Part shown: positions 1 to 64,000 of the stretch, in pieces | Layout of the letters: each line of letters starts with the position of its first letter | How positions within the stretch are numbered: position 1 is the first letter of the stretch | From: Candidatus Zhuqueibacterota bacterium | Lineage (GTDB): Bacteria; Zhuqueibacterota; Zhuqueibacteria; Residuimicrobiales; Krinioviventaceae | Reading direction: 5' to 3' | DNA length: 64,000 nt | NCBI GenBank assembly: GCA_016934825.1 | Contig: JAFGSB010000158.1 | Location: 66,842 to 130,841, forward strand | Notes under the pieces: model-generated | What the model was told of the DNA's origin: nothing | Seen by the model: the letters and a program-made list of their open reading frames with translations, nothing else | The model's database searches: none | Made by a program: the position numbers and the translations under genes

Positions 1-10
1 AGAAAAAAGT

Positions 11-862
11 TTGAATCCTGATGTTCTCGTGATGACCGCGACGCCCATTCCCAGGACCCTGTCCATGACCGTATACGGCGACCTGGATGTGTCAATCCTG
101 AATGAAATGCCGACCGGCAGAAAGCCGATCATCACGCAATGGAGACCTAATCAATCCAGGGCTAAAATATACCGGTTTGTCCGGGATCATGTTGCAAAGG
201 GTGCCCAGACGTATATTGTTTTTCCGCTGGTGGAAGAAACGGAGAAATCGGATTTGAAAGCGGCGTCAGACAGTTATGAAAAGATGAAAGGCGGTTATTT
301 TTCTCAATTCAAACTCGGCCTGCTGCACGGTCGTATGAAAAGCGAGGAAAAAGAGTCCGTTATGGCGACGTTTAAGGCCGGAGATATACAGATACTCATC
401 AGTACCACGGTTATTGAAGTCGGTGTTGACGTACCCAACGCAACGATTATGGTTGTTGAACATGCGGAACGATTCGGGATCACCCAGTTACACCAGTTGC
501 GCGGTCGTGTCGGCCGCGGCGATTTGCAGTCCTATTGTATTTTGATCGGCTATGGAAGGTTGTCAGCCGAAGCGCGAAAAAGGCTGGATACAATGGCTTC
601 CACGAATGACGGTTTTAAACTGGCCGAGATTGATCTTGAATTAAGAGGTCCCGGCGAATTTTTCGGAACTAAACAACATGGATTGCCAGATTTGAAAATT
701 GCCAATGTGGTCAAAGATATTCAGTTGCTGCGCCAGGCCCGCAAGGAGGCTTTTACTCTTGTGGAGCATGATCCGCAATTATCGCATGAAGAAATGCTGG
801 GTACCCGCCATTATTTCTTAAGAAATTACCGGGATAAATACGACCTTGCCTGGGTCGGCTGA
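11..862 (+). CDS. recG: ATP-dependent DNA helicase RecG, C-terminal helicase domain (5' truncated by window edge)
   Basis: Helicase C-terminal motifs MTATPIPRTL, HQLRGRVGRG and the conserved RecG tail; ORF runs off the window start. Confidence 0.8.
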   Translation: MNPDVLVMTATPIPRTLSMTVYGDLDVSILNEMPTGRKPIITQWRPNQSRAKIYRFVRDHVAKGAQTYIVFPLVEETEKSDLKAASDSYEKMKGGYFSQFKLGLLHGRMKSEEKESVMATFKAGDIQILISTTVIEVGVDVPNATIMVVEHAERFGITQLHQLRGRVGRGDLQSYCILIGYGRLSAEARKRLDTMASTNDGFKLAEIDLELRGPGEFFGTKQHGLPDLKIANVVKDIQLLRQARKEAFTLVEHDPQLSHEEMLGTRHYFLRNYRDKYDLAWVG

Positions 863-889
863 TAAAAGTAAAATTGGAAAGGGAAAATA

Positions 890-1174
890 ATGTCTGAGAA
901 ACAAAATAAGGAACATAAAATAACGGTATTATTTTTAAATCTTGTGCTGAGTATGCAAACCGCCGCTTTACAGAATCTGGGCAAAGCGGAAAATCCCATG
1001 ACCGGCAAGGTGGAAGTTAATCCGGAACAGGCCCGGGCGTATATCGACATGCTGGATATGCTTGAAGCCAAAACACAAAACAATCTAAATGACGACGAAA
1101 AAAGATACCTGGGAAACGCGCTTACTGAATTAAAGACAATTTATGTTGAAGAGTTAAAAAAGAAAGATAAATAG
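890..1174 (+). CDS. DUF1844-like small conserved protein
   Basis: 94-aa ORF with a good RBS (GGAAAGGGAAAATAATG); charged helical protein resembling the DUF1844 family. Confidence 0.45.
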   Translation: MSEKQNKEHKITVLFLNLVLSMQTAALQNLGKAENPMTGKVEVNPEQARAYIDMLDMLEAKTQNNLNDDEKRYLGNALTELKTIYVEELKKKDK

Positions 1175-1222
1175 ATTTTTAATAACAAAAATTATGATTA
1201 CTTTTGGTACTGGAAAGATTGG

Positions 1223-2008
1223 ATGAGTAAAATTGCACAGCACAGCAGGCAGGTATGGGAGGATTTCTGGGTAGAAAAACAGGATATCGGACAGGTATAT
1301 TCCAATGCCGACCGGGTCATTAAACAGATAATTAAACTCGGCCCCTGTGAGAAAAAGTTTGTAATGGAAATCGGTGCGGGATCGGGCAGGGACGGTTTTA
1401 AATTAGTGGACCGGGGCGCAATCGTCATATTGCTGGATTACGCGGAGAGCTCATTATCTGTATTAAAAAAATTGTCCGCTGAATTGAACAAACCGGTGTT
1501 TTTGATCCGTGCTGATGCGTTTCATTTACCGTTCAAATCCGATGTATTAGATATCGTTTTTCATCAGGGTCTGTTGGAACATTTCACAAACCCACAGGAC
1601 CTGTTAAAAGAGAATTACCGGGTTTTGAAACCGGGAGGATTCGCGGTCGCCGACGTGCCACAGCGTTATCATTTCTATACAATTGTTAAACATGTATTGA
1701 TATGGTTGAACAGGTGGTTCGCCGGCTGGGAAACCGAATTCTCAATAAACCAGTTGAAAAGAATTTTTTCCGCAACCGGTTTTCTTGTTCATGATGTCTA
1801 TGGGGACTGGATGCGGCCCAGTTTTTTATATCGTGTTTGGCGGGAGGTCTTGAAAAAATTTAACATAAATATTGCTTTGTATCCCAAACCGGTGCCCGTT
1901 TTGTCGGGCATGTCGGACTTTATATTAAATCGTTTCAGAAATACAAAATTTGCATATTATACGTTTATGGATATTGGTGTCATTGGTATAAAGAAAAAGG
2001 TCAATTAG
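1223..2008 (+). CDS. Class I SAM-dependent methyltransferase
   Basis: Motif I VMEIGAGSGRDG and post-I LKPGG motif; 261 aa. Confidence 0.7.
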   Translation: MSKIAQHSRQVWEDFWVEKQDIGQVYSNADRVIKQIIKLGPCEKKFVMEIGAGSGRDGFKLVDRGAIVILLDYAESSLSVLKKLSAELNKPVFLIRADAFHLPFKSDVLDIVFHQGLLEHFTNPQDLLKENYRVLKPGGFAVADVPQRYHFYTIVKHVLIWLNRWFAGWETEFSINQLKRIFSATGFLVHDVYGDWMRPSFLYRVWREVLKKFNINIALYPKPVPVLSGMSDFILNRFRNTKFAYYTFMDIGVIGIKKKVN

Positions 2009-3148
2009 GTGGCGGATTTTCGTTCTTTGAATATTTTAGCGATAAACTGGCAGGATATAAAAAATCCGTTTGGCGGCGGCGCGGAAGTACATTTTCATGA
2101 AATTTTCAGGCGGGTAGCGGCTTCAGGGCACCATGTTACCTTATTATGCTGTGCTTTTCAAGGTGCAAAAACGGAGGAAATGGTTGACGGAATAAAGATT
2201 ATAAGACGCGGTTCGCGGAATTTTTTTAATTATTGCGTACCTGCTGAGTATAAAAAGTTAAGGAAAAACCGGCAGTTTGATATTGTTATTGACGATATCA
2301 ATAAAATTCCGTTTTATACGCCCCTGTATGTAAAAGAACCGGTACTGGCTATTCTGCACCATTTTTTCAGCAAAAGTATATACCTTGAAACATCCTTTAT
2401 TCCGGCAAGTTATGTGTATTTGAGCGAAAAACTGGTTCCCCGTATTTATCATAAAGTGCCGTTCGCTGTGGTGTCCGAAAGTACCCGTCAGGAACTGATA
2501 CGGGAGGGCGTCCGTTCTCCAATAGAACTTGTTCCCAATGCCGTTGATCCCGCATTATACGATTATTTACCGCAACTGAGGAGTGAAACACCGCTGATCG
2601 GATATTTGGGCAGGGTAAAAAAATATAAAAGTATAGACCATATATTGCGGGCCATGCCTGATGTTTTATCGGCGATCCCCGAAACCCGTCTCCTGATAAT
2701 TGGAGATGGTGATTACAGAAAAAATCTGGAGGAAATTGCATTTTCTTTAGGTATTCGTGACAAAGTCCGTTTTACAGGACATGTACCACAAGAGGAAAAG
2801 GTGAAATTATTAAATACTTTATGGCTGGCCGTTAATCCTTCTCCCAAAGAAGGGTGGGGATTAACTGTCATTGAAGCGAACGCGTGCGGCGTGCCGGTCA
2901 TAGCCGCTGATTCCCCGGGCTTGAGAGATTCTGTGGTCCATGAAGAAACCGGCCAACTGTATCCATACGGGAATATTCAGCAATTGGCAAATCAAATAAT
3001 AAAATTATTAAATACTCAGGAAAATATAAGTAAATTTTCAAAAAATTCATTAAATTGGGTCAATAATTTTAGTTGGAATGAATCAGCCACAAAAATAATT
3101 GACATTATTAAAGCGGCAATTGGACATAAGAGTCGGAGAGATTTATAA
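2009..3148 (+). CDS. Glycosyltransferase family 4 (GT-B)
   Basis: C-terminal EGWGLTVIEANACGVPVIAADSPGLRDSV motif (EX7E-type GT4 signature); GTG start abutting the upstream stop. Confidence 0.8.
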   Translation: MADFRSLNILAINWQDIKNPFGGGAEVHFHEIFRRVAASGHHVTLLCCAFQGAKTEEMVDGIKIIRRGSRNFFNYCVPAEYKKLRKNRQFDIVIDDINKIPFYTPLYVKEPVLAILHHFFSKSIYLETSFIPASYVYLSEKLVPRIYHKVPFAVVSESTRQELIREGVRSPIELVPNAVDPALYDYLPQLRSETPLIGYLGRVKKYKSIDHILRAMPDVLSAIPETRLLIIGDGDYRKNLEEIAFSLGIRDKVRFTGHVPQEEKVKLLNTLWLAVNPSPKEGWGLTVIEANACGVPVIAADSPGLRDSVVHEETGQLYPYGNIQQLANQIIKLLNTQENISKFSKNSLNWVNNFSWNESATKIIDIIKAAIGHKSRRDL

Positions 3149-5832
3149 TGCAAAATTACAAATTAATTAATCGTGTATTCGCGGGTGTCGCTTTTGTTTT
3201 CTCACTTTTTATTTATTTGAAAACAATAGCGCCAACGGTATCATTTTGGGATTGCGGAGAGTTTATTACCTGTTCCTATATTCTGGGAATACCCCATCCA
3301 CCGGGTGCACCGTTTTATTTATTGATCGGACGAATTTTTACAATGCTGCCGATTGCGGAAGATATTGCATTGCGTGTAAATATCATTTCCGCCCTGTCAT
3401 CGGCGGTCACCGTTATGCTGACATATTTGATTATTGTGCGTCTTGTCAGGCAGTGGCGCGGTGAACCCCGGAATTCCGAAGATATGTTTGTGCTCGTCGC
3501 CAGCGGATTGGTCGGCGCCCTTGCTTTTGCTTTTACCGACACATTCTGGTTCAACGCCGTAGAAGCGGAAGTATATGCCATCAGTATGTTCTTTACATCG
3601 ATCATTGTCTGGCTTATACTTGTCTGGCTTGAAAAAGCGGAAGAACCGGGTTCCGAAAGATATATACTCATCATAGCATACCTGGTCGGTCTGGCAATTG
3701 GCGTGCATTTGCTGATGATCCTTGCGCTCCCCGCCGTTTTTATGATCGTCTATTTTAAATATTTGGACCGGACCGGCCAAAAAATAAATATAACCAACCT
3801 GCTTGTCTTTGGCGGTATAACTCTGGTAATATTTGCGGTGATCTACCCGGGAGTTGTACAGTGGATCCCGAGAATGGCCGGGAAATTTACATTGTGGTCA
3901 TTGTTACTGCTGCTTTTCACCTTACTCATTAGTACGTTCTGGGTTATTTATTTTAAACAGCGGATCGCCAGTCTGGCGTTAATATCTTTACTGCTGGTTA
4001 TATTGGGTTATTCAACATATACAATGATCTATATCCGTTCGGGACTGGATCCGGAAATTGATGAAAATGATCCTGAAACCACCAAACAATTGGTCAGTTA
4101 TCTGAACCGTGAGCAGTACGGAACCTGGAGTACTTTTCCCCGGCGCTTTAAAGGAATGCCCCAGGAGTGGGAATTCAAACAGTTACAGGATTACGGCAGG
4201 GTTCCGAAAAGCCAGGGTTATGCCACTTACCAGTGGGATAAACAGATGGATTTTATGTGGAATTATCAAATTAAAAAGATGTACATTCGCTATTTTCTGT
4301 GGCAGTTTGCCGGCAAGGGTAAAACCATTGGTCAGGACGGATTTATTACGGAAACGATCTCCTTTAACGGGTTGCTGGGCCTGCCCCTGTTCCTTGGTCT
4401 CATTGGTATGGTACATCATTTTTACAGGCATTGGCGGCACGCTTTATCCATCACCGCATTATTGTTACTGACAGGTATAGCAATAGTCATTTATCTGAAT
4501 CAGGAGGATCCGCAGCCGCGGGAGCGTGACTATGTTTTTGTGGGGTCGTTTTTCGCGTTTGCCATCTGGATCGGTATGGGAGTGACGGCCGTGATTGAAA
4601 TGATACAGGAGGCCCTGCATAATAAATCAAAACTTAGGTATCTGCTTTCAGTTGCGGCAAGTGTTTTGTTATTGCTTGCGGTACCCGTGAATTTGCTGGC
4701 AACTAATTATACGGAACATAACAGAACCGGCAATTATGTCGCTTATGATTATTCTTATAATATTTTACAAACGTGTGATGAAAACGGTATATTATTTACA
4801 AACGGAGATAATGATACTTTTCCGTTATGGTTCCTTCAGTATGTTTACGGGGTGCGCAAAGATGTCAGGGTGGTAAACCTGAGTCTTTTGAACACCAACT
4901 GGTACATCAAACAACTTAAGAAAGAAGAACCCAAAGTACCTATATCACTGTCCGATTCAAAGATTGACGAACTGGAAGTAATGGGCTGGAAGGAGCAAAC
5001 GATCACCATTCCTGTTCCGAAGGACGTCAGGGAAAGAGTACTCACAGATCTGGGTGAAGTGAAGGAGTTGATTCCGGAAGAAAGTGACATCCCTGCGGAA
5101 ATCAGTTTTCAGGTCAAACCGACCGTGTATGGCCAGGGTATCCGCGTACAGGACTATATGATTTTGAATATATTGTACGCAAACCGCTGGCAAAAACCGA
5201 TCTATTTTGCCGTTACGGTTTCGAATCAGAACAAGCTGAACCTTGACGATTATCTCAGGATGGATGGTTTGTGTTTTGAAGTGACCCCGGCAGTGGATGA
5301 AGATTTAATGGCAAAAAAGTTACATGAACATTTGTTTGAAACCTTTCAGTTCCGCAGTCTGAATGATCCCGATGTTTATCTGAATGACAATATAAAAGGA
5401 TTATTACAGAATTACCGCGCCGCCTTTTTACGTCTGGCGGATTATTACCGGCGCAAGCAAAATATGCAAAGTATGTTAAGTGTTCTTGACAGGATGGAAA
5501 CGGTGATGCCGGACAGTGTTATCCCGCCGCCGGATATCCGTCTGCCGATTCAAATCGGTTCATTATATGATCTGGCGGGAGAGGCTGATAAATTCATTAA
5601 AAAAGTAGAGTGGGCAGTGAGTTCTGATCCCGACAATGCGTATGCTGTCGGTACCCTGGTCAGTCTTTACAGCAGGGAAGGGGACCATCAAAAAGCCGTC
5701 GCGTTGTTGGAAAAATGGATGCTGACGCATCCCGATGATCCGGAAGCTCGGAATAAACTGGAACAGGAAAAGGCTTTGATGAATGCTGTTCGTGACTCTG
5801 TAAAAGAAACCGATAATAATGTGAATCAGTAA
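3148..5832 (+). CDS. DUF2723/TMEM260-like GT-C fold membrane glycosyltransferase with C-terminal TPR region (candidate protein O-glycosyl/mannosyltransferase)
   Basis: N-terminal FWDCGEFITCSYILGIPHPPGAPFYLL motif typical of DUF2723; about 11 TM helices; soluble C-terminal half with TPR-like helices. Confidence 0.6.
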   Translation: MQNYKLINRVFAGVAFVFSLFIYLKTIAPTVSFWDCGEFITCSYILGIPHPPGAPFYLLIGRIFTMLPIAEDIALRVNIISALSSAVTVMLTYLIIVRLVRQWRGEPRNSEDMFVLVASGLVGALAFAFTDTFWFNAVEAEVYAISMFFTSIIVWLILVWLEKAEEPGSERYILIIAYLVGLAIGVHLLMILALPAVFMIVYFKYLDRTGQKINITNLLVFGGITLVIFAVIYPGVVQWIPRMAGKFTLWSLLLLLFTLLISTFWVIYFKQRIASLALISLLLVILGYSTYTMIYIRSGLDPEIDENDPETTKQLVSYLNREQYGTWSTFPRRFKGMPQEWEFKQLQDYGRVPKSQGYATYQWDKQMDFMWNYQIKKMYIRYFLWQFAGKGKTIGQDGFITETISFNGLLGLPLFLGLIGMVHHFYRHWRHALSITALLLLTGIAIVIYLNQEDPQPRERDYVFVGSFFAFAIWIGMGVTAVIEMIQEALHNKSKLRYLLSVAASVLLLLAVPVNLLATNYTEHNRTGNYVAYDYSYNILQTCDENGILFTNGDNDTFPLWFLQYVYGVRKDVRVVNLSLLNTNWYIKQLKKEEPKVPISLSDSKIDELEVMGWKEQTITIPVPKDVRERVLTDLGEVKELIPEESDIPAEISFQVKPTVYGQGIRVQDYMILNILYANRWQKPIYFAVTVSNQNKLNLDDYLRMDGLCFEVTPAVDEDLMAKKLHEHLFETFQFRSLNDPDVYLNDNIKGLLQNYRAAFLRLADYYRRKQNMQSMLSVLDRMETVMPDSVIPPPDIRLPIQIGSLYDLAGEADKFIKKVEWAVSSDPDNAYAVGTLVSLYSREGDHQKAVALLEKWMLTHPDDPEARNKLEQEKALMNAVRDSVKETDNNVNQ

Positions 5833-5859
5833 AATGGACTGTTTAAAGGAATTGTTTAT

Positions 5860-6840
5860 TTGGCGGAAAAACGTTTAGATAATACGACAAGTTTCAAACA
5901 GGTTTTATTTACATTTCTAAAAATATGTATTAGCGGTTTGTTGATCTGGTTTCTGTTGGCGCGAATCGGTGTGAACAAATTATTAGCTCAGCTAACCGCC
6001 GCTAATATTTACTGGATATTAGCAAGTATCTTTATATTTTCTCTGAGTAATATCCTGGGCGCTTTGCAATGGTACTTGTTATTAAAATCCAAAGCAATAA
6101 AGTTGTCCCTCTGGCGTGTGATCCAATTTTATCATGTCGGTTTATTTTTTAACAATTTTCTCATCGGTTACGTCGGAGGGGATGCTTTTAGAATTTATGA
6201 TATCAGAAAGAGTTCCGGTAATACGAACGGAGCGCTGACAACCGTATTTTTTGACCGGTTTATCGGGTTTTTTACATTGTCCACTCTTGCCGTGCTGGTT
6301 ACATTGATATGGATGAAACGGTTAACATCTCATGTTACAGTTTATACGATATTAATTGTGTTCGTAATATGGGTAATCGGATTTTATTTTCTGTTTCAGG
6401 AAAATGTCGCCAGAAAATTCTCATGGCTGTTTAGACTTTTTTTGCCCAAAATGATACATATCAAGTTAAAGGAGTTATATTACGAATTAAACAAATTCAG
6501 GCATAATAAAATTTTACTTTTACGTATCTTTGTTATCGCGTTCGGAGTGCAGACTTTGAGAATATTGACGCATCTATTCGCCGCGAGGGCGGTGGGTGTA
6601 AAACTGGAACTGTTATATTTCTTTATTTTTGTTCCCATTATCGCGCTGGCGGCCAGTTTGCCCATATCCCTGGGGGGGATCGGAGTTCGTGAACAAAGCG
6701 GCGTAACCTTGTTTACGCAGGTAGGGGTTTTGTCCGCAAAGGTTGTTGCGTTCGAATTTATTGCCTATCTGGTGGGGATTGTCGCGACAATTCCCGGCGG
6801 ATTGATTTTTGCGTTCCGAAAAAATCATAAAAAAATATGA
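5860..6840 (+). CDS. UPF0104 / lysylphosphatidylglycerol-synthase-TM-region-like flippase-domain membrane protein
   Basis: 326-aa polytopic protein (about 8 TM) with MprF-type flippase-like topology. Confidence 0.5.
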   Translation: MAEKRLDNTTSFKQVLFTFLKICISGLLIWFLLARIGVNKLLAQLTAANIYWILASIFIFSLSNILGALQWYLLLKSKAIKLSLWRVIQFYHVGLFFNNFLIGYVGGDAFRIYDIRKSSGNTNGALTTVFFDRFIGFFTLSTLAVLVTLIWMKRLTSHVTVYTILIVFVIWVIGFYFLFQENVARKFSWLFRLFLPKMIHIKLKELYYELNKFRHNKILLLRIFVIAFGVQTLRILTHLFAARAVGVKLELLYFFIFVPIIALAASLPISLGGIGVREQSGVTLFTQVGVLSAKVVAFEFIAYLVGIVATIPGGLIFAFRKNHKKI

Positions 6841-6880
6841 TCAGGAAAAATACTATTTAATAAAATTCAGGAACAGTGTT

Positions 6881-7939
6881 ATGATAAGAATAAAAAATTT
6901 TAAATTACTATTATCGGTTTTAATTGTTATAATGATCTTTGGAATGGAGTGTGCGCAAAAAGGCCAATCCATGGGATCGCTTCGGAATATTGTCGTGCTT
7001 GCCGATTCACTATTATGGGAACAGGTTGATGATTCCGTTACCCCGATTCTTTCCACAGAAAAATATACACCTCAACCTGAAAAGATTTTTGTGTTGAACA
7101 GAATCGATCCCGGAAGAATCGGAGAATTAAAAAAGTATTCACAAATTTTACTGATCGGTACATTAGACCAGCAGGGGGTCACAAAAAATCTGTTAGATCA
7201 GTTACTGCCGGCCGGTTCAAAAGGCAGGCAGTTGGTCGAAAACAATGAAAGATTCTTTTTCCAGGTAAAAGACCCATGGTCTCGTGAACAGTTGTTAGGT
7301 GTATTAGTGAGTAATGACCTGCCGACGCTTTTGGATAATTTGAAAACGGACAATAAAACGATTTTCGATGCCTTTGATCAACATGTCAATAGCAGGGTTT
7401 TTAACCAGGCTTATTACACATATGAACAAAAGAATATTGAAAAAAAACTGATGAATCAATATGGATGGAGCATCAGGGTGCCCCATGATTATGTAATGAC
7501 GATTGATTCCAGCGCGTCACGGTTTATTTGGCTTCGCCGGACGGGGCCAAACAGACTTATCAGGGATTTGTTTGTCTATTGGGAATCCGTTACTGATCCT
7601 TCATCATTGAGTAAGGAATGGATGCTTGAGAAAATGGCTAAAGTCGCAAAAGAATATTATAAAGGATATTATGTTTATTCAGACAGTTTAATCAAAGTGG
7701 AAGAAGAACTGGTCAACTTTTATGATAATTATTCGATAAAACTGGAGGGTATCTGGCAGGACGATTCCCTGAATGTAGGCGGTCCGTTCAGAAGCTATGC
7801 CTTTTATGATGAAACGGACGGACGTATATATTTACTGGATGGTTCCGTCTGGGCTCCCGAACAAAGAAAATGGCCATTTTTGCGTCAATTAGATATTATA
7901 ATGCAAACTTTTAAAACAAAAGCGCCGGAATCCCATTAA
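6881..7939 (+). CDS. Hypothetical lipoprotein
   Basis: Signal peptide plus lipobox (LIVIMIFGMEC); soluble domain with no recognised motifs. The ORF track starts at 6809 but the internal Met fits the signal peptide better. Confidence 0.45.
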   Translation: MIRIKNFKLLLSVLIVIMIFGMECAQKGQSMGSLRNIVVLADSLLWEQVDDSVTPILSTEKYTPQPEKIFVLNRIDPGRIGELKKYSQILLIGTLDQQGVTKNLLDQLLPAGSKGRQLVENNERFFFQVKDPWSREQLLGVLVSNDLPTLLDNLKTDNKTIFDAFDQHVNSRVFNQAYYTYEQKNIEKKLMNQYGWSIRVPHDYVMTIDSSASRFIWLRRTGPNRLIRDLFVYWESVTDPSSLSKEWMLEKMAKVAKEYYKGYYVYSDSLIKVEEELVNFYDNYSIKLEGIWQDDSLNVGGPFRSYAFYDETDGRIYLLDGSVWAPEQRKWPFLRQLDIIMQTFKTKAPESH

Positions 7940-7990
7940 ACCCAAACACCGGTGAATATAGGGGTGGATTTTTTAAAAAGGAGTAATCTC

Positions 7991-8452
7991 ATGCCAAAAG
8001 TTGCTATTGTAATGGGGAGCACTTCGGACGCGGACGTCATGGCTGTTTCCAGGACATATTTGCAGTTTTTTAATATTGACAGTGAAGTATTTACCCTTTC
8101 GGCTCACCGGACACCGGAACAAACAGCCGCTTTCGCAAAATCCGCTGAGGAAAAGGGTTTCTCGGCAATCATTGCGGGGGCGGGAATGGCCGCGCATTTA
8201 CCGGGAGTCATTGCCAGTTATACATCCCTGCCGGTTATTGGCGTTCCTTTGAGCGGTTCCGCCTTGAACGGTGTGGATGCCCTGTACGCAATCGTTCAGA
8301 TGCCCGCAGGTGTTCCGGTCGCTACCATGGCAATCGGTAAAGCGGGCGCGGCCAACGCGGCCGTATTTTGCGCAAGAATACTGGCCGCCCAATACAACGA
8401 TATTAAAGAAAAATTATTGCAGTTTGTTGAACAGGGGTGTAAACTTGGATAA
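7991..8452 (+). CDS. purE: N5-carboxyaminoimidazole ribonucleotide mutase PurE
   Basis: PKVAIVMGSTSD and AGMAAHLPGVIASYTSLPVIGVP motifs; strong RBS (AAGGAG) 8 nt upstream of the ATG at 7991. Confidence 0.9.
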   Translation: MPKVAIVMGSTSDADVMAVSRTYLQFFNIDSEVFTLSAHRTPEQTAAFAKSAEEKGFSAIIAGAGMAAHLPGVIASYTSLPVIGVPLSGSALNGVDALYAIVQMPAGVPVATMAIGKAGAANAAVFCARILAAQYNDIKEKLLQFVEQGCKLG

Positions 8453-8464
8453 TTGTTGGAGAAA

Positions 8465-9370
8465 ATGAAAATACTGGTTACAGGTTGTTACGGTTTATTG
8501 GGACAAACGGTTTGTGAACGTGCTCCAAAATCTTTTCTAGTTTACGGAGTTGATATACATGAGGGAAATATCGTTTTACCGGATGATAAATATTTTTCTC
8601 TTGATCTGACAGATCGAAAAAAAACTCTGGAATTATTGCAGGATTTAAAGCCGGATTATATTATCAATTCCGCCGCGTACACCGATGTTGACGGCGCGGA
8701 AACGGAACGGGAATTGTGTTGGAAAATCAATGTTGATCTTGTGGAAAATTTAATTTATGGCGCCCGTAAGATTAAAGCCGGAATCGGCCACATATCAACA
8801 GATTATATCTTTGATGGAAAATCAGGTCCTTATGCGGAAGACGCGCATCCCAATCCGATAGGATATTACGGGCGTTCCAAACTTGCCGCGGAGAATGCTT
8901 TGATTGGATCATCGGTGGATTATTTTATAGCCCGTACCATGGTCCTTTACGGAATGTCAAAGAACGGTAAAACCAATTTTGTCACCTGGCTCATCGCCCA
9001 GTTGACAAATCAACGACCGGTCAAGATAGTAAATGATCAATACGGAAATACGACCCTTGCGGATGAACTGGCCGAGGGTATTTGGACATTAATAAAAAGT
9101 GGTTATTCAGGAATTTTAAATATTGCCGGCCGGGAAATCATCAACCGTTATGAATTCGCCGTCAGAATTGCGGAGGTTTTTGGATTCGACAGGGATTTGA
9201 TAACAGCCGTAACCACCGCTGAATTCAACCAACCCGCACCAAGACCGTTAAATTCCGGCCTGATTGTTGACAAGGCTCTTAACGAGTTAAATATTGTGTT
9301 AAGCGATGTTGTTGAAGGATTACATAAATTTAAATCAATTTATTATTCGGGATCACTGGTGCCCGGTTGA
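8465..9370 (+). CDS. rfbD: dTDP-4-dehydrorhamnose reductase (RfbD family)
   Basis: MKILVTGCYGLLGQ Rossmann motif, SAAYTDVD and YGRSK catalytic region. Confidence 0.8.
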   Translation: MKILVTGCYGLLGQTVCERAPKSFLVYGVDIHEGNIVLPDDKYFSLDLTDRKKTLELLQDLKPDYIINSAAYTDVDGAETERELCWKINVDLVENLIYGARKIKAGIGHISTDYIFDGKSGPYAEDAHPNPIGYYGRSKLAAENALIGSSVDYFIARTMVLYGMSKNGKTNFVTWLIAQLTNQRPVKIVNDQYGNTTLADELAEGIWTLIKSGYSGILNIAGREIINRYEFAVRIAEVFGFDRDLITAVTTAEFNQPAPRPLNSGLIVDKALNELNIVLSDVVEGLHKFKSIYYSGSLVPG

Positions 9371-9602
9371 CGGAAACCTTAAGCAGAAATTAAGTTTTTT
9401 AAAAAATGAATCGATAAAATATAGGAGTTCATTTACTTAATAAGACAGGAAACAATATAATATCAGAAAATTTGAATAATTTGATGTTTAGGGTATTGTG
9501 TTCGGTATCAGCCGGCTACAAGTACTCCGATGAATAAAATTTTTTTCGTCCCGTAACGGTTAAAAGGAAAAACCTGTAAACACATAAATAGCGGAGCGGC
9601 CT

Positions 9603-10319
9603 TTGAAAATTTTAGTGATTATCCCTACCTTTAATGAAAGCCAAAATATTGAAAGATTGTTAAATGAGATAACCGGTCAGAATATCAACGGTCTCGATAT
9701 TCTTGTGGTTGATGATAATTCTCCGGACGGCACAGGTGAACTTGTGAAAAGATTTTCTGAAAAGAACTCCGCTGTTCATCTGTTAGAGAGGAATGAAAAG
9801 TTGGGACTTGGAACAGCTTATGTAACCGGTTTTAAATACGCTTTGGAGAAAAATTACGATCTGATCATTGAAATGGACGCCGATTTTTCACACGATCCGA
9901 AAGAACTTTTAAATTTAATCCAGGCCACAAGCCAGTATGATCTTGTTATGGGATCGAGATATGTAAAAGGCGTAAATGTAATTAACTGGCCTTTAAGCAG
10001 ACTGCTGCTCAGTATGGGCGCCAGTTTGTATACGCGTTTGATAACGGGTTTACCCTTGCATGATTGCACGAGCGGTTATAAATGCTTCAAGCGTAAAGTT
10101 CTGGAGAGTATAGACCTGGACAGGATACAGTCGGACGGATATTCTTTTCAAATCGAAATGAGTTTTAAAGCCTGGAAGAAAGGCTTTTCGCTTGGAGAAA
10201 TCCCGATCGTTTTTCTGGACCGTACTGCCGGTACTTCAAAAATGTCGAAAAAAATTCTCAGGGAAGCAATATGGATGGTTTGGAATTTAAAGTTACAAAG
10301 TATACTGGGCAAACTTTGA
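9603..10319 (+). CDS. GT2 polyprenol-monophosphate sugar synthase (Dpm1/dolichol-phosphate mannosyltransferase-like)
   Basis: IPTFNESQNI...VVDDNSPDGT and DADFSHDP motifs of the Dpm1-like GT2 family; TTG start. Confidence 0.8.
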   Translation: MKILVIIPTFNESQNIERLLNEITGQNINGLDILVVDDNSPDGTGELVKRFSEKNSAVHLLERNEKLGLGTAYVTGFKYALEKNYDLIIEMDADFSHDPKELLNLIQATSQYDLVMGSRYVKGVNVINWPLSRLLLSMGASLYTRLITGLPLHDCTSGYKCFKRKVLESIDLDRIQSDGYSFQIEMSFKAWKKGFSLGEIPIVFLDRTAGTSKMSKKILREAIWMVWNLKLQSILGKL

Positions 10320-10399
10320 TTTATAATATATCTTATTTTTCTCGCCGGCTTTTATATGTTGTTGAATATAAATCCTGTAATAAGAATTTTTGAAATGTA

Positions 10400-11779
10400 A
10401 TGCGTATGGCTAATATGGGATTGGTAAAACAATGTCGAAAGATTTGCGGTAAAAAGAATGTATTACACCGGCCAATAGATCTTTTGTTGTACGAATATGA
10501 CGCCAGTATGGAAAAAGGTCGTCCGGATGTCATCGTATTTCCTGAAAATACCGCACAAATACAAGAGATCGTTCGAATGGCTTCCGGTATGGGCGTGCCG
10601 GTCATTGCCCGGGGTTCCGCAACGAATTTATGCGGCGGCACAGTTGCATTCTCAGGCGGTATTATTATCGAATTTTCCAGGATGAAGAATATTTTAGAGA
10701 TAAATGTTGAAGACCAGCTTGCCATTGTTGAACCGGGTGTATATAATCTCGATCTTCAGAACGCCCTGGCGAAATACGGATACACTTTTGCCCCGGATCC
10801 TGCGAGCCAGAAAGTCTCAACTCTGGCAGGTAACGCGGCAATGAATGCGGGAGGGCCGCATTGCTTAAAATATGGCGTTACGGTAAATCATGTACTGGGT
10901 TTGGAAATGGTTTTGCCGAACGGGGAGTTGCTGACAATTGGGGGTCGTGTCTCCACCGCGCCCGGCTATGACCTGACCGGGATTATGAACGGCTCCGAAG
11001 GGACATTCGGTGTTATCACAAAATTATATTTAAAGATCATTCCCATCCCGGAAAGCCTTAAAACAATGCTGATTTCATTTACTGAAATTGAACATGCGGC
11101 AAATTCGGTTTCATCGATAATTGCCCGTGGAATTATTCCGGCCACACTTGAATATATGGATAACCTGTGTATCAGAACGGTTGTCAAATCTTTAAAAGTC
11201 GATTACCCGGTTGATGCCGCGGCCGTATTGATCATTGAAGTCGACGGCCCCGCGTTTACATTAGACGAACAGGTCAAAGAGATCGAATCGATCTGTAAAG
11301 AAAACGGCGCAACGGATATCCGGCTGGCAACGGATGATAATGAACGTAATACCTTATGGACGGGACGGCGTGGCGCATTGGGCGCCATGACACGCCTGAA
11401 ACCGTCAATTGTGGTTTTCGACGGCACGGTACCCAGGAACAGGCTGCCGGAGGCGCTGCAGAGGATCGATGAAATAAGTAAAAAATTCAACCTGCAATAC
11501 GGTACTCTTTTACATGCGGGGGACGGTAATATTCATCCTATCATAGTTTATGATGAACGCAACAGCGAGGAAACAAATCGGGTCAATATCGGTTGTCAGG
11601 AAATTATGAAATTGTGTGTGGAACTGGGTGGAACAATAACCGGCGAACATGGCGTCGGTCGGGAAAAAATACAGGCTATGAAGTATTTGTTCAATCCCGA
11701 GGACCTGCATGCCATGAAAAAATTAAAAACGGTTTTCGATCCCGGTAATATTTGTAATCCCGGGAAAATTTTTCCATGA
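10400..11779 (+). CDS. glcD: FAD-linked oxidase, GlcD-like (glycolate/D-lactate oxidase subunit)
   Basis: FAD-binding PCMH domain and C-terminal HAGDGN...GEHGVG motif. Confidence 0.8.
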   Translation: MRMANMGLVKQCRKICGKKNVLHRPIDLLLYEYDASMEKGRPDVIVFPENTAQIQEIVRMASGMGVPVIARGSATNLCGGTVAFSGGIIIEFSRMKNILEINVEDQLAIVEPGVYNLDLQNALAKYGYTFAPDPASQKVSTLAGNAAMNAGGPHCLKYGVTVNHVLGLEMVLPNGELLTIGGRVSTAPGYDLTGIMNGSEGTFGVITKLYLKIIPIPESLKTMLISFTEIEHAANSVSSIIARGIIPATLEYMDNLCIRTVVKSLKVDYPVDAAAVLIIEVDGPAFTLDEQVKEIESICKENGATDIRLATDDNERNTLWTGRRGALGAMTRLKPSIVVFDGTVPRNRLPEALQRIDEISKKFNLQYGTLLHAGDGNIHPIIVYDERNSEETNRVNIGCQEIMKLCVELGGTITGEHGVGREKIQAMKYLFNPEDLHAMKKLKTVFDPGNICNPGKIFP

Positions 11780-11817
11780 ATTTAAAAATTCGGGAGAACA
11801 TTCAATTGTAGAAAATT

Positions 11818-13122
11818 ATGGATAACTCGTTTACAAAATTGATCGATAAATTAAAGAACCGGAATATTTATCTGGATAAAAACACTTTATCCCGTTACAC
11901 AACCGGTAAGGTTGCGCCTTTTGCGGTCATAGAACCGGACTCACCTCAAATTATGAGTGAGGTGATGCGGGAATGTTATCATCATAAAACCGTGGTAAAT
12001 ATTTGGGGCGGCGGCTCGCATCAGAATTTAGGCGGACAACTACAGCCTTACGATATTACTCTATCGACAAAATGTTTGAATAAAGTCATCGATTATGAAC
12101 CGGATAATCTGACTTTAACAGTGGAAAGCGGCAACACCCTGACGGGTATTCAAAACAGGATCAAAGCGGACAACCTTTTTTTGCCGATGAATCCGCCGTT
12201 TTCTTTGTCCGCGACCGTTGGCGGGCTTGCGGCATCCAATAAGTTCGGTTCGTTTGCGCAATATTACGGTACATTTCGGGATTTTATGCTGGGCGGAAAG
12301 GCGGTCCTCGCGGACGGACAGCTCATCAGGTTCGGCGGTAAAACCGTAAAAAATGTTGCCGGTTATGATATGACCAAACTGTTTATCGGCTCGATGGGTA
12401 CGATTGGCCTGTTAACGGAACTGACGTTCAAACTCATACCGTTTCCCGAGAAAATATTATCCGTTCACTTACTGGCTGATAATCCTGATATACTCAGATC
12501 AGCTCTGGGCAAAATAAAACACACCGCTTATCCGGTTTTATCTTCCGTATTGTTTTTGGATTTAGAGGATGGAACTGTCCGAAATCCGGCATTGAATATT
12601 GATTTTCAGGTGCGGGAAAAGGATGTGAAAAATTATCAAACGGAGATAAACAGGATTTTTACTCAAGATATTACTATGAGCGAAAATGATTTTACAGAAT
12701 ATAATAAACGGGTCAAATCGTATGACGCCTTTTTTGATATTGATGATTCGGAAATATTATATGAATGGATCGTACCCAAATCACAAATTTTCGGGTTATT
12801 GTCCTATCTGCAAAAAGAATCGGAACAATTAAACAGGAATATTAAAGTATTAAGCTATCCCGGTATGGGCATTTTATACAGTAAATTAACGACAGATGAG
12901 AAAAATGATGTATCCGCGCTGGTCACTCTGCTCACCGCCAGGCGTCAATATGTAAAATCCCTTCGTGGTTTAATAAATATTAAGCAATGTCCGGGACAGT
13001 TGAAACAACACTTTGATATGTGGGATATGGCGGGAGACCAGTTCAAATGGCACAAAAGAATTAAACACGAATTCGATCCGACCGGTATTTTTGCAGCGGG
13101 ACGGTTTGTGGGCGGAATTTAA
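11818..13122 (+). CDS. glcE: FAD-binding oxidase subunit, GlcE-like
   Basis: FAD_binding_4-like N-terminus; sits between the GlcD-like and GlcF-like genes. Confidence 0.65.
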   Translation: MDNSFTKLIDKLKNRNIYLDKNTLSRYTTGKVAPFAVIEPDSPQIMSEVMRECYHHKTVVNIWGGGSHQNLGGQLQPYDITLSTKCLNKVIDYEPDNLTLTVESGNTLTGIQNRIKADNLFLPMNPPFSLSATVGGLAASNKFGSFAQYYGTFRDFMLGGKAVLADGQLIRFGGKTVKNVAGYDMTKLFIGSMGTIGLLTELTFKLIPFPEKILSVHLLADNPDILRSALGKIKHTAYPVLSSVLFLDLEDGTVRNPALNIDFQVREKDVKNYQTEINRIFTQDITMSENDFTEYNKRVKSYDAFFDIDDSEILYEWIVPKSQIFGLLSYLQKESEQLNRNIKVLSYPGMGILYSKLTTDEKNDVSALVTLLTARRQYVKSLRGLINIKQCPGQLKQHFDMWDMAGDQFKWHKRIKHEFDPTGIFAAGRFVGGI

Positions 13123-13154
13123 ATTGTTACAAGTCACGAAAGTGAAAAGGAAAA

Positions 13155-14420
13155 ATGGAACTGGATAATGTTTATGATAAAGTGATCTCATGCAGCAAGT
13201 GCGGTTTTTGTCAACCCACATGCCCGACTTATCTGGTATCCGGTCTGGAACACGAGGTTGCACGGGGCCGCCACCAGCTTGTCAGGAGCATTATTGAAGA
13301 AAAGCTGCCCATGAACAAAGACGTCAAAAACACGATTTTTCAATGCCTGATGTGTAACGCCTGTTACACAAATTGTTTTCCGAAAATCAAAACTGATCAA
13401 GTTATTGCCCGGGCCCGGTATGAGTACATTAAACGGTTCGGCCAGCCGCAATTACAGCGGTATATATTCAAATATCTGCTGCGGCATCCGGATACGCTGG
13501 GTCGTTTCCTCAAAATGGCTTCCGTCGGTAAACGAAGCGGGATTTCCGGTCTGGTGCAGGTGTTGAGGATCCTGGGCTGGTTCGGTAAAAATATTGCCAA
13601 TGCTGAAAAATTATTGGATAAAATCCCGTTTAAATCGCTGAGAGAGAGGGCTGATGAAATTTCCCCGGGACAGAAGACGGTTAGGGGAAAAGTCGCCTAT
13701 TTTGCCGGTTGTGGAATAAATTTTGCAAATCCGGATATCGGACTGGCAACTTTGCAGGTGTTAAAACAAAGAGGATTTCAGGTCGAGATATTACCTAATT
13801 ACTGCTGCGGTTTGCCGGCTTATGCCTATGGCGATCTGGATTCGGTCAAATGGTTTGCCGAACAGAATTTTGCCATATTGGAGCAAACCGACGCCGATTT
13901 CATTGTTACGGATTGCGGCAGTTGTACTTCTTTTCTGAAGGAATATCACCGGTTTGTAAATCCACCCGATAAGGGAGACCGTATTGAGCGTGTATTAAAC
14001 AGGGTCATTGATTTTACGCATTTACTCGCTGATACGGAAGAATTCGCTGAATACAAAACGAACGACGACAAACAAAAGATCACTTTTCACGATCCCTGCC
14101 ACCTGGCGCACCATTTGAATGAAAAACAATCTTCGCGGAAAGTGCTGTCCAATTTGCCCGGTTTGGACTTTGTTGAACTGAACGAATCCGATTTCTGCTG
14201 CGGCGGCGCCGGTTCGTATAACATTGCCCATTATGATATTTCCCGAAAAATACTGGAGAGGAAATTAAATAATGTGGAGTCGTCGGGCGCGGATATACTG
14301 GCAACGGCTTGTCCGGCGTGCATCATTCAGTTGGCCTGGGGCGTGCGAAACACCAGACTGCCGGTTGTCGTAAAACATATTAGTCAGGTCGTTCTGGAAA
14401 AAAGTATACAAGGAAAATAA
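13155..14420 (+). CDS. glcF: (Fe-S)-binding subunit, GlcF-like (two 4Fe-4S clusters plus CCG domains)
   Basis: CSKCGFCQPTCPTY and CLMCNACYTNC ferredoxin motifs, followed by Cys-rich CCG repeats. Confidence 0.8.
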   Translation: MELDNVYDKVISCSKCGFCQPTCPTYLVSGLEHEVARGRHQLVRSIIEEKLPMNKDVKNTIFQCLMCNACYTNCFPKIKTDQVIARARYEYIKRFGQPQLQRYIFKYLLRHPDTLGRFLKMASVGKRSGISGLVQVLRILGWFGKNIANAEKLLDKIPFKSLRERADEISPGQKTVRGKVAYFAGCGINFANPDIGLATLQVLKQRGFQVEILPNYCCGLPAYAYGDLDSVKWFAEQNFAILEQTDADFIVTDCGSCTSFLKEYHRFVNPPDKGDRIERVLNRVIDFTHLLADTEEFAEYKTNDDKQKITFHDPCHLAHHLNEKQSSRKVLSNLPGLDFVELNESDFCCGGAGSYNIAHYDISRKILERKLNNVESSGADILATACPACIIQLAWGVRNTRLPVVVKHISQVVLEKSIQGK

Positions 14421-14433
14421 GCAAAGGAAAATT

Positions 14434-15192
14434 ATGAGTAAAAAAGCAGTTGTGACCGAACAACCCGTCACATTTATCAGCAAAGACAGTCAACTTGTGG
14501 GAATACTGCATTCGAGTTCAAGCGACAAGATCATTATTATGTGTCATGGTTTTAAAGGTGATAAAATCGAGAATAAACGGTTGTTCGTGGAAGCCGCGCG
14601 CACCTTTACGCGGGAAAATTATGATGTGTTGAGGTTCGATTTTTACGGATCGGGTGACAGTGAGGGTGAATTTGAAGATACTCTAATATCCACGAATATC
14701 GCCAATTTAACGGACGCCGTTCAATTCGTAAAAGAGAAGGGATATAAGCATATTGCTGTTCTCGGTATCAGTATGGGGGCGGCCGCGGTCATTCTCACCG
14801 TGAATAAACTTGATGTCGAAGCGGTGATCTTATGGTCGGCCGTTCCGGATATGAAAACTGTTTTTGCCGCAAATATAAAAAGCATGGGAGATTTTGATCC
14901 CGATAAAATCGTATACGAGTATGAAGGATGGTCGATCAAACGATACTTTTGGGAAGACGCCGTTCAGTATAATATAAAAGAACAACTGGCCCGAATAAAA
15001 GTGCCGAAGCTTATCATTCAGGGCACTGCGGATGATCCGGTTTTTGTGCAGGGATTTTATGAATTTCGTGAGATCGTCCTGCCCCCGGCCGATTTTATGG
15101 AAATGCCGAACGCCGGGCATACGTATCAAACGCCGGGTCACCGGCTTAAAGTGATACGACAAACGCTTATCTGGTTAAACAGACATTTTTAA
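14434..15192 (+). CDS. Alpha/beta hydrolase (dienelactone-hydrolase-like)
   Basis: GISMGAA nucleophile elbow; His in the C-terminal MPNAGH. Confidence 0.7.
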   Translation: MSKKAVVTEQPVTFISKDSQLVGILHSSSSDKIIIMCHGFKGDKIENKRLFVEAARTFTRENYDVLRFDFYGSGDSEGEFEDTLISTNIANLTDAVQFVKEKGYKHIAVLGISMGAAAVILTVNKLDVEAVILWSAVPDMKTVFAANIKSMGDFDPDKIVYEYEGWSIKRYFWEDAVQYNIKEQLARIKVPKLIIQGTADDPVFVQGFYEFREIVLPPADFMEMPNAGHTYQTPGHRLKVIRQTLIWLNRHF

Positions 15193-15201
15193 TTTGCAGA
15201 G

Positions 15202-16125
15202 GTGGATAATATGGAACATGATGAATCAAGCAACAATCATAAATATTTACAGGCTGAGGACGAAAAGCTGCAGGAGTTGGAACCGGATAAATCGGCGGTG
15301 AAAGCATATCGCAATGTTAAATTTTTAAACAGCAGCGATGCCCGGACCATCAGAATCATGGCGGAATATCTTGAACCGGCAAGCCGGCTGCGTTTTTATA
15401 ATATTAAAGATACCGTTGTTTTTTACGGTTCTGCCCGAATACTTCCTGCCAATGAAACCGGTGAAGAACTGGAATGGTTAACCGAACAACTCAAAACAGC
15501 GGATAAAAATGCCGCTCCCGAGATCGAGCTGCAACTGAAAACGGCCGAACGTGATGTTAAAATGTCAAAATATTATGAGGAGGCGAGACAGCTTGCCTAT
15601 CAAATCACAAAATGGTCGCTGGACCTGGATGAAAACCAGCGATTTATGGTATGTTCAGGCGGCGGACCGGGTATCATGGAGGCGGCCAACAGGGGCGCTG
15701 CCGAAGCAGGCGGACGGACAATCGGTTTTAACATCAGCCTGCCGAGGGAGCAGCACCCCAATCCGTATATTACCCAAAATCTTTCTTTTGATTTCCATTA
15801 CTTTTTTATGCGGAAATTCTGGTTTGTATATACGGCAAAAGCTCTGGTCGTCTTTCCCGGCGGATTCGGCACCTTTGACGAACTTTTTGAACTGCTGACC
15901 CTTCGGCAGACAAAAAAAGTGGTCAAGCCGCTCAGCGTGATTATTTACGGCAAGGAATACTGGAACAGTATTATTGATTTTAACAAAATGGTGGAATGGG
16001 GTGTAATTAGTGAAAATGATTTGAACCTGTTTCACTTTGTCGATGATGTTGAAGACGCGTTTATCACAATACGAAATCATTTTGAAAAAGAATTTGTCGG
16101 TAAGCGAAAGTACTGGCACTGGTAG
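15202..16125 (+). CDS. LOG family / TIGR00730 Rossmann-fold nucleotide-binding protein
   Basis: GGGPGIMEA and PGGFGTFDELFE signature motifs. Confidence 0.8.
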   Translation: MDNMEHDESSNNHKYLQAEDEKLQELEPDKSAVKAYRNVKFLNSSDARTIRIMAEYLEPASRLRFYNIKDTVVFYGSARILPANETGEELEWLTEQLKTADKNAAPEIELQLKTAERDVKMSKYYEEARQLAYQITKWSLDLDENQRFMVCSGGGPGIMEAANRGAAEAGGRTIGFNISLPREQHPNPYITQNLSFDFHYFFMRKFWFVYTAKALVVFPGGFGTFDELFELLTLRQTKKVVKPLSVIIYGKEYWNSIIDFNKMVEWGVISENDLNLFHFVDDVEDAFITIRNHFEKEFVGKRKYWHW

Positions 16126-16210
16126 ACCGAGGGATTGTGATCTCTTGTTGCAGGTAAATTGCATAGGGGAAATGAATAATCCGTAGATACACGCGGATAG
16201 GGGATGTTTC

Positions 16211-16277
16211 ACGCAGATACCGCGGATGGAGCAGATACAAAAAAACACAACCTCTGTCATTTCGACCGCAGGGAGAA
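16211..16277. repeat. Partial copy (upstream module plus left arm) of a MITE-like inverted-repeat element
   Basis: CGCAGATACCGCGGAT...CTGTCATTTCGACCGCAGGGAGAA is shared with 16585-16652. Confidence 0.6.
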
Positions 16278-16329
16278 TTTTTGAGTATAATTAAGACACA
16301 TACGAATCACTTGCAATAGAACCGGCTAT

Positions 16330-16386
16330 GGAGTGCATCGCCTTTATGCGATGCGGATCAGCCGTCCATAAAAGGACGGCACTCCG
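16330..16386. repeat. Nested double-hairpin element; its first hairpin is repeated at 16414-16438
   Basis: GGAGTGC[GCATCGC-CTTTAT-GCGATGC]...[CCGTCC-ATAAAAGG-ACGG]GCACTCC. GGAGTGTATCGCCTTTATGCGATGC recurs 84 bp downstream. Confidence 0.55.
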
Positions 16387-16584
16387 TGTGTAAAAACTAA
16401 TTCAAGCATTTTTGGAGTGTATCGCCTTTATGCGATGCAGTTATTTGCCACGCAAAAAAACACCCCGGAGCGTGGTCTCAAACATCATTATCTGAATTAT
16501 TACATATCCGGTCGTCGAGTAAGGCTGTCGGGCACAGCGAGACAGCCTGTACCGGGACGTCCGCTGATGTTGGAAAATGTCTCT

Positions 16585-16730
16585 CGCAGATACCGCGGAT
16601 ATCGCAGATACAATAAAAAGACCACTACTGTCATTTCGACCGCAGGGAGAAATCTTAAAATGTTTTACATGAACTGATACCTCTTCAAGAAACAAGATTT
16701 CTCTTCGCTGCGCTCATCGAAATGACAGAG
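16585..16730. repeat. Full MITE-like element with about 35-bp imperfect terminal inverted repeats
   Basis: CTGTCATTTCGACCGCAGGGAGAAATCTT...AAGATTTCTCTTCGCTGCGCTCATCGAAATGACAG; the arms are reverse complements. Confidence 0.65.
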
Positions 16731-16827
16731 TGGGTTATTTGGATGAAATTTTACAAAATAATGGAAATTTATTATTAGGTTCAGATTGTCTAATTACTGT
16801 GCGTACAAACCAGACAAAACGCAAATT

Positions 16828-16930
16828 CTGTCATTTCGACCGCAGGGAGAAATCTTATTATGTTTTACATGAACTGATACCTCTTTAGGAAACAAGAATT
16901 TTCTTCGCTATGCTCATCGTAATGACGGAG
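16828..16930. repeat. Second full copy of the MITE-like inverted-repeat element
   Basis: About 90% identical to 16628-16730 across roughly 100 bp, including both arms. Confidence 0.65.
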
Positions 16931-17220
16931 CGCCGACGACGCCTTGGTCGTGAGTTATTAATAAAAATACCCGGTTCCGTATTTTCAGGAGGTTCAGCGG
17001 TTAAAGTATTTTCCCTGAAAGGGTTGCTCTATTTATACTCAGAACTTTATAATACTTATCACGTTTTATAATGCAAATACTCTACTGATAAATAAAGATG
17101 AAACTTGTATTAAATGCCCTCGTATTTTATTATTGATGTCGATTATATGTTCTTGCCGCATTATACACAAATCCTTATGAATATTAATTCTCTTTTTATC
17201 ATTAAAATGTCAGAGGATAA

Positions 17221-18105
17221 ATGCAAATTTCTATCAACGATTTAACACAGGTATATAAAAATGGCAATCGGGCCCTGCAAAAGATCAACCTGGAAATCAG
17301 CAGCGGGATGTTCGGACTGTTGGGACCGAACGGCGCGGGGAAAACAACATTGATGCGTATCCTGGTTACGCTGATGAAACCCACAGCCGGCGCCGTCAGT
17401 GTTAACGGTTATGATCTGCAAAGAAACCGGCGGGAGATCCGCTCAATGCTCGGGTATTTACCGCAGGATTTTCAAGTTTTATCCAAATTAAAGACCTGGG
17501 AATTTCTGGATTACGTCGCCAGGCTTGCCGGCCTGAGGAGTAAAAATGAACGAAGCGCGGCTGTTGACGAAATGCTGGAAAATGTGGGTCTTTTCGACGC
17601 GCGTGACCGCAGGGCGACAAAATTATCCGGCGGCATGAAAAGAAGACTAGGGATCGCGCAGGCGCTGATCGGTCATCCGCAAATTGTCATCGTGGATGAA
17701 CCGACAACCGGTCTTGACCCGGAAGAACGTATACGGTTCCGCAATCTGCTTGCCGAACTGAGCCGGAAGGACATTGTTATTATTCTGTCCACCCATATAG
17801 TCGGTGATATTTCCAGCACCTGCATGGATATGGCACTGTTGAATAAAGGCGAGGTCATTTTTAATGACGCTCCGGAAAAACTTGTACAGGAATGCAGGGG
17901 ACATGTATGGCAGATTAACGCCCTGGACAGCGAGTTGGAAGCCATCAAAGAGAAATATCCCGTTATTTCAACCATTCCATCGGAGAACGGCTGGGAAGTG
18001 CAGATCGTCGCCGATAAACTGGCGGACTTTAAAGGTGAACAGATTGAACCCAACCTTGAGCACGCCTATGTTTACCGTATGGAATATGGTTTAAATAACA
18101 AATGA
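17221..18105 (+). CDS. ABC transporter ATP-binding protein (ABC-2 subfamily) with a C-terminal accessory domain
   Basis: Walker A LLGPNGAGKTT, signature LSGGMKRRLGIAQAL, Walker B IVIVDEPTTGLD. Confidence 0.9.
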   Translation: MQISINDLTQVYKNGNRALQKINLEISSGMFGLLGPNGAGKTTLMRILVTLMKPTAGAVSVNGYDLQRNRREIRSMLGYLPQDFQVLSKLKTWEFLDYVARLAGLRSKNERSAAVDEMLENVGLFDARDRRATKLSGGMKRRLGIAQALIGHPQIVIVDEPTTGLDPEERIRFRNLLAELSRKDIVIILSTHIVGDISSTCMDMALLNKGEVIFNDAPEKLVQECRGHVWQINALDSELEAIKEKYPVISTIPSENGWEVQIVADKLADFKGEQIEPNLEHAYVYRMEYGLNNK

Positions 18106-18142
18106 TAAAATGTAATTGATTTTGTTTTGAAAGGTATAATTC

Positions 18143-21100
18143 ATGACATCATTATATAACATTTGGGTTGTTGCCCGTTATGAAACAAAAATATTATTCA
18201 GAAGCTGGTTTTTCAGGGTACTGGCATTGATCGCCATTGGTATTCTGACCTTTCTGAATATCATTTTTTTTTCCGGCGCCGTTAAAGATGTTCCCTGGGT
18301 TTTAAGAGGTGTTCCCTCATCCATTCCATATTTTAATTTGATGATGTTAAATACCGTTCAGGCCGTATTAACTGTATTTTTGGCCTCGGATTTTCTGAAA
18401 CGGGATGTGAAAACCAATACCACAGAAGTCATTTATATGCGTTCCATGTCCAACGCCGAATATGTGCTGGGTAAAACGGGCGGAATATTAAATATATTTA
18501 TTTTACTGAATTTGATCATTTTGTTTATCGGTGCGGTTATCAATATCGCTTTTTCCGATATCGGTTTTCATTTTATCAATTACATTGTCTATTTTCTGCT
18601 TATCAGTATACCCACAATTATTTTTATTACCGGATTTACATATTTAATCATGATAATCATCCGAAATCAGCCGGTTACGCTGGTTTTAATGGTTGGTTAC
18701 ATATCGCTCTCGTTAATCTATTTACAGCATAAAGCAAATTATATATTTGATATCGTTGCCTTTTATCTGCCGTTATCCTATTCCGATTTTGTCGGCTTTG
18801 ATCAAATTTCAATTATACTTTTACAGCGGGGAATGTACCTGTTTATCGGTCTGTCGTTTATATTTTTAACAATTTTGTTTCTGAAAAGACTGCCGCAGTC
18901 AAAAATTATGCTCAGGCTGGCGCCTGTTCTGTCGGTTATTTTTATGATTACGGCAATATACTTTTGTATAACCAGCCTCGGTGTTTACAGGTCCGGTCAA
19001 TCCCTGCGAACCAATATGACGGCATTAAATGACAGGTATATTAATGAGCCGGCGGTTTCGATAACAGATTGTACGCTTGATTTTGAGCATCTGGGCGATA
19101 CTTTTTCCTGCACGGCAAACCTGAAATTCACCAACCGGGATTCCGTTCCCATAAATTCATATATTTTCAGTCTCAATCCCGGGCTTCAACTGGACAAAGT
19201 TTTACAAAATCAGCAGCAAAAGGAATTTGAGCGGCAATATCATATTATTACCATAAAACCGGAAAGGCCTTTAAATCAGGGCGAGTCCGATTCCCTGATT
19301 TTTGTGTACCGGGGCGCTCCCGATGACAACGCCTGTTACCTTGATATTGATGAACAGAAACGAAGCCGGTCGAATTATATTGTCATGTATAAAGCAGGGA
19401 AAAAGTTCAGCTTTATAACTCCCCAATATGTGCTTCTAACCCGGGAAAATTTATGGTATCCGGTTCCCGGTGTTACACATGGTTCACATCTTTACACAAA
19501 TATTAAAAAGGATTTTATTCGTTTCAAATTAAACGTAAAATTAAAGAGTGATCTTCAACCGGTATCCCAGGGTTCAATGGATAAGATGAGTGACCGTGAA
19601 TTCCGGTTTGTGCCGGAAACCCCGCTGCCGCAAATATCATTAATTATTGGAAACTATAAAAAAATATTTACCACGGTTGACAGTATTGATTATAATCTGT
19701 ATACCCTGCCGAAGCATAATTTTTATTCGCCCTATTTCACGCAAATCGGCGATACGTTGAAATCAATCATCAGCGACGCGAAAAGGGAATATGAAACAAA
19801 ACTCAATCTTGATTATCCTTTTAAGCGGTTATCCATTATTGAGGTGCCCGTACATTATATTGCCTATGACCGTCTTGTTTCGTACCACCAGGAAAACGTA
19901 CAACCGGCGCTGGTATTATTCCCGGAGAATGGGGTCAGTGTTCAGCAAGTCGATTTCAGGGCACAAATACACCGATTCGAAAGAATGGAAAGGCGCATGA
20001 ACCAGACCATTGGTGAAAAGGAAATACAGGCCCGGTTGTTCAACATGTTCGTCAATGTTTTTACGGGCGGCGTTCCCATGTTCAATCCAAACAGGAATAT
20101 TTCTGTAAATTTAAATATATTCCCAAATTATTACACTTATAAAAATGTTGTATATTCCCGGGACTGGCCTGTTTTGAACGCATCCCTTGAAGCCTATCTC
20201 AATAGTAAACTGTCGGAATCCACACCCTTTTTCGCAAGAAACTGGCAGGGAATACTGAATGAAGAAAAAGCCAATCTTGCCTTAAAAACCAGCAGTTTGA
20301 ATGAAATACTCTCCAACCCGGACAACAGGGATATTGTTAATGATGTGCTGGAAAACAAAAGTGAAATGTTGTTCAAATTGCTGACATATGTACTGGGTGA
20401 TGAACAATTCAATACATATTTAACACAATATCTCGACCGGAATCGGTTCACTTCCGTGGATTTCCTGGATTTTGTATCCGGTGTGGAGAACAAATTAAAT
20501 TTTAATTTTTATGATTTTATGCAAAAGTGGTACGGTCAAATCCAAATGCCCGGCTATTATATAGCCAATATCCAGTCATATAAAGTTCTGGACGGCAATA
20601 GAACAAGATACCAGATTCGATTTGATGTATCGAATAATGAAGATATCGACGGGTTGATAACGGTCAATTTTCGTACCAGGGGAGGCGGTGTCCGGGGCCG
20701 GTTTATGGGCGGGGGAGGAGCACGCGGCGAATCGGAACCCGAGCGGATTTATTATATTCAAAAAATGCAGACAAAACAAATCGGCATCCTCTTGGATTCA
20801 CAACCGGGAGCCATAATGATCAATTCACTGGTTTCTTTGAACCTGCCATCCGCAATTGATCGTAGATTTGAAGAATTTGATTTAAATGAAAAAGCCGTTC
20901 CTTTTGAAGGGGAAAAAATTCTGGAAAAGCCCGTAATGCTTTCGCTGCCCAATGAAATTATTGTCGATAATGAAGATGAAGGTTTTACGGTACAGGCGCA
21001 GGATGAGACAAGTCTTTTGAAAAAAATATTCAAAATGAGCAACGGTGATAAAGAAGAATATGTCGGCTTGAATATGTGGCGCGTGCCGAACAACTGGAGC

Positions 21101-21496
21101 AAGACAATTCATTCCGATTTTTATGGGCGCTATGTCCATTCCGCATATTATGTAAAGTCCGGCAATGGTTCCAAAGTGGTAACATGGAATGCCAATATTC
21201 CGGAGAGCGGCCAATATGATGTTTATTGTTATGCAAACACGATTCAGTTCCGGGGAGGACCGGGAAGAGGACGAGGAAGGGGAAGAGAAAGACAACCCAT
21301 GGCGGGCGAAATGCATTATGACGTATATCATGATGACGGTCAGGAAGAAGTGACGCTGGATATCCAATCGGCGCAGGAAGGATGGAATTTTTTAGGAACC
21401 TACTATTTGTCGGCAGGCACTGCCCAGGTCCGGTTATCGGATAAATCAAACGCACGAATGGTCGTTGCCGACGCTGTCAAGTGGGTAAAGCATTAA
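18143..21496 (+). CDS. ABC-2 family permease fused to a large M1-aminopeptidase-like extracytoplasmic domain (no HEXXH zinc motif found)
   Basis: N-terminal 300-aa multi-TM ABC-2-like region, then about 800 aa containing the M1-like segment LTYVLGDEQFNTYLTQYLDRNRFTSVDFLDFV. Two Gly/Arg-rich low-complexity inserts (GGGVRGRFMGGGGARG and GGPGRGRGRGRER). Confidence 0.7.
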   Translation: MTSLYNIWVVARYETKILFRSWFFRVLALIAIGILTFLNIIFFSGAVKDVPWVLRGVPSSIPYFNLMMLNTVQAVLTVFLASDFLKRDVKTNTTEVIYMRSMSNAEYVLGKTGGILNIFILLNLIILFIGAVINIAFSDIGFHFINYIVYFLLISIPTIIFITGFTYLIMIIIRNQPVTLVLMVGYISLSLIYLQHKANYIFDIVAFYLPLSYSDFVGFDQISIILLQRGMYLFIGLSFIFLTILFLKRLPQSKIMLRLAPVLSVIFMITAIYFCITSLGVYRSGQSLRTNMTALNDRYINEPAVSITDCTLDFEHLGDTFSCTANLKFTNRDSVPINSYIFSLNPGLQLDKVLQNQQQKEFERQYHIITIKPERPLNQGESDSLIFVYRGAPDDNACYLDIDEQKRSRSNYIVMYKAGKKFSFITPQYVLLTRENLWYPVPGVTHGSHLYTNIKKDFIRFKLNVKLKSDLQPVSQGSMDKMSDREFRFVPETPLPQISLIIGNYKKIFTTVDSIDYNLYTLPKHNFYSPYFTQIGDTLKSIISDAKREYETKLNLDYPFKRLSIIEVPVHYIAYDRLVSYHQENVQPALVLFPENGVSVQQVDFRAQIHRFERMERRMNQTIGEKEIQARLFNMFVNVFTGGVPMFNPNRNISVNLNIFPNYYTYKNVVYSRDWPVLNASLEAYLNSKLSESTPFFARNWQGILNEEKANLALKTSSLNEILSNPDNRDIVNDVLENKSEMLFKLLTYVLGDEQFNTYLTQYLDRNRFTSVDFLDFVSGVENKLNFNFYDFMQKWYGQIQMPGYYIANIQSYKVLDGNRTRYQIRFDVSNNEDIDGLITVNFRTRGGGVRGRFMGGGGARGESEPERIYYIQKMQTKQIGILLDSQPGAIMINSLVSLNLPSAIDRRFEEFDLNEKAVPFEGEKILEKPVMLSLPNEIIVDNEDEGFTVQAQDETSLLKKIFKMSNGDKEEYVGLNMWRVPNNWSKTIHSDFYGRYVHSAYYVKSGNGSKVVTWNANIPESGQYDVYCYANTIQFRGGPGRGRGRGRERQPMAGEMHYDVYHDDGQEEVTLDIQSAQEGWNFLGTYYLSAGTAQVRLSDKSNARMVVADAVKWVKH

Positions 21497-21504
21497 AAAT
21501 ATGA

Positions 21505-22983
21505 GTGAATATTATGAACGTGAGAAAAACTTTAATTTTATTTTATCTTGTCGGGTTATTTGGTTTAAAATCTTTTGCACAGCAAACTTTGACTCTTGAA
21601 GATGCATTACGTATCGCGATGGAAAACAGCCCGGATATAAAACGTTCCATGTTAAACCTGGAAAGAAGCAGGCAATCATTGAGAGCCCAGCAGGCCGCCC
21701 TGAAATCGAAATTCAGTTTATCCGTAACGCCATTTGATTTCACGCGAATCCGTCAATTCAATACATTTTTCAACACATGGAACACGAACGATTCAAAATC
21801 ATCATCAGGCAATCTCAGCGTAACACAGCCCATCAAGTGGACCGACGGCACGCTGAGTCTGATCAATAGATTCGAATGGCAGGACGCGTACAGTGAATAC
21901 AGTAATGAGCGTAATAAAACTTTTAACAATAATTTATATCTGAGTTATAATCAACCTTTATTTACATATAATCAAACCAGGCTTGACCTGCGGGAACTGG
22001 AACTGGATTTTGAGAACACCTATCTGAGTTACGCTTTACAGAAATTGGGCCTTGAGTACCAGGTTTCCTTAAACTTTTATAATGTATATAAAAATAAAAT
22101 GAGTTATCAAATCGCCGTCGAGGAATTTAATAACCAGGACCAGAGTCTTCAGATTATAAAGAACAAGGTTGACGCCGGTTTATCGGCAAAAGAAGAATTG
22201 TACCAGGCGGAATTGAATCTCGCCACCAGTAAATCAACCGTCCAGAATTCTCAGGTCACCCTGGAAAATTCACTGGACGAATTCAAGCGTCTGACCGGTA
22301 TTTCCTTAATGGAGGACATTGATGTGATCGCCGATGTTTCGCATCAACCGGTTAACGTCGATATTCAAAAAGCTTTGGATACGGGACTGGGAAAAAGAAT
22401 GGAACTGCAGCAAAGGAATATTGACATAGAAAATTCGCTGGCAAATCTCACCCGGACAAAGGCATATAATGAATTCAAGGGTGATTTAACGTTAACCTAT
22501 GGTATTATCGGCACCAATGAAGAATATGAACATATATATGATGAGGCAACCAGAAATCAAAAAGTGTCGTTATCGTTTGAGATCCCTTTATTTGATTGGG
22601 GAGAACGGAATGCCCGGATCAAGGCGGCGGAGGCTACATTGAATAATCAGCATTTGTCGATGGAAAATCAAAAAAATGATATTATTATCGGTGTCAGGCA
22701 GGCGGTCCGGGACCTGCAAAACCTTGAAGTGCAGATTGAAATCGCACGCCAGAACGTTTCAAACGCGCAACTGACCTATGAGATTAAACTGGAACAATAT
22801 AAAAACGGTGATCTGACCAGTATGGACCTGAATTTGTATCAAATTCAGTTATCGGACAGGAAAACCGGTCTGGTTAATGCCCTGATAAATTATAAACTGG
22901 CTTTATTAAATTTGAAAATTGAATCCATGTGGGATTTTGTAAGAAACGAACCGGTCATCCCGGATGTGAAAAGTTTGGATTAA
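21505..22983 (+). CDS. tolC: TolC-family outer-membrane efflux protein
   Basis: Signal peptide; two tandem OEP repeats with typical coiled-coil and LxxALxNN motifs. Confidence 0.85.
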   Translation: MNIMNVRKTLILFYLVGLFGLKSFAQQTLTLEDALRIAMENSPDIKRSMLNLERSRQSLRAQQAALKSKFSLSVTPFDFTRIRQFNTFFNTWNTNDSKSSSGNLSVTQPIKWTDGTLSLINRFEWQDAYSEYSNERNKTFNNNLYLSYNQPLFTYNQTRLDLRELELDFENTYLSYALQKLGLEYQVSLNFYNVYKNKMSYQIAVEEFNNQDQSLQIIKNKVDAGLSAKEELYQAELNLATSKSTVQNSQVTLENSLDEFKRLTGISLMEDIDVIADVSHQPVNVDIQKALDTGLGKRMELQQRNIDIENSLANLTRTKAYNEFKGDLTLTYGIIGTNEEYEHIYDEATRNQKVSLSFEIPLFDWGERNARIKAAEATLNNQHLSMENQKNDIIIGVRQAVRDLQNLEVQIEIARQNVSNAQLTYEIKLEQYKNGDLTSMDLNLYQIQLSDRKTGLVNALINYKLALLNLKIESMWDFVRNEPVIPDVKSLD

Positions 22984-23005
22984 AACAGTATAGAGGTGGA
23001 ATAAC

Positions 23006-23383
23006 TTGTTCAAAGTGTTACTTGTCGGTGCGGGAGGTTTCGTCGGTTCGGTTCTGCGCTATTCCATGAGCGGACTGGTGCATCGGATGTTGAAAAATGC
23101 GTGGTTTCCCTATGGAACTTTAACGGTAAATTTACTGGGTTGTTTTTTAATCGGTTTTTTCAATGGCCTGGCAGAATCAAAACAAATTTTTTATGCGGAA
23201 ACAAGGCTTGTATTATTTATCGGAGTTTTAGGCGGATTTACGACCTTTTCAACTTTTAGTTACGAGTCATTCAGCTTTTTGCGGGATGGACAGCTTGTAC
23301 CCGCTTTTTGGAATGTAATAATTCATGTGGTTTTTGGTTTGAGTGCGGTTTATTTTGGCGATTTTGTGTCACGTTTATTTTAG
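23006..23383 (+). CDS. crcB: Fluoride ion channel CrcB/FluC
   Basis: GAGGFVGSVLRY and GFNGLA...GGFTTFSTFS motifs of CrcB; 125 aa. Confidence 0.9.
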   Translation: MFKVLLVGAGGFVGSVLRYSMSGLVHRMLKNAWFPYGTLTVNLLGCFLIGFFNGLAESKQIFYAETRLVLFIGVLGGFTTFSTFSYESFSFLRDGQLVPAFWNVIIHVVFGLSAVYFGDFVSRLF

Positions 23384-23392
23384 GAGAGAACG

Positions 23393-23734
23393 ATGAAGCT
23401 ACCCGACCAGGGACATTTGTTACGTATATTTATCGGTGAGAGCGATAAACATGAACACATGCCCCTGTATGAATGGATTGTCCGAAAGGCCCGGGAATGT
23501 GGTCTTGCCGGCGCTACGGTTATCAGGGGACTGCAGGGTTTCGGTCCCACCAGCCGGGTGTACACAACTAAAATTCTGCGTTTATCGGAAGATCTGCCGA
23601 TCATTATCGAAATTGTCGACACCATAGAAAAAATAGATAACTTTTGGCCCGTCATTCAGGATGTTATTCCTGAAGGGCTGGTCACCATCGAAAAAGTCCA
23701 GATTAAATTCTATCGAGGCGGCAAAATCTCCTGA
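23393..23734 (+). CDS. DUF190 domain protein (P-II-like fold, crcB-associated)
   Basis: HLLRIFIGESDKHEHMPLYEWIV...GATVIRGLQGFG is typical of DUF190, which is often adjacent to crcB. Confidence 0.75.
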   Translation: MKLPDQGHLLRIFIGESDKHEHMPLYEWIVRKARECGLAGATVIRGLQGFGPTSRVYTTKILRLSEDLPIIIEIVDTIEKIDNFWPVIQDVIPEGLVTIEKVQIKFYRGGKIS

Positions 23735-23778
23735 CAATGTCAATTCATTTAACTTATATAGCAATGAGGTAAAAACCT

Positions 23779-24827
23779 TGAAAAAATTAATTTTATTACT
23801 GATAATCCTGATATTCTTTTTGGCTTGCAACAGACAGGATTCCAATGTTGACCTTCAGATTGCTATTCCCGTTTCGGTCGAAGAAATAAAATATAAGCCG
23901 ATTGAGGAATTTGTAACGGCAACCGGAACCGTATATGCAATTCAGGAAGTTGACCTGAAAGCGGAAACCCCGGGATTTTATCGTCTGGCTGAAAATAAAA
24001 CAACCGGGAGACCTTTTACTCTTGGTGAACAGATCAAAAAAGGTGAGATCATCATATACCTTGATAACCCCGAGCTGGAAAACAGCATAAAAATTGAATC
24101 CCAGAAGCTGAACCTGGACATATCGGAACGGGAATTCGAAAAGCAAAAATCTTTATATGAAAAGGGCGGCGTGACGCTGCGGGAATTAAAAAATGCCGAG
24201 ATAAGCTTTATCGACGCACAATATAACTATGAAAGCGCATTGTTACAGCTTGCCAAAACAAAAGTTATTGCACCTTTTGACGGTATTATTATTGATTTGC
24301 CTTATCACACGGAAGGGACACGTGTAACGACGGATTCGCGAATGGTTCAGCTTATGAATTATAAAAGATTATATTCGGAATTCAACTTGCCGGGGAAAGA
24401 CCTGCCGCAAATCAAGGCCGATCAGCGGGTCAGGGTCATGAATTATTCCGTGCCGGATGATACGCTGTGGGGAAAGGTGACCCAGGTCGCGCCGGCCTTT
24501 GATCCGGACAGCCGGTCTTTTAAAACGTCGATCGAAGTGGATAATTCGCAAATGATTTTCCGTCCGGGTATGTTTATCAAGGCCGAAATTATCGTCGCGC
24601 ATGAAGACAGCGCTATTGTTATACCCAAAGATATTATACTGGCACAGGGTGATGAAAAATGGGTATATACCGTTGTAAAGGGCGCCGCCGACCGACGCAG
24701 GATAACTACCGGTATTGAAAATCCCCTTGAGGTACAGGTTCTGGAGGGATTAAAAGTAGAAGAACGACTGGTTGTGAAAGGTTTTGAAACCTTACAGCGT
24801 AATTCCAAAGTAAAAATAATTCGATAA
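23779..24827 (+). CDS. Efflux RND periplasmic adaptor subunit (HlyD/MFP family) lipoprotein
   Basis: Lipobox FLACN; coiled-coil, barrel-sandwich and beta-barrel regions. The ORF track start (23661) overlaps DUF190, so an internal TTG at 23779 is the likely start. Confidence 0.8.
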
Positions 24828-24854
24828 TCATTTGAGAATTAGAAATTTTATTAT

Positions 24855-27800
24855 ATGGAAAATATTACAAAATTTTCGGTAAAGTATCCGGTAACGATTT
24901 TAATGCTGATATTGGCTGTGTTGTTACTGGGTTACATTTCATTTAAAAAACTGGGGATAGACCTGTTCCCGGATTTAAACAATCCCCGGATATTTGTTGA
25001 AATAAAAGCCGGAGAACGCCCCCCGGAGGAGATTGAAAAACAGTTTGTTGAAAATATCGAATCCCTGGCAATCCGGCAGCGTAACGCGATACAGGTTTCG
25101 TCGATATCCCGGGTCGGCTCGGCGCAAATTACCGTTGAATATACCTGGGAAACCGACATGGACGAGGCGTTTCTGGATTTGCAAAAAGCCCTGACCGGAT
25201 ACAGCCAGAACAGCGATATTGACAATATAAGTATTTCGCGGCATGATCCCAATTCGGCGCCGGTTATGCTGGTTGGTTTTTCGAATCCGCAGATTACCGA
25301 TATGGATGAATTGCGCCGGGTCGCTGAAAATTATATACGAAATGAATTGATCCGTCTGGAGGGAGTTGCCGAGGTAGAATTGCTGGGTTATGAAGTCAAA
25401 GAGGCCGTCATCGAAACAAACAATTATCTGCTTGAGGCTTATGGTTTAACAACAGATGAAGTGACAAACCGGGTTATGAATTTTAACCGTAATATGTCGG
25501 GCGGTTCAATCGAGGAGATGGGGCGAAAGTATATCATCAAGGGGGTCGGAGAAATAAAATCCCTGCAGGACATAGAAAATGTTATCGTGACTTATAAAAA
25601 TGCGGAACAAAATGTTTCCGCAGGCAATGAAGCGATATCTAAACGAATTCCGGTATTTTTAAAAGATATCGCGACGGTCAGATTAATAAACAAGGATCCG
25701 GAAAATATCATACATGTAAACGGCAACAGGTGTATGGCGCTGGCAATTTACAAAGAAACAAAGTACAATACGGTTAAAGCGTCAACAACCCTCCTGGATA
25801 AGCTAAATGAACTGAGAAAAGCCCTGCCCGGCTACGAATTGTTTGTTATCAGCAACCAGGGAGAGTTTATCACCAAATCGATAAACGAAGTCAAGCAAAC
25901 AGCGTTGATCGGGATTCTGCTGGCCGTGCTGGTGCTGTTCGTATTTTTACGCCGTATCGGGGTTACGGTTATTATCAGTCTTGCGATCCCGATTTCCGTG
26001 GTAGCTACATTTAATCTCTTGTATTTCAAAGGATTAACATTGAATATTATGACCCTGGGCGGACTCGCGCTCGGAGCGGGTATGCTGGTTGATAATGCCA
26101 TAATCGTCATGGAAAATATTTACCGGAACCTGGAAGAAGGAATGTCCTTAAAAGAAGCCGCCATTACCGGAACGGCGCGGGTGGGAGGGGCCATAACGGC
26201 TTCGACTTTGACGACAATTGTCGTTTTTTTACCCATTGTCTATTTGCATGGAACCGCTGGAGAATTATTCAAGGACCAGGCCTGGACGGTCGCTTTTTCT
26301 TTGTTATCGTCGCTGGTCGTGGCGATTCTGGTTATTCCGATGTTGAGTGTCTGGTTGTTGAAAAGGGAAGAAAATTATAAATATCAAACCATTACATTTC
26401 CAAAATACAGAACCTTTCTGGACAGAATGCTGAATAAATCGGGAATGATCATTCTGGGCGCGATAGCGCTCGTTATTATTGCAGTACTGCTTGTGCCTAT
26501 TGTGGGCAGCGAGTTTATCCCCAAAACGGATTCCGATGAGTTCTCAATTAATCTAAAACTGCCGGAAGGGACCGAATTAAGGCGCACGGAAAGTACCGTC
26601 AGGAATATTGAGGATATGGTCAAACAATTGTTTGGCGATAATATTTTAACGGTTTACAGTAAAATAGGACCGTCTGCAAGTCTTACCGGCATCGACAATG
26701 AGGCTTATGAGGATGAAAATACGGCAACCGTATTGATCAAGCTGGATAAAAACCGGAAAATCGGCAGCGAGGAGATTATTAACCGGCTGTCTTTATCTAT
26801 CGGCGCCATTCCCGATATTGAGGCGGAATTTATTCAGGAACAAACCGAACTGCAAACCACATTAGGGACGGATGCGGCTCCAATTGTGCTGGAAATAAAG
26901 GGGAACGACCTAAAGGTGATCCAGAATTTGACCGAACAGGCCGCTGAAAAACTGGAAAATATGAATGATTTATTCAATATTGCTACCAGTTTCGACGAAG
27001 GCCGGCCGGAAGTCGATGTGGTGATTGACAGGGTCCGGGCTGGATTATTAAATGTAAGCATCAATACGATAAGCGATCAGCTTACAAGCCAATTGGCCGG
27101 TCAGGAAGCCGGGCAATGGCAAAACGATGGAGAATTGCAGGATATAATCGTTAAATTGCCCAAAGTTGATATTAAGCAGTTATCGGGTATTACCCTTCAA
27201 TCCGGTGATCAGAAAATCAGCCTGGACGACGTGACGGATATAAGAATAACCCAGACAACCAATGAAATATACCGCAGGAACCAGACCCGGATCGGGAAGA
27301 TAACCGCTCATATCAGGTCGGATAAACCATTTGATTCTATCGTTAAGCGTATAGATGATGAAATGAGCACTATTACCTATCCACCCGACTACAAGTATGA
27401 AATTACCGGCGAAGAACTGAAAAGGAGGGAAGCGTTCGATAATTTGAAATTCGCGCTTTTATTATCGATCATTCTTGTGTATATGGTTATGGCGTCGCAA
27501 TTCGAATCGCTTGTTCATCCCTTTATTATTTTATTTACCATACCGCTGGCCGGAGTCGGTTCCGTGTTTCTGTTTTTTATATTGGGAAAAAGTTTTAATG
27601 TAATGGCATATATCGGAATCATCATGCTTGCGGGTATAGCGGTGAATGATTCGATTATTCTGATCGATGCGATAAACCAGTTAAAGAGCCAGGGACGGAA
27701 ACAGCGGGACGCGATCCTGACCGCCGCGCAGTGGAGAATTCGTCCCATTATTATGACCAGTTTGACCACCATTCTCGCGCTTTTTCCTCTGACCATCGGT

Positions 27801-27944
27801 TTCGGTGAGGGCGCTTCTTTACGCGCGCCGCTGGCGATGGCTGTTATCGGAGGTTTGATCAGTTCGACAATTCTGACATTAATTGTTATACCCTGTGTGT
27901 ATTGGCTGGTTGACAGATTAACTCATCCTGCTTTTGTTGACTAA
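24855..27944 (+). CDS. Efflux RND transporter permease (AcrB/HAE family)
   Basis: 1029 aa, 12-TM topology with two large periplasmic loops; conserved TM4 and TM10 regions. Confidence 0.9.
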   Translation: MENITKFSVKYPVTILMLILAVLLLGYISFKKLGIDLFPDLNNPRIFVEIKAGERPPEEIEKQFVENIESLAIRQRNAIQVSSISRVGSAQITVEYTWETDMDEAFLDLQKALTGYSQNSDIDNISISRHDPNSAPVMLVGFSNPQITDMDELRRVAENYIRNELIRLEGVAEVELLGYEVKEAVIETNNYLLEAYGLTTDEVTNRVMNFNRNMSGGSIEEMGRKYIIKGVGEIKSLQDIENVIVTYKNAEQNVSAGNEAISKRIPVFLKDIATVRLINKDPENIIHVNGNRCMALAIYKETKYNTVKASTTLLDKLNELRKALPGYELFVISNQGEFITKSINEVKQTALIGILLAVLVLFVFLRRIGVTVIISLAIPISVVATFNLLYFKGLTLNIMTLGGLALGAGMLVDNAIIVMENIYRNLEEGMSLKEAAITGTARVGGAITASTLTTIVVFLPIVYLHGTAGELFKDQAWTVAFSLLSSLVVAILVIPMLSVWLLKREENYKYQTITFPKYRTFLDRMLNKSGMIILGAIALVIIAVLLVPIVGSEFIPKTDSDEFSINLKLPEGTELRRTESTVRNIEDMVKQLFGDNILTVYSKIGPSASLTGIDNEAYEDENTATVLIKLDKNRKIGSEEIINRLSLSIGAIPDIEAEFIQEQTELQTTLGTDAAPIVLEIKGNDLKVIQNLTEQAAEKLENMNDLFNIATSFDEGRPEVDVVIDRVRAGLLNVSINTISDQLTSQLAGQEAGQWQNDGELQDIIVKLPKVDIKQLSGITLQSGDQKISLDDVTDIRITQTTNEIYRRNQTRIGKITAHIRSDKPFDSIVKRIDDEMSTITYPPDYKYEITGEELKRREAFDNLKFALLLSIILVYMVMASQFESLVHPFIILFTIPLAGVGSVFLFFILGKSFNVMAYIGIIMLAGIAVNDSIILIDAINQLKSQGRKQRDAILTAAQWRIRPIIMTSLTTILALFPLTIGFGEGASLRAPLAMAVIGGLISSTILTLIVIPCVYWLVDRLTHPAFVD

Positions 27945-30900
27945 AATTAGCGGACATATGAATTTTTTCGGATCTTTAATAAAACGTAAAGTTTTTATCA
28001 GTATGCTTTTTGTGGGGCTGTGCCTTTTGGGTATTGTCTCCTATAAACAGCTTCCGGTTGAATTATTCCCCAACGCCGAACTCCCTTTTTTAATAGTTCA
28101 GGTCAGTTCCGTCCAGGAAATGGACCCGGAGTATCTTGAAAAACAGGCCATTGTGCCCGTCGAAGGAGTTATTACAACACTGGACGGGATTGAAAAGATT
28201 GAATCATACGTGGAAAGACGCCGGGGGATTGTTTTTGTATATTTCAATCAGAAAACCAAAATTAAATATGCCTATTTAAAGCTCGAAGAAAAAATAAATT
28301 CGATCAAAGCGTCGCTTGGCGATGAATTTTTTGTAACGGTTTTTAAGGTCGATACGGATCAGATTGCCAATATGTTCATGACCCTGCAGGTCCGCGGCAG
28401 CGGCGGTTTGAACAGGGTGAGGGAGGTTATCGATCAAAAAGTGACCCCGGAGTTACAAAATATCGACGGCATCGCCAATGTGGAGATCTTTGGCGGACAG
28501 CAAAAATCAATTGAGATCATTCTGGATGAACAGGCATGCCGCGCCCATGGAATTACCCCCGCGACAATCCGTTCCATAATTTCAGGTAATAATAAATATA
28601 AATCATTTGCCGGTAAAGTATACAGTGAAGATAAATATTATTTTGTCAATGTTACGGCCGATTATGGAAATGTCGAAGATATTGAAAATATTATTGTGGA
28701 CAGCAACGGCCCGGTTTTTCTAAAAGATATCGCGGATGTGTATTTTGGCGTTAAAGAACAGACAACCATCAGCCGCGTTAACGGCAAGGAAGCCATAACC
28801 ATTCAACTCATAAGAGATACGCAGGTAAATCTGATTGATCTATCGCATAAAACAAAAAGGATTATCAAACAGTTAAATGAAAATCTGGCGCCGGATGATG
28901 TAGAAGTTGTGATTCAAAGTGATTCCGCCGAAATTGTGGAAAAAAATATTCATCTCATCATACAGCTTGCTCTGGTCGGCGGGTTGCTGGCCGTCGTCAT
29001 CCTCTGGATATTTTTACGTAACATGCGGCTGGTTTTGATCATTGCATTATCCATGCCTGTTTCCATTTTCACCGCATTTAATTTTTTCTATGCGTTCGGT
29101 ATAACCATCAATAGTCTGACCCTTGTCGGAATGGCGCTGGCAATCGGTATGCTGCTGGATAACAGCGTGGTGGTATTGGAAAATATATACCGAATCTTTG
29201 CCAATTACAAGAATCCCGATCAGGCGGTTGTCCAGGGAACCGGTGAGGTATGGCGGTCCATACTGGCAGCCACATTGACCACAATTACGGTTTTTCTCCC
29301 GTTTGCCTTTGCGTCCAACTTTTTAATCAAATTGCTTGGCCGTCATATCGGCGTATCCATTATTTCAACCCTCGGAGTTTCGCTTGTTATTGCATTTTTA
29401 CTCATCCCTATGGCCGCATATATAATTTTAAAGAATTTAAAAAAGGATTCTCCCGTTAATTTTCAATTCGTTTCGCATAATAACAGGCTGTTGCAAATTT
29501 ATAATGTTGTGTTAAAATCGTGCCTTCGTTTTCCCGCCAGAACGATAATCGGTACAATTTTTTTATTTTTTGTAAGTTTGATGATCTGTCTTGCCCTCAG
29601 TATAAATATACCTCGGGAAACGGAAGTTAAGGAATTTAATCTGTACTTGACCATGCCGCGCGGTTCAACCCTGGAATCGACCGATGCGGCAACGGCCGAA
29701 CTCGAAAAACTGCTGGAGAATATAAAGGAAAAAGATGAGATCATCAGCAAAATATATGAAGAGGAATCAATTGTAACCATAAAATTAAAGGATAATTATT
29801 ATAATATTGATAACCGGTCTATACCGCAAATCAAGGAAAAGTTAGAAAAAACCATTAATGATTTTCGCGTGGCGGATGTCAGTTTTGACCAGCCCCAGTC
29901 GGGAGGACGTTTCAGGGGCGGGGCGGGACAAAACCCGGGCCTCGGTCTCGAAAATCTGCTGGGTATCGGCAGCCAGAACGAGCGGGTTGTGATTAAGGGC
30001 AATGATTTCGAAAAGATGCGAAATATCGCTGATGATATTCGAGATTATATTGCCGATCTGACAACCGTTAGTAATACGAATATCAATATGTCCGACGACC
30101 GCCCGGAAATTCAATTGTTATTAGATAAACAATTATTAAGTCAATTCAATGTTTCGTTGAATGCCATCGCCGGCGAGTTATCAACATTTGAAAATGAGTT
30201 CTCATCTAATATTAAATTCAAACAGAATACCGAAGAATATGATATTATCATTAAAACCAATAATGAAAAACAAAAGTCTTTCGATGATCTGCAAAATATT
30301 CGTATCCCGTCTGAAACCGGCGGAGAATACGAACTGGACAACCTCAGCCGTATTATTTACTCGCAGGGCATTTCCGGGATCAATCGTGTCAACCAGGAAA
30401 AACAAATAGAAATTACCTATAGATTTATCAGCGAGGTAACCGCGTCAAAGGAGTATCTGAATTCGGCGAGAAGCGAAATCGACCAGATTATCGCGAATCT
30501 GAACCTGCCGTCCGGAATAGCCGTCGAGGTCATTCATGACAGCAGTGAACTGCAGGAATTTTATTTTTTGATTGGCGCTACGTTTATATTAATTTTTATG
30601 ATCCTCGCATCCGTTTTCGAATCATTATCGACGCCGTTTGTAATTATGTTTACCATTCCGCTGGCGGCGATTGGCTCCCTGTGGGCGCTGATCCTGACCG
30701 GGAACTCTATACTGAATGCCAACACGTTGATCGGATTTATTATTTTGCTGGGGGTTGTCGTGAATAACGGTATTATTTATATCGACTATACGCGAATATT
30801 GATCCGCAAAAAATATAAAAGGTCCCGCGCGTTAATGATGGCAGGACGGGCGCGGGTCCGGCCGATTTTGATCACCGCTATTACGACCATCATTGCCATG

Positions 30901-32634
30901 CTGCCGCTGGCAATGGGAAAATCCGAATACGTCGCCCAAATCGGCGCTCCGTTTGCTATAACGGTGATTGGCGGCTTGTCGCTCAGCACATTGTTTACAC
31001 TTGTTTTTATACCGACGTTTTATTCCGGTCTTGATACGGCCCTGAGATGGTTATATCAATTGAACTGGAAAATCAAACTATTGCAGATAATCGCATTTGT
31101 AACAGGGTGCGTGCTTGTATATTATCATGTTGAAAGTTTCCTGTGGCGTTTTATCGATCTGCTTTTGTTATTGCTGGTTATACCTTCAATAACCCTGTTC
31201 ATTTTTAAGAGTCTGCGACGCGCCAGGGCCGATTATATAAAACCGGACCGGGAATTGAAAATCAAAGTCCGGCAGCTTGTAAAAATATACGATGATTACA
31301 GCCGATTTAGCCGGGAATGGAACAAGGGGAAAAAAATACGGGAAAGAGCGGAAATCAGCAAGGAATATAAAACCCGGAAAGATATTGAACATCTTTTATG
31401 GGAATTGCCGCTGCTTATTTTTCTTTTCTACTTTACCTATCTTTATTTGAGAAGCTATTTCTGGATGTTTGTTCTTTCTCATTTTGTTTATTTTTATGTC
31501 TTTTACCTGCTCGGACCGTTCCTCAGTCAATTAAGGAACGGGTTGCTGGCAAAAAGAATCTATTCGTTGGTTTATTGGGGTGTGCCGTTATTGAATTTGA
31601 TCTACTTCTACATTCGCTGGAAAAATATCCCGGCGTTGATTTTCATCGCCGTAATCTGGACGCTGGCCCTGGCAGTGTATATCACATCCAATAAACTTCA
31701 CCGGGAAAAGGTGGATATTGTACGTCTGGGTGGAAAGTTTAAAAAGATTCGGCAGAATTTTTATCGGCTGGTGCAAATAATACCCGTAATCGGACGTAAA
31801 AAGTCTCCGTTTAAAGCCCTGGACGGGATTTCACTGGAGATTGGCAGCGGTATGTTCGGTCTGCTAGGACCGAACGGCGCCGGTAAAACAACATTGATGA
31901 GAATAATATGCGGCATCCTTGAACAGAGCCGCGGCAAGATTTGGGTAAACGATATCGCTCTTGAAGAAAAACGCGAGGAATTACAGGGTTTGATCGGGTA
32001 CTTACCCCAGGAATTCGGCATGTACGAAAATATGACCGCATTCGAATTTCTGGATTACCAGGCATTATTAAAGGGTATCCTTGATAATGAGCAGCGGGAA
32101 AAACGTATAGACTATGTCCTGTCCGCCGTACACATGCAGGAAAGCCGGAACCAGAAAATCGAATCTTTTTCCGGGGGCATGAAACAGCGCATCGGTATCG
32201 CGCAGACATTGTTGCATTTACCGCGCATACTGGTCGTGGATGAACCCACTGCAGGTCTCGATCCGAGGGAACGGATCCGTTTTCGTAATTTGCTGGTCGA
32301 ACTCGGACGCGAGCGGATTGTCATTTTTTCGACACATATCATCGAAGATATTGCCAGTTCCTGCAACAAAGTTGCGGTTTTGAACCTGGGTAAACTCGTA
32401 TATCTTGGCACGCCGACACAAATGGTGAAAATTGCGCAAAATAATGTCTGGCATTTTTATTTAAGTGCGGATGAATTTAAAGAAAAAAGCGCTGATTTGA
32501 CAATTGTACACCATATGCGTATTAAAGACAGAATTCGAATCCGCTGCCTGGCAAATGAAAAACCGTATCCCGACGCGGTACAGGTGAAACCGACGCTTGA
32601 AGACGCCTATTTGTGGTTGTTACGTAATGAATAA
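27934..32634 (+). CDS. RND transporter permease fused in frame to four extra TM helices and a C-terminal ABC ATPase domain
   Basis: Residues 1 to about 1035 form a complete AcrB-like RND. A roughly 200-aa basic/amphipathic linker with about 4 TM helices follows. Residues from about 1290 form an ABC ATPase (GLLGPNGAGKTT, FSGGMKQRIGIAQTL, ILVVDEPTAGLD) about 50% identical to ORF 17221. Single uninterrupted ORF; its start overlaps the upstream RND stop. Confidence 0.85.
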   Translation: MLTKISGHMNFFGSLIKRKVFISMLFVGLCLLGIVSYKQLPVELFPNAELPFLIVQVSSVQEMDPEYLEKQAIVPVEGVITTLDGIEKIESYVERRRGIVFVYFNQKTKIKYAYLKLEEKINSIKASLGDEFFVTVFKVDTDQIANMFMTLQVRGSGGLNRVREVIDQKVTPELQNIDGIANVEIFGGQQKSIEIILDEQACRAHGITPATIRSIISGNNKYKSFAGKVYSEDKYYFVNVTADYGNVEDIENIIVDSNGPVFLKDIADVYFGVKEQTTISRVNGKEAITIQLIRDTQVNLIDLSHKTKRIIKQLNENLAPDDVEVVIQSDSAEIVEKNIHLIIQLALVGGLLAVVILWIFLRNMRLVLIIALSMPVSIFTAFNFFYAFGITINSLTLVGMALAIGMLLDNSVVVLENIYRIFANYKNPDQAVVQGTGEVWRSILAATLTTITVFLPFAFASNFLIKLLGRHIGVSIISTLGVSLVIAFLLIPMAAYIILKNLKKDSPVNFQFVSHNNRLLQIYNVVLKSCLRFPARTIIGTIFLFFVSLMICLALSINIPRETEVKEFNLYLTMPRGSTLESTDAATAELEKLLENIKEKDEIISKIYEEESIVTIKLKDNYYNIDNRSIPQIKEKLEKTINDFRVADVSFDQPQSGGRFRGGAGQNPGLGLENLLGIGSQNERVVIKGNDFEKMRNIADDIRDYIADLTTVSNTNINMSDDRPEIQLLLDKQLLSQFNVSLNAIAGELSTFENEFSSNIKFKQNTEEYDIIIKTNNEKQKSFDDLQNIRIPSETGGEYELDNLSRIIYSQGISGINRVNQEKQIEITYRFISEVTASKEYLNSARSEIDQIIANLNLPSGIAVEVIHDSSELQEFYFLIGATFILIFMILASVFESLSTPFVIMFTIPLAAIGSLWALILTGNSILNANTLIGFIILLGVVVNNGIIYIDYTRILIRKKYKRSRALMMAGRARVRPILITAITTIIAMLPLAMGKSEYVAQIGAPFAITVIGGLSLSTLFTLVFIPTFYSGLDTALRWLYQLNWKIKLLQIIAFVTGCVLVYYHVESFLWRFIDLLLLLLVIPSITLFIFKSLRRARADYIKPDRELKIKVRQLVKIYDDYSRFSREWNKGKKIRERAEISKEYKTRKDIEHLLWELPLLIFLFYFTYLYLRSYFWMFVLSHFVYFYVFYLLGPFLSQLRNGLLAKRIYSLVYWGVPLLNLIYFYIRWKNIPALIFIAVIWTLALAVYITSNKLHREKVDIVRLGGKFKKIRQNFYRLVQIIPVIGRKKSPFKALDGISLEIGSGMFGLLGPNGAGKTTLMRIICGILEQSRGKIWVNDIALEEKREELQGLIGYLPQEFGMYENMTAFEFLDYQALLKGILDNEQREKRIDYVLSAVHMQESRNQKIESFSGGMKQRIGIAQTLLHLPRILVVDEPTAGLDPRERIRFRNLLVELGRERIVIFSTHIIEDIASSCNKVAVLNLGKLVYLGTPTQMVKIAQNNVWHFYLSADEFKEKSADLTIVHHMRIKDRIRIRCLANEKPYPDAVQVKPTLEDAYLWLLRNE

Positions 32635-32658
32635 TTTATTATTTTGACGGATTAAAAT

Positions 32659-33384
32659 ATGAAACCGGACACATTATCAGTCAGAAAAATTTTATCTATT
32701 ATTATAAAATTAACAAGATATAATTTAAAAATTATCTTTGGCAACATATTTATATATTTTTTACTTGGCTCAATCGGCTTTTACCTGTTAATTTCGGTCA
32801 TTACTTTTTTCGATTCAAGCATTACCCCCACTGCTGCAATCGTATACTACCTGCTGTTGTTTCCGGGATTATTATTAATTTTTTACCCCACGACCTTTGG
32901 TATCCAGTATGACAGCGACACCAGGATGCTGGAAGTACTTTTTGGTATACCGGATTATCGTTACAAAGTGTGGCTGGTGCGATTGGCAATTATTTATGTT
33001 CTTGTTTTTTGTATATTGATTGTGCTTGCCTTTTTCGGATTGATCGCATTTACACGATTTTCAATCCTGAACATGGTCTTTCAACTCATGTTCCCGATAT
33101 TTTTTATCGGCAGTCTTGCCTTTATGACGTCAACTCTGGTCAGAAACGGGTACGGAGCAATGGTAATTTTAATTATAGTCGGAATGGTTTTCTGGGTATT
33201 GAGCGGCATCCTGGTTGAAAGCCAGTGGAATTTATTTCTCAATCCGTTTCGTGTACCCGAAAATGTAAATGAAATAATCTGGGCGGATATTAAAGTCAAA
33301 AACCGGCTTTACATTCTTTCGGGTACAATCCTGATGCTTTTATTCGGACTTTTTAATATGCAAAAACGGGAAAAATTTGTCTGA
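32659..33384 (+). CDS. Small 6-TM ABC-2-like permease (putative partner of the fused ABC domain)
   Basis: 241-aa polytopic protein; N-terminus resembles the ABC-2 permease N-terminus of ORF 18143. Confidence 0.5.
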   Translation: MKPDTLSVRKILSIIIKLTRYNLKIIFGNIFIYFLLGSIGFYLLISVITFFDSSITPTAAIVYYLLLFPGLLLIFYPTTFGIQYDSDTRMLEVLFGIPDYRYKVWLVRLAIIYVLVFCILIVLAFFGLIAFTRFSILNMVFQLMFPIFFIGSLAFMTSTLVRNGYGAMVILIIVGMVFWVLSGILVESQWNLFLNPFRVPENVNEIIWADIKVKNRLYILSGTILMLLFGLFNMQKREKFV

Positions 33385-33386
33385 GT

Positions 33387-33584
33387 TTATTTAAGATTGA
33401 TTTTAATGGAATTTCCCGATTTTTGAAAATCCAGTTTATCTTCCCGCGCCAGCCAGCCGATCGCGGCGTGTAATGTAAAATCATTCGAATTGACTAATTT
33501 TTTTAATTGCGTCAAGGTCATCGGTCCTTTTTTATTTAATAATTCCCACACATTCCCGGCCAATACACCAATTTCATTTTTCAT
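33387..33584 (-). CDS. Winged-helix DNA-binding protein (DUF2582-like)
   Basis: 65-aa ORF; ELLNKKGPMTLTQLKK wHTH-like; convergent with the efflux locus. Confidence 0.55.
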   Translation of the reverse strand: MKNEIGVLAGNVWELLNKKGPMTLTQLKKLVNSNDFTLHAAIGWLAREDKLDFQKSGNSIKINLK

Positions 33585-33765
33585 TGTTTTTCTCCAAATG
33601 TCTTAATAATGTAATCTTTGTTCTTTAATAAATTTTTTACTGCTTTTTTGTTTTTTGGAAATCAATTTTTCATTTAAACCATTTATTTCAATATTTTATT
33701 TCAAAAATAATATAAACTGTTTGCAAAATTAAGAAAAAATGACTATAATATCCTGAATATAGTTG

Positions 33766-33940
33766 AATAGAGGCGCCTTTTGCAAGAGTAAACACATCAA
33801 AGGATAAGCGTATCTGTTAAAGATGTGTTAAAAGGGCAACAGGCCGAAATAGTTCCGATACGCTTTAAGGAGCTATTGGGACGGTATGTGAACAACTACC
33901 GTACTGTCACGGAAAAAAATCCGTGGAGCGCTATTTATTA
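33766..33940 (+). ncRNA. Lysine riboswitch (L-box) aptamer
   Basis: Starts with AGAGGCGCC (P1 5' strand). Conserved AAAGGGCAACAGGCCGAA core and 3' ACUGUCACGGAAAAAAAUCCGUGGAGCGCUAU, paralleling the B. subtilis lysC leader (GCUGUCAAGAAA...UUGGAGGGCUAU). A T-run follows at 34003-34012; lysine genes lie downstream. Confidence 0.7.
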
Positions 33941-34031
33941 AACATGCTGATTAATAGAAAAACAGTAGGTTGATTGAAAAGGGCGCCCCGATTCTTTCGA
34001 CCTTTTTTTTTGTTTATTTCGTTTGTTAATT

Positions 34032-35027
34032 ATGATTGAATTGCTGAATAAATTGATCGGAATTCCGTCCGTAACGGGTGATGAATATCATATCGGACAA
34101 TTTCTGGAAGAACTGCTGAAAAATAAAGGTTATACGGTAAAAACACAGGCAGTCGATCAAAACCGGTTTAATATTATTGCTTTAACGGACAATGATCCCT
34201 TTGTTCTGTTTAACACACATATTGATACGGTCCCGCCCTTTATTCCCCCCGGCAGGGATGGTAACAGGATTTATGGTCGCGGCGCCTGCGACGCGAAAGG
34301 GCAGATTGTAACCATCATCGATGCGGCAGACCGCCTGCTGAAAGAAAATATAAAGTCTTTCGGTTTGCTGTTTGTTGTCGGCGAGGAAGTTGAATCCGAC
34401 GGCGCTAAAAAGGCCGCCCGTTTGAATTTAAATTCACGCTATCTTGTGATTTGCGAACCAACGGAAAACAAGTTGGTGGTCGGACAGAAAGGGACAATTG
34501 TATTTCGAGTCAAAGCAAAAGGATCGGGCGGACATTCCTGTAATCCGGAAAAAGGTGAATCTGCAATACATAAAATCATATCCTATTTGTCCAAATGGCA
34601 GGATTATGATTGGGGAACAGATCCCTTTTTCGGTCAATCAACCGTAAATATCGGCAAAATATCCGGGGGATCGGGAATAAATATTTTGGCCGAGTATGCG
34701 GAAGCTGAAGGTATTTTCAGAGTGACGACTTTTGTGAAACAATTGAAACAAAAAATGGAACAATTGAATAATAAACTGGTTGATATTGAAATACTCAGCG
34801 AATCCGATCCGCAGAGACTGTTTAAACTGGACGGATTCGAAACGACAATCGTTGGCTTTGGAACGGATGCGTCTTATTTAAAACCCCTGGGCGATATATT
34901 AGTACTGGGCCCGGGCTCGATTGAATTCGCGCATTGTGATAATGAACATATTGTTATTGAGGATTTGAAGACAGGTTCGGATTTACTGGTCAAGATTGTA
35001 AAACAATTAATAAAGGGAAATGAGTAA
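34032..35027 (+). CDS. M20 family metallopeptidase (ArgE/DapE/LysK-type N-acyl-amino-acid deacylase)
   Basis: HIDTVPP and GRGACDAKG metal-binding motifs plus GEEVES; first gene after the lysine riboswitch. Confidence 0.75.
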   Translation: MIELLNKLIGIPSVTGDEYHIGQFLEELLKNKGYTVKTQAVDQNRFNIIALTDNDPFVLFNTHIDTVPPFIPPGRDGNRIYGRGACDAKGQIVTIIDAADRLLKENIKSFGLLFVVGEEVESDGAKKAARLNLNSRYLVICEPTENKLVVGQKGTIVFRVKAKGSGGHSCNPEKGESAIHKIISYLSKWQDYDWGTDPFFGQSTVNIGKISGGSGINILAEYAEAEGIFRVTTFVKQLKQKMEQLNNKLVDIEILSESDPQRLFKLDGFETTIVGFGTDASYLKPLGDILVLGPGSIEFAHCDNEHIVIEDLKTGSDLLVKIVKQLIKGNE

Positions 35028-36419
35028 ATGGTAGTAATGAAATTTGGCGGTACTTCGGTAGCGGACGCCGCGGCCATGCGCAGAGTGGCGGAAATTGTGA
35101 AAACAAGAATAGATAAAAAACCCATAGTCGTTGTATCCGCGGTTGGCGGCCTGACTGATAATCTGGTTGCATTGAGCAAAGAAGCTAAAAACCGGAATAT
35201 GACAAAGGTTCAGGAAGTTGTAAATGTTGTTACGGAAAGGCATTTAAAAATAGTAAGGGACCTTGGTCTGGATAAAAATGGTTCACTGGTAAATGTTGTC
35301 ACCGAAACCGCCGAACAACTAAAAAAGGTATGTACAACAATCTCTGAGGCGGAGTCGATGCAAAAAGCCCTGGTGGATGAACTTTTAAGCACCGGGGAGT
35401 ATCTCTCTTCCCATATTATGGCTGCTTACCTTGATTCTGTCGGTATGAACGGTGTGTGGGCGGACGCGCGGGAGATACTGGTGACGGATTCCGTTTACGG
35501 CAGCGCCAAACCCAATATCGGAGAATCAACTGAAAAGGCAAAAGCGAAATTACTGCCGCTGGTTTCCGATAATAAAGTACCGGTTATTCAGGGATTTATC
35601 GGCCGGGACAAAAACGGGAAAATTACCACCCTCGGCCGGGGCGGTTCCGATTATACCGCTTCACTGATCGGCGCCATGCTTGATATGGAAGCGGTGGAAA
35701 TCTGGTCCGATGTCAGCGGGGTATTAACGGCCGATCCGTCTCTGGTGCCGGAAGCAAAGAGAATTCTGCTCATGAGTTTTCAGGAAGCGGCCGAACTGGC
35801 ATATTTTGGCGCCAAAGTTCTGCACCCGGCAACGATGCATCCGGCTGTTGACAAAGGTATTCCCATTTACGTATTAAATTCGATTTATCCGGAACAGGGG
35901 GGGACAAAGATCGCTCTGTCTTCCGATATTGCGGAAGACAAAATTTGCGTTGTGAAATCAATTGCCTATAAAGAAGGATTGACAGTTGTTACCGTTAACA
36001 GTACCAGAATGTTGATGGCGCATGGTTTTATGGCATCGATATTTCAGATTTTTGAAAAGTACAATACTTCCGTCGACCTTGTGGCCACATCGGAGGTGAG
36101 CGTATCGGTCACGATTGATAATACGGAACATCTTGAAGAGATCAAAAAGGAAATCAGCGCTTTTGCCACCGTAGGCGTTGTGAGTAACAAGGCGATTGTC
36201 TGTCTGGTCGGCCAGCACCTGAAACGCACCAGCGGTATGCCGGCAAGGATTTTTGGCCTGCTCGGCGATGTGCGCATCCATTTGATCTCACAGGGCGCTT
36301 CTGAAATTAATATCAGTTTTGTGATTGACGAAGTGGACTTGAAACGTGTCATTCAGCGGTTGCACGATCATTTTTTCGGCAACTCTTATGACGTGGAAAT
36401 TTTTGCTGAAAATAATTAA
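35028..36419 (+). CDS. lysC: Aspartate kinase
   Basis: VVMKFGGTSVADA N-terminal kinase motif; two C-terminal ACT domains. Confidence 0.9.
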   Translation: MVVMKFGGTSVADAAAMRRVAEIVKTRIDKKPIVVVSAVGGLTDNLVALSKEAKNRNMTKVQEVVNVVTERHLKIVRDLGLDKNGSLVNVVTETAEQLKKVCTTISEAESMQKALVDELLSTGEYLSSHIMAAYLDSVGMNGVWADAREILVTDSVYGSAKPNIGESTEKAKAKLLPLVSDNKVPVIQGFIGRDKNGKITTLGRGGSDYTASLIGAMLDMEAVEIWSDVSGVLTADPSLVPEAKRILLMSFQEAAELAYFGAKVLHPATMHPAVDKGIPIYVLNSIYPEQGGTKIALSSDIAEDKICVVKSIAYKEGLTVVTVNSTRMLMAHGFMASIFQIFEKYNTSVDLVATSEVSVSVTIDNTEHLEEIKKEISAFATVGVVSNKAIVCLVGQHLKRTSGMPARIFGLLGDVRIHLISQGASEINISFVIDEVDLKRVIQRLHDHFFGNSYDVEIFAENN

Positions 36420-36424
36420 TTTAT

Positions 36425-36608
36425 AACGCCAGTGTTCGGTTAAATCCGAACACGCCACTCTAAACATATTATATTATTAAAATTATCAGATATGAAATCA
36501 TTATTTGACTTTTATGTAAAATTTGAATTGTTTTAATTACATTAATTGATTTTATTAAACTAATAAACCGGATCAGGCAGCGGTGTCCGGTTAACGGACA
36601 CCGCTGAA
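36425..36608 (+). repeat. About 190-bp hairpin-terminated intergenic repeat, copy A
   Basis: 5' CGCCAGTGTTCGGTTAAATCCGAACACGCCACTCTAAACATATTA ... 3' CCGGATCAGGCAGCGGTGTCCGGTTAACGGACACCGCTG. Homologous along its length to copies at 41836 and 49876. Confidence 0.7.
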
Positions 36609-36625
36609 TTTATAAGGATATTTTT

Positions 36626-37357
36626 ATGAAAATTGGTATTTTAGGATATGGCAGGATGGGGCACGAAACTGAAAAAATCGCCGCATATTCCGGTCATTCT
36701 GTCGCGGCAATTTTTGATATCGATAAACCGTTTGAAAAAACTTCGGATATTAACGGTTCGGAAGTGATAATTGATTTTACCCTGGCGGGAGCGGTAATCG
36801 ATAATTTAGAAACGGCGGCGTTTTTGGGAGTGCCAATCGTCGAAGGGACTACCGGCTGGCTTGACGGTTTTGATAAAGTAAAACAAATAAAAAATCTGAC
36901 CATGATTTACAGTCCCAATTTTTCTATTGGGGTATACCAGTATACCAAAATAGTCGAATACGCGGCAAAAATAATGGGTACCCTGGATAGTTACGATTGT
37001 TATTTACACGAGTGGCATCATACCGGCAAAGCCGACAGCCCCAGTGGAACGGCAAAAAAATTGTCGGATATACTATTGAATAATTTACAACATAAAGATA
37101 AAGCCCTGTTCGATACAAGCCATGGAGTTATTGATAAAAAAGCGCTGCATGTAACATCCACAAGGGTTGGCAGGGTTCCCGGAACACATGAGATCGGTTT
37201 TGATTCCTTATATGATAGTATTCTGTTGAAACACCAGGCCCACGGCCGGGAAGGATTAGCTTCCGGCGCGGTAAAAGCCGCCGAATGGATTATTGGTAAA
37301 AAAGGAATATTTACAATGGACGATTTCATGAATGATTTAAACAGGCAAAGCAGTTAA
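36626..37357 (+). CDS. dapB: 4-hydroxy-tetrahydrodipicolinate reductase
   Basis: MKIGILGYGRMG Rossmann motif; DapB C-domain with EWHHTGKADSPSGTA. Confidence 0.9.
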   Translation: MKIGILGYGRMGHETEKIAAYSGHSVAAIFDIDKPFEKTSDINGSEVIIDFTLAGAVIDNLETAAFLGVPIVEGTTGWLDGFDKVKQIKNLTMIYSPNFSIGVYQYTKIVEYAAKIMGTLDSYDCYLHEWHHTGKADSPSGTAKKLSDILLNNLQHKDKALFDTSHGVIDKKALHVTSTRVGRVPGTHEIGFDSLYDSILLKHQAHGREGLASGAVKAAEWIIGKKGIFTMDDFMNDLNRQSS

Positions 37358-37385
37358 AATTTTCTCATAAAAGTGAAAGGACGCA

Positions 37386-38276
37386 ATGATGGATTCTTCC
37401 AGATTTCGCGGTACCACCGTGGCATTGATTACGCCGTTTTTAAGTAACGGAAACGTGGATGAAACGGCTTATAAAAATTTACTGGACTGGCAAATAGAAC
37501 AGGGAACAGACGTTATATTGACATGCGGTACAACGGGCGAAAGCGCCACTCTTTCTCATGAAGAACACGAAAAAGTGATCGAAATAACCATTCAACACGT
37601 TAACGGCCGGGTACCCGTATTGTGCGGAACCGGCAGCAATTCGACCAGTGAAGCGATATCGTTAACTCAATTCGCGGAAAAAGCCGGCGCCGACGGTATT
37701 CTTTCAGTCGGGCCCTATTATAATAAACCTCCCCAGGAGGGATTTTACCAGCATTTTAAAGCCATTGCCGAATCCGTCAGTCTGCCGGTTATTATTTATA
37801 ACGTGCCGGGCAGAACCGGCAGCAATATCGCCGCGCAAACCACACTCCGCCTTGCAGATATTCCGAATATTATCGGTATTAAAGAGGCCAGTGGAAACTT
37901 GTCACAGATCATGGCAATTATTAAAGACCGTCCGAAGGGTTTTCTTGTGCTGTCGGGAGACGATTCAATTACACTGCCTATTTTATCATTCGGCGGGGAC
38001 GGCGTCATATCCGTTGTTGCCAACGAAGTTCCCGCCATGCTGCACGAAATGGTTCACAGTACATTTGCCGGTAACTGGGACAGGGCGCGCGAATTACACA
38101 ATAAATTACTGCCGCTTATGGAATTTAATTTTGTCGAGAGTAATCCGATCCCCGTTAAAACGGCGGTCGCTTTAATGGGTAAAGTTGAAGATCATTTCAG
38201 GCTGCCGCTGGTTAATATGACGGAAGCGAACAAACAAAAAATGAAAGATATTTTAAAAGAATTGGGATTGATTTAA
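37386..38276 (+). CDS. dapA: 4-hydroxy-tetrahydrodipicolinate synthase
   Basis: GTTGES, Schiff-base lysine region and YNVPGRTG motif. Confidence 0.9.
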   Translation: MMDSSRFRGTTVALITPFLSNGNVDETAYKNLLDWQIEQGTDVILTCGTTGESATLSHEEHEKVIEITIQHVNGRVPVLCGTGSNSTSEAISLTQFAEKAGADGILSVGPYYNKPPQEGFYQHFKAIAESVSLPVIIYNVPGRTGSNIAAQTTLRLADIPNIIGIKEASGNLSQIMAIIKDRPKGFLVLSGDDSITLPILSFGGDGVISVVANEVPAMLHEMVHSTFAGNWDRARELHNKLLPLMEFNFVESNPIPVKTAVALMGKVEDHFRLPLVNMTEANKQKMKDILKELGLI

Positions 38277-38290
38277 TAATCGGATAGAAT

Positions 38291-39145
38291 ATGGACAATT
38301 TTAAATTTTATAAATACCACGCTTTGGGAAATGATTATATCGTCATAGACCCTAAGGATACAACCCTGGATATGACGGTGGAAAATATCAGGTTAATATG
38401 CCATAGAAATTTTGGCATCGGCTCGGACGGAATTTTATACGGTCCGCTTGAGACCGAAAAGGGCGATTTCGGCCTGCGGATTTTCAATCCCGACGGCAGC
38501 GAAGCCGAAAAGAGCGGAAACGGGCTGCGCATTTTTTCCAGGTATCTGTGGGACAAAAAGTTGGTGCGGGATGAACCCTTCACGGTCGATACTCCCGGCG
38601 GACTGGTTAACTCTGTTATATTGCGAAACGGTGAACTGGTCGATGTGGAAATGGGCCGCATCAGTTTTAACAGTACAAAAATACCTGTTACGGGCGGCGA
38701 GCGCGAGGTCATAAATGAAAAGATAACCGTAAATGAAAAGACTTTTCAATTTTGCGCAGCGTCCATCGGTAATCCGCATTGTATTATCCCGTGTGAAGAG
38801 ATATCCAGGGAACTGGCGACTTTATATGGTCCTCACATCGAGACACATTCCATATTCCCGAAAAGGATCAACGTCCAGTTTTTAAAAGTGCTTGACAGAA
38901 ATAATATAAAAATTGAAATATGGGAACGCGGCGCCGGGTACACGCTGGCATCCGGCAGCAGCAGCAGCGCAGCAGCCGCGGTCGCCCGTAAACTGGGTTT
39001 GTGTGATAATCATATTACGGTTCATATGCCCGGGGGCGAGTTGAAAATTTCAATTTCCGACAATTATGATATTACCATGACGGGACCCGTCACACGCATT
39101 GGCGATGGTGTTTTAGTAAAAGAAGCTTTTACGACCAAAGTATAA
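38291..39145 (+). CDS. dapF: Diaminopimelate epimerase
   Basis: YHALGNDYIV N-terminus; catalytic Cys pair (GNPHCI and ERGAGYTLASGS). Confidence 0.85.
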   Translation: MDNFKFYKYHALGNDYIVIDPKDTTLDMTVENIRLICHRNFGIGSDGILYGPLETEKGDFGLRIFNPDGSEAEKSGNGLRIFSRYLWDKKLVRDEPFTVDTPGGLVNSVILRNGELVDVEMGRISFNSTKIPVTGGEREVINEKITVNEKTFQFCAASIGNPHCIIPCEEISRELATLYGPHIETHSIFPKRINVQFLKVLDRNNIKIEIWERGAGYTLASGSSSSAAAAVARKLGLCDNHITVHMPGGELKISISDNYDITMTGPVTRIGDGVLVKEAFTTKV

Positions 39146-39174
39146 GGTCAACAATATAAACGGAAAGGTCACGA

Positions 39175-40404
39175 ATGGCAACGATTAATTCGAATTATAA
39201 TAAACTTGCGGCCGGGTATCTGTTTCCTGAAATTGCGAGAAGGACCCGGGCATTCCTGGAAAAGAATCCGGGGGTTAAAGTCATGCGCCTGGGTATCGGC
39301 AATACAACCGAACCCCTGACGCCCTCCGTCATTAAGGGATTGTTTTCGGGGGTCGAAAAATTAGCTTCCGTCGATACGTATACGGGATATGGGGACGAAC
39401 AGGGAGACGCCCGTTTAAGGGAGGCATTGAAGAAACAATACGCCGGACTGGGTGTAAACCTGGATATCGGCGAAATATTCGTCAGCGACGGCGCCAAGCC
39501 GGACTCCGGTAATATACAATCCATATTCGGGCAGGACAATATCATCGCGGTGCAGGATCCGGCCTACCCGGTTTACGTGGATACCAACGTTATCGCAGGC
39601 CGCACCGGTTTTTTTAATAAACAGAGAGGATTGTATGACGGAATCGTCTATATGCCCTGCACTGAAGCGAACGGATTTTTTTCGCCGGTTCCGGATCAAA
39701 AAGTGGACTTGATTTATATTTGCAGCCCCAACAACCCGACGGGTACCGTGGCAACAAAAGAGCAGTTAAAAACATTTGTCGATTACGCCCGGCGGAATAA
39801 AGCGGTCATTATTTTCGACGCGGCTTATTCCGCGTTTATCAAGGATGATTCTCTTCCCAAAAGTATATTTCAAATTGACGGGGCGGCGGAATGCGCCCTG
39901 GAGATAAACAGTTTTTCCAAAATTGCCGGTTTTACTGGCGTCCGGCTCGGCTGGGCCGTGGTGCCGAAAGCGCTGACGGTTGAAAACAGCGAACCGGGAA
40001 AAATAAATGCCCTGTGGAACAGAAGACAAAGCACTTTTTTTAACGGCGCTTCCAATATCGTGCAGGAGGGCGGTCTGGCCGCTCTTTCCGAACAGGGTGC
40101 AAAAGAGTGCCGTGGATTGATAGATTATTATATGGATAATGCCCTAATTATCAAAAACGGATTGACGGAAATCGGTATCAGGGTTTTCGGCGGAGATAAC
40201 GGCCCGTATATCTGGATGCAAACTCTTAACGGAATGAACTCGTGGGACTTTTTCGATAAATTAATAACCGAGACACATGTTGTCGGCACCCCCGGTTCCG
40301 GTTTCGGACCGAGCGGCGAGGGATATTTTCGTCTCAGTTCTTTTGGTCATAAACAGGATATTATCAACGCGGTTGACAGTATAAAACAGAATCTGGTGAT
40401 ATAA
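39175..40404 (+). CDS. dapL: LL-diaminopimelate aminotransferase (DapL type)
   Basis: N-terminal INSNYNKLAAGYLFPEIARR is characteristic of DapL; class I aminotransferase with the PLP-lysine SFSK motif. Confidence 0.85.
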   Translation: MATINSNYNKLAAGYLFPEIARRTRAFLEKNPGVKVMRLGIGNTTEPLTPSVIKGLFSGVEKLASVDTYTGYGDEQGDARLREALKKQYAGLGVNLDIGEIFVSDGAKPDSGNIQSIFGQDNIIAVQDPAYPVYVDTNVIAGRTGFFNKQRGLYDGIVYMPCTEANGFFSPVPDQKVDLIYICSPNNPTGTVATKEQLKTFVDYARRNKAVIIFDAAYSAFIKDDSLPKSIFQIDGAAECALEINSFSKIAGFTGVRLGWAVVPKALTVENSEPGKINALWNRRQSTFFNGASNIVQEGGLAALSEQGAKECRGLIDYYMDNALIIKNGLTEIGIRVFGGDNGPYIWMQTLNGMNSWDFFDKLITETHVVGTPGSGFGPSGEGYFRLSSFGHKQDIINAVDSIKQNLVI

Positions 40405-40422
40405 TCTATAAAGGAAATTTTT

Positions 40423-41739
40423 ATGTTATTGTCCGGCTACGGAAAGGTAACCGATATAATTATTATTGATGCGGCGAAACGGTACGGAACACCTTTTTAC
40501 TTATATGATGAGAGTTTGATCGTGGAAAAAGGCAATACGGTGCTATCCATGCCGAACGCTTATGGTTTAAATGTCAGCTATGCCATGAAGGCAAATTCCA
40601 ATAAAGCCATATTACAGCTTTTACATAAACTGGGCTTCAGGATTGACGCGAGCTCTTTGAATGAAGCGCGGCGCGCCCACTTTGCCGGCTTTCCATTGAA
40701 CAGGATCATGCTAACGACCCAGGAAATTCCATTAAATAAAGACCGCCGGGATCTTGAACAGATGATGCTGCAGGGACTGAAATATAATGTTTGTTCCCTG
40801 CGGCAGCTGCATCTGATCGCAGAGTTTGCCTCGAAACATCATATCAATCTGGCCATGCGCGTGCACCCGGGTGTAGGGACCGGGGAATCCGTCACAAGAA
40901 ACACCGGCGATAAATATTCCTGTTTTGGCGTGCATCTGACGGATATCGAAAAAGCCCTGCAATATGCTTCAACTATGGGTTTGAAATTTGATCTTGTACA
41001 TACACATATCGGGTCCGGTGGCAGTCCGGTTGAATGGCGTAATAATATTGAAAGGGAATTGAGTTTTGTGGAAAAATATTTCCCCGACGCGACAACCGTC
41101 AATTTCGGCGGCGGCTTTAAAGAAGCCCGTATGCCGGATGAAACGGCGTCGGATATTCATGATCTGGGTTTATACGCCAAACAACGGTTTGAGGATTTTT
41201 ATAAAAGGACCGGGCGCAAACTGACAATGGAAGTGGAACCCGGTACATTTATCGTCGCCAATGCGGGCTATATTGTATCGACGGTGCTTGACATCAAACA
41301 AACCGGTCCGGACGGGTTTGAATTTTTAATTCTCGATGGCGGGATGGAAGCCAACGTCAGGCCCCTGTTGTACGGGTCCAGGCATCCGTTTTATATCGTA
41401 TCCAAACAGGGGCAATTGCTGTCATCCGAATTTGATTTGAACGGCTTTGATTCGGAAAAAGATTTGCGCGTTATTGTGGGGCGCTGCTGTGAAAGCGGGG
41501 ACTCGCAGTGTCTCGACGCAAATGGTAACATTGTACCACGTGTGATGGCCAAACCGGAAACCGGTGATTATGTTGTAATTGGCGGGACCGGCGCCTACTG
41601 TTCATCCATGTCGCCATATAATTATAATTCCTATATTCAGGCCCCGGAAATATTATTGCGGACAAACGGGGAGTTGCAGATCATCAGGAAACCGCAGACC
41701 CTGGAACAAATGATCAAAAATGAAATGTCCCTGGATTAA
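40423..41739 (+). CDS. lysA: Diaminopimelate decarboxylase
   Basis: Fold-III PLP decarboxylase with YAMKAN PLP-lysine motif, GGG and CESGD motifs. Confidence 0.85.
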   Translation: MLLSGYGKVTDIIIIDAAKRYGTPFYLYDESLIVEKGNTVLSMPNAYGLNVSYAMKANSNKAILQLLHKLGFRIDASSLNEARRAHFAGFPLNRIMLTTQEIPLNKDRRDLEQMMLQGLKYNVCSLRQLHLIAEFASKHHINLAMRVHPGVGTGESVTRNTGDKYSCFGVHLTDIEKALQYASTMGLKFDLVHTHIGSGGSPVEWRNNIERELSFVEKYFPDATTVNFGGGFKEARMPDETASDIHDLGLYAKQRFEDFYKRTGRKLTMEVEPGTFIVANAGYIVSTVLDIKQTGPDGFEFLILDGGMEANVRPLLYGSRHPFYIVSKQGQLLSSEFDLNGFDSEKDLRVIVGRCCESGDSQCLDANGNIVPRVMAKPETGDYVVIGGTGAYCSSMSPYNYNSYIQAPEILLRTNGELQIIRKPQTLEQMIKNEMSLD

Positions 41740-41754
41740 TATTGAACTGATCTT

Positions 41755-41783
41755 GGAAAAGCCCTTTTAAAGGGCTTTTTTAC
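41755..41783 (+). terminator. Rho-independent terminator of the lysine operon
   Basis: GAAAAGCCCTTTTAAAGGGCTTTTTTAC: perfect 7-bp GC-containing stem, 5-nt loop, then a U-run. Confidence 0.8.
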
Positions 41784-41835
41784 TTTATGATCCTTTATAA
41801 AAGGTTTGACATGAGAGTTTGAATTAATTATATTT

Positions 41836-42033
41836 AGCCTGACACCAGTGTCCGGTAAACCCCGGACGCGACACTCTTAACATATTTATATATTAACGTA
41901 TTCTGATATAATATCATTTATTGATTTGTTTGAGAAAAATAAATTTTTATAATTATTTAACCTGATTTTATTTAAATTGTAAGCCGTATCAGGGAGCAGT
42001 GTCCGTGAACCGGACACCAGTGTTAGCCTGAGT
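41836..42033 (+). repeat. About 190-bp hairpin-terminated intergenic repeat, copy B
   Basis: 5' AGCCTGACACCAGTGTCCGGTAAACCCCGGACGCGACACTCTTAACATATT ... 3' CCGTATCAGGGAGCAGTGTCCGTGAACCGGACACCAGTGTTAGCCTGA. Confidence 0.7.
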
Positions 42034-42053
42034 AAAATAAAAAAAAGAGAATT

Positions 42054-43112
42054 ATGAAAGTTAAAGATTATCAACGCGCCCCGCTCTTCAATGATATACG
42101 GCTTGGAATAGTATTGATTATTATTCTTGTCTTTAGTTTTACTTTTTATCTTATCCGTGTTCCTTCCGGTATCGGATTTGCCATATCGGCTTTTTTGGCC
42201 CTCATTTTATTTATTTCCCCGTTTATTTTATTGGCCAATCCAACCCTAATTAAAATTCTGCGTAAAGATATTGAAACCCATCCGATACATGTATGGATTC
42301 TGCCGTCATTTTTGTTCGTTGTTTTATTAATCTACGCATTCATAACAGGACATGCTGACGGTCCGGGTATTTTAAAAGGTTTCCTTTATTGTTTCGTTCC
42401 TTTTTTACTGTTTATGCTTTTGAAAAACAGTTCGCCGGTATTGACAATTCCTGATGTTATCCTTGTCCTGGTTTTGTGGCTTCCGGTTGAATTCGGATTC
42501 GTACCCGACCTTGGTATCCCGCACGTGCAATCCGTTATCAACGTGTATTTATTGATCGGTTTGAATATTATATTATATGTTTACCTGGTTATGCGTCAAT
42601 TACCCGATATGGGTTATACTTTCAGATTAAAGGATCATGAATGGCGGACCGCTGTCATGAATTTTTTAATCCTATTGGTGATAGCAATACCGGTCGGGCT
42701 GCTCACTCATTTTATCGTTTTTTCCCGGACTATGCCCTCTTTTGGGGAAATGATACAAAAATTACTGTTTATTTGTTTTTTTGTCGCCCTGCCGGAGGAA
42801 ATATTGTTCCGCGGGGTCATCCTCAATTTAATTGAAAAACAATTGGGCGGGGTAAAAAAAGCGGGTACGATCGCCATGTTGATATCATCCGTTTTATACG
42901 GACTGGCGCACGGTAACAATTCAAGTCCTCCTTTTATCGATTTATCGCCTGGATCGTTGGGAACCTGGCATGTACCATGGGCTTTTATGCTGCTGGCAAC
43001 GATAGCCGGTGTCTTTTACGGTTTGACCTATATAAAGACCCGTAAGATTTTTGCCGCTGTAATAGTCCATTTGTTCATTAACTGGAGCTGGTTTGTTTTT
43101 TTCAGCGGTTAA
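42054..43112 (+). CDS. CPBP-family (CAAX/Abi) intramembrane metalloprotease
   Basis: EEILFRG motif 1, LYGLAH motif 2 and a C-terminal His motif; 8 to 9 TM helices. Confidence 0.7.
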   Translation: MKVKDYQRAPLFNDIRLGIVLIIILVFSFTFYLIRVPSGIGFAISAFLALILFISPFILLANPTLIKILRKDIETHPIHVWILPSFLFVVLLIYAFITGHADGPGILKGFLYCFVPFLLFMLLKNSSPVLTIPDVILVLVLWLPVEFGFVPDLGIPHVQSVINVYLLIGLNIILYVYLVMRQLPDMGYTFRLKDHEWRTAVMNFLILLVIAIPVGLLTHFIVFSRTMPSFGEMIQKLLFICFFVALPEEILFRGVILNLIEKQLGGVKKAGTIAMLISSVLYGLAHGNNSSPPFIDLSPGSLGTWHVPWAFMLLATIAGVFYGLTYIKTRKIFAAVIVHLFINWSWFVFFSG

Positions 43113-43270
43113 AACCGGTTCAACTCATAATTACAAACTAAATTGATCCATTTTATCTTTCAGCACAAAAGCAAAGTGGATGATACGACTGTTGATATGA
43201 AAATAAAATTGTTACAGGTATAATAAACGATATAAAATATTACATACAGGAAAAAGTTCGGGACAGCAAT

Positions 43271-44533
43271 ATGAAAAAAGATAAACCCAGGATCATGGTA
43301 TTCGGAATCGGCTCGTTTGCCGCTTCCGCCATGCGGGTGTTCGCGGAAGACGGCGCCGAGGTTTTTTGTTATTTGACCCGCGAATACGGCCATTATGGTC
43401 CATCACAGGAAGGTAAGACCTTTTATTATAAAGACATACCCAATCCCTGTGACATATTAAAAAAATTAAAAATCGATATGGTGTTTCCGATGTCCATCAA
43501 CTGGCACCAGGAAGAATGGACGGAGGAATTTTTACAAACGGGTATCCCGGTGTTTTCCCCGGTTCATGACGCCATGCTGTTGGAACGGGACAGGGATTTT
43601 GCCAGAAAACTATGTAAAAAGTACGGTATACCGTTTCCCCAGTCCCACGTCGCCAAAAATCGGCTTGAAGCGCTGGCTTATGTGAACGCGCATCCCAAAC
43701 CCTATGTCATTAAAAATCCGTTGTGTCGGCCCGGCAGTCCCGTGCATACAATCGTTACGGAAACCGTTCAGGACACAAAAAGCTGGCTGGAAAATGTGAA
43801 TTACGCCGAAGGTGTTTTTTTACAGGAATATATGGGCCGCAGGGAAGCGGGCCATATTGCTTTCATCAGCAACGGTGAAATATATTCGGTGGTGACCAAC
43901 CAGGAATATAAATGGTCCTTTGACGGCAACATGGGCCCGGTTGCCGGAGCGCCTTTGGGCGGACTGGTGGAAGTAGATCCCGGAGATAAATACGGGCTTG
44001 CCAGGGAACTCATTCACCCATTGCTGCCCTGGTTCAGGGAAACGAATTTTAACGGCCCTGTACAGGTTACCGCGGCCAAACGTGACAGCAAATGGTATGT
44101 GCTGGAATACAATGTGCGCACCGGTGTTACGGCCGGTCTGCCGTTGTTACGTATGCTGAAAAATCCGGTCAAAACGATTATGGATACGGCTGTGAACAAA
44201 AAAATCAATATAGATTATGTAAAAAGGAATGAATATGCCTGCGTGTTGACATTGGCTGGCTGGGGGTACCCCTATACCAAAATCACAGGTCCGTATTTGA
44301 CGGTACAGGTAAACGGTAAAACGGATTGTGATATCTGGTGGAATGAAGTGGAAGGCGGAGGGGGCGGACAAATGTTCATGTCCGGACACCGGATAGCGGA
44401 CGTTGCCGCCGTTTCGGATTCAATGGAAAAAGCCGTTCAGATCGCTTACAAAAATATAAAAAAGATATACTGCCTGAGCAGTTATTTTCGTCTTGATGTC
44501 GGTAAAAGTTTGTGGCCGCCCGGAAGTGATTAA
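43271..44533 (+). CDS. PurD-like ATP-grasp ligase (phosphoribosylamine-glycine-ligase homolog lacking the N-domain GGREHA motif)
   Basis: Collinear similarity to PurD N, ATP-grasp and C domains (e.g. VLEYNVRTG vs PurD VIEFNCRFGDPE). The invariant PurD GxGGREHA is replaced by GIGSFAASAM. Confidence 0.65.
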   Translation: MKKDKPRIMVFGIGSFAASAMRVFAEDGAEVFCYLTREYGHYGPSQEGKTFYYKDIPNPCDILKKLKIDMVFPMSINWHQEEWTEEFLQTGIPVFSPVHDAMLLERDRDFARKLCKKYGIPFPQSHVAKNRLEALAYVNAHPKPYVIKNPLCRPGSPVHTIVTETVQDTKSWLENVNYAEGVFLQEYMGRREAGHIAFISNGEIYSVVTNQEYKWSFDGNMGPVAGAPLGGLVEVDPGDKYGLARELIHPLLPWFRETNFNGPVQVTAAKRDSKWYVLEYNVRTGVTAGLPLLRMLKNPVKTIMDTAVNKKINIDYVKRNEYACVLTLAGWGYPYTKITGPYLTVQVNGKTDCDIWWNEVEGGGGGQMFMSGHRIADVAAVSDSMEKAVQIAYKNIKKIYCLSSYFRLDVGKSLWPPGSD

Positions 44534-44559
44534 ATAGAGAAAGAATTTAAACATACACA

Positions 44560-45351
44560 ATGAAAATCGTATTTTCGGAATATAAATCGGATTACGCAAA
44601 TTATATCTTCCCATATTCCATCTGGGCTTACCCGGAGGAGCATGAGACGCCTGCGGATTTATTTGACCGGGGCTTTTTACCCAATTCGCCCAACCTGGAC
44701 CGTTTTTACCTGTGCAGAAATGTTCGTGTTGATTTGGATCGATATGAACCTTCATCAGAGAACCGAAGGATTTTACGGAAAGGGGAGGGCATAGAACCGG
44801 GACTGGTGGAACGGCAGAATTTTGACTTTTCTCCGTCGTGGCGCGAGTTTTGTAAAAAGTACGCCGATGAAAAATTCGGCAAGGACGTGATGAGTTATGA
44901 CAGGCTCGACCGTATCATGAGCGCCCCAATCATTTCGCATGTGATGATATTTAAAGACCTAAAATCTCAAAAGGATATCGGTCTGGTGTTTTTATATATT
45001 GAAAAACCCCATGTTGCTTTTTATTATTATTCGTTCTATGATCTCAACTTTTTTCGGAACAGTCTTGGAATGTTTATGATGACGTCGGCAGTTGGAGAAA
45101 TGAAGAATAATGGTGTTCGGCATATTTATCTCGGATCGTGTTACAGCCGGAATGCCCTTTACAAAACCCAGTTCGAAGGCGTGGAATTTTTTAACGGGTT
45201 CAGATGGTCCGATAATATCAATGAATTAAAATACCTGATCGCCAGGGACTCCGATAAGGTGGACCATCATTTGCTTGAGTCCGACGATTTTACAAGCCGG
45301 TTTTATCCTGATGGAATTAATCCCGGAATACAGACCCGGCAAAACGATTAA
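44560..45351 (+). CDS. ATE/Bpt-family aminoacyl-tRNA-protein transferase-like protein
   Basis: VRVDLDRYEPSSENRRILRK matches the Bpt IRISVPDIELSRSQKRLLAK region; FYYYSFYD and HIYLGSCYSRNALYKTQF match the Bpt/ATE_C core. Confidence 0.6.
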   Translation: MKIVFSEYKSDYANYIFPYSIWAYPEEHETPADLFDRGFLPNSPNLDRFYLCRNVRVDLDRYEPSSENRRILRKGEGIEPGLVERQNFDFSPSWREFCKKYADEKFGKDVMSYDRLDRIMSAPIISHVMIFKDLKSQKDIGLVFLYIEKPHVAFYYYSFYDLNFFRNSLGMFMMTSAVGEMKNNGVRHIYLGSCYSRNALYKTQFEGVEFFNGFRWSDNINELKYLIARDSDKVDHHLLESDDFTSRFYPDGINPGIQTRQND

Positions 45352-45743
45352 ATTACCGGCAGGACAGGAAAACTGTTTTTTATATTACTCCTTCCACGGG
45401 TAAGAATATTAGTTAATTATTCACCATTCTCGTGAAGATATTTTATTTTATGTATTAGATTAAATTTTTATAAAATATATAGTATTTTTTTATACTTGAT
45501 TTTTTAATAAATCAGGATTATTTTATAAAGATTTATTATATATTATACAAATTTGATAAATTATATAAGTAAGGTTTTAACCGGCAATATCGTTAAAATT
45601 TTATTATAAAAGAAGCTGCTTAGGAACACACGAACCTCCCGCACAGGATTTTTATTCATCGACTTTAGGAACTCTGGAAAAAGACAGCTCACTCATTCAG
45701 GCTTTAAGTTCTTATTTGTTCATAAACAAATGGAATAAAAAAA

Positions 45744-47786
45744 TTGTTACCCGTAGTAACAACAATTGAAACAAAGTGTAAACGCTGTTATTCCTGTATA
45801 CGGAATTGTCCGGCAAAGGCGATAAAAGTCGAAAAAGGCCAGGCAATGGTCATAACCGAACGATGTATTGCCTGCGGTTATTGCGTCAAAGTGTGCCCGC
45901 AGAACGCCAAAAAAATACGTGATGATATTTTTCCCACCCTGAATTTATTATCTTCTAAAAGTCGAACAGTCGCCGTATTGGCGCCGTCTTTCCCGGCAGC
46001 TTTCCCGGATCTGGAACCCGGGAAAATTTTAACCGCGATACGGAAACTTGGATTCAGCCGCGTATATGACGTGGCGTATGGCGCTGATTTGATCAGTAAA
46101 GAATACAGGGAGTTATTGGACTCCAATATTATGCCGTTTATTATTTCCTCCCCCTGTCCCGCAGTTGTTAATTATATTGAAAAATACTATCCCATTTTGA
46201 CAATGTGTCTGGCCCCGATTGTATCTCCCATGATCGCTATCGGCAGGTACATCAGCAAATATATTAATCCTGATGCGTTTATTGTTTTTATCGGTCCCTG
46301 CATTGCAAAAAAGAAAGAAATGGGCGACCCGAAAGTCACAGATGTAATAAATCAGGTTTTGACTTTTGATGAATTGAAAGAGCTGTTTACGAAAAAAAAT
46401 ATACAACCCGGCAACGAATTACCGGGTGAATTTGACGGTCCGAATGCCCACCGCGGAAAACTGTTCCCGGTTTCCGGGGGATTGTTAAAAAGCGCCGAAT
46501 TAAATTATGATATTACGGATAATGATATCATTGTCACCGAGGGTAGGGATCGCGTTCTGGAGATTTTACAGAAAGCTTCCGAAGGTCAAATTGAGGCTAA
46601 GTTTTTGGACCTGCTTTTTTGTGAAGGATGTATCAACGGCCCGAAAATTGACAATAACCTTTCGGTGTTTGTAAAAAAAGACAAGGTGATTAATTATATT
46701 AACAGCCGGGTTGAAGAGGAAAAAGAATTTACCCTGGAAAATTTCGATTTAAGCGGGCTGGATCTTGGACGTAAATTTACCAATGAATATAAGGACGAGA
46801 AAATTCCGGATGAAAACGAAATAAAAGCAATACTGCAACTTACCGGAAAAAGTAATCCTGAAGATGAACTGAATTGCGGGGCCTGTGGTTATATATCCTG
46901 CCGTGAGAAAGCGATTGCCGTTTACCAGGGACTGGCCGAGGCTGAAATGTGCCTGCCCTATATGCTGGACAGACTGGAAAAAGTCCAAAATGAGCTGCAA
47001 AAGTCCAATATAGAACTAAAAGAATCCCTGGATACCCTGAAAAAGACCCAACAACAGCTTATTCAATCGGAAAGGCTGGCTTCAATTGGAGAATTGGCCG
47101 CGGGAGTGGCTCATGAATTGAACAATCCGTTAGGGGGAGTGCTAATTTTCAGCAGTCTGTTACTAGAACGAAAAAACATCAGCGATCCGGAATACAGGGA
47201 TTTGAAAAAAATTATTGAAGAGACCGAGCGCTGCAGGAAAATTGTGCACGGATTGTTGGACTTTTCCCGACAGTCCCGTTTGCAGGCCGCTATCGCCGAT
47301 CTAAACAAGATATTAATCAGCACCCTGACCCTGATTGAAAATCAGGTCCTGTTCCAAAATATAAAAATTGTCAGGGAACTGAATCCGGATATCCACAAAG
47401 TATTTGTTGATGTCGGCCAGATTCAGCAGATAGTATTAAATATTATTTTCAACGCGGCTGAAGCGATGGACGGAAAAGGTACGCTAATTGTAAAAACCGG
47501 TTTTTCCCCGGACAAAAAATTTGTACTTGCCAGCTTTAAAGATACCGGAACCGGAATATCGGCGGAACTGCTAAATAAAATTTTTGATCCTTTTTTTACG
47601 ACCAAACCCCCCGGCAAAGGTACAGGATTGGGCCTGTCAATATCTTACGGTATCATAAAAAAACACAAAGGCGATATTATTGTTGACAGCAAGCCGGGGA
47701 AAGGGACCACATTCACAATCAAATTGCCTTCCGCCCTGGTCATGCAGGATACATACCAATTGAATAATAAAATTGTACAAAAATAA
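45744..47786 (+). CDS. Sensory [FeFe]-hydrogenase-like (HydS-type H-cluster domain with two N-terminal 4Fe-4S clusters) fused to a histidine kinase
   Basis: 2x CxxCxxCxxxCP ferredoxin motifs; H-cluster motifs SSPCPAV (L1 variant), [10 protein letters not shown] (L2) and FCEGCINGP (L3). A coiled-coil is followed by the HisKA H-box [12 protein letters not shown] and HATPase_c N/G boxes (GTGLGLSI). TTG start. Confidence 0.8.
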
Positions 47787-47903
47787 AGTTCAATTTGTCA
47801 GTCATGTTTATGGATAAAAAATGGAATAGTTTATAACAGGATTCAATATCACATGCGTCCGGATAACGGACATCAAATATCCTGTATTCATAAAAGGATG
47901 ACA

Positions 47904-48245
47904 TCGATGGTATTGGAAACAATAGCAAAAAAGCTGTCATTAAAACCATTATATGAAAATATGAAAATCGATATCGAGATAAATGGTATTATTGCATCGG
48001 ATATTTTAAGCGATGTTATGGCAAGAGCGCAAAAAGGTGACTTGTGGATAACAAACCAAACCCATGTTAACGTTATTGCGATTATTTTTTTCAAAGGATT
48101 ATGCGGCGCCATTTTACCGGGCGGCCGGGAACTCGACAATGACGCTGCTGAAAAGGCCATTGAAAAAGGAATACCTGTTTTTATGTCCGACTTGTCCGCA
48201 TTCGATCTGGCGGGTCAGATCTACGGTATGGGTATCAGAGAATAA
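47904..48245 (+). CDS. DRTGG-domain-like small protein
   Basis: About 113 aa from the internal Met; fold-family similarity to DRTGG proteins that accompany sensory hydrogenases. Weak call. Confidence 0.4.
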   Translation, partial: SMVLETIAKKLSLKPLYENMKIDIEINGIIASDILSDVMARAQKGDLWITNQTHVNVIAIIFFKGLCGAILPGGRELDNDAAEKAIEKGIPVFMSDLSAFDLAGQIYGMGIRE

Positions 48246-48832
48246 AAAAAAATGAAAAAAATTTCACTTTTTTGAAAAAAAGACTTGCACATTTTATTTC
48301 GTTTGTTTATAATTAAATAAAGTTGTGAAAAAAAGTACAGCTTTTGTTTATTATCATACGGAACCGATTTTCTATACATCTACAGTGAGGGTCCTGACCT
48401 GCCTCCCCGATATTACGGCCCACTACTCTTGAGACGATACCAGGATATTGAATTAAACAATACCTTTGAGTTGTCTTTATTATGCTACGAGGATTGGGAC
48501 GGTGTTTACGTATATGAGTACGATCCGGAAAATGGTAAAGGAATGTTTTTCTATTTATTGTGATATTATAGCCGCTAATCACCGACTTTTTTTGAATAGG
48601 GATTACAAGTTATAACTTCAACAAGCAGAATAAAACCGGATTGATCGATTTCATTGTAAAATCCACAAGATTGCCCAATCAAATTTACTAAAATTTTTTT
48701 CAATCAGAAAATTTTTTGACATTGTTTTTGTTGATTTTGAAAATTTTAATGATGCATTAATTCATCATGTGTCCATGTTGAAGCGATTGTCATATTTAAG
48801 ATTTTGTATTGAAATTCGATGGAGGTGAAGTA

Positions 48833-49861
48833 ATGATTATCAAAGTGGACGAATTTATTGCGTTTTTATATAAATGTCAGGATAAGGGATTTTCCGGTTT
48901 TGATCAAATTATTTTACCCGTCAGGTCCGGGAATAAAGATTCGGATTCGTTTTATTTTGCGCAATTATCAAAATCAAAAGAATTTGATATAGACTCCTAC
49001 CGGACCGTCGATCCATTAAAAATGTTTTTCTTTCTTCCCCGTGAAAAAATTCTGCCGCAAACATTTGATAATACAAAACGCTTGATCGTCGGCGCAAAAG
49101 GTTGTGATATCAGGGCGCTGAAAGTGCTTGACAAGGCCATGATTAATGAAGATTTTGTCGATCCCGCTTATTTTTATTGGCGGCAAAATACCACAATCAT
49201 TAGCGCGGATTGTACCGACATTGCCCCGACCTGTCATTGTAATCTGGTAGACGGACATCCTTATGCCGAAGCTAATTTTGATCTGAATCTTTCCCGCTAT
49301 AAAGATGTTTATGTCGTCACATCGGGAAGTGAAAAGGGCGAGGAATTGCTGGAATTATTAAAAAAGGAATGTAAAGTTGAACCCGGGTCCCCAGAAATTT
49401 CTGCCAATATTCAGGAGCAAAGAAATAAAATAATCCGGTTATTGGAAAAACAAAATGAACAATACGAGAGAAATAATGAATTTGAAAAATTAAAACAAAA
49501 CCCGATGGATAATTGGTCAGATGAATCCAAAACATGTATCGGGTGCGGCGCCTGTACGAATATCTGCCCGACCTGTTATTGTCTTATTTTAAATGATGAA
49601 ACAAAAGCGGAAGAATTTGTCAAGGTCAGGAGCATGGATTCCTGCCAGTTAAACGGATATGCCCGCGTTGCCGGCGGAAGCACGCCCCGGCCTAAAATGT
49701 TCCAGAGATTTCGTAATCGTTATTTATGTAAATTTCTATTTATGAAAAGTAATTTTGATATGTTGGGCTGCACGGGGTGCGGAAGGTGTACGGAAGCATG
49801 CGCGGCCCAAATTGATTTTCGTCAGGTAGTCAATTCTGTTTTGAACGCGGTTGTCGATTGA
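48833..49861 (+). CDS. AsrA/HydB-like iron-sulfur subunit (anaerobic sulfite reductase A / sulfhydrogenase beta family)
   Basis: C-terminal CIGCGACTNICPTCYC and CTGCGRCTEAC clusters; typical length. Confidence 0.65.
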   Translation: MIIKVDEFIAFLYKCQDKGFSGFDQIILPVRSGNKDSDSFYFAQLSKSKEFDIDSYRTVDPLKMFFFLPREKILPQTFDNTKRLIVGAKGCDIRALKVLDKAMINEDFVDPAYFYWRQNTTIISADCTDIAPTCHCNLVDGHPYAEANFDLNLSRYKDVYVVTSGSEKGEELLELLKKECKVEPGSPEISANIQEQRNKIIRLLEKQNEQYERNNEFEKLKQNPMDNWSDESKTCIGCGACTNICPTCYCLILNDETKAEEFVKVRSMDSCQLNGYARVAGGSTPRPKMFQRFRNRYLCKFLFMKSNFDMLGCTGCGRCTEACAAQIDFRQVVNSVLNAVVD

Positions 49862-49875
49862 AAATAGATATGTAT

Positions 49876-50062
49876 AGCACTAGTGTCCGGTTAAACCCGG
49901 ACACGACATTCGTAACATATTATTTTATTAACGTTTTTGGATATGATTTCATTAATTGATATGGTTGAATAAAATTAAATTTTTCCAATTTTTAGCTTGA
50001 TTTTATTGAACTTGTAAACCGGATCAGGCAGCGGTGTCCGTTAACCGGACATCAGTGATGTT
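49876..50062 (+). repeat. About 190-bp hairpin-terminated intergenic repeat, copy C (inside the hydrogenase operon)
   Basis: 5' GCACTAGTGTCCGGTTAAACCCGGACACGACATTCGTAACATATTA ... 3' CCGGATCAGGCAGCGGTGTCCGTTAACCGGACATCAGTGATGTT. Confidence 0.7.
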
Positions 50063-50095
50063 ATAGTAGAATTTTTGAGGTAACAGGAGAAGATT

Positions 50096-50917
50096 ATGAA
50101 TAACCCGTATGAGGTCGTACCTGCCACGATATATGAAATTATTCAGGAATCTCCGTTAATTCGCACGTTACGTGTTCAACCGGAGAAACCCATACCGTTT
50201 AAAACCGGACAATTTATTGAACTGACCATACCCGGCATTGGCGAGGGTCCGTTTACTCCTTCATCATCACATTTCATCAGCGAAAATATGGATATTACCA
50301 TCATGAAAACCGGTTTTGTGACGGAATATGTTCACAGAGCTAAAGTCGGCGACAAAGTGGGTTTGAGGGGACCCTACGGTTCGCATTATCCGCTCGAAAA
50401 ATTCAAGGGTAAGGACCTTTTGATACTTGGCGGCGGCTGCGGACTCGCGCCGTTACGATCACTTTTTACGACCCTGCTGCATGAAGTGGAAGATTATAAC
50501 AGCATTACATTTTTCGCGGGAGCTAAAACGCCAAAGGATTGTATCTACAAGGATTCGGTGACGGATTGGAGAAAATATGACAATGTCACGTTTATGCGCA
50601 GTGTCGATGTTGTTCCCGATGGCGAAGAGTGGGACGAGGAAGTTGGGCTGGTTACTTCGCTGTTATCCAAACTGGATATTGATACGGCTGTAAATCCGGC
50701 GGTGGTTTGCGGACCGCCTGTTATGATGAAGTTTGGTACAATGGATTTGATCAAATGCGGTTTCCGGGAAGAAAATATATATCTGTCGATGGAAAAGAAA
50801 ATGTACTGCGGTTTCGGCCAATGCCGGCATTGCGTGATGGGCGAGTTTTATGCCTGCAAAGACGGCCCCGTGTTTACTTATGCCCGGATAAAGAATGAGG
50901 AGGATATTTGGGAATGA
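50096..50917 (+). CDS. AsrB/HydG-like FAD/NAD(P)-binding oxidoreductase subunit with C-terminal [2Fe-2S]
   Basis: FNR-like fold (GQFIEL, LILGGGCGLAPLRS) and CGFGQCRHCVMGEFYAC cluster as in PyrK/AsrB/sulfhydrogenase gamma. Confidence 0.8.
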   Translation: MNNPYEVVPATIYEIIQESPLIRTLRVQPEKPIPFKTGQFIELTIPGIGEGPFTPSSSHFISENMDITIMKTGFVTEYVHRAKVGDKVGLRGPYGSHYPLEKFKGKDLLILGGGCGLAPLRSLFTTLLHEVEDYNSITFFAGAKTPKDCIYKDSVTDWRKYDNVTFMRSVDVVPDGEEWDEEVGLVTSLLSKLDIDTAVNPAVVCGPPVMMKFGTMDLIKCGFREENIYLSMEKKMYCGFGQCRHCVMGEFYACKDGPVFTYARIKNEEDIWE

Positions 50918-51417
50918 AAAAACTTTTTATTGATGTTCCGGCCCTGATCAATTCCGGCGCAGCAGTCGATCAAATTAAATGCGAATATCTTTTTCACAGA
51001 AAAAATAACGGCGCTTTTTCCCTGCTGGAGGTGGCGCAATTTGCTTCATATTGCCGGCAGTGTACGGAATCGTTCTGCGTCTCGGCATGCCCGGTGGAAG
51101 CCCTGGAACGGCAGGAAACCGGAACCATCAAACGGCATAATATGCGATGTGTGGGGTGCAAAAGTTGTGTACTGGCCTGCCCGTTCGGAACGATTTTCCC
51201 CGAGGTCATTAATTATGTGACCTGTCAGTGCGATTTGTGTTTGAATCAGTTGGAGCAGGATCCTGACTATGTTCCGCTGTGTGTGAAAACCGCACCCGCT
51301 CAAACCTTTGCGATGAAAGAGTTAACGGAAGAAGACCCGCAGCAGCATATCTATTTTTCGGGTAAGCATCTGGCAATTAAAAGTCCGAACTGGCGGCACA
51401 AGGAGGGCAAGTCATGA
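50908..51417 (+). CDS. 4Fe-4S dicluster electron-transfer subunit (HycB/HyfA-like)
   Basis: CRQCTESFCVSACP and CVGCKSCVLACP plus a CDLC motif. Confidence 0.7.
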   Translation: MGMKKLFIDVPALINSGAAVDQIKCEYLFHRKNNGAFSLLEVAQFASYCRQCTESFCVSACPVEALERQETGTIKRHNMRCVGCKSCVLACPFGTIFPEVINYVTCQCDLCLNQLEQDPDYVPLCVKTAPAQTFAMKELTEEDPQQHIYFSGKHLAIKSPNWRHKEGKS

Positions 51418-52343
51418 ACATAGAATATGTGTTTTTCCTGCTCATTTTTCCCGGTCTGTTATTTACCGGTATTTTGGGACTGACCGTCGGCTGGGTTGAC
51501 CGGAAGGTCTCCGCGCGGTTCCAGTTTCGTGTCGGTCCGCCCTTTTTACAGAATTTTAATGATTTTTTCAAATTGCTTGGCAAAGAAACGATCATCGTCA
51601 AAGAAGGAGTACATTCATTATTTATTGCGGCTCCTTTTATCGCTTTTGCCGTGATCGTTCTGATTTCAACCATGATCGGCGTCGCTTTGTTCTTCAATAA
51701 AGGCTTCGGCGGCGACCTGTTTGTGATCATGTATTTGTTAATGGTTTATTCCGTTATGATCATATTAGGCGGATCGTCTACAGGAAACGTTTATTCCAGC
51801 ATTGGCGCCGCAAGAGAAATGAAACTGTTGCTGGCCGATGAACTGGCTTTTATATTTGTGTGTATGGTGCCCGTCGTTAAAGCGGATTACCAGTTGAGTC
51901 TTGAACAGATTTTGAACTGGCAAAGTATTGAAGGCGCTTTTATAGGTTCCGTATCCGGTGTGATCGCCTTTATTGTCGGTATCCTGTGTATCCAGGCAAA
52001 AATGACGCTGCCGCCGTTCCATATCCCGGAAGCGGAAACGGAACTCGTAGAGGGGCCATTTATGGAATACAGCGGGCCGCCGCTGGCTTTCTGGAAATTA
52101 AACCATTTTATGCTGTATGTTGTCCTGCCCTTTTTACTGGTGCTGTTATTTCTGGGCGGTTTCAATCTGCACGGTCTGGGTATACTTTGGGCCGTTTTAA
52201 AATATTTTTTGATTGTCGTGGTTATGATCATTATAAAAAATACCAATCCGAGGATCAGGATTGATACGGCATTAAATTTTTTCTGGAAATACGCCGCGCT
52301 GTTGGGTTTTATAGCTTTAATCTTAGCCGTGTTAGGAGTTTAA
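51414..52343 (+). CDS. Group 4 hydrogenase membrane subunit (NuoH/HycD/EchB family)
   Basis: 309-aa 8-TM protein with complex-I subunit-1 family signature regions. Confidence 0.75.
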   Translation: MNIEYVFFLLIFPGLLFTGILGLTVGWVDRKVSARFQFRVGPPFLQNFNDFFKLLGKETIIVKEGVHSLFIAAPFIAFAVIVLISTMIGVALFFNKGFGGDLFVIMYLLMVYSVMIILGGSSTGNVYSSIGAAREMKLLLADELAFIFVCMVPVVKADYQLSLEQILNWQSIEGAFIGSVSGVIAFIVGILCIQAKMTLPPFHIPEAETELVEGPFMEYSGPPLAFWKLNHFMLYVVLPFLLVLLFLGGFNLHGLGILWAVLKYFLIVVVMIIIKNTNPRIRIDTALNFFWKYAALLGFIALILAVLGV

Positions 52344-52344
52344 T

Positions 52345-52764
52345 ATGGGATGGTATAATAAAAGACTGGCAAAATCAATATGGGTGTTTCATCTAAGTGC
52401 GTCCCCGTGTAATAATTGTGATATCGAAATACTGGACCTGCTCACACCAAAATATGATCTGGAACGGTTCGGGATCAAGCTCGTGGGTTCTGTCAGGCAC
52501 GCGGATGTGATCCTGTTGAGCGGTATCATCAATCAAAAAGTCGCCCCCAAAGTTACACATTTATATTCGCAGGCGCCGAAACCTGTTTTTGTCGTCGGCG
52601 TGGGAACATGTCCTGCCGGCGGCTGTTGCTTTAACGACAGCTACAATAAAGTGCCCTGCCGAGAGGACGTCATTCCCATTGATATGTATATACCCGGTTG
52701 TCCGCCCAAACCGGAAGCCATGATCGAGGGCGTTGTAAAACTTGTGGAGGTTCTGAATGGATAA
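52345..52764 (+). CDS. [NiFe] hydrogenase small subunit (NuoB/HycG/EchC family)
   Basis: Cys ligands for the proximal cluster: CNNCD, GTCPAGGCCF and GCPPKPEA. Confidence 0.85.
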   Translation: MGWYNKRLAKSIWVFHLSASPCNNCDIEILDLLTPKYDLERFGIKLVGSVRHADVILLSGIINQKVAPKVTHLYSQAPKPVFVVGVGTCPAGGCCFNDSYNKVPCREDVIPIDMYIPGCPPKPEAMIEGVVKLVEVLNG

Positions 52765-53188
52765 AACCAAAGAATTCATCGAGGCTATGGGTGATAAAAT
52801 ATATAAAAAGATCGAGAAAAAAGGCCGCCTTTATTTCGAGGTGGATAATGAAAATTTACATACCGTGGTAGAGTATTTATTTCATAAAATGGGGTGCCGG
52901 TTATCCACGGCAACGGCGATGGAAATGTATCACGGCATAGAGGTGCTGTATCATTTTTCACACGACGAATCCGGCCAGTACTTTTGTCCGCGTATGGTCA
53001 TGACCGATCTGAAAAATCCGAAAATGAAATCGATTACGCCCATCATCAAAGGCGCGGAGTGGATTGAAAGGGAAATGTGTGAATTTTGGGGCATCGAATT
53101 TGAGGGCCATCCGCGTCCGGAACGGCTGCTGTCCAGAGAGCACCCCCAACAACTTGACAAACCATTACGATTCAGGAGGAATTCATGA
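52757..53188 (+). CDS. NuoC/EchD-like 30-kDa subunit
   Basis: NuoC-family fold; positioned between the NuoB-like and NuoD-like genes. Confidence 0.7.
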   Translation: MDKTKEFIEAMGDKIYKKIEKKGRLYFEVDNENLHTVVEYLFHKMGCRLSTATAMEMYHGIEVLYHFSHDESGQYFCPRMVMTDLKNPKMKSITPIIKGAEWIEREMCEFWGIEFEGHPRPERLLSREHPQQLDKPLRFRRNS

Positions 53189-54372
53189 ACAAGAATACCA
53201 TACCGGTTGGCCCATTCCATCCGTTGCTCGAAGAAGCCGAATATTTTAACCTGGTCGTTGATGGCGAAACCGTCGTTGATATTGATATTGATATCGGCTG
53301 GATGCACAGAGGGCACGAGTTTATCTCGGAACAAAAAACGTTTACCCAGTCCATTTATCTGGTGGAACGGATCTGCGGTATCTGTTCCACGTCACACCCG
53401 CTGGCATGCGTGCACGCGATAGAGGATGTCGATAATACCGAAATCCCATTGCGGGCGCGATATATCCGCACACTGATCGGAGAACTGGAACGCATTCACA
53501 GTCATCTGCTCTGGCTTGGCCTGGCAGGGCATTTTATCGGTTACGATACCCTGTGGATGTGGTCCTGGAAATACAGGGAGCCGGTTCTGCAAATGTTTGA
53601 GCTCATTTCCGGCAACCGCAATCATTACAACATGTTGAGAGTCGGGGGCGTCTCGAGGGATGTGGATCCAGAAAAAATTCCCGGCCTGACAGATGTATTG
53701 GATATGCTCGACAAAAAACTGATCATGATCGCCAAGGCCGCCAATGATGACCCGGTCCTCAGATCGCGATTGAAAGGAGTCGGCGTTTTAACCCATAAAG
53801 ACGCCCTCGATTATTGCGCTGTGGGTCCGACTTCCCGGGCATCCGGAGTCCCGGCGGATGTGCGCAAGTCCGAGGATATAGACGCATACAGCTTGGTCGA
53901 TTTTGATGTCATTGTGCTGGAAAACGGCGATGTCTATGATAAACTAATTGTCCGCGTGCTGGAAATGCTGGAATCCACAAAAATTTGCCGTCAATGTCTG
54001 GAAAAATTAAAAAAGGTAAAAGGTCCGATATTAAACAATGTGAAGAATATATCTGCAGGAGAAGGCATCGGCCGGTATGAAGCGCCGCGCGGCGAAGTGT
54101 TTCATTATGTACGGACCGACGGCACAAACAGGCCAATCCGGCACAAGGTTCGGGCCCCCAGCTATGTCAATATTCCCACTTACGCGGCGTCATGTGTGGG
54201 TCTGCCGATTGCCGATGTGCTCATCACAACTGCATCGGTCGATCCATGTTATTGTTGTACCGAACGCTCCCTGAAGGTCGTCAATAAAAATAAACAACCG
54301 TATCAAATAGACTTATTAAAGTTGTCCCGCGAAAAGACCGAACGGATCAGGAGGGAAACATATGGAGGTTAA
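53185..54372 (+). CDS. Group 4 [NiFe] hydrogenase large (catalytic) subunit (NuoD/EchE/MbhL-like)
   Basis: N-terminal RICGICSTSH (L1 CxxC) and C-terminal DPCYCCTER (L2 DPCxxCxxR) Ni-Fe ligand motifs. Confidence 0.85.
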   Translation: MNKNTIPVGPFHPLLEEAEYFNLVVDGETVVDIDIDIGWMHRGHEFISEQKTFTQSIYLVERICGICSTSHPLACVHAIEDVDNTEIPLRARYIRTLIGELERIHSHLLWLGLAGHFIGYDTLWMWSWKYREPVLQMFELISGNRNHYNMLRVGGVSRDVDPEKIPGLTDVLDMLDKKLIMIAKAANDDPVLRSRLKGVGVLTHKDALDYCAVGPTSRASGVPADVRKSEDIDAYSLVDFDVIVLENGDVYDKLIVRVLEMLESTKICRQCLEKLKKVKGPILNNVKNISAGEGIGRYEAPRGEVFHYVRTDGTNRPIRHKVRAPSYVNIPTYAASCVGLPIADVLITTASVDPCYCCTERSLKVVNKNKQPYQIDLLKLSREKTERIRRETYGG

Positions 54373-56182
54373 TGTTGTGCTGATTTATCTGGCCGCAATC
54401 CCCTTTGTGATTGCATTGTTGAATATTTTATTGCCGCCCGTTATGCAAAAAATTCTTACCCTGTTGGGTTTAATATATCTACTGCGGCTAACGGTACTCC
54501 TGTATTCCGGCGTGGCGGAAAATTTTATTTTGTTCGGGGAGACAGTATTTTCTGTTGACCGGTTGGGTCTGTTTGTGTTTACTTTTATCCAGGTTTTGAG
54601 TTTTATTATTTTCATATTTTCACTGCAGGGTCTGGATAAAAGAATCGAAAAAAAGTTTCTTATATTATATCCCATGACCGTTTCATTTTGCAACGGCGTC
54701 GTTTTGAGCGAACACGTCTTTAGTTTTTTGATTTTTTGGGGATTGTCGGGTCTGGCGCTGTATTTATTTTGCATGCTTGGGCTGACAAAAGGAACGCCGC
54801 AAACGGCAAAGAAAACTTTTATTTTAATCGGCGGGAGCGATGCTTTTTTAATTTTAGGAATGGTCAGTATCTGGTTTTTGAAACCGGGATCAAGCTGGTC
54901 GTTAATCGATCTGCACATACCGTTAACCGGTGAACTTTCTGTTGTCGCGTTTATCTGCCTGGTAATCGCTGCGTTTGCCAAAGCCGGGGGATTTCCGTTC
55001 CATACATGGGTTCCCGATTTCAGCCAGGACGCGCCCATTGAAAGTGCGGCATTCCTGCCGGCATCTTTGGATAAATTACTCGGCATTTATCTTTTGGCCC
55101 GGATAATGACGCAATTATTTGAGGTAACGGTCACCGTGAACCTTGTCATCATTACTCTTGGCGCGATGACGGTTATTTTTGCCGTCATGATGGCCATGAT
55201 ACAACACAGCGGCAGAAAACTGTTAGGGTACCACGCGGTCAGCCAGGTGGGGTATATGATCATGGGCGTCGGCAGCGGCGGCGCACTGGCGTTCGCGGGC
55301 GGGTTGTTCCATATGATCAATCATACAATTTATAAATCCAATCTGTTTTTAACGCTCGGCTCCGTGGAAAAACAGACCGGCACAAGCGACCTGGAGAACC
55401 TGGGCGGTCTGGGTAAAAAAATGCCGGTCACATTTATAATGGCCATGATCGGCGCGTTCGCCATATCCGGTATTCCACCGTTTAACGGATTTTTCTCCAA
55501 GTGGATGATTTATCAGGGTTTGCTTGAACTGGCCGGAAGTATGAGCAAGGTCCAGCAGGTATGGCTGCTTGTCTGTTTGATCCTGGCGGTTTTCGGCAGC
55601 GCGCTTACCCTGGCAAGTTTTTTGAAATTTTTACATTCGATCTATCTGGGAAAACGGCCTGCAAAGTATGATCATATAAAAGAAACAAAGCCCAATCAGT
55701 GGCTCTCAACCGGTTTGCTTTCCGCGCTATGTGTTGTATTTGGTTTGTTTGCGGTCAGTATTCCGTTAAAACGACTGATTTATCCCGTTACCATGGAATT
55801 GGGATATCCTTTACCCGACTTTTTGGGTGATTATAATCCGCAGTTGTTATTCCTGATGTTTGCCCTTGCATTTATTGCGGGATTCATTATTTACCTGTTT
55901 ACTAAAAATGTTCGTTACGACCAGAATTATCTCGGAGGTATGCCGGCCCTGGAAAAGTACAGGGTTGCCGGTACCGAATTTTATAATGAGATCCGCAACA
56001 TGAAACCTTTAAAAGCGATTTTCGACGCCGCCGGGAAAAAATATTTTGATATATATGATCTGGGAACCCGGTTTACTTTTTCGGTTTCCGGGCTCTTTCA
56101 ACGCGGCCATCCGGGACAGTTGCAGTTATATCTTTTATATATAATGGCGGGCGTTTTAATATTTATTTTGCTTGTTCATTAA
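54362..56182 (+). CDS. Antiporter-like membrane subunit (NuoL/MrpA/HyfB family)
   Basis: 606 aa, about 16 TM, proton-pumping complex-I ND5-family core. Confidence 0.8.
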   Translation: MEVNVVLIYLAAIPFVIALLNILLPPVMQKILTLLGLIYLLRLTVLLYSGVAENFILFGETVFSVDRLGLFVFTFIQVLSFIIFIFSLQGLDKRIEKKFLILYPMTVSFCNGVVLSEHVFSFLIFWGLSGLALYLFCMLGLTKGTPQTAKKTFILIGGSDAFLILGMVSIWFLKPGSSWSLIDLHIPLTGELSVVAFICLVIAAFAKAGGFPFHTWVPDFSQDAPIESAAFLPASLDKLLGIYLLARIMTQLFEVTVTVNLVIITLGAMTVIFAVMMAMIQHSGRKLLGYHAVSQVGYMIMGVGSGGALAFAGGLFHMINHTIYKSNLFLTLGSVEKQTGTSDLENLGGLGKKMPVTFIMAMIGAFAISGIPPFNGFFSKWMIYQGLLELAGSMSKVQQVWLLVCLILAVFGSALTLASFLKFLHSIYLGKRPAKYDHIKETKPNQWLSTGLLSALCVVFGLFAVSIPLKRLIYPVTMELGYPLPDFLGDYNPQLLFLMFALAFIAGFIIYLFTKNVRYDQNYLGGMPALEKYRVAGTEFYNEIRNMKPLKAIFDAAGKKYFDIYDLGTRFTFSVSGLFQRGHPGQLQLYLLYIMAGVLIFILLVH

Positions 56183-56216
56183 TTATAGATTCAATACGAA
56201 TAGAGCGGAGGAAATA

Positions 56217-56759
56217 ATGCCAATAGAAACCTGGTTAACGTTTGTTCTCGGGTTTATGATAATCGGATCGATCGTCGCGCTGGAATTGAAGGATATTTTG
56301 TCTTCGATCATCTCAATCGGGGTTGTCGGACTTGGGGTATCGGTCGCTTTTCTTTTTCTTCAGGCCCCGGATTTGGCGATTGTACAGTTCTTATTTGAGA
56401 TATTTGCGATTATCATTCTGGTCAAAGTCTTTATTAAAAAAGATTATCACTATGAAGAACCGTCAAGAATAAACAAAATGCTAATCGGTGTGACCGTTAT
56501 TACACTTGCCGTCATATTTATTTTCAGTATATCCGTGTTTAAAAATATACCGCCTTTTGGCGAGCCTTTACTGCATACGTCGAAATATTATCTTGAAAAT
56601 GGCGCCGGTGATACGGGAGCGGCAAACCTGGTCAGTTCCATTATTCTTGATTACAGGGCTTATGATACACTTGGAGAAGTAACGGTGTTATTTACCGCTA
56701 TTCTGGGTTCTGTAACGGTTCTACGATTGAGTATCCGAAAAAATAAAAATAAGGAATAA
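56217..56759 (+). CDS. MrpB/MnhB-like antiporter subunit
   Basis: VSSIILDYRAYDTLGE matches the MnhB motif. Confidence 0.7.
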   Translation: MPIETWLTFVLGFMIIGSIVALELKDILSSIISIGVVGLGVSVAFLFLQAPDLAIVQFLFEIFAIIILVKVFIKKDYHYEEPSRINKMLIGVTVITLAVIFIFSISVFKNIPPFGEPLLHTSKYYLENGAGDTGAANLVSSIILDYRAYDTLGEVTVLFTAILGSVTVLRLSIRKNKNKE

Positions 56760-56761
56760 AA

Positions 56762-57211
56762 ATGAAACGGCAGACAGGTATGACTTTGATTGTCAAAACC
56801 ATAACGCGGCTAACGGTATGGTTAATTATTCTTTACGGTTTTTATATTATCTTGCACGGCCATTTAACCCCCGGCGGCGGATTTGGCGGCGGCGTTATCA
56901 TTGCGCTGGCTTTTCTGAATGTATTGCTGGCATACGGACGTGAATTTACAGACAAATGGTTAAAGATTTCATTCCTGGAAAAGCTCGAGTCTTTAAGTAT
57001 TATCCTCTTTTTACTATTAGGGATAACGGCGCTATTGGCCGGTAAATTGTTCCTGGAAAATTTTATCGGTAAAGGGCATTTATATCATTTGTTGAGCGCC
57101 GGCACGATACCCGTTTTTAATATAATTATCGGAATTAAAGTGGCCATGTCTTTATTTCTGGTTATCTGGATTCTGTCCGGTTTGAAATTGGAGGAAGGAG
57201 AGGAGGCATGA
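56762..57211 (+). CDS. MnhB-domain membrane subunit (MbhE-like)
   Basis: HLTPGGGFGGGVIIA motif typical of MnhB-domain proteins. Confidence 0.6.
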   Translation: MKRQTGMTLIVKTITRLTVWLIILYGFYIILHGHLTPGGGFGGGVIIALAFLNVLLAYGREFTDKWLKISFLEKLESLSIILFLLLGITALLAGKLFLENFIGKGHLYHLLSAGTIPVFNIIIGIKVAMSLFLVIWILSGLKLEEGEEA

Positions 57212-57543
57212 TTATTTATCTTTTGTGTTTTGTACTTTTTCTGGTCGGGATTTATGGCGTTATAACCAAAAGGGACCTGGTCAAGATCATCCTTTCGCTC
57301 GCCATTATGGGATATTCGGCCAATCTTTTTTTAATTTTGTTCGCCTATAAAAAATCGGCGTTATATCCCATTTTGGAAAAAGGGGTGGACGTCCCGATGG
57401 TCGATCCGCTGCCGCAGGCCCTTGTTCTGACTTCGATTGTTATTGAATTGGGTACTACAGCCCTGCTTGTTTCCCTTGTTGCTAAGTTGTTTCAAAAATA
57501 CAGGACATTTGACATTACTAAAATAAGGAGGCTGTTAGGATGA
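57208..57543 (+). CDS. MrpC/NuoK-like subunit
   Basis: 111 aa, 3 TM, NuoK-like. Confidence 0.7.
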   Translation: MIIYLLCFVLFLVGIYGVITKRDLVKIILSLAIMGYSANLFLILFAYKKSALYPILEKGVDVPMVDPLPQALVLTSIVIELGTTALLVSLVAKLFQKYRTFDITKIRRLLG

Positions 57544-59015
57544 TCCTCCCATTTTATATCATTATACCTTTATTTACGGCATTTCTCATTTCGTTGATCG
57601 GCGGTAAAAAAGATTATGCGGCTGTGATTTTTTCCGTAATATCTGTTTTTTCGCTGGTTTGTCTGTCATTATATGGTTTTTTTATCGGCGGCCGGCAAAT
57701 CCTGGTGTACAGGATGAGCGCATGGGATATCCCTGTCGGCATAAATCTGGTTCAGGACTCTTTGTCATCATTTGTACTGGTTATGATCAGCATCATTTCA
57801 TTAACCTCGGTCCTGTTTTCAATCCAGTATATCCGGCATTTATCCCAAGATTGGAAATACTATGCTCTATTTATGCTGTTGTTGTCCGGTATGAACGGTG
57901 TCGTGCTGACCGGCGACCTGTTCAATCTGTTTGTTTTTATGGAGATCGCCCTGATAGCGGCTTTTTCCCTTGTCGCTTATGGCGGCAGGGCGGAGGAGTA
58001 TGAAGCGGCTTTTAAATATGCCGTGATGGGTTCCGTCTCATCAACGTTGATACTGGTCGGAATTGCGGTAACTTATTGCTCGACATCGACATTAACGCTG
58101 GCGCTCATCGCCGAACGATTACCCGCGCTAAATACCAAAGTCGTTTACTGGATCGGCGGTCTTTTTATGGCAGGTTTCGGACTTAAAACCGCGGCCATGC
58201 CGTTTCACGCCTGGCTCCCGGACGCGCATTCTTCCGCACCGGCTCCGATATCTTCCATGCTTTCCGGTGTGCTGATTAAGGCGCTTGGAATTTATGTTTT
58301 GATACGAATTTTCTTTAACGTGTTGGGCGCGCCGGAATTATTTATGCGTATTTTTATGGTGCTCGGGACTGTTTCCATCATAATCGGCGTTTTCCTGGCC
58401 ATCGGTCAATGGGATATGAAAAGACTGCTGGCGTATCACAGTATCAGCCAGATCGGTTATATATTACTGGGCCTGGGACTGGCAACGCCGCTTGGCATAT
58501 TGGGCGCAATATTTCATATGTTCAATCACGCTATATTTAAAGGATTATTGTTTTATAATGCCGGCGCTGTTGAAATGGCCCTCGGAACGCGTAATTTAAA
58601 GAACCTGGGAAATATTTCAAAATTACTGCCGGTCACATCCGGCACGTCAATGATCGCGTCATTGTCCATTTCCGGGATTCCGCCTTTTAACGGATTTTTC
58701 AGTAAACTTATTATTATCATTGCTGCGATTAAATCCGGGCATCCTGTATACGCATTTCTGGCCGTTGTGGGAAGTATTCTGACACTGGCTTCATTTATGA
58801 AGGTGCAAAGATACGGCTTTCATGGCGACAGGGTGATTGAAACAAAGCAAACCAATGTTGGCCTGGCCATGAATGGGGCAATGATCACGCTTGCCGTATT
58901 ATGTCTGGTAACCAGTTTGATGATCGTGCCCGGTATAAAGGAGAGTATTTTAGACCCGGTCATTGCGGTCATTTTGAATAAAACCCAATACATTCAAATG
59001 GTTATGGGGAGGTGA
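57540..59015 (+). CDS. MrpD/NuoM-N-like antiporter subunit
   Basis: 491-aa ND2/4 family core, including the WLPDAH motif. Confidence 0.8.
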   Translation: MILPFYIIIPLFTAFLISLIGGKKDYAAVIFSVISVFSLVCLSLYGFFIGGRQILVYRMSAWDIPVGINLVQDSLSSFVLVMISIISLTSVLFSIQYIRHLSQDWKYYALFMLLLSGMNGVVLTGDLFNLFVFMEIALIAAFSLVAYGGRAEEYEAAFKYAVMGSVSSTLILVGIAVTYCSTSTLTLALIAERLPALNTKVVYWIGGLFMAGFGLKTAAMPFHAWLPDAHSSAPAPISSMLSGVLIKALGIYVLIRIFFNVLGAPELFMRIFMVLGTVSIIIGVFLAIGQWDMKRLLAYHSISQIGYILLGLGLATPLGILGAIFHMFNHAIFKGLLFYNAGAVEMALGTRNLKNLGNISKLLPVTSGTSMIASLSISGIPPFNGFFSKLIIIIAAIKSGHPVYAFLAVVGSILTLASFMKVQRYGFHGDRVIETKQTNVGLAMNGAMITLAVLCLVTSLMIVPGIKESILDPVIAVILNKTQYIQMVMGR

Positions 59016-59524
59016 CGATGAAAATAGAAATGAAAAGCAGGATCGTCGTTTTTGTTTTGGCTTATTTGGTCTGGCTGGCTCTGACACATATCGGGGATAT
59101 CCAGGAAGTCATTGCGGGATTTATCATCTCGATTGTGGTTGCCCTGATTGCCGGTAAATTTTTTATTACCACAAAAAAACAAAAAGGGACCGTACGCCGG
59201 ATTATTGCGGCCGTAATATATATATTCAAATTCCTCTGGGAAATGATCAAAGCCAATTTTCACGTTGCCTATATTGTGATACACCCGATGTTACCGATTA
59301 AACCCGGGATCGTCAAGATCAGGACTAGATTAAGTAAAGACTCCGCGATCACTATACTGACAAATTCAATCACCCTGACGCCCGGCACATTAACCGTTGA
59401 TTTAAATCCTGATAAAAAAGAGATATACGTTCACTGTATAGATGTTATATCTGCCGATGTGGAAGAAAATACACGGAATATCGGTAACAGGTTTGAAAGT
59501 ATTTTAACGGAGGTTTTCGAATGA
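59012..59524 (+). CDS. MrpE/MnhE-like subunit
   Basis: Size, topology and position in the Mrp module. Confidence 0.65.
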   Translation: MTMKIEMKSRIVVFVLAYLVWLALTHIGDIQEVIAGFIISIVVALIAGKFFITTKKQKGTVRRIIAAVIYIFKFLWEMIKANFHVAYIVIHPMLPIKPGIVKIRTRLSKDSAITILTNSITLTPGTLTVDLNPDKKEIYVHCIDVISADVEENTRNIGNRFESILTEVFE

Positions 59525-59859
59525 AACTGTTAAAATGGTTTTTAGGATTCATTTTTATAGCCGCATTTATATATTACAATTTTTTTATATATGATGGAAA
59601 ATTACTTTTCAGGCTCATAAATATAAGTCTTTTTTGTTCGTTGTTTGTACTGTTCAGGGTCATATTCGGCCCGACAGCGGCCGACAGAATCGTTGCGGTT
59701 GATATTTTGGGTATATTGATTGTGGGTTTGCTGGCGTTATTGGGCTTGTATTACAAACAGGGATTTTTTATGGATGTCGCTTTAATCTGGGCGTTGTTAA
59801 GCTTTGTCGCATCACTTGCCTTTTCAAAGATTCTGGAAGGGAGGCAGTTAGATGATTAA
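59521..59859 (+). CDS. MrpF/MnhF-like subunit
   Basis: 112 aa, 3 TM. Confidence 0.6.
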   Translation: MKLLKWFLGFIFIAAFIYYNFFIYDGKLLFRLINISLFCSLFVLFRVIFGPTAADRIVAVDILGILIVGLLALLGLYYKQGFFMDVALIWALLSFVASLAFSKILEGRQLDD

Positions 59860-60193
59860 GGAAACGATTGGTATGATATTTATATATATCGGCATCGGGT
59901 TTGATTTTTTCGGTGTCCTGGGCCTGGTGCGTTTACCGGATGTGTATAACCGGCTGCAGGCGGCGACGAAATGCGTAACGTTCGGTTCCGCCGGTATTAT
60001 GTTCGGCGTTTTTATTTTAAACGGATTTAACAGTTTTGGATTTAAAGCGTTGCTGGGTATCGCTTTTATATTTCTGACGTCCCCGGTCGCGGCGCATGTC
60101 ATTGCCCGGGCCGCGCATCGCAGCGGCGTACCGCTGGCAAAACAAACGGTCGTCGATGATTATGCTAAAGATAACGATTTAAAAGATTTATAA
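59852..60193 (+). CDS. MrpG/MnhG-like subunit
   Basis: GIGFDFFGVLGLVRLPDVYNRLQAATK is the canonical MnhG motif. Confidence 0.8.
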   Translation: MIKETIGMIFIYIGIGFDFFGVLGLVRLPDVYNRLQAATKCVTFGSAGIMFGVFILNGFNSFGFKALLGIAFIFLTSPVAAHVIARAAHRSGVPLAKQTVVDDYAKDNDLKDL

Positions 60194-60254
60194 TTATCTG
60201 CCGGAATTCAGTACATATGTACTGCCAAAGACAGAGAATTTATGGAGGCTTGTT

Positions 60255-60857
60255 ATGTATCTGCCGAAGATACGGGAAATAAAAGAAGCATTGACATCAT
60301 TTTTTACACCGCCTTATACAACCGGATTTCCGGCCGAGCCTTATACGGCGCCGGAACAATACCGGGGCAGGCCGAAATACGATCAGGAGTTTTGCATCGG
60401 CTGCGGAACCTGCGCGCAGGTGTGTCCCACTCAGGCTATCACTATAACTGATAACCCGGAGAAAAAAACTCGTACATTGACTGTCGATTATTGTTTATGC
60501 ATGAATTGCGGACAATGTGAAGAAAAATGTATTACCCAAAAGGGGATTCATTTAACGAATGATTATTCTTTGGCAATTATGGACAAAAATGATCCGAATG
60601 TGTATGAATCGATTGAACGTGAACTGGTTTTATGTGAAAGCTGCGGCGGGGTTATCGCATGCAGACCGCATCTTTTGTGGATCAAGGAGCGGCTTGGCGC
60701 CAAAGCTTACGCTCATCCGAATTTACTGCTGGAAACTCAAAAGCAGTTTTTTCAGGTCGAGGATTCCAAAGTTAAAGCCAGAATACGGCGCGAGGATCAA
60801 ATAAAACAAGTCTGTCCCAAATGCCGGAATTTAATTGTAGTGGCCGATGAATTTTAA
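60255..60857 (+). CDS. 2x[4Fe-4S] ferredoxin subunit (NuoI/MbhN-like)
   Basis: CIGCGTCAQVCP and CMNCGQCEEKC motifs. Confidence 0.7.
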   Translation: MYLPKIREIKEALTSFFTPPYTTGFPAEPYTAPEQYRGRPKYDQEFCIGCGTCAQVCPTQAITITDNPEKKTRTLTVDYCLCMNCGQCEEKCITQKGIHLTNDYSLAIMDKNDPNVYESIERELVLCESCGGVIACRPHLLWIKERLGAKAYAHPNLLLETQKQFFQVEDSKVKARIRREDQIKQVCPKCRNLIVVADEF

Positions 60858-61326
60858 ACAGTTTTCACAAGAGTTGGCGTGCTATAAACCCGAAGAAATT
60901 ATATTTGTCGGACTGGGTAACGAACTGTGCGGCGATGATGCGGCCGGCCTTATATTTATTGATAAACTCAAAGATGTACCGGATTTTACCGGTTCCATTT
61001 TTATCACCGCCCGGACAAATCCGGAAAATTTTTTACAAAAGATACTCGACTCAACCGGTAAAGTTATTGTTTTTATAGATGCCGCCCAATTTAACGGAAA
61101 ACGCGGAGAAATATCTTGGATCGATGCCGATAATCTGGAACTATTGAGTATCAGTACACATGCATATTCATTGAGAATGGTGGAGCAGTATTTATTAAAC
61201 TACCGTCACTTTGATTTTAAATACCTGGGGATCGATTCGCTGCACATGAATTTGGGTGATCAGTTATCTTCACAAGTATTAACCAAAATAGCCGTTTTTT
61301 TTGCTCATGTCAGGAACTGCAATTAA
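60847..61326 (+). CDS. hycI: [NiFe] hydrogenase maturation endopeptidase (HycI/HyaD family)
   Basis: FVGLGNELCGDDAAGL N-terminal metal-binding motif of hydrogenase maturation proteases. Confidence 0.7.
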   Translation: MNFKQFSQELACYKPEEIIFVGLGNELCGDDAAGLIFIDKLKDVPDFTGSIFITARTNPENFLQKILDSTGKVIVFIDAAQFNGKRGEISWIDADNLELLSISTHAYSLRMVEQYLLNYRHFDFKYLGIDSLHMNLGDQLSSQVLTKIAVFFAHVRNCN

Positions 61327-61340
61327 AATAGAGAAAAACA

Positions 61341-61745
61341 TCATATTTTTCTGAACATTGTGGTTTCCGTAATCTGTGTGTATAATTCTGAGAAAAATTC
61401 ATTTGGATCAACTGTTTTTACATCTATTTTATCCAGTAGTTCCAGGTTCTTTAAACAACAGCACATTAAATTTGCATTTAATCTAATGAGCAATTCACTG
61501 TCCTTTTTAGAAAGTTTTTCTATTTGTTTTTCAACTTCAGAATAATCCGCATTGGGGAACCTTGCCTTGACGACGGCCAACTGGTGTAAAACACTGTTTC
61601 TTACACCGATATTGTCTGATTTTAATCCATGTAAATAATTTTTAATAGCCAATTGTAGTTTGTCTTTCGGGTAATCATCGCTTTTGGCATATGTTGTTGT
61701 AATGCCAGCCGTTAGGATGACCAAAATAATTATTATTTTTTTCAT
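61341..61745 (-). CDS. Small secreted HEAT-repeat-like protein, paralog 1
   Basis: Signal peptide MKKIIIILVILTAGITTTYA; GLKSDNIGVRNSVLHQ HEAT/PBS-like unit; RBS AGGAGAT. Confidence 0.6.
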   Translation of the reverse strand: MKKIIIILVILTAGITTTYAKSDDYPKDKLQLAIKNYLHGLKSDNIGVRNSVLHQLAVVKARFPNADYSEVEKQIEKLSKKDSELLIRLNANLMCCCLKNLELLDKIDVKTVDPNEFFSELYTQITETTMFRKI

Positions 61746-61985
61746 GATTAAATCTCCTGAAAAATAACACCTGGAAATTTTAAACAAGGAATTATTAATT
61801 ATTTAGATTCTTCCGTAAGGCCTTACCGAATATCATTCATTTTTTTCATTCCGCATTTATTATACGTGGTAGTGATTATTTGGTTACAAATTTTATTGCC
61901 ATCATCCCAATAGGAAAAAATTTTTTATCCTGTCTACAGCGGTATATTCCGGATTTTCAGTAGTTTATTGTACTTTTGTCGATGT

Positions 61986-62023
61986 TGAAAAAAAAGCCGG
62001 AACCTGTACAGGTTCCGGCTTTG
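61986..62023 (-). terminator. Rho-independent terminator downstream of the minus-strand gene 62055-62453
   Basis: Plus strand AAAAAAAAGCCGGAACCTGTACAGGTTCCGGCTTT: perfect 10-bp GC-rich stem; on the minus strand it is followed by a U8 run. Confidence 0.8.
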
Positions 62024-62054
62024 TGATATGTTACGGATATGATGTAAATATCGT

Positions 62055-62453
62055 TTAATATACTTTTTCAATTTCCCCGACCTGGTTGTATAACTCTGTG
62101 AAAAATTCTCTCGGATCCACCGTTTCGGTATTCACTTTACCGGTAAGCTCACTGTTTTTCAAATATTTGTAGGCTATACTTGCATTAACTCTGATCAGAA
62201 CCTCTTTATCACTCCTTGATAATTTTTCTATCTGTCTCTCAATCCGGCTTAAATTAATGTTGGGATATCTAGCCTTTAAAACGGTTATTTGATGCAACGC
62301 ACTGTTTCGAATCCCGGGATTATCGGATTTTAAGGCCTTTAAATATCCTTCGGTTGCAAATTTTATTCTGTTTTCAATGGTATTCAGGTTACCGGCAAAT
62401 GTTGTCACTGAGAAAATAATCAGTAACGCGAAAACAATATATAACTTTTTCAT
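62055..62453 (-). CDS. Small secreted HEAT-repeat-like protein, paralog 2
   Basis: About 50% identical to 61341-61745 (ALKSDNPGIRNSALHQ, VDPREFFTELY); signal peptide; RBS AAAAGGAGAT. Confidence 0.6.
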   Translation of the reverse strand: MKKLYIVFALLIIFSVTTFAGNLNTIENRIKFATEGYLKALKSDNPGIRNSALHQITVLKARYPNINLSRIERQIEKLSRSDKEVLIRVNASIAYKYLKNSELTGKVNTETVDPREFFTELYNQVGEIEKVY

Positions 62454-62815
62454 GGCCCAATCTCCTTTTTAAACAAAAATTTTAAATAAATATTAAATTT
62501 TAAATATATTTAAAATATTAAATTGAATTTCTATATTTATTAATTTTCTATATTATTTTGTTGTCTACAGTATATCATACGTAACAAAAATAAATAAGTT
62601 ACATCGTTTTATATTTTTTTTTCATCACGATAGCGGCTAACCGCATGACGCCGTAAAATATTGAGTACAAGAATTTCATGACGGCGAACGGAAGTTGTAC
62701 CGATCATGAGTGGTTTTGAAAATTTAATGTTGTTTAAATCTTGGGAATTTTTAATATTTTTGTATCACATTTCAGGACATTAAAACGATTTTAATTAAAA
62801 ATGATGTGATATTTT

Positions 62816-63745
62816 ATGGATACACATATACGGAACTGGCTGCTTGAAGGTGACCCGGCAATACGCTGGCAGACATTACGTGATTTAATGGGTACGGAAC
62901 CTGAGACGGTACGGAACGAACGGCATAAAGTTGCCGATCGTGGCTGGGGCGCGAAATTACTGGCCCTGCAGGACGATTCAGGAATGTGGGGCGGGGGTAT
63001 TTATTCCCCAAAGTGGATATCGACAACATACACAATGTTACTGCTGCGGCGGCTTGGTCTTGAGCCGAAACATCCGCGGGCGCTCAGGGCCTGTCAACTT
63101 TTACTGGATAAAGGCTTTTACCGGGACGGCGGTATTAATTATTTTGCGGTGCTGGATCATAGCGAAACCTGTGTCACGGGTATGGTGCTTTCCATTGTGG
63201 CGTATTTTCAGTATGAGGATAAAAGGATCAACTCTTTGGTTGAACATCTTTTGAGCCAGCAAATGCCCGACGGTGGATGGAACTGTCAGTCTTATTATGG
63301 CGCGGTGCACGGTTCGTTTCATACGACCATAAATGTTCTGGAAGGATTATATGAATTCGAAAGATATTCCGGCCTGGAAAAGACCGGTGTACAATCCGCA
63401 ATCAATCATGCCGTGGAATTTTTACTCCGACATAAACTGTATAAATCGGACCGGACGGGAAAGATCATCAATCCGAATATGACCCGCTTTTCATTCCCTC
63501 CGCGCTGGTATTATGATGTTTTACGCGCTCTCGATTATTTCCAGGCAAGCAAAAGGCCGTACGATCCGAGATTATCGGACGCTCTTGAACTGGTCCATAA
63601 AAAACGGTTAAAAGACGGCGCCTGGCCGCTGCAAAACCGGCACCCCGGAAGAACCTTTTTCGAAATGGAAGAACCGGGAAAACCGAGCCGCTGGAATACT
63701 TTAAGAGCATTAAGGATTTTAAAATGGGCGGAAGAGAAATTTTGA
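62816..63745 (+). CDS. Prenyltransferase/squalene-cyclase-repeat (alpha-alpha toroid) protein
   Basis: Two QW-like motifs (QDDSGMWGGG and QQMPDGGWN). Confidence 0.5.
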   Translation: MDTHIRNWLLEGDPAIRWQTLRDLMGTEPETVRNERHKVADRGWGAKLLALQDDSGMWGGGIYSPKWISTTYTMLLLRRLGLEPKHPRALRACQLLLDKGFYRDGGINYFAVLDHSETCVTGMVLSIVAYFQYEDKRINSLVEHLLSQQMPDGGWNCQSYYGAVHGSFHTTINVLEGLYEFERYSGLEKTGVQSAINHAVEFLLRHKLYKSDRTGKIINPNMTRFSFPPRWYYDVLRALDYFQASKRPYDPRLSDALELVHKKRLKDGAWPLQNRHPGRTFFEMEEPGKPSRWNTLRALRILKWAEEKF

Positions 63746-63802
63746 ACTGAAAAAAGATGCCGCTGTCCTGCCGGCCAGGCTTAATGATTTATTTTGAGGG
63801 AG

Positions 63803-64000
63803 ATGATGAAACCAATTATCAGTGTACATGAATATGTATTGAAATCCGGCGTTACCGGAAAAGATTTTGAACGGGCGGTCAAAATTGCGAAATCGGAAAG
63901 CCTGTTCGACCTACCGGGACTCGAAAACCATTATTTTCTGAAAGGAGTCAAGGGCAAGCGCAGGGAACAATACACGGCGGTGTGGATATACCGCGACAGG
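63803..64000 (+). CDS. Hypothetical protein, 3' truncated by window edge
   Basis: RBS GAGGGAG 6 nt upstream of ATGATG; open to the window end. Confidence 0.4.
   Translation, partial: MMKPIISVHEYVLKSGVTGKDFERAVKIAKSESLFDLPGLENHYFLKGVKGKRREQYTAVWIYRDR

Follow-up and report, generated by a model that had tools for sequence, protein, structure and literature searches.

An open reading frame at positions 18143..21496 of the 64,000-nucleotide stretch of DNA analysed here (the window; this and all other features described below lie on the + strand) encodes an 1117-aa membrane subunit of an ABC transporter, the large periplasmic part of which has an aminopeptidase fold without a metal site. The chain runs from an ABC-2 permease through a zinc-less M1-like module to a Golvesin_C domain, and about 820 aa of it are periplasmic. 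We put the probability at about 0.5 that this periplasmic part belongs to a NosFY-like (type V, ABC-2) motor working with the pump encoded beside it, and that its role there is to bind or to transmit force without catalysis. The product matches NCBI entry JXQ31_18530, a hypothetical protein of a candidate division KSB1 MAG, at 100% identity, and the whole gene is 40.3% GC. A first-pass annotation of this DNA had proposed an ABC-2 permease fused to an M1-like ectodomain, which is borne out by a model of the transmembrane part leading to NosY and by the M1 fold of the ectodomain; the three peptides that it had quoted (GDEQFNTYLTQYLDRNRFTSVDFLDFV, GGGVRGRFMGGGGARG and GGPGRGRGRGRER) were all found in the ORF. 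Structure prediction, which it had suggested as a check, gave a full-length AF2 model (pLDDT 88.5, pTM 0.86) with the fold of M1 domains I-III and a terminal jelly roll. Both the Golvesin_C domain at the end of the ORF and the conserved operon had been overlooked, and both alter the view of the protein's role.

For the membrane domain (aa 1-299, 18143..19039), the helices predicted by AF2 comprise an N-terminal interface helix, a six-helix ABC-2 core and a long seventh helix (254-299), which in the model puts the remaining chain in the periplasm. The positive-inside pattern gives the permease an N-in, C-out topology. Foldseek searches with a model of the transmembrane part only (pTM 0.77) returned NosY as the best match (7o0z/7o0y/7znq, E 2e-4, probability 1.0), followed by PmtCD (5e-3), the ABCG family (ABCG25, ABCG5/8), TarG, Wzm and CcmB, and identify a six-helix ABC-2 (type V) core with an N-terminal interface helix. 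A mechanotransmission ABC of the MacB/LolCDE kind (type VII) was ruled out by the seven helices and by the placement of the ectodomain after TM7. The Pfam ABC2_membrane models did not match the query even at E <= 5; among 41 homologs, ABC2_membrane_2 was matched by 13 (best 1e-9) and ABC2_membrane_4 by three. Conservation within the protein is highest in the membrane domain (majority-residue frequency 0.67), and the cytoplasmic coupling elements, namely the interface helix and the TM2-TM3 loop (ASDFLKRDxKxxTTEVIYMRSM), are among its most conserved parts. In 69 of 71 loci the permease gene directly follows that of an ABC ATPase, which in the window (17221..18105) is DrrA/GldA/NosF-like (Pfam ABC_tran, 1.6e-32; NCBIfam drrA, 1.5e-61, and GldA, 4.8e-55, both under the model cut-offs). 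Its Walker A, Q-loop, signature, Walker B and H-loop motifs are all intact, and it is the likely motor for the permease.

The similarity of the ectodomain to M1 enzymes is real: marginal for the query alone, significant for the family profile and decisive by fold. Pfam PF01433 scored 26.9 bits against the query, under the 27.7 gathering cut-off and over profile positions 135-218 only, whereas across the family 33 of 41 members matched at E <= 0.01; an HMM alignment to Peptidase_M1 had been recommended in the first-pass annotation. The family profile matched the solved M1 enzymes 3cia (2.7e-7) and 4kx7 (1.4e-5), and by hhalign it covered aa 733-805 against LTA4H, the sequence used having been checked as 100% identical to 1hs6_A. 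In Foldseek searches of the PDB the ectodomain matched ERAP1, IRAP, ERAP2, PSA and TIFF3 with E values between 1e-14 and 2e-17, over about 650 columns at 11-12% identity, the best matches (ERAP1, IRAP and TIFF3) lying at about 1e-17.

Three parts of the M1 fold could be delimited. A beta-sandwich at aa 300-530 (19040..19732), the equivalent of M1 domain I by AF2 strands and Foldseek, gave weak profile matches to domain I of the M1 enzyme 6a8z and has a conserved WYP at 438-440. It is followed at aa 531-800 (19733..20542) by the remnant of a thermolysin-like catalytic domain, which carries the PF01433 match (aa 714-796) and profile matches to M1 structures. A second beta-sandwich at aa 801-955 (20543..21007), delimited by AF2 strands and the extent of the Foldseek alignments, is probably the equivalent of M1 domain III and terminates in an invariant VDNEDxGF motif (aa 941-948). 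Beyond aa 800 the AF2 model is all beta, and the helical M1 domain IV, which closes over the active site, is missing, its place being occupied by the Golvesin_C jelly roll. The statement that the protein retains the M1 C-terminal segment needs correction, as the peptide in question, GDEQFNTYLTQYLDRNRFTSVDFLDFV (aa 752-778), lies towards the C-terminal end of the M1 catalytic domain, and the M1 C-terminal domain is absent.

No HEXXH, HXXEH or GXMEN motif occurs anywhere in the 1117-aa ORF, and His is absent altogether from residues 611 to 989. A missed HEXXH(18)E motif had been named as the observation that would overturn the first-pass reading, and none was found in the query or in its 120 closest homologs, nor did 146 representatives farther out carry HEXXH at the M1 site; HEXXH, the Glu ligand and the catalytic Tyr are missing alike from about 260 homologs examined, at identities down to 31%. 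In place of HEXXH...WLNEGFA stands a degenerate segment, VNLNIFPNYYTYKNVVYSRDWPVLNASLEAYLNS (aa 655-688, 20105..20206), in which P661 is present in 111 of 116 sequences. The 'LNEGF' of ColAP aligned to 'LNASL', so that the Glu ligand position falls on A680, and this third-ligand column holds A, V, I, M or T across the family. Across 116 sequences, H, E and D were essentially absent from the candidate columns for the two His and the Glu ligand, the His equivalences being extended by eye from the ColAP alignment and the predicted secondary structure. Opposite the catalytic Tyr (Y383 of LTA4H), hhalign placed position 737, where the family has K, R or E. About 50 residues are inserted ahead of the former zinc helix, and AF2 rendered the expected HEXXH-helix region mostly as coil, with lower confidence.

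Alongside these losses, all 116 sequences share E567, Q587, P588 and E595, and 115 keep E683; K739 is also invariant in the former catalytic domain, and E567 and E595 hold even in paralogs of 30% identity. E584, the Glu of 'QEN' (583-585), is matched by E or D in 115 of the 116 sequences and may be a remnant of the GXMEN Glu by a match made only by eye. H525 is invariant among close homologs and lost in divergent members. With its zinc site and catalytic Tyr gone, the ectodomain would not work as a canonical metallopeptidase; the invariant residues argue that the former catalytic domain still holds some form of conserved functional site. The earlier wording 'appears catalytically dead' holds for the family-wide disappearance of HEXXH, the Glu ligand and Tyr, but deadness as such goes a step beyond these losses, given the invariant set that remains.

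The C-terminal jelly roll (aa 986-1117, 21098..21493) is a Golvesin_C (CBM6/35/36-like) domain, matching Pfam PF25275 at 66.5 bits (cut-off 31.6; E 3e-18), and was found in 41 of 41 family members. The family profile also matched the C-terminal module of xanthan lyase 6f2p (5.8e-8). Through the shared members golvesin and xanthan lyase, the domain would correspond to the experimentally tested IPR033803 domain. CBM6-35-36-like_2 modules of the Bacteroides lectins Cbeg4/5 bind glycans when isolated (PMC9166713).

Two patches rich in Gly and Arg, already noted from their GC content, proved to be insertions and are predicted by the model to be disordered loops. Loop 1 (aa 846-867, 20678..20743) has pLDDT < 50 at 848-863 and contains GGGVRGRFMGGGGARG (aa 847-862, nt 20681-20728, 77% GC). 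Loop 2 (aa 1032-1055, 21236..21307) lies inside Golvesin_C, has pLDDT < 50 at 1042-1044 and contains GGPGRGRGRGRER (aa 1038-1050, nt 21254-21292, 59% GC); it divides the Pfam match into two stretches and corresponds to a gap in 6f2p. Both exceed the gene-wide GC content because of their Gly and Arg codons. Across 116 homologs, loop 1 is 19-45 residues long with 50% Gly, 14% Arg and 10% Phe, and loop 2 is an Arg/Gly-rich insertion of 15-40 residues with 30% Arg and 29% Gly, far above chance against a family background of 6.6% Gly and 5.5% Arg. When orthologs were compared, as had been proposed, the loops occupied the same positions throughout the core clade and were missing from the four divergent paralogs examined, in which loop 1 is short and ordinary. 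They are confined to the clade associated with the gene cluster.

The cluster comprises seven genes in the order ABC ATPase, permease, OEP, MFP, RND, RND-ABC fusion and small membrane protein, with intergenic gaps of 9-40 nt. From the ATPase through to RND-ABC, this order is shared by 51 of 53 loci from several distant phyla, and the cluster boundary is identical in three distant genomes. A TolC-like outer-membrane channel (OEP, 21505..22983; Pfam OEP 2.5e-44) begins 9 nt 3' of the permease and adjoins it in 69 of 71 loci. The periplasmic adaptor (MFP, 23661..24827) matched HlyD_D23 (6.4e-19) and scored 186.7 bits on TIGR01730 RND_mfp (cut-off 94.9); because the listed ORF overlaps DUF190, its true start is probably internal. 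The first RND pump (24855..27944, 1029 aa; ACR_tran 5.7e-215) could not be assigned to a substrate class. The second (27934..32634, 1566 aa) joins an RND pump (ACR_tran, aa 15-1031) through a linker of about 5-6 helices to an ABC ATPase domain (ABC_tran, aa 1297-1440), which has intact NBD motifs and 41% identity to the free ATPase; this fusion has > 120 full-length homolog clusters. An outer-membrane factor, an adaptor and an RND permease, as in a tripartite RND system, are accordingly co-encoded, with two ACR_tran proteins. Last in the cluster is a 241-aa membrane protein of about six helices, delimited by translation (32659..33384), which had no match in Pfam or NCBIfam and is 50-56% identical to the gene in the same position in three distant genomes. 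Such conserved operon membership argues for co-function; physical contact does not follow from it.

The family numbers about 680 clusters at 50% identity from at least 555 species. Carriers include KSB1, Krumholzibacteriota, Latescibacterota, Prolixibacteraceae and Melioribacteraceae, among them the cultured Prolixibacter, Mariniphaga, Maribellus, Sunxiuqinia, Mangrovibacterium and Gaoshiqia. Its members bear conflicting public names ('xanthan lyase', 'M1 family aminopeptidase', 'hypothetical protein' and 'ABC transporter permease subunit'), and a literature search found no publication on a permease-M1-Golvesin_C family. Four divergent paralogs of the same architecture sit outside the RND cluster, which indicates that the fold itself is independent of the pump.

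For the mechanism that we favour, we infer that the ectodomain binds without catalysis, is mechanically coupled to the motor and cooperates with the RND pump. ATP would be hydrolysed by the adjacent ATPase, and the interface helix at the N-terminus, together with the cytoplasmic TM2-TM3 loop, would relay the movement to the membrane helices; the long seventh helix would then transmit it onward to the periplasmic module. That module, derived from an M1 aminopeptidase (domains I-III), would present the invariant, mostly acidic residues of its former catalytic domain as a putative site for a ligand or partner. Golvesin_C probably holds a glycan, e.g. cell-wall, LPS or exopolysaccharide material, and the two loops may supply flexible, positively charged contacts. 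The complex would then act as the periplasmic receptor or force-transmitting element of an envelope-spanning export machine that includes the TolC-like channel, the adaptor and both RND pumps.

The residues that persist could alternatively mark an ectodomain that is still an enzyme, in which E567, E584, E595, E683, H525 and K739 make up a novel active site, hydrolytic or metal-dependent, within the former M1 cleft, a periplasmic peptide or glycopeptide is cut and the pump expels the products. Near-complete invariance, extending to the 30%-identity paralogs, and the possible GXMEN remnant would suit such a site, but the four canonical M1 catalytic residues are all replaced by non-ligand residues family-wide, and the region of the expected zinc helix is largely coil in the model. 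To our knowledge no M1 homolog is active without its zinc site, and we regard this reading as unlikely. We give somewhat less credence to NosDFY-like metal handling, in which acidic and His residues of the ectodomain pass metal to or from the RND pump as part of a heavy-metal exporter. NosY is the best structural match of the TM domain, the acidic residues and H525 are invariant among close homologs, the first RND pump scores similarly on the CusA/CzcA model (433 bits), and the adaptor weakly matches the CzcB/CusB models; both RNDs, however, fall under the CzcA family cut-off and score better on multidrug models, metallochaperones and genes of the nos, cus and czc kinds were absent from every cluster inspected, divergent members do not retain H525, and a carbohydrate-binding-type domain is unexpected for a metal system.

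The paralogs located away from RND genes, and the precedent of PmtCD and further ABC-2 exporters that are genuine transporters, would also be compatible with an ordinary ABC-2 exporter carrying its own substrate across the inner membrane, for which the ectodomain would be a chaperone or anchor and co-location with the RND genes would reflect co-regulation with no mechanistic link. The gene order kept across distant phyla with gaps of only 9-40 nt and the restriction of the Gly/Arg loops to the cluster-associated clade speak against it, and we hold it to be improbable, on a par with the enzyme. By far the least probable is the ruler suggested in the first-pass annotation, in which the ectodomain gauges polymer length or the width of the periplasm: it draws only on the large ectodomain and long seventh helix, whereas fold, conservation and gene context gave no sign of length measurement, and polymerase and chain-length genes were absent from the clusters inspected. 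In a more speculative reading, to which we attach a low probability, the cluster might form one hybrid machine. The RND trimer would be tethered through the linker and ATPase domain of the second pump to an ABC-2 complex (the free ATPase, with the permease and/or the small membrane protein), ATP hydrolysis and proton-motive force would be coupled within one exporter spanning the envelope, the M1 module and sugar-binding domain would be the substrate receptor, and the Gly/Arg loops would be contacts to the pump.

If the favoured reading is correct, an ABC motor has taken over a protease fold as its working part in the periplasm, and the protein would be the first bacterial M1 pseudopeptidase that we have found described and the first fused to a transporter. 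The RND-ABC ATPase fusion raises the question of whether ATP-driven and proton-driven export are joined in one machine. As the family is large and its public names contradict one another, a correct description would mend many annotations, and the cultured carriers make genetics and biochemistry feasible.

Compared with known systems, the membrane part and its DrrA/NosF-type ATPase resemble the ABC-2 motor of NosFY/NosDFY(L), which serves nitrous-oxide reductase maturation (7o0y, 7o0z, 7znq); in NosDFY a large periplasmic protein sits atop the permease, and the permease described here likewise bears a large periplasmic part. NosDFY reportedly uses its ABC-2 motor to drive the periplasmic protein, a result said to come from Muller et al. 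in 2022. NosD, however, is a separate beta-helix protein, whereas here the M1-like ectodomain is covalent and a seventh helix is added, and neither the cluster in the window nor six distant ones contained NosD, NosL or NosZ partners. With the M1 enzymes (ERAP1, IRAP, LTA4H, ColAP, TIFF3 and PepN) the protein shares the fold of domains I-III and, over the last third of the catalytic domain, similarity in sequence that takes in the 'KG' of YxKG and the helix following it; those enzymes have their own HEXXH, Glu ligand, Tyr, GXMEN and domain IV, none of which is found here, and the module here is fused to an ABC permease. M1 folds that have given up cleavage are known: Tma108 is an M1 pseudopeptidase that binds instead of cleaving (PMC11266112), and TAF2 and Drosophila 'gone early' use M1 folds for binding or scaffolding (PMC6672047, PMC4242634). 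These are eukaryotic, soluble or nuclear and of unrelated context, whereas the present family is bacterial and transporter-fused; our literature search found no bacterial or transporter-fused M1 pseudopeptidase.

The Golvesin_C/CBM6-CBM35-CBM36_like_2 modules of the 6f2p C-terminus and of Cbeg4/5 represent the same domain by Pfam and by 6f2p homology, but elsewhere it is carried by a secreted enzyme or lectin, whereas here it ends a transporter subunit and bears an Arg/Gly-rich insertion. MacAB-TolC and E. coli YbhGFSR offer a likeness for an ABC motor that uses an adaptor and an outer-membrane channel. The periplasmic domain of MacB pushes periplasmic substrates outward; MacB, though, has four helices with that domain between TM1 and TM2, in contrast to the seven helices and C-terminal ectodomain found here. 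YbhGFSR pairs an ABC-2 system with an adaptor (PMC7190983). The cluster described here goes beyond both in carrying two RND pumps, of which one is an ABC ATPase fusion.

The ORF at 18143–21496 on the forward strand encodes a protein of 1117 aa, referred to here as the permease, which is identical to a "hypothetical protein" from a candidate division KSB1 MAG. The three peptides quoted in the first-pass annotation were located at aa 752–778, 847–862, and 1038–1050. An AlphaFold2 model built from 116 homologues was confident (mean pLDDT 88.5, pTM 0.86), with pLDDT below 50 over at least three residues at four places only: aa 91–94, a cytoplasmic loop; 965–967, part of a linker; and 848–863 and 1042–1044, both Gly/Arg stretches. 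The model comprises seven membrane helices (aa 1–299, the last one long, 254–299), a β-sandwich (about aa 300–530), a mixed α/β domain (about aa 531–800), a second β-sandwich (about aa 801–955) with a short linker after it, and a jelly roll (aa 986–1116); a MacB-type topology was ruled out by this helix layout. Family-wide, Lys/Arg counts in the loops of the membrane domain fit the positive-inside rule with the N terminus in and the C terminus out, so that the approximately 820 residues beyond helix 7 should be periplasmic. A pseudogene or frameshift artefact was excluded, because the ORF is conserved over its full length in homologues with as little as 31% identity.

No ABC2_membrane match to the permease itself was obtained from Pfam, even at E ≤ 5; ABC2_membrane_2 was matched by 13 of 41 diverse homologues, with a best E-value of 1e-9. 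When aa 1–302 were modelled alone (pTM 0.77), the best structural match was NosY of the NosFY and NosDFY complexes (E 2e-4, probability 1.0, TM-score about 0.5), followed by PmtCD, the ABCG family, TarG, Wzm, and CcmB; as modelled, the membrane domain has the type V (ABC-2) fold. The highest conservation in the whole permease lies in this domain, at the N-terminal helix and the helix 2–3 loop (ASDFLKRD..TTEVIYMRSM), the two elements that touch the ATPase in type V transporters. A gene for a DrrA/GldA/NosF-like ABC ATPase (17221–18105, +) sits 37 nt upstream, and its Walker A, Q-loop, signature, Walker B, and H-loop motifs are all intact.

The M1-like similarity proposed from the sequence was just below threshold for the single protein, significant for the family, and decisive at the level of the fold. 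On the permease alone, the Pfam model Peptidase_M1 scored 26.9 bits against a threshold of 27.7 and covered profile positions 135–218 only; since these represent the end of the catalytic domain, the retained "M1 C-terminal segment" of the first-pass annotation was a mislabel. PF01433 was matched by 33 of 41 family members, and a 116-sequence family profile retrieved solved M1 enzymes, among them ColAP (3cia, 2.7e-7) and aminopeptidase A (4kx7, 1.4e-5), together with TIFF3, ERAP1, PSA, and PepN. Foldseek comparison of the model with the PDB returned ERAP1, IRAP, ERAP2, PSA, and TIFF3, with E-values between 2e-17 and 1e-14 and alignments of about 650 columns at 11–12% identity. This span matches domains I–III of the M1 enzymes; the helical domain IV is missing.

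The zinc motif reported as missing is absent indeed: HEXXH, HXXEH, and GXMEN do not occur in the ORF, and there is no histidine within residues 611–989. Likewise, the M1 site is without HEXXH in the 120 closest homologues and in 146 further representatives whose identity falls as low as 31%; three HE..H occurrences among the latter fall in domain I (residues 315–405). By profile alignment, the LNEGF of ColAP, which holds the third zinc ligand, is matched to LNASL in the permease, the Glu standing opposite A680, a column occupied in the family by V, A, I, M, or T. A genuine M1 gene, sought as an alignment reference, was not present in the fetched DNA, and the human LTA4H sequence (100% identical to 1hs6_A) was used as reference. 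Its catalytic Tyr (PYEKG) is aligned with position 737, where the family has K, R, or E, and the Lys that follows is retained as K739 in the profile alignment. Because this hhalign alignment spanned aa 733–805 only (probability 12.6%), the His ligands were mapped by extending the ColAP-anchored alignment by eye, whereby both positions land on hydrophobic, Pro, or Tyr residues. The place of the M1 HEXXHxWFGN...WLNEGFAxY is occupied by a family motif, (Y/F)x(I/V)FPNYYxFxN...SxxWPxxNxALExYL. Over 116 sequences, the five candidate ligand columns together contain 3 His, 1 Glu, and 1 Asp. The segment expected to form the zinc helix (aa 639–659) is modelled mostly as coil of lowered confidence, preceded by two additional helices (605–638). 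These data show that the canonical M1 zinc chemistry has been lost in the permease family. The description "catalytically dead" may reasonably be inferred, rather than taken as demonstrated.

Other positions of the module are nearly unchanging. None of the 116 sequences departs from E567, Q587, P588, or E595; 115 keep E683, 114 keep K739, and 115 have E or D at the position of E584, which belongs to a QEN that may be left over from GXMEN. Four paralogues of 30–31% identity keep E567, E584, and E595, and neither E567 nor E595 varies anywhere in the divergent set of 61 sequences. The M1-like domain is under strong constraint despite its lost zinc chemistry. Four defining features of the M1 peptidase family were tested and none was found; the permease clearly descends from this family but is no functional member of it, and belongs to the ABC-2 fold class and the Golvesin_C domain family.

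The second of these assignments comes from the last 130 residues, a Golvesin_C domain (Pfam 66.5 bits, cut-off 31.6) that had been overlooked in the first reading and was found in 41 of 41 family members. The family profile also matched the C-terminal module of Paenibacillus xanthan lyase (6f2p, 5.8e-8). Golvesin and xanthan lyase have in common the InterPro domain CBM6-CBM35-CBM36_like_2, and isolated modules from the Bacteroides lectins Cbeg4 and Cbeg5 bind defined glycans (PMC9166713); we infer that the permease domain is of the same kind.

The two quoted Gly/Arg patches (aa 847–862 and 1038–1050), lying in loop 1 (aa 846–867) and loop 2 (aa 1032–1055, inside Golvesin_C), are 77 and 59% GC compared with 40% for the gene. 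This is due to their Gly and Arg codons, and foreign DNA was rejected as their origin. Low-complexity loops recur at both positions in 116 homologues of at least 40% identity, as the first-pass annotation had proposed to check, with lengths of 19–45 residues for loop 1 and 15–40 for loop 2. The core of loop 1 is 50% Gly, 14% Arg, 10% Phe, 7% Pro, and 6% Met and that of loop 2 is 30% Arg and 29% Gly, against a family background of 6.6% Gly and 5.5% Arg. The second loop is genuinely inserted: it splits the Pfam Golvesin_C match in two and falls in a gap in 6f2p. The loops are short and ordinary in the most divergent representatives, are missing from four paralogues found outside the usual gene cluster, and in a tandem pair within one cluster one permease copy is without most of the Gly and Arg. 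By these comparisons, the Gly/Arg loops are specific to one clade. Their confinement to the cluster-associated clade hints, from few examples, at contact with a cluster partner or its substrate.

A HMMER search over 1.84 billion representatives returned 680 proteins at E ≤ 1e-30, the best 150 of which were about 1100 aa or fragments, all aligned end to end. In a scan of species-representative genomes, the gene was found in at least 555 species; cultured carriers include Prolixibacteraceae (Prolixibacter, Mariniphaga, Maribellus, Sunxiuqinia, Mangrovibacterium, and Gaoshiqia). Public names conflict (hypothetical protein, xanthan lyase, golvesin C-terminal-like domain-containing protein, ABC transporter permease subunit, M1 family aminopeptidase, and NosY-type permease), and no NCBIfam model covers the protein. 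Literature searches found no paper on the family and nothing relevant on ABC-2/M1 fusions or bacterial M1 pseudopeptidases; the M1 pseudopeptidases encountered, Tma108, TAF2, and "gone early," are all eukaryotic (PMC11266112, PMC6672047, PMC4242634). Divergent paralogues (30–31% identity) with the same full-length architecture and without Gly/Arg loops lie away from the RND cluster in two fetched loci, L087 (152–13372) and L088 (10001–13402). The first has three permease copies on one contig after a single ATPase, copies two and three being separated by a BlaI/BlaR1-like repressor–sensor pair; the second has an orphan copy, from the same metagenome sample as the cluster-associated homologue P0006. 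In L019 (9007–22690; one MAG, its record labelled "archaeon"), a tandem ATPase-permease-ATPase-permease array precedes the OEP and MFP genes, and most Gly and Arg are gone from both loops of the second permease. A Gemmatimonadota contig carries two adjacent paralogues, P0054 and P0103.

The picture of the permease is changed by the conserved cluster in which its gene resides. KSB1-like, Krumholzibacteriota, and unclassified genomes share the order ABC ATPase, permease, TolC-like OEP, MFP, RND, and an ACR_tran plus ABC_tran protein of approximately 1570 aa, and the window has the same arrangement, all on the forward strand: downstream of the permease follow OEP (21505–22983), the MFP adaptor (23661–24827), RND1 (24855–27944), and an RND-ABC fusion, RND2 (27934–32634). 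The fusion, of 1566 aa, joins a complete RND (aa 15–1031) via about five to six hydrophobic helices to an ABC ATPase domain whose motifs are intact; it is kept at 56–90% identity in more than 120 clusters, always at the same position, and no published description of any RND-ABC fusion was found in the literature. The two cluster ATPases are paralogues (41% identity), as are, more distantly, RND1 and RND2 (29%). Among 79 fetched loci, adjacency was counted in 71 and downstream order in the 53 with enough sequence: the ATPase is directly upstream and OEP directly downstream of the permease in 69 of 71 each, and OEP, MFP, RND1, and RND2 are all downstream in 51 of 53. Viewed outward from the fusion in three distant genomes, the last member of the cluster is a small membrane protein, beyond which lie unrelated genes. 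In the window this protein (32659–33384, +; 241 aa, roughly six helices) is without a family match; it is 50–56% identical across phyla and has no detectable similarity to the permease TM domain.

Genes for CrcB, a fluoride channel (23006–23383, +), and DUF190 (23393–23734, +) sit between OEP and the adaptor gene, an insertion seen only in KSB1-like genomes (also L001, L008, and L062) and not in other phyla. As the listed adaptor start overlaps DUF190, the true start is probably internal to the ORF, just ahead of a lipoprotein-like signal, KKLILLLIILIFFLAC. Upstream of the operon is a 1.1-kb ORF-poor spacer (16126–17220), which in L001, the closest complete genome, measures only approximately 144 nt. 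The spacer of the window contains three exact copies of CTGTCATTTCGACCGCAGGGAGAA, where none is expected by chance, a 115-nt direct repeat in two copies, and two other short repeat families; it has no Rfam match and resembles clustered small intergenic elements of a repetitive or mobile kind. The genes before it (13155–16125, +) encode a CCG/Fe-S oxidoreductase subunit, an alpha/beta hydrolase, and a LOG-like "lysine decarboxylase" family protein. Synteny of these genes extends to the closest KSB1-like genomes (L001, L005, and L062) but not to other phyla, which places them outside the conserved cluster. On the other side, a lysine riboswitch aptamer (33760–33941, +; Rfam RF00168, 114 bits, E 9e-30) precedes the ORF at 34023–35027.

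The observation made in the first-pass annotation is therefore confirmed with its two corrections, and its interpretation is supported in part, the "ruler" role having found no support. In the reading we favor, at a probability of about one-half, the ATPase and permease form a NosFY-like ABC-2 motor, the permease bearing periplasmic zinc-less M1-derived and carbohydrate-binding-type domains, with the TolC-like channel, adaptor, and RND pumps as partners. This goes beyond the observed architecture, residue loss, conservation, and synteny. The M1-derived module would bind a ligand or partner via a putative conserved acidic site, Golvesin_C would bind a glycan, and the Gly/Arg loops could supply flexible cationic contacts.

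Three other readings were weighed. The invariant residues, set against the emptied M1 zinc site, could form a new enzyme or metal site, which we regard as unlikely. Equally improbable in our estimation is an independent exporter merely co-located with the RND pump; the paralogues away from the RND cluster would suit it, and the near-constant gene order around the permease speaks for partnership. A Nos-like metal relay is more doubtful still, although NosY is the closest structural match of the membrane domain. Classification of the RND proteins gave no separation of heavy-metal from multidrug types for either one. The favored reading, a motor with binding domains in the periplasm, draws on NosDFY and MacB, in which ATP hydrolysis drives the periplasmic part; by analogy with both systems, ATP hydrolysis here would move the periplasmic module, and not necessarily a solute across the inner membrane.

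What the first reader, a model, noticed from the sequence alone, without database searches (positions are those of the whole stretch)
27934..32634. Single polypeptide fusing a complete RND permease to extra TM helices and an ABC ATPase domain
The 1566-aa ORF is uninterrupted, with no stop or frameshift between the RND and ABC portions. Its first ~1035 residues form a canonical AcrB-type RND transporter, which is proton-motive-force driven. A ~200-aa basic segment and four additional TM helices follow. The C-terminal ~280 residues are a complete ABC ATPase with Walker A, signature and Walker B motifs. Primary (ATP) and secondary (PMF) transporter modules are not normally covalently joined. The start codon overlaps the upstream RND stop (ATGA-type coupling), consistent with co-translation in one envelope machine.
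Basis: partly seen in the sequence, partly recalled or inferred. Interest (0 to 1): 0.85.

Follow-up and report, generated by a model that had tools for sequence, protein, structure and literature searches.

The report
RND efflux permease fused to ABC ATPase
One real, widely conserved gene joins a proton-driven RND efflux permease to the ATP-burning subunit of an ABC exporter, inside a fixed seven-gene envelope-transport cassette of uncultured FCB-group bacteria that nobody appears to have studied.

Summary
The ORF is real and uninterrupted. It most likely starts at ATG 27958 (1558 aa). It carries a full-length RND permease (ACR_tran, E 1.7e-175) and a complete ABC ATPase with all catalytic motifs.

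It is not an assembly chimera. The same single ORF occurs in 57 of 64 informative genome loci and in 29 metagenome loci. These come from KSB1, Calditrichota, Bacteroidota, Ignavibacteriota, Latescibacterota and relatives. One clade has split the gene secondarily.

- There are six extra TM helices, not four: a 2-TM hairpin, then a 4-TM bundle inserted inside the ATPase between strands β1 and β2.
- There is no ATGA overlap in this window; the spacer is 13 nt.
- Both RND paralogues lack the AcrB-type Asp408 and Lys940.

The gene sits in a strictly conserved cassette: ATPase, ABC-2 permease with a dead M1-peptidase-like ectodomain, outer-membrane factor, adaptor, RND1, the RND2–ATPase fusion, and the permease.

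My preferred reading is an ABC exporter physically tethered to a tripartite RND pump for two-stage export. That mechanism is inferred, not shown. I found no literature on it.

The parts
17221..18105 (+). NBD_A: free-standing ABC ATPase (294 aa), a paralogue of the fused ATPase
   Evidence: Pfam ABC_tran E 1.6e-32. It is 41% identical to the fused NBD over 273 aa, E 2e-74. All catalytic motifs are present in 60/60 homologues. It is conserved as the first gene of the cassette in the metagenome loci.
18143..21496 (+). TMD_A: ABC-2-type permease (about 6-7 N-terminal TM helices) fused to a large M1-peptidase-like ectodomain without catalytic motifs and a Golvesin_C domain (1117 aa)
   Evidence: Hydropathy shows the TM helices within residues 26-277. 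Six of 10 homologues hit PF12679 ABC2_membrane_2, best E 7e-6. Pfam Golvesin_C E 3.2e-18; Peptidase_M1 is weak. HExxH and GxMEN are found in 0/69 homologues. IMG names homologues 'NosY-type permease'.
21505..22983 (+). Outer-membrane factor (TolC family)
   Evidence: Pfam OEP E 2.5e-44. TIGR01844 E 8e-27. Syntenic in nearly all loci.
23661..24827 (+). Periplasmic adaptor (membrane fusion protein)
   Evidence: TIGR01730 RND_mfp scores 186.7 bits against a cutoff of 94.9. Syntenic.
24855..27944 (+). RND1: first RND permease paralogue (1029 aa), 28% identical to RND2
   Evidence: ACR_tran E 5.7e-215. Alignment with RND2: 300 identities. TM4 is 'DN' and TM10 is 'ND'.
27958..31047 (+). RND2 core of the fusion protein (residues 1-1030): 12-TM RND permease
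   Evidence: ACR_tran matches 7-1023. Best solved relative is MdtB, E 1.5e-73. TM4 D401-N402 and TM10 N936-N937. 'NN' is found in 88/92 homologues.
31066..31221 (+). Extra 2-TM hairpin after TM12 (residues ~1037-1088). In the split clade it stays with the RND gene.
   Evidence: Hydropathy. AF2 helices at tail residues 14-34 and 38-65, pLDDT ~83-93. The split-clade RND genes of 1097-1101 aa end after this hairpin.
31255..31296 (+). Displaced β1 strand of the ATPase (LKIKVRQLVKIYDD, with an A-loop-type aromatic Tyr)
   Evidence: AF2 strand at tail residues 79-88. K86 is invariant and Y88 nearly invariant. It matches the N-terminus of NBD_A, ISINDLTQVY. Excision test: joining it to the rest of the NBD moves profile matches from position 15-18 to 1-2 and adds 2-12 bits.
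31375..31707 (+). 4-TM helical bundle inserted inside the ATPase between β1 and β2 (residues ~1140-1250)
   Evidence: AF2 helices at tail residues 117-140, 144-167, 172-198 and 201-227, pLDDT ~80-93. Hydropathy. Conserved W/F/Y/P positions. A search of 1.84e9 representatives found the linker only in this family: 106 hits.
31810..32634 (+). Remainder of the ABC ATPase (NBD_B) with a C-terminal domain, plus the stop codon
32659..33384 (+). perm241: 6-TM type V (ABC-2) permease, the presumed membrane partner of the fused ATPase

Best explanation
Shown:
- The fusion gene is genuine and old.
- RND2, the second of two RND permease paralogues of a tripartite pump (outer-membrane factor, adaptor, RND1, RND2), continues after TM12 into a 2-TM hairpin and then into the ATPase subunit of a NosFY-like, type V (ABC-2) exporter.
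- That ATPase is catalytically intact. It carries a 4-TM bundle inserted between its first two β-strands, so it is membrane-anchored twice.
- The gene after the fusion encodes the cognate 6-TM permease.
- The cassette also always encodes a second, 41%-identical ATPase and a second ABC-2 permease with a large catalytically dead M1-like/Golvesin_C ectodomain.

Inferred:
- The seven products form one inner-membrane supercomplex in which an ABC-2 exporter is held against an RND1/RND2 heterotrimer.
- The ABC module uses ATP to move an amphipathic substrate out of the cytoplasm or inner leaflet to the periplasmic face.
- The RND trimer captures it there, where RND pumps normally load, and expels it through the adaptor and outer-membrane channel.
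- Fusion guarantees 1:1 co-assembly and hand-over.
- A trimer with one RND2 would carry one tail, whose ATPase could pair with the free paralogue NBD_A. That would give one heteromeric ABC unit per pump: NBD_A + NBD_B with TMD_A + perm241.

The substrate is unknown.
For: - ORF continuity and domain content.
- Fusion conserved as one ORF in 57 of 64 informative GTDB-species loci and in 29 metagenome loci fetched through a different gene. Full-length representatives of 1550-1587 aa carry the linker at ~1025-1305, down to 27% identity.
- Catalytic residues of the fused ATPase are invariant in 121 homologues.
- Even numbers of TM helices and basic cytoplasmic loops keep all ATPase parts on the cytoplasmic side.
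- β1 is displaced by the insertion.
- perm241 has a type V permease fold. The ATPase is closest to TM_1403 and NosF.
- The fusion gene's stop and perm241's start overlap or abut in many loci.
- The seven-gene order is invariant in about 150 loci from several phyla.
- The split clade keeps both halves intact and adjacent, which indicates a complex that survives without the covalent link.
- Two tandem RND paralogues with one adaptor parallel MdtABC, which works as a B2C heterotrimer. Inner-membrane pumps are known to feed tripartite pumps via the periplasm (PMC4338810).
Against: - No experiment, complex model or co-evolution analysis shows contact or substrate hand-over between the ABC and RND parts.
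- The substrate is unknown, and no biosynthetic or regulatory gene is conserved next to the cassette.
- Stoichiometry is unresolved: RND trimer against ATPase dimer.
- Both ATPases have fully canonical sites, so nothing marks them as an obligate heterodimer.
- TMD_A and perm241 are not detectably homologous by profile comparison.
- Both RND paralogues lack Asp408 and Lys940 equivalents, so ordinary proton coupling of the RND part is itself unproven.
- The 4-TM insertion matched no solved membrane domain.
Confidence: 0.5

Rival explanations
1. ATP-driven or ATP-gated RND pump. The tethered ATPase dimerises, with another tail or with NBD_A. Through the hairpin and 4-TM bundle it mechanically drives or licenses the conformational cycle of the RND trimer. 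It thereby replaces or supplements a degenerate proton relay. perm241 and TMD_A serve as stators or coupling elements rather than as a separate translocation path.
For: - Both RND paralogues have D-N in TM4 and N-N or N-D in TM10 where AcrB/MdtB have D-D and K-N.
- The ATPase is covalently attached directly after TM12, and its catalytic residues are under strict conservation.
- The 4-TM insertion puts part of the ATPase into the membrane next to the RND TM domain.
Against: - The TM4 Asp and the TM11 R-x-R-P arginines are retained in about 95% of homologues, so a reduced proton relay may still work. Metal-type RNDs such as ZneA also lack Lys940 (alignment).
- A complete, separate ABC-2 permease partner is present and is translationally coupled to the ATPase. 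That is what a normal ABC exporter looks like.
- The split clade shows the covalent link is dispensable.
- No precedent for an ATPase driving an RND cycle is known to me.
Confidence: 0.13
2. Co-localisation only. Two (or three) transporters that act on related substrates or in the same pathway are kept together by gene fusion for co-expression and co-assembly. There is no direct substrate hand-over or energetic coupling. Alternatively, the ABC-2 modules serve the assembly, maintenance or regulation of the pump.
For: - Fusion and fission both occur, as is typical of subunits that merely need equal dosage.
- Both ABC halves look like ordinary ABC-2 systems.
- The ectodomain of TMD_A is a non-catalytic binding-type module.
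Against: - Strict seven-gene synteny across several phyla, with no observed instance of the linker-bearing ATPase or the M1-like permease outside the cassette, argues for one functional unit.
- A dedicated hairpin and the insertion are conserved at sequence level. That is more than a dosage link would need.
Confidence: 0.3
3. Artefact: a chimeric contig, a lost stop codon, or a frameshift error has joined two neighbouring genes in this assembly.
For: - A minority of loci (7 of 64) show the RND2 part broken into pieces, so errors or pseudogenes do occur in this family.
Against: - The same single ORF with the same junction sequence occurs in 57 + 29 loci assembled independently from different samples and phyla.
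- The junction (hairpin, β1) is conserved at protein level.
- Composition shows no break.
- The broken cases also have RND1 broken and come largely from long-read assemblies.
Confidence: 0.01

Closest known systems
MdtABC-TolC / MuxABC-type RND pumps with two permease paralogues
   Same: Two tandem RND permease genes follow one adaptor gene, with an outer-membrane factor in the operon. MdtB is the best solved match of RND2. MdtBC works as a B2C heterotrimer with unequal roles (PMC4338810).
   Different: RND1 and RND2 are only 28% identical. Both lack Asp408 and Lys940. RND2 carries a 530-aa tail with six TM helices and an ABC ATPase. NCBIfam MdtB/MdtC cutoffs are far from met.
NosDFY (NosF ATPase, NosY permease) and other type V / ABC-2 exporters (ABCG, ABCA, Wzm-Wzt, TarGH, PmtCD, Rv1217c-1218c)
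   Different: There are no nos genes. The ATPase has a 4-TM insertion between β1 and β2 and is fused to an RND permease. One permease carries a dead M1-like/Golvesin_C ectodomain. Sequence-level family thresholds are not met.
MacAB-TolC and DevBCA-type ATP-driven tripartite pumps
   Same: An ABC ATPase is encoded in one operon with an adaptor and an outer-membrane factor, forming an envelope-spanning exporter.
   Different: MacB is a type VII ABC protein with 4 TM helices and a periplasmic core domain, and it is the sole inner-membrane engine. Here the permeases have the type V fold and two RND permeases are present as well.
ArsAB arsenite pump (own knowledge, not tested here)
   Same: It is the classical case of a secondary carrier (ArsB) that joins an ATPase (ArsA). 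This is a conceptual precedent for primary and secondary energy modes in one exporter.
   Different: The ATPase family is unrelated (ArsA is not an ABC protein). There is no RND, no covalent fusion, and no outer-membrane components.
Small TM partners of RND pumps (AcrZ, YajC; own knowledge)
   Same: Extra TM helices pack against the RND TM domain. This is a possible analogy for the hairpin after TM12.
   Different: Those are separate small proteins without any enzymatic domain. No homology was tested or found.

Membership tests
RND permease superfamily (Pfam ACR_tran, PF00873) | Full-length match to the 12-TM, two-ectodomain RND profile | tested here: met
   Residues 7-1023 match profile positions 5-1018 of 1021, 586 bits against a cutoff of 28.
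HAE1-type (AcrB/MexB/MdtB) proton-driven multidrug RND | TM4 Asp407-Asp408, TM10 Lys940 and TM11 Arg971 proton relay | tested here: not met
   RND2 has D401-N402 and N936-N937. The Arg motif RARVRP is kept. The same pattern is found in 90/92 (DN) and 88/92 (NN) RND2 homologues, and DN in 94/101 RND1 homologues.
HAE1-type (AcrB/MexB/MdtB) proton-driven multidrug RND | NCBIfam subfamily or equivalog score cutoffs (RND_permease_1/2, MdtB, MdtC, AcrB) | tested here: not met
   Best is RND_permease_2 at 499.8 bits against a cutoff of 1250. MdtB scores 288.5 against 1584.
Tripartite RND efflux system | Adaptor (MFP) and outer-membrane factor genes in the same operon | tested here: met
   RND_mfp scores 186.7 bits against a cutoff of 94.9. 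OEP E 2.5e-44. Syntenic in about 150 loci.
Heteromeric RND (MdtB2C-like) | Two different permease subunits in one trimer with fixed stoichiometry | not testable with these tools
   Only the tandem paralogue arrangement is seen.
ABC ATPase (PF00005) | Walker A, Q-loop, LSGGQ-type signature, Walker B with catalytic Glu, D-loop, H-loop | tested here: met
ABC ATPase (PF00005) | Contiguous nucleotide-binding fold (β1 directly followed by β2 and the P-loop) | tested here: not met
   β1 (1100-1113) is separated from β2 (1284-1295) by about 170 residues containing 4 TM helices. The excision test restores a full-length profile match.
Type V / ABC-2 exporter (NosFY-like) | 6-TM permease with the type V fold, encoded next to the ATPase | tested here: met
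Type V / ABC-2 exporter (NosFY-like) | Significant sequence match of the permease to Pfam ABC2_membrane families | tested here: inconclusive
   perm241 family: only 2-3 of 14 members match, with E 0.004-0.3. TMD_A family: 6 of 10 match, best E 7e-6.
GldA / DrrA ATPase equivalogs | NCBIfam cutoff for TIGR03522 (GldA) or TIGR01188 (DrrA) | tested here: not met
   177.7 bits against 402.6, and 162.4 against 312.45. After excision the GldA score is 187.6.
MacB-type (type VII) tripartite ABC pump | 4-TM permease with a MacB periplasmic core domain fused to the ATPase | tested here: not met
   No MacB_PCD or FtsX match was found in the tail or in perm241. The fold matches are type V.
M1 aminopeptidase (for the neighbouring TMD_A protein) | HExxH zinc motif and GxMEN exopeptidase motif | tested here: not met
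   0 of 69 homologues have either motif. The Pfam Peptidase_M1 match covers only the profile's C-terminal part, at 26.9 bits against a cutoff of 27.7.

The most novel reading that the evidence does not exclude
The cassette builds a single dual-energy machine. ATP hydrolysis by the RND-tethered ABC ATPase is mechanically transmitted through the hairpin and the intramembrane 4-TM insertion to an RND trimer. The proton relay of that trimer is degenerate (no Asp408, no Lys940). The RND pump would then be ATP-driven or ATP-gated. This would be the first RND transporter not energised solely by ion gradients.
Probability: 0.12. Interest if true: 0.95.

Novelty: new variant of a known kind. Interest (0 to 1): 0.72.

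Why it matters
RND pumps (ion-gradient driven) and ABC exporters (ATP driven) are treated as alternative engines of envelope-spanning efflux. Cooperation between inner-membrane pumps and tripartite pumps has so far been inferred from genetics and kinetics, not from physical linkage.

Here evolution has welded the two together and kept them so across several phyla. This gives three things:
- A natural 'Rosetta stone' showing that an ABC-2 exporter and an RND pump act as one unit.
- A defined complex for structural work on how substrates pass from one transporter class to the other.
- A test case for whether an RND cycle can be coupled to ATP.

Two further features are unusual. The ATPase has transmembrane helices inserted inside its fold. 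An ABC-2 permease carries a dead M1-peptidase-like ectodomain.

The carriers are abundant uncultured sediment and anaerobe lineages (KSB1, Calditrichota, Bacteroidales and others), so the substrate may be an envelope or secreted component specific to the FCB group.

Tried and rejected
- Assembly chimera or frameshift: rejected by conservation of the single ORF in 86 loci.
- ATGA translational coupling to RND1: rejected for this window.
- Tail as a plain linker plus a separate TM domain: rejected by the AF2 secondary structure, the comparison with NBD_A and the excision test.
- GldA, DrrA or MacB membership: scores are below cutoffs or the fold type is wrong.
- Homology of TMD_A with perm241: the hhalign probability of 2.5% is not significant, and BLAST finds nothing.
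- Sequence search of perm241 against PDB: nothing found.
- The afdb50 fold library was not available.
- Exact look-up of the window's perm241 in the contig index found nothing. The source organism was still obtained, from 100%-identical NCBI proteins of a candidate division KSB1 MAG.
- The promoter/terminator scan of the operon was uninformative.
- Six literature searches for an RND-ABC fusion, or for this cassette, found nothing relevant.
- P0321 and P0281 were considered as possible free-standing ancestors of the inserted ATPase. They look like fragments or internal gene calls that still contain the end of the hairpin.
Full report
**The observation.** The + strand ORF 27934..32634 is open throughout. 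Pfam places ACR_tran on residues 7-1023 (E 1.7e-175) and ABC_tran on residues 1289-1432 (E 6.5e-29) of the same polypeptide, numbering from ATG 27958. The mechanical ORF starts at TTG 27934. However, ATG 27958 gives the canonical RND N-terminus (MNFF...), and an ATG is aligned with it in 25 of 27 homologous loci. The upstream RND gene ends with TAA at 27942-27944, which leaves a 13-nt spacer. Base composition shows no discontinuity across the gene.

**Not an artefact.** A search with the 535-aa tail returned thousands of proteins. Most were contig-truncated, and many carried both PF00873 and PF00005. A scan of one genome per GTDB species with a profile of the linker alone gave 80 loci. In 16 of them the contig ends inside the gene. 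Of the other 64, 57 have one uninterrupted reading frame with 1016-1076 aa upstream of the linker. All but five of those, which the contig or locus end cuts within the ATPase, continue for 536-653 aa from the start of the linker. The remaining 7 are broken into pieces. In several of them RND1 is broken as well, and several are long-read assemblies. A second set of 80 metagenome loci was fetched through a different gene, the C-terminus of the M1-like protein. In all 29 loci that reach that far, RND2 again runs directly into the linker. An exhaustive HMMER search of 1.84 billion cluster representatives with the 272-aa linker found only 106 hits. The complete ones are 1550-1587 aa with the linker at about 1025-1305, down to 27% identity. 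Carriers are labelled KSB1, Calditrichota, Bacteroidales/Bacteroidota, Cytophagia, Melioribacteraceae, Latescibacterota, Zixibacteria, Krumholzibacteriota and Gemmatimonadota. The window itself comes from a candidate division KSB1 MAG; NCBI proteins JXQ31_18530 and JXQ31_18565 are 100% identical to two of its products.

**Anatomy of the tail.**
- Hydropathy and an AlphaFold2 model built on 121 sequences (pLDDT 85.4, pTM 0.70) agree on the layout.
- After TM12 comes a 2-TM hairpin (residues ~1037-1088), followed by a basic cytoplasmic stretch.
- Next is a 10-residue β-strand within LKIKVRQLVKIYDD (1100-1113) and a short helix.
- Four long TM helices follow (~1140-1250), then a helix, and then the ATPase from strand β2 onward (1284-1558).
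- The isolated strand is β1 of the ATPase, on three grounds. It aligns with the N-terminus of the free paralogue (ISINDLTQVY). Its Lys is invariant and its A-loop-type Tyr nearly invariant. When it is joined in silico to residues 1281-1558, NCBIfam ATPase profiles match from position 1-2 instead of 15-18 and gain 2-12 bits.
- All other strands of the model lie in the ATPase. A DSSP strand assignment for 1102-1111 therefore implies that it pairs with the ATPase sheet (inference).
- The even numbers of helices (2 and 4) and the basic loops keep every ATPase segment cytoplasmic.
- I know of no described ABC ATPase with such an insertion (own knowledge). The helices matched nothing in the PDB.

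**The cassette.** The fusion gene is the sixth gene of an invariant set:
1. A free ABC ATPase (17221..18105), 41% identical to the fused one over its whole length, with all motifs in 60/60 homologues.
2. A 1117-aa protein (18143..21496). Its N-terminal ~280 residues hold about 6-7 TM helices, and homologues hit ABC2_membrane_2 (6 of 10, best E 7e-6). Its ectodomain has a weak M1-peptidase match and a Golvesin_C domain but lacks HExxH and GxMEN in 69/69 homologues.
3. An outer-membrane factor.
4. An adaptor.
5. RND1.
6. The RND2-ATPase fusion.
7. The 241-aa permease.

Only this window has a crcB fluoride-channel gene inserted between the outer-membrane factor and the adaptor. No other neighbouring gene is conserved. 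Every one of the 80 best relatives of the M1-like protein sits in this cassette. NCBI labels these proteins hypothetical, and IMG gives the NosY COG to both permeases.

**Fission clade.** The closest relatives of the tail (64-69% identity) are 483-aa proteins. In L002/L003 and L164 the RND gene (1097-1101 aa) ends after the hairpin. The ATPase gene, with β1, the insertion and the rest, starts 16-25 nt later. The junction DNA shows how this arose. The β1-coding segment is tandemly duplicated. The first copy has decayed and ends in a stop. The new ATG is carved out of the '...KIYD' codons (aaa att tATGATg) of that copy. The split is therefore derived from the fused state. Both halves stay intact and adjacent, as expected for subunits of a stable complex.

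**The RND halves.** RND2's best solved relative is MdtB (E 1.5e-73), and RND1 and RND2 share 28% identity. Where MdtB/AcrB have Asp-Asp in TM4 and Lys-Asn in TM10, RND2 has D401-N402 and N936-N937, and RND1 has D-N and N-D. Across homologues, TM4 'DN' occurs in 90/92 RND2 and 94/101 RND1. TM10 'NN' occurs in 88/92 RND2, while RND1 splits into 'NN' (51) and 'ND' (42). The TM11 R-x-R-P motif is kept. The proteins are therefore not canonical HAE1 pumps. They also miss the NCBIfam cutoffs by a wide margin. Whether one Asp plus the arginines suffices for proton coupling cannot be decided here.

**Mechanism.**
- Shown: a covalent and ancient link between an RND permease and the ATPase of an ABC-2 exporter; a cognate permease; a second paralogous ATPase/permease pair; and the tripartite components, all inherited as one block.
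- Inferred (confidence about 0.5): these form one supercomplex in which the ABC module extracts or flips an amphipathic substrate with ATP, and the RND1/RND2 trimer takes it from the periplasmic face and expels it through the adaptor and channel. This fits two things known from the literature: RND pumps load from the periplasm or outer leaflet, and inner-membrane pumps potentiate tripartite pumps (PMC4338810).
- The trimer-versus-dimer mismatch would be solved most simply by an MdtB2C-like 2:1 trimer carrying one tail. Its ATPase would pair with the free paralogue, giving one heteromeric ABC unit per pump. Two homodimeric ABC units remain equally possible.
- Rivals: mere co-localisation or dosage coupling (0.3); an ATP-driven or ATP-gated RND (0.13), made thinkable by the missing relay residues; and artefact (0.01).

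**Novelty.** Six full-text searches found no paper on an RND-ABC fusion or on this cassette. The library does not cover most subscription journals. The architecture is visible to automatic annotation; IMG names one homologue 'AcrB/ABC-type multidrug transport system ATPase subunit'. It is thus known to databases but apparently not to the literature. The parts belong to known kinds. Their obligatory union, the intramolecular TM insertion in the ATPase and the dead-peptidase permease make it a new variant with a real chance of new mechanism. I score interest at 0.72.

Noticed in passing
window 23006..23383 (+): A crcB fluoride-exporter gene (TIGR00494 E 7e-29) sits between the outer-membrane factor and the adaptor genes. 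It is present only in this window. In all other loci the two genes are adjacent, so this looks like a recent insertion into the operon.
   Followed up: partly
window 18143..21496 (+): This is an ABC-2-type permease fused to a ~800-aa ectodomain with an M1-peptidase-like region and a Golvesin_C domain. HExxH and GxMEN are absent in all 69 homologues examined, so it is a pseudo-peptidase and presumably a binding module. NCBI annotates it as hypothetical. One Gemmatimonadota contig carries two tandem copies (P0420, P0469).
   Followed up: partly
L002 8980..9170; L164 9950..10080: In the split clade the gene fission arose by tandem duplication of the β1-coding segment. The first copy decayed to a stop, and a new ATG was recruited from the KIYD codons.
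   Followed up: yes
L002 2867..5784; L164 2904..3338: Other insertions occur inside the cassette. L002 has about 2.9 kb of small ORFs, including a Polbeta nucleotidyltransferase, between RND1 and RND2. L164 has a 23S_rRNA_IVP-family gene between the adaptor and RND1.
   Followed up: no
L028 9575..12361: In one long-read Bacteroidales assembly the ATPase reading frame continues into the perm241 homologue, giving one 929-aa ORF. The same locus has several frameshifts, so this is probably an error rather than a further fusion.
   Followed up: no
window 29902..29940 (+): RND2 has a Gly-rich stretch (GGRFRGGAGQNPG) in its periplasmic part. From memory of the AcrB sequence I read it as the counterpart of the AcrB switch (G-) loop. 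No alignment to AcrB over this stretch was made. In the RND1/RND2 alignment it falls in a gap of RND1. Similar RGG-rich stretches occur in the ectodomain of the M1-like protein (residues ~845-862 and ~1037-1050).
   Followed up: no
window 10400..14420 (+): Three genes resemble glycolate oxidase GlcD/E/F (FAD_binding_4, FAD-oxidase_C, CCG/4Fe-4S). They are followed by an α/β-hydrolase gene and a LOG-family gene. Only the closest relative (L084) shares the hydrolase and LOG genes upstream of the cassette.
   Followed up: no
window 33387..33584 (-): A 65-aa DUF2582 winged-helix protein is encoded convergently, 2 nt after the permease gene. It is also present in the closest relative, L010, but not elsewhere. 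It could be a local regulator.
   Followed up: no

Follow-up and report, generated by a model that had tools for sequence, protein, structure and literature searches.

Among the described systems that resemble the repeats reported herein, QMITE2 of Coxiella burnetii comprises elements 150-190 bp in length, whose terminal inverted repeats (TIRs) span 23-29 bp and whose flanking direct repeats, each unique in sequence, are 7-11 bp long (7 or 9 bp in Table 1) (Wachter et al. 2018, PMC5896051; PMC10969869). QMITE2 insertions occur at the 3′ ends of ORFs, where they create small C-terminal overlaps, and truncated copies of the element resemble lone REPs (PMC5896051). In Correia and ERIC elements, the TIRs form stem-loops within mRNAs on which RNase III or RNase E acts, altering the stability of the transcript (PMC10969869).

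The DNA analyzed in this report, hereafter called the window, is a 64-kb stretch from candidate division KSB1 that carries four dispersed copies of a repeat family with a hairpin at each end. Matches of 100% to the proteins MBN2413674.1, MBN2413692.1, and MBN2413703.1, together with the names given to these and to homologs, assign it to an uncultured member of that division. Given the target-site duplications (TSDs) that flank the copies, their inverted repeats, and the empty orthologous sites present in relatives, we consider it very likely that the copies represent a new MITE family, i.e., a non-coding, non-autonomous transposon. The family is real and, as far as tested, undescribed, and it belongs to a common type of mobile DNA in bacteria rather than to a new regulatory class.

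A Family of Four Dispersed Repeats

An earlier note on this DNA had reported three homologous repeat copies, estimated to be ~75-80% identical along their full length and to share one orientation. These three copies, termed A, B, and C, are indeed present and lie essentially where they had been placed. An nhmmer profile built from them recovers each with an E value of 1e-55 to 1e-59, which is far beyond chance. Global pairwise identities are 74-82%, and the mean column identity in a MAFFT alignment is 81%. All three reside on the plus strand, and each is exactly 180 bp long when its boundaries are set by the TSDs and by the empty sites in relatives. The same profile search of the window also uncovered a fourth family member, copy D (E = 1.3e-10), which is 171 bp long, diverged or decayed in sequence, and ~61% identical to A-C. 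Because copy D is on the minus strand (9354-9524), the shared orientation holds for A-C and not for the family, whose 3:1 bias is not significant at n = 4.

The copies and their surroundings in the window are as follows:

9354..9524, minus strand: copy D, antisense to its flanking genes and directly before the stop codon of the RmlD-like gene
36427..36606, plus strand: copy A, between lysC (35028-36419) and dapB (36626-37357)
41843..42022, plus strand: copy B, in the presumed 5′ leader of a CPBP/Rce1-like gene (42054-43112)
49878..50057, plus strand: copy C, between a 4Fe-4S (asrA-like) gene (48809-49861) and an FAD/NAD oxidoreductase (asrB-like) gene (50096-50917)

Thus, the family totals four dispersed copies in 64 kb. 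No further copies were found in Logan contigs that extend the window by ~4 kb upstream and ~3 kb downstream. Our sample consisted of the four copies and two orthologs, among them the ortholog of copy B in contig L005, a close relative, which is also exactly 180 bp in length.

A gene-free stretch of ~1.1 kb elsewhere in the window (16200-16930) is dense with other small repeats. It includes two units of ~115 bp (16616-16730 and 16816-16930) that are 87% identical and have the inverted ends CTGTCATTTCGACCGCAGGGAGAAATCTT...AAGATTTCTCTTCGCTGCGCTCATCGAAATGACAG, as well as a solo left end of this unit at 16242-16282. These ~115-bp units look like a second MITE-like family. The same stretch carries the repeat GGAGTG(C/T)ATCGCCTTTATGCGATGC at ~16331 and again at ~16414.

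Hairpin-Ended Inverted Repeats and a Noncoding Core

The outer ends of the family can be written CACCAGTGTCCGG...CCGGACACYRGTG. In copies A, B, and C and in the L005 ortholog of B, the two ends align over ~26-28 bp once the 3′ end is reverse-complemented, and a weaker match of the same kind is seen in copy D. These TIRs have the consensus CACCAGTGTCCGG-TTAA(AC)-CCGGACAC and extend to the very termini of the element. Each TIR is itself palindromic and therefore yields a hairpin with an 8-bp stem at each end. The hairpin sequence differs among copies, with copy A carrying GTGTTCGG/CCGAACAC. The hairpins that the earlier note had described at both termini are real, as 92.5% of stem cells are paired when both terminal hairpins are scored in five sequences. 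For copy A, the two ends are arranged as follows:

~36427-36454: 5′ TIR and hairpin of copy A, with the stem formed by 36432-36439 and 36446-36453
~36578-36606: 3′ TIR and hairpin of copy A, with the stem lengthened to 12 bp in this copy

Inside the TIRs, the element has a conserved, AT-rich core of 125 bp as well as a conserved sub-terminal block specific to each end (ACTCTAAACATATTA at the left end and CCGGATCAGGCAGCG at the right end). The GC content of the copies is 32-36%, versus 42% for the window. Coding capacity is absent, given that every copy has stop codons in all six frames, that the longest open stretch (45 codons) is not conserved, and that no small ORF is conserved among the copies. 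Likewise, no promoter-like site is common to copies A-C. The earlier contention that the repeats are not terminators was also upheld: copies A, B, and C contain no intrinsic terminator, either internally or at their termini, and the only one observed nearby (41754-41782) lies outside copy B.

RNAs corresponding to copies A-C are predicted to fold far better than shuffled sequences (z = -4.0 to -6.9). The main contribution to these folds comes from the terminal hairpins or, for copy C, from pairing of one TIR with the other. Such stable predicted transcript folds match the published description of MITEs (PMC10969869).

Target-Site Duplications and Empty Orthologous Sites

A search for TSDs at each copy revealed 9-bp duplications that are perfect for A and B, slightly decayed for C, and degenerate for D. 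The probability that two flanks would match at nine of nine positions by chance is ~4e-6 per copy. For copy D, the two flanks read TATTCGGGAT and TACTCCGAT on the plus strand. The duplications bordering the other three copies are:

36418..36426: left TSD of copy A, AATTTATAA, overlapping the lysC stop codon by its final 2 nt
36607..36615: right TSD of copy A, AATTTATAA, with the dapB ribosome-binding site (GGA) directly after it
41834..41842: left TSD of copy B, TTAGCCTGA, a 9/9 match with the right copy
42023..42031: right TSD of copy B, TTAGCCTGA
49870..49877: left TSD of copy C, ATGT-ATAG, with one T lost relative to the right copy
50058..50066: right TSD of copy C, ATGTTATAG

Syntenic contigs from KSB1 relatives were gathered by using homologs of LysC, the 4Fe-4S protein, and the RmlD-like protein. 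The site occupied by copy A is empty in five of these contigs (L005, L006, L007, L008, and L011), whose LysC identities are 93%, 85%, 75%, and 68%. The spacer between lysC and dapB in these relatives is only ~8-17 nt long, measuring 17 nt in L005, L006, and L007 and less in L008 and L011. The window reads TAATTTATAA[element]AATTTATAAGGA at this site, and the junctions in full are TAA-TTTATAA[CGCCAGTG...CACCGCTG]AATTTATAAGGA. The corresponding empty site in L005 reads TAATTTATAAGGA and holds a single copy of the 9-mer AATTTATAA that is duplicated in the window. Because several outgroups at graded distances all have an unoccupied A site in which the TSD sequence occurs once, the parsimonious polarity is insertion rather than deletion.

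Copies C and D provide comparable evidence. The C site is empty in four contigs from relatives at 83-84% identity (L033-L036), where the spacer between the asrA-like and asrB-like genes is 45 nt. The D site is empty in L039/L040 (a 79% relative), in which the RmlD-like protein ends YYSD* and is followed by a 72-nt spacer. In the window, this protein (ORF 8453-9370; dTDP-4-dehydrorhamnose reductase family) instead ends YYSG-SLVPG* because its reading frame runs 17 nt into copy D, and the five residues SLVPG are encoded by the element (9354-9370). An equivalent extension, SPVSG, along with the first bases of the D element, is found in L041 (an 85% relative). The empty C and D sites of the more distant relatives carry a single, diverged counterpart of the TSD.

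Thus, relatives have unoccupied orthologous sites for A, C, and D, and the nearest relatives share B and D with the window. The copies can be arranged by age in that D is common to the 85% relative (L041), B is common to the 93% relative (L005), and A is absent even at 93%. This series shows that the family has been active over an extended period in this lineage.

Judged by the published definition that we applied (PMC10969869, section 2.1), the family has every structural feature of a prokaryotic MITE. The copies are short (180 bp, or 171 bp for D, compared with a limit of <500 bp) and carry neither a transposase nor other coding sequence. Their TIRs, at ~26-28 nt, are within the expected range of ~4-30 bp, and the direct repeats that flank them decay with age. 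The four copies are dispersed within 64 kb and are polymorphic for presence or absence. Finally, they are AT-rich (32-36% GC), and their transcripts are predicted to form stable stem-loops (z of -4.0 to -6.9). Neither the window nor the syntenic loci contain a transposase gene or an autonomous parent IS.

Genomic Contexts of the Copies

Copy A is located within an operon for lysine biosynthesis that is headed by a lysine riboswitch and ends upstream of copy B:

33760..33941, plus strand: full-length lysine riboswitch (RF00168, 114 bits) that heads the operon
41754..41782, plus strand: intrinsic terminator of the lysine operon, upstream of copy B

The gene order downstream of the riboswitch is M20 peptidase-lysC-[copy A]-dapB-dapA-dapF-aminotransferase-lysA. 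Copy C follows the asrA-like gene, which together with the asrB-like gene heads a membrane-bound hydrogenase-type cluster. The earlier note had placed each copy immediately after a stop codon and inside an operon. An operon location is correct for A and C. It does not apply to B, which begins 103 nt past the lysA stop codon, downstream of both the operon terminator and a sigma-70-like promoter match (11/12, TTGACA-17-TATATT, 41806-41834).

The site of copy B is also filled in L005 (7739-7918), where the ortholog has the same TSD and is 87.2% identical. Between this contig and the window, other intergenic regions are 84.6-88.0% identical, which is the same as for B, and 4-fold degenerate sites of the flanking genes are 76.5% identical. 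Purifying selection on copy B was considered and rejected, given that its 87% identity to the ortholog is that of other intergenic DNA. Because the identities are equal, they provide no evidence for special selection on the element. In the 85% relative L006, the region after the lysA terminator (8700-8845) resembles the 5′ end of a bacterial group II intron (…GTGAGATGGAATCTGAAGGAAGC…).

An isolated hairpin that resembles the TIRs was also identified:

47850..47875, plus strand: solo TIR-like hairpin, CACATGCGTCCGGATAACGGACATCA, 26 nt, ~30 nt upstream of a DRTGG-domain gene

The solo hairpin is retained at the orthologous site in L005 (~11405) and in L036 (~541; CACCAGTGTCCGGTTAACGGACATCA in that contig). 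An old copy probably left it behind as a truncated, REP-like fragment, and its conservation means that it could have a host function of its own. In the window, this region also encodes a 680-aa sensor histidine kinase of the Fe-hydrogenase-like/4Fe-4S type (45744-47786). The kinase gene is missing at the matching position of L005 (11233-11468), and in this 93% relative the DRTGG-domain gene directly follows the gene that lies upstream of the missing kinase.

Database and Literature Searches

Searches of sequence collections revealed no relatives of the family. At gathering thresholds, the only Rfam match in the whole window is the lysine riboswitch at 33760-33941, and a permissive Rfam search with copy A produced only sub-threshold chance matches. 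A scan of GTDB species genomes with the pattern ATCAGGNAGCNGTGTCCGN{3,7}CGGACA gave three matches in unrelated organisms, each confined to the ~35-nt region of the pattern. The pattern CCGNATCAGGNAGCNGTGTCCG matched 21 sites in JGI metagenomes, none of which is a family member; approximately two-thirds of these fall in a single conserved stretch of G+C-rich coding sequence from an unrelated gene, and the rest are scattered. A distant-mode blastn search of plasmids with copy C returned no match.

Among IMG/VR viral contigs, the sub-terminal pattern had no matches and the hairpin pattern had 34, with none of the seven loci examined matching the family outside the hairpin. The contigs carrying these seven loci are 51-71% GC, and several of the loci are clusters of palindromes in contigs of ~70% GC. 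Specifically, the perfect palindrome CAGTGTCCGG-N5-CCGGACACTG is clustered in L043, L044, L050, and L060 (~70% GC), whose sequences are unrelated to the family outside the hairpin. These viral clusters may be phage operator or terminator repeats.

A literature search yielded no paper that names both KSB1 and MITEs. The novelty proposed in the earlier note therefore stands as far as tested, with no match in Rfam, in plasmids, in the pattern scans of viral, genome, and metagenome sequences, or in the literature. To the same extent, the family is restricted to this KSB1 lineage.

Proposed Mechanism and Alternative Explanations

The fixed 9-bp duplication points to 9-bp staggered cleavage, which is a hallmark of DDE-type transposases. 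In the mechanism we propose, a transposase encoded elsewhere in the genome, outside the window, would recognize both ends of the element, cut the target with a 9-bp stagger, and integrate the element to leave 9-bp TSDs. Transposition would be of the DDE type, by either a cut-and-paste or a copy-paste route, and an IS elsewhere in the genome would mobilize the copies in trans. Insertions would tend to persist where they do little harm, such as at gene boundaries and in short spacers, so that A would now be co-transcribed within the lysine-riboswitch-controlled operon and C within the hydrogenase-type operon. Copy B would occupy a 5′ leader, and copy D lengthens a protein by five residues. Once transcribed, the terminal hairpins may affect the processing or stability of the operon mRNAs, by analogy with Correia and ERIC elements.

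Two extensions of this proposal can be envisioned, although we judge it unlikely that even one of them holds. One possibility is that the hairpins of A and C have been co-opted as RNase-processing or stabilizer sites. If so, the genes downstream (dapB-lysA in one operon and the hydrogenase subunits in the other) would be uncoupled from the upstream part of the transcript, and co-option of A would partly free dapB-lysA from control by the lysine riboswitch. The other possibility is that the transposition system recognizes hairpin DNA yet makes 9-bp staggered cuts. Perfectly palindromic TIRs are atypical of most DDE IS ends and recall the REP-type elements of tyrosine transposases. The palindromic TIRs and the conserved solo hairpin could be the mark of a system with both properties, a combination that, to our knowledge, is undescribed for known IS families.

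The earlier note had offered three options for these repeats: MITEs with hairpin ends, structured intra-operon RNAs, and binding sites for a protein factor. The first is borne out by the 9-bp TSDs, the TIRs of ~26-28 bp, and the empty orthologous sites in relatives, and the other two are not needed to explain the data.

A selected, cis-acting RNA that functions within operons in processing, stability, or translation coupling would be repeated because of its function and not because of mobility. Copies A, B, and C are sense to their flanking genes and would be transcribed, and their terminal hairpins are stable (z = -4 to -6.9). In addition, the 5′ stem of copy A carries one compensatory change from C-G to U-A, several other changes are compatible with G-U pairing, and the divergence of orthologous B is lower than that of 4-fold degenerate sites (12.8% vs. 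23.5%; Fisher p = 0.001). However, covariation that would support an RNA structure, assessed for the two hairpins in five sequences, is no better than in shuffled controls, of which 359 of 500 reach the observed score. The same operons exist in close relatives with no element and with spacers of only ~8-17 nt or 45 nt, copy D is antisense to its neighbors, TSDs are present at each copy, no Rfam family matches, and B, at 87% identity, is just as conserved as other intergenic regions. Based on these findings, a structured RNA is quite improbable as the reason why the copies exist. Exaptation after insertion is possible, but it would not be the origin of the copies.

Also to be weighed against a MITE mobilized by a DDE-type enzyme is a REP/REPIN-like or IS200/IS605-derived (PATE) element, whose hairpins would be recognized as single-stranded DNA stem-loops by a tyrosine transposase (Y1/RAYT or TnpA). 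Such an origin would be consistent with G+C-rich palindromic hairpins at both ends of an AT-rich body, with the persistence of a solo hairpin at a conserved site in the manner of a lone REP, and with a single orientation for three of the four copies, although this last bias does not reach significance with so few copies. Y1 transposases insert their elements beside a fixed tetra- or pentanucleotide and do not duplicate the target. The copies in the window are flanked by 9-bp TSDs that are unrelated to one another in sequence, and their left flanks (..TTATAA, ..GCCTGA, ..GTATAG, and ..TCGGAG) lack a common motif. Moreover, the ends are true inverted repeats up to the termini, and no Y1_Tnp-type gene is present among the genes of the window or the syntenic loci. 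We find this origin highly improbable. Assignment to the RAYT-mobilized REP/REPIN class, which is defined by the absence of a TSD, was rejected on the basis of the 9-bp duplications, and assignment to the PATE class was rejected given the inverted-repeat termini, the TSDs, and the lack of a fixed 4-5 nt target.

Least credible of all is the proposal that the repeats are host protein-binding sites, in which the GTGTCCGG-N-CCGGACAC dyad serves as an operator for a dimeric regulator and 180-bp paired operators have spread by recombination or duplication: dyad symmetry is present at each end, the solo copy ~30 nt upstream of a gene start is conserved in three genomes, and unrelated phage contigs with a high GC content contain clusters of similar palindromes, but operators leave unexplained the TSDs, the exact 180-bp unit, the non-palindromic sub-terminal blocks, and the insertion polymorphism, the genes around the copies have unrelated functions (lysine synthesis, a CPBP protease, a hydrogenase, and rhamnose synthesis), and a factor that recognizes the dyad would most simply be the transposase.

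Implications

The MITE reading means that an active or recently active family of non-autonomous transposons resides in candidate division KSB1, a phylum known only from metagenomes. It also means that nature has provided a clean experiment in which the same operons, including one controlled by a lysine riboswitch, occur either uninterrupted or with a 180-bp insertion that has hairpin ends. This arrangement could be used to examine how MITEs affect polycistronic mRNAs. In addition, the insertions can serve as markers of strains or lineages, and the five residues that copy D adds to the RmlD-like protein are a warning for gene annotation.

Comparison with Known Systems

Several IS families duplicate 9 bp of target DNA, including the IS4/IS10/IS50-type, IS1, IS903 group, ISAs1, and ISLre2 families, and IS256 duplicates 8-9 bp. 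As in those families, the elements described herein have TIRs of ~20-30 bp and termini of the 5′-CA...TG-3′ kind (CAC...GTG). They differ in that their TIRs are palindromic, which is unusual among such IS families, and no transposase or full-length IS with these ends was found in the window or the syntenic contigs.

The family also resembles RAYT-mobilized REP, BIME, and REPIN sequences, which are likewise short, G+C-rich extragenic palindromes that are paired into a larger mobile unit. These sequences are located between convergent or co-directional genes, and when transcribed their hairpins can stabilize the upstream mRNA. Insertions of REPs and REPINs occur with no TSD, whereas the family in the window has 9-bp TSDs and a conserved AT-rich core of 125 bp, and neither the window nor the syntenic loci contain a RAYT gene.

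Correia elements (CREE) of Neisseria and the ERIC/IRU elements of enterobacteria share with this family the properties of small, non-coding elements that have TIRs, lie between genes, and are co-transcribed with them. Correia elements duplicate a TA dinucleotide rather than 9 bp, and they bear promoters and an IHF site. In contrast, the family described herein has no conserved promoter, and we know of no sequence similarity between the two. Correia and ERIC elements are the best model for the effects that copies A and C might have on their operon mRNAs.

QMITE2 differs from the present family in its phylum, Gammaproteobacteria as compared with KSB1, and no sequence similarity is expected. It also bears a REP of the GTAG type that is the target of IS1111, whereas the palindromes in the window are the TIRs themselves and show no sign of targeting by an IS. 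The two families also have features in common. Both occupy AT-rich intergenic sites or sites 3′ of ORFs with small C-terminal gene overlaps, both include truncated hairpins that resemble solo REPs, and both have individual insertions that are conserved between strains and no identified parent transposase. Thus, by its length, its TIRs, and its direct repeats, QMITE2 is the closest architectural match to this family.

Follow-up and report, generated by a model that had tools for sequence, protein, structure and literature searches.

A family of 180-bp MITE-like repeats with palindromic ends in an uncultured KSB1 bacterium

The hairpin-ended sequence at 41836-42033 of the window, i.e. of the whole 64,000-nt stretch of DNA analysed here, belongs to a dispersed repeat family that is very probably a MITE, a non-autonomous cut-and-paste or copy-and-paste DNA transposon without a gene of its own. 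This sequence had originally been described as one member of a family of hairpin-terminated repeats and interpreted as a mobile element, and both the description and the interpretation hold. Our reading is based on the demonstrated anatomy of the element, the duplications that bracket it, its empty and filled alleles, and its non-coding nature. Bacterial MITEs are small, AT-rich, non-coding elements with terminal inverted repeats and a target duplication of fixed length, which are present in several copies and mobilised in trans (PMC6382973, PMC10969869). The KSB1 element falls within the MITE size range (about 50-600 bp), has no coding capacity, ends in terminal inverted repeats and is AT-rich. 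Moreover, it is accompanied by a fixed 9-bp duplication, occurs in dispersed copies (four per 64 kb plus relics in the related contigs L006 and L034), and four empty sites with a single target were found. The family was previously undescribed and its host belongs to an uncultured phylum; the kind of element itself is well known.

A repeat search of the window revealed three gapless direct repeats of ~207 nt at positions 36419, 41835 and 49870, all on the plus strand, which we refer to as copies A, B and C. Their pairwise identity is 66-73%. Searching with a profile of these three copies detected a fourth, decayed copy D on the minus strand at ~9350-9522 (nhmmer E=9e-11 and 1e-8). Trimmed to the ends common to the copies, copy B proper comprises exactly 180 bp, and the same length was found for copies A and C and for the orthologue of copy B in L005, a contig of a related organism. 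The copies and their target-site duplications are located as follows:

36427..36606, plus strand: copy A, 180 bp, between lysC and dapB
36418-36426 and 36607-36615: duplication of copy A, perfect, 9 bp, AATTTATAA
41843..42022, plus strand: copy B, 180 bp, with the left inverted repeat and hairpin at ~41843-41869 and the right inverted repeat and hairpin at ~41996-42022
41834..41842: left target-site duplication of copy B, TTAGCCTGA, its first base being the last T of the -10 hexamer
42023..42031: right target-site duplication of copy B, TTAGCCTGA, beyond which the CPBP gene (ATG at 42054) retains its original leader and ribosome-binding site
49878..50057, plus strand: copy C, 180 bp, between the Fer4_22 gene and the first gene of the group-4 hydrogenase/Mrp-like operon
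49869-49877 (TATGTATAG) and 50058-50066 (ATGTTATAG): duplication of copy C, imperfect, 9 bp
9354..9522, minus strand: copy D, decayed, ~169 bp, in reverse orientation in the last codons of the RmlD-like gene
9344-9353 (TATTCGGGAT) and 9523-9531 (TACTCCGAT): remnants of the duplication of copy D

The 9-bp direct repeats are perfect around copies A and B and around the orthologue of copy B in L005, and degraded around copies C and D. A chance origin of the two perfect 9-mers is negligible (~4^-9 each). The duplicated sequences differ from copy to copy (AATTTATAA, TTAGCCTGA, ATGTTATAG and TACTCCGAT), and that of copy A includes the final two bases of the lysC stop codon. The flanks of copy B, which had been taken for near-palindromic sequence, turned out to consist of the target-site duplication TTAGCCTGA, including the stretch AGCCTGA, together with the tips of the inverted repeats. 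The genomic contexts of the copies are functionally unrelated (lysine synthesis, CPBP protease cluster, hydrogenase operon and sugar-nucleotide genes) and the distance to the start codon ranges from 19 to 38 nt. Since four copies occur in 64 kb and one of them is reversed, the element has no fixed relation to the downstream gene. A Logan contig of run SRR13394437 was identical to the window over 5,926 bases. Extension past the window with short Logan contigs, by ~3.4 and ~4 kb, yielded no more copies.

All full copies open with CACYAGTGTCCGG and close with its near reverse complement, the element ends being CACCAGTGTCCGGTTAAACCCGGACAC. The terminal inverted repeats are imperfect. In copy B they read CACCAGTGTCCGG and CCGGACACCAGTG, and the inverted terminal 13 nt agree at 11 of 13 positions; across the full copies agreement amounts to 8-11 of the 13 and 19-23 of the 28 terminal nt, with indels in the loop. 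With up to two mismatches allowed, the 13-mer CACCAGTGTCCGG was found six times, compared to 0.57 occurrences expected, and none of 100 shuffled sequences reached this number. The octamer CACCAGTG, which forms the tip of the terminal inverted repeat, appears as a direct repeat because it is nearly self-complementary. Each end furthermore contains a palindrome of its own (GTGTCCGG-loop-CCGGACAC), the two palindromes lying ~150 bp apart, and this explains why the repeat had been recognised as hairpin-terminated. In every full copy, both ends fold into hairpins with stems of 7-12 bp. The GC content of the elements is 32-36% and drops to 15-21% in the 110-bp cores (16% in copy B), compared to 42% in the window. 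A six-frame check found stop codons in every frame of the four full copies (A, B, C and the L005 orthologue). A small protein encoded by the element, such as the product of a 62-aa ORF with a TTG start on the minus strand (41886-42074), was accordingly rejected, as no frame is open in all copies.

The original prediction had proposed a comparison of syntenic loci in related genomes, and had regarded presence of the element at all orthologous loci as the outcome that would contradict mobility. Syntenic contigs from related KSB1 organisms were reached through homologues of three window proteins. They include L005 (GCA_976565245.1), L006 (GCA_964458745.1) and L007/L008/L009 (JGI 3300028920, ENA ERZ27252253 and Logan SRR8554435, respectively). 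L005 represents the closest relative found, with a mean amino-acid identity of 92% over ten genes. Copy B is missing from the orthologous lysA-CPBP spacers of L006 and of L007/L008/L009, which represent two lineages. These empty alleles read TTGACA-17-TATATT-TAGCCTG(A/G), directly followed by the leader and the ATG; TTAGCCTGR occurs in them only once, at the very position at which it brackets the element in the window. The relatives without copy B keep the same operon and promoter. In L005 the site is filled: the element is inserted at the same place with TTAGCCTGA on both sides, comprises 180 bp, is 87% identical to the window copy and shares its orientation. Judged from these alleles, insertion B predates the split of the window organism and GCA_976565245.1 and postdates the split from GCA_964458745.1 and the JGI 3300028920 lineage.

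Empty alleles were likewise found for the other three copies. The 17-nt lysC-dapB spacer of L005 lacks copy A and contains one AATTTATAA; this site is filled in the window only. Copy C, also filled in the window only, is absent from four lineages (L024-26, L027/28, L034 and L035/36). Its spacer measures 234 nt in the window and 45 or 35 nt in the empty alleles, and subtraction of 189 bp (180+9) from the window spacer gives precisely the length of the 45-nt empty spacers. For copy D, the spacer of L031/L032 is 72 nt long and contains TACTCCGAT once, and L033 is filled. Hence, mobility and insertion into intergenic DNA, as initially proposed, are borne out by empty alleles at all four copies, each with a single target. 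At least two insertion ages are visible, since copy A is missing from the closest relative, in which copy B is present. Copy A is thus younger than copy B, insertions B and D are common to some relatives, and copy C has so far been found in the window organism only.

Copy B is located between the lysine operon and the CPBP/ATP-grasp/Bpt-like genes, next to two further signals:

41754..41782, plus strand: intrinsic terminator after lysA (40423-41739), 13-pair stem and T tail, upstream context outside the element
41806..41834, plus strand: sigma-70-like promoter of the CPBP/ATP-grasp/Bpt-like operon (TTGACA-17-TATATT), in agreement with the consensus at 11 of 12 positions in a promoter scan

That copy B follows a genuine lysA terminator, as originally stated, was thereby verified; this terminator is kept in L005 and L006. 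The promoter is near-invariant across an alignment of six orthologous loci, filled as well as empty, varying at three positions of the spacer, and by this alignment it is older than insertion B. The element had been assigned to the promoter region of the CPBP/ATP-grasp/Bpt-like genes. It does adjoin the promoter, but it is situated immediately downstream of the -10 hexamer and before the ribosome-binding site, i.e. in the presumptive 5'-UTR and not in the promoter itself. Both sites survive. The positions of these predicted signals place the entry point of element B at about the transcription start, between promoter and ribosome-binding site. As both are intact, copy B should be transcribed within the 5' leader of the operon, most likely as a 189-nt extension. 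The RNA fold predicted for copy B (-53.5 kcal/mol, z = -4.9) keeps the ribosome-binding site free of pairing, and the predicted folds of the copies in general are stronger than those of shuffled controls (z -2.9 to -6.1).

The genes downstream of copy B (42054-45351) form a conserved three-gene cluster, which is also found in L005, L006, L007 and L027. It encodes a CPBP/Rce1-like membrane protease (gene 42054-43112), a GARS-like ATP-grasp enzyme and a Bpt-like protein, for which a weak, below-cut-off match (E=2.5e-4) to PF04377, the arginyl-tRNA-protein transferase C-terminal domain, was obtained. The CPBP gene matches an NCBI protein assigned to candidate division KSB1 with 100% identity. In the more distant relatives L027/28 this cluster gains a GNAT acetyltransferase.

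The remaining copies occupy different settings. Copy A lies inside an operon that is headed by a lysine riboswitch at 33760-33941 (Rfam RF00168, 114 bits, E=9e-30), the sole Rfam hit of the window, and that includes genes for an M20 peptidase, lysC, dapB, dapA, dapF, an aminotransferase and lysA. Copy D entered an RmlD-like SDR gene (8453-9370) within its last three codons; the stop codon of this gene at 9368-9370 is inside the element. The L031 relative of this protein ends in ...KFKLMYYSD and the window protein in ...KFKSIYYSGSLVPG, in each case followed by the stop; according to this comparison of the deduced proteins, insertion of copy D rewrote the C-terminus. Copy C is positioned 5' of the group-4 [NiFe] hydrogenase/Mrp-like operon. 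A few kb upstream of this hydrogenase/Mrp-antiporter-like operon (50096-60193), a gene at 45744-47786 encodes a 680-aa protein in which a Fe-only-hydrogenase-like domain and Fe-S clusters are joined to a histidine kinase. This arrangement is kept in relatives, and the 680-aa protein may be a redox- or H2-sensing regulator of the group-4 hydrogenase operon.

Besides the four copies, the window contains a solo hairpin that closely resembles the right-end hairpin of the MITE and follows the pattern G[CT]GTCCGGAT[AT]ACGGACAT:

47846..47875, plus strand: possible right-end relic, solo hairpin GCGTCCGGATAACGGACATC, weak profile hit, located 5' of a small DRTGG-like gene

CAGTGTCCGGTTAACGGACATCA is retained in the orthologous region of L034 (503-570), which aligns to profile positions 106-177 with E=2e-4. 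The solo hairpin was also found in L005 (11407-11434) and is missing in L035. Based on these matches, it probably descends from an older insertion. In L006, a diverged relative of the element, shortened to ~115 bp and with the left end CACTCGTTTCCGGTTAAACCCGGACGCC, was observed at 4861-4975, downstream of the Bpt-like gene. The spacer between the Bpt-like and sensor-kinase genes of the window (45352-45743) contains no copy according to the profile search. Since the copies are only 66-73% alike, copy D has lost bases, and relics occur in L006 and in the window and L034, the family looks old, its copies here probably being no longer mobile.

A second repeat family, unrelated to the MITE, was noticed at 16204-16930 in a 1.1-kb gene-free stretch. 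It comprises two imperfectly palindromic units of ~115 nt (16616-16730 and 16816-16930) that are 87% alike and have the arms CTGTCATTTCGACCGCAGGGAGAAATCTT and ...CATCGAAATGACAG, a half unit (16242-16282), and short repeats at 16204/16577 and 16329/16413. This family gave no Rfam match at gathering score.

The 9-bp duplication of arbitrary target sequence points to a transposase making 9-bp staggered cuts. Among insertion sequences, such cutting is the work of DDE-type enzymes, and we infer that a transposase of this type acts in trans on the element. Encoded elsewhere in the genome, it would recognise the imperfect terminal inverted repeats of ~27 nt, each including a short palindrome, and join the element to a target cut with a 9-bp stagger. 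Repair of this stagger would then generate the 9-bp direct duplication at every copy.

A partner of this kind was sought at several levels. No transposase gene was present among the window ORFs examined, and in 200 kb of KSB1 sequence no pair of 14-nt ends (up to three mismatches) flanked a long insert as expected for a parent IS. A scan of a genome collection of species representatives with the right-hairpin pattern GCRGTGTCCGNNNNNCGGACAYCRSTG returned three hits in high-GC Actinobacteria or Thermomonas, which is about the number expected by chance. A metagenome scan with CCGNATCAGGNAGCRGTGTCCG resulted in 14 hits, none of them with the element: 12 fell into one conserved protein-coding gene of unrelated organisms and the other two into unrelated high-GC sequence. 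Comparison of the element to plasmids by blastn likewise gave nothing relevant.

A MITE by origin may acquire a function, and copy B, perhaps also copies A and C, could now be selected as an RNA-level feature of the transcript, i.e. as a stem-loop in the 5' leader or between cistrons with a role in mRNA stabilisation, processing or attenuation. Such RNA-level effects of stem-loops on mRNA have reportedly been shown for Correia and ERIC elements. We consider domestication of this kind unlikely. It is consistent with the location of copy B between an intact, conserved promoter and the ribosome-binding site, where transcription is expected, with its strong predicted fold (-53.5 kcal/mol, z = -4.9) that leaves this site free, and with the sense orientation of three of the four copies inside transcription units. 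However, this 3 to 1 split is not significant, neither a promoter nor a terminator is conserved across the copies, and relatives without the element keep operons and promoter, so that it is dispensable. Copies A, B, C and the L005 copy have kept the exact length of 180 bp despite ~30% divergence, and the left stem of copy A carries a fully compensated change (GTTCGG/CCGAAC versus GTCCGG/CCGGAC), both points in favour of domestication; yet substitutions between the B orthologues hit stems too, and in the L005 copy the left hairpin folds no better than shuffled sequence (z = 0.01) and the right stem has acquired a mismatch. Divergence between the B orthologues amounts to 12.8% (23 of 180 sites), compared to 25% at four-fold degenerate sites of ten flanking genes (n=1404). 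This gives a hint of constraint on copy B and nothing more, because four-fold sites serve poorly as a neutral standard, changing at 43% where they are A/T and at 15% where they are G/C, and other intergenic DNA is equally conserved in the same comparison (~88%). It is also rather improbable, in our estimation, that the element is the non-autonomous derivative of an uncatalogued, KSB1-specific IS family with palindromic ends and that at least copy B was co-opted as a structured 5' leader, a combination that would explain both the exact 180-bp length and the roughly two-fold slower divergence than at four-fold sites.

The other explanations deny either the mobility of the element or its mode of transposition. 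Three copies with the same orientation directly upstream of start codons, palindromes (GTGTCCGG...CCGGACAC) ~150 bp apart that can be read as operators, and folds stronger than shuffles (z -2.9 to -6.1) would suit an immobile, conserved cis-regulatory element, i.e. a shared RNA leader or operator pair co-regulating three downstream operons. We regard this as highly improbable, given the empty sites at all four positions in close relatives with intact flanking genes, the unrelated 9-bp direct repeats bracketing each copy, the reversed copy D inside the 3' end of a gene and the variable start-codon distance (19-38 nt). The AT-rich core is shared as well, which indicates common descent rather than convergence on a binding site. 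Concordantly, no curated cis-regulatory RNA family was recognised: the element gave no gathering-score match in Rfam, the best E-value obtained for it at permissive thresholds was 0.99, far below the gathering score, and orthologous leaders occur without the element. The hairpin at each end of every copy and the location of all full copies on one strand of the window are reminiscent of hairpin-dependent single-strand elements of the IS200/IS605-derived palindrome-associated or REP/BIME type, which are moved by a Y1 (HUH) transposase. This assignment is extremely improbable, since each copy has a 9-bp duplication of different sequence, the empty sites contain exactly one copy of each duplicated sequence, the two ends are mutually inverted repeats, and the scanned ORFs included no TnpA- or RAYT-like gene. 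Finally, size and layout of the repeat, with inverted repeats around an AT-rich segment directly upstream of operons, are like those of known invertons, in which a site-specific recombinase would flip a ~150-bp AT-rich promoter segment between the inverted repeats. Consensus scans detected internal promoter candidates in copy B, minus-strand candidates alone in copy A and none in copy C, so that an element-borne promoter was rejected as a feature of the family; the host promoter is outside the element. In addition, inversion explains neither the target duplications nor the empty sites, the two orthologous B copies have the same orientation, and no recombinase gene was seen nearby, and we therefore give an inverton next to no credence.

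Identification of the repeat as a MITE turns three conspicuous hairpin-ended repeats, which should not be annotated as riboswitch-like leaders, operators or terminators, into members of one transposon family. It provides a first defined mobile element with dated presence/absence alleles for this group of uncultured KSB1 bacteria. These alleles can be used as lineage markers, and the ends of the element offer a handle for finding the responsible transposase. The insertion points are tight: the gap between -10 box and ribosome-binding site (copy B), a 17-nt gap in a riboswitch-controlled lysine operon (copy A), and the last codons of a gene (copy D). They constitute small natural experiments on what such sites tolerate. 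General understanding is unchanged, since MITEs with such properties are well documented.

Among known elements, IS200/IS605-derived palindromic elements and REP sequences share with the KSB1 element the hairpins at or near the ends. They lack terminal inverted repeats, insert beside a short target of fixed sequence and do not duplicate it; membership of the KSB1 element in these groups is contradicted by its four different 9-bp duplications and its inverted-repeat ends. Correia elements are about 100-155 bp long, duplicate TA, and contain promoters of their own and an IHF site. The KSB1 element differs in its 9-bp duplication and in that no promoter is shared by its copies, and hence is not a Correia-type MITE. 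A closer counterpart is MITEAba12 of Acinetobacter, which is 113 bp long, has 16-bp inverted repeats matching its parent ISAba12 and was caught moving (PMC6382973). Both elements are small, AT-rich and non-coding, with imperfect terminal inverted repeats and 9-bp duplications; each genome harbours several copies, located within or adjacent to genes, and mobilisation in trans is presumed for both. In contrast to MITEAba12, the KSB1 element measures 180 bp and carries a palindrome in each end; the two have no sequence similarity, and the KSB1 host is uncultured. QMITE2 of Coxiella burnetii, with direct repeats of 7-9 bp, inverted repeats of 23-29 bp and a core of 113-145 bp, is predicted to form a long hairpin when transcribed (PMC10969869). 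By its published description, its layout is almost that of the KSB1 element, in an unrelated host. With respect to function, the Correia elements of Neisseria are MITEs located next to or inside transcription units, and one just downstream of the mtrCDE promoter changed expression (PMC10969869). The insertion at mtrCDE would be the closest functional parallel to copy B, which directly follows the -10 box of its operon.
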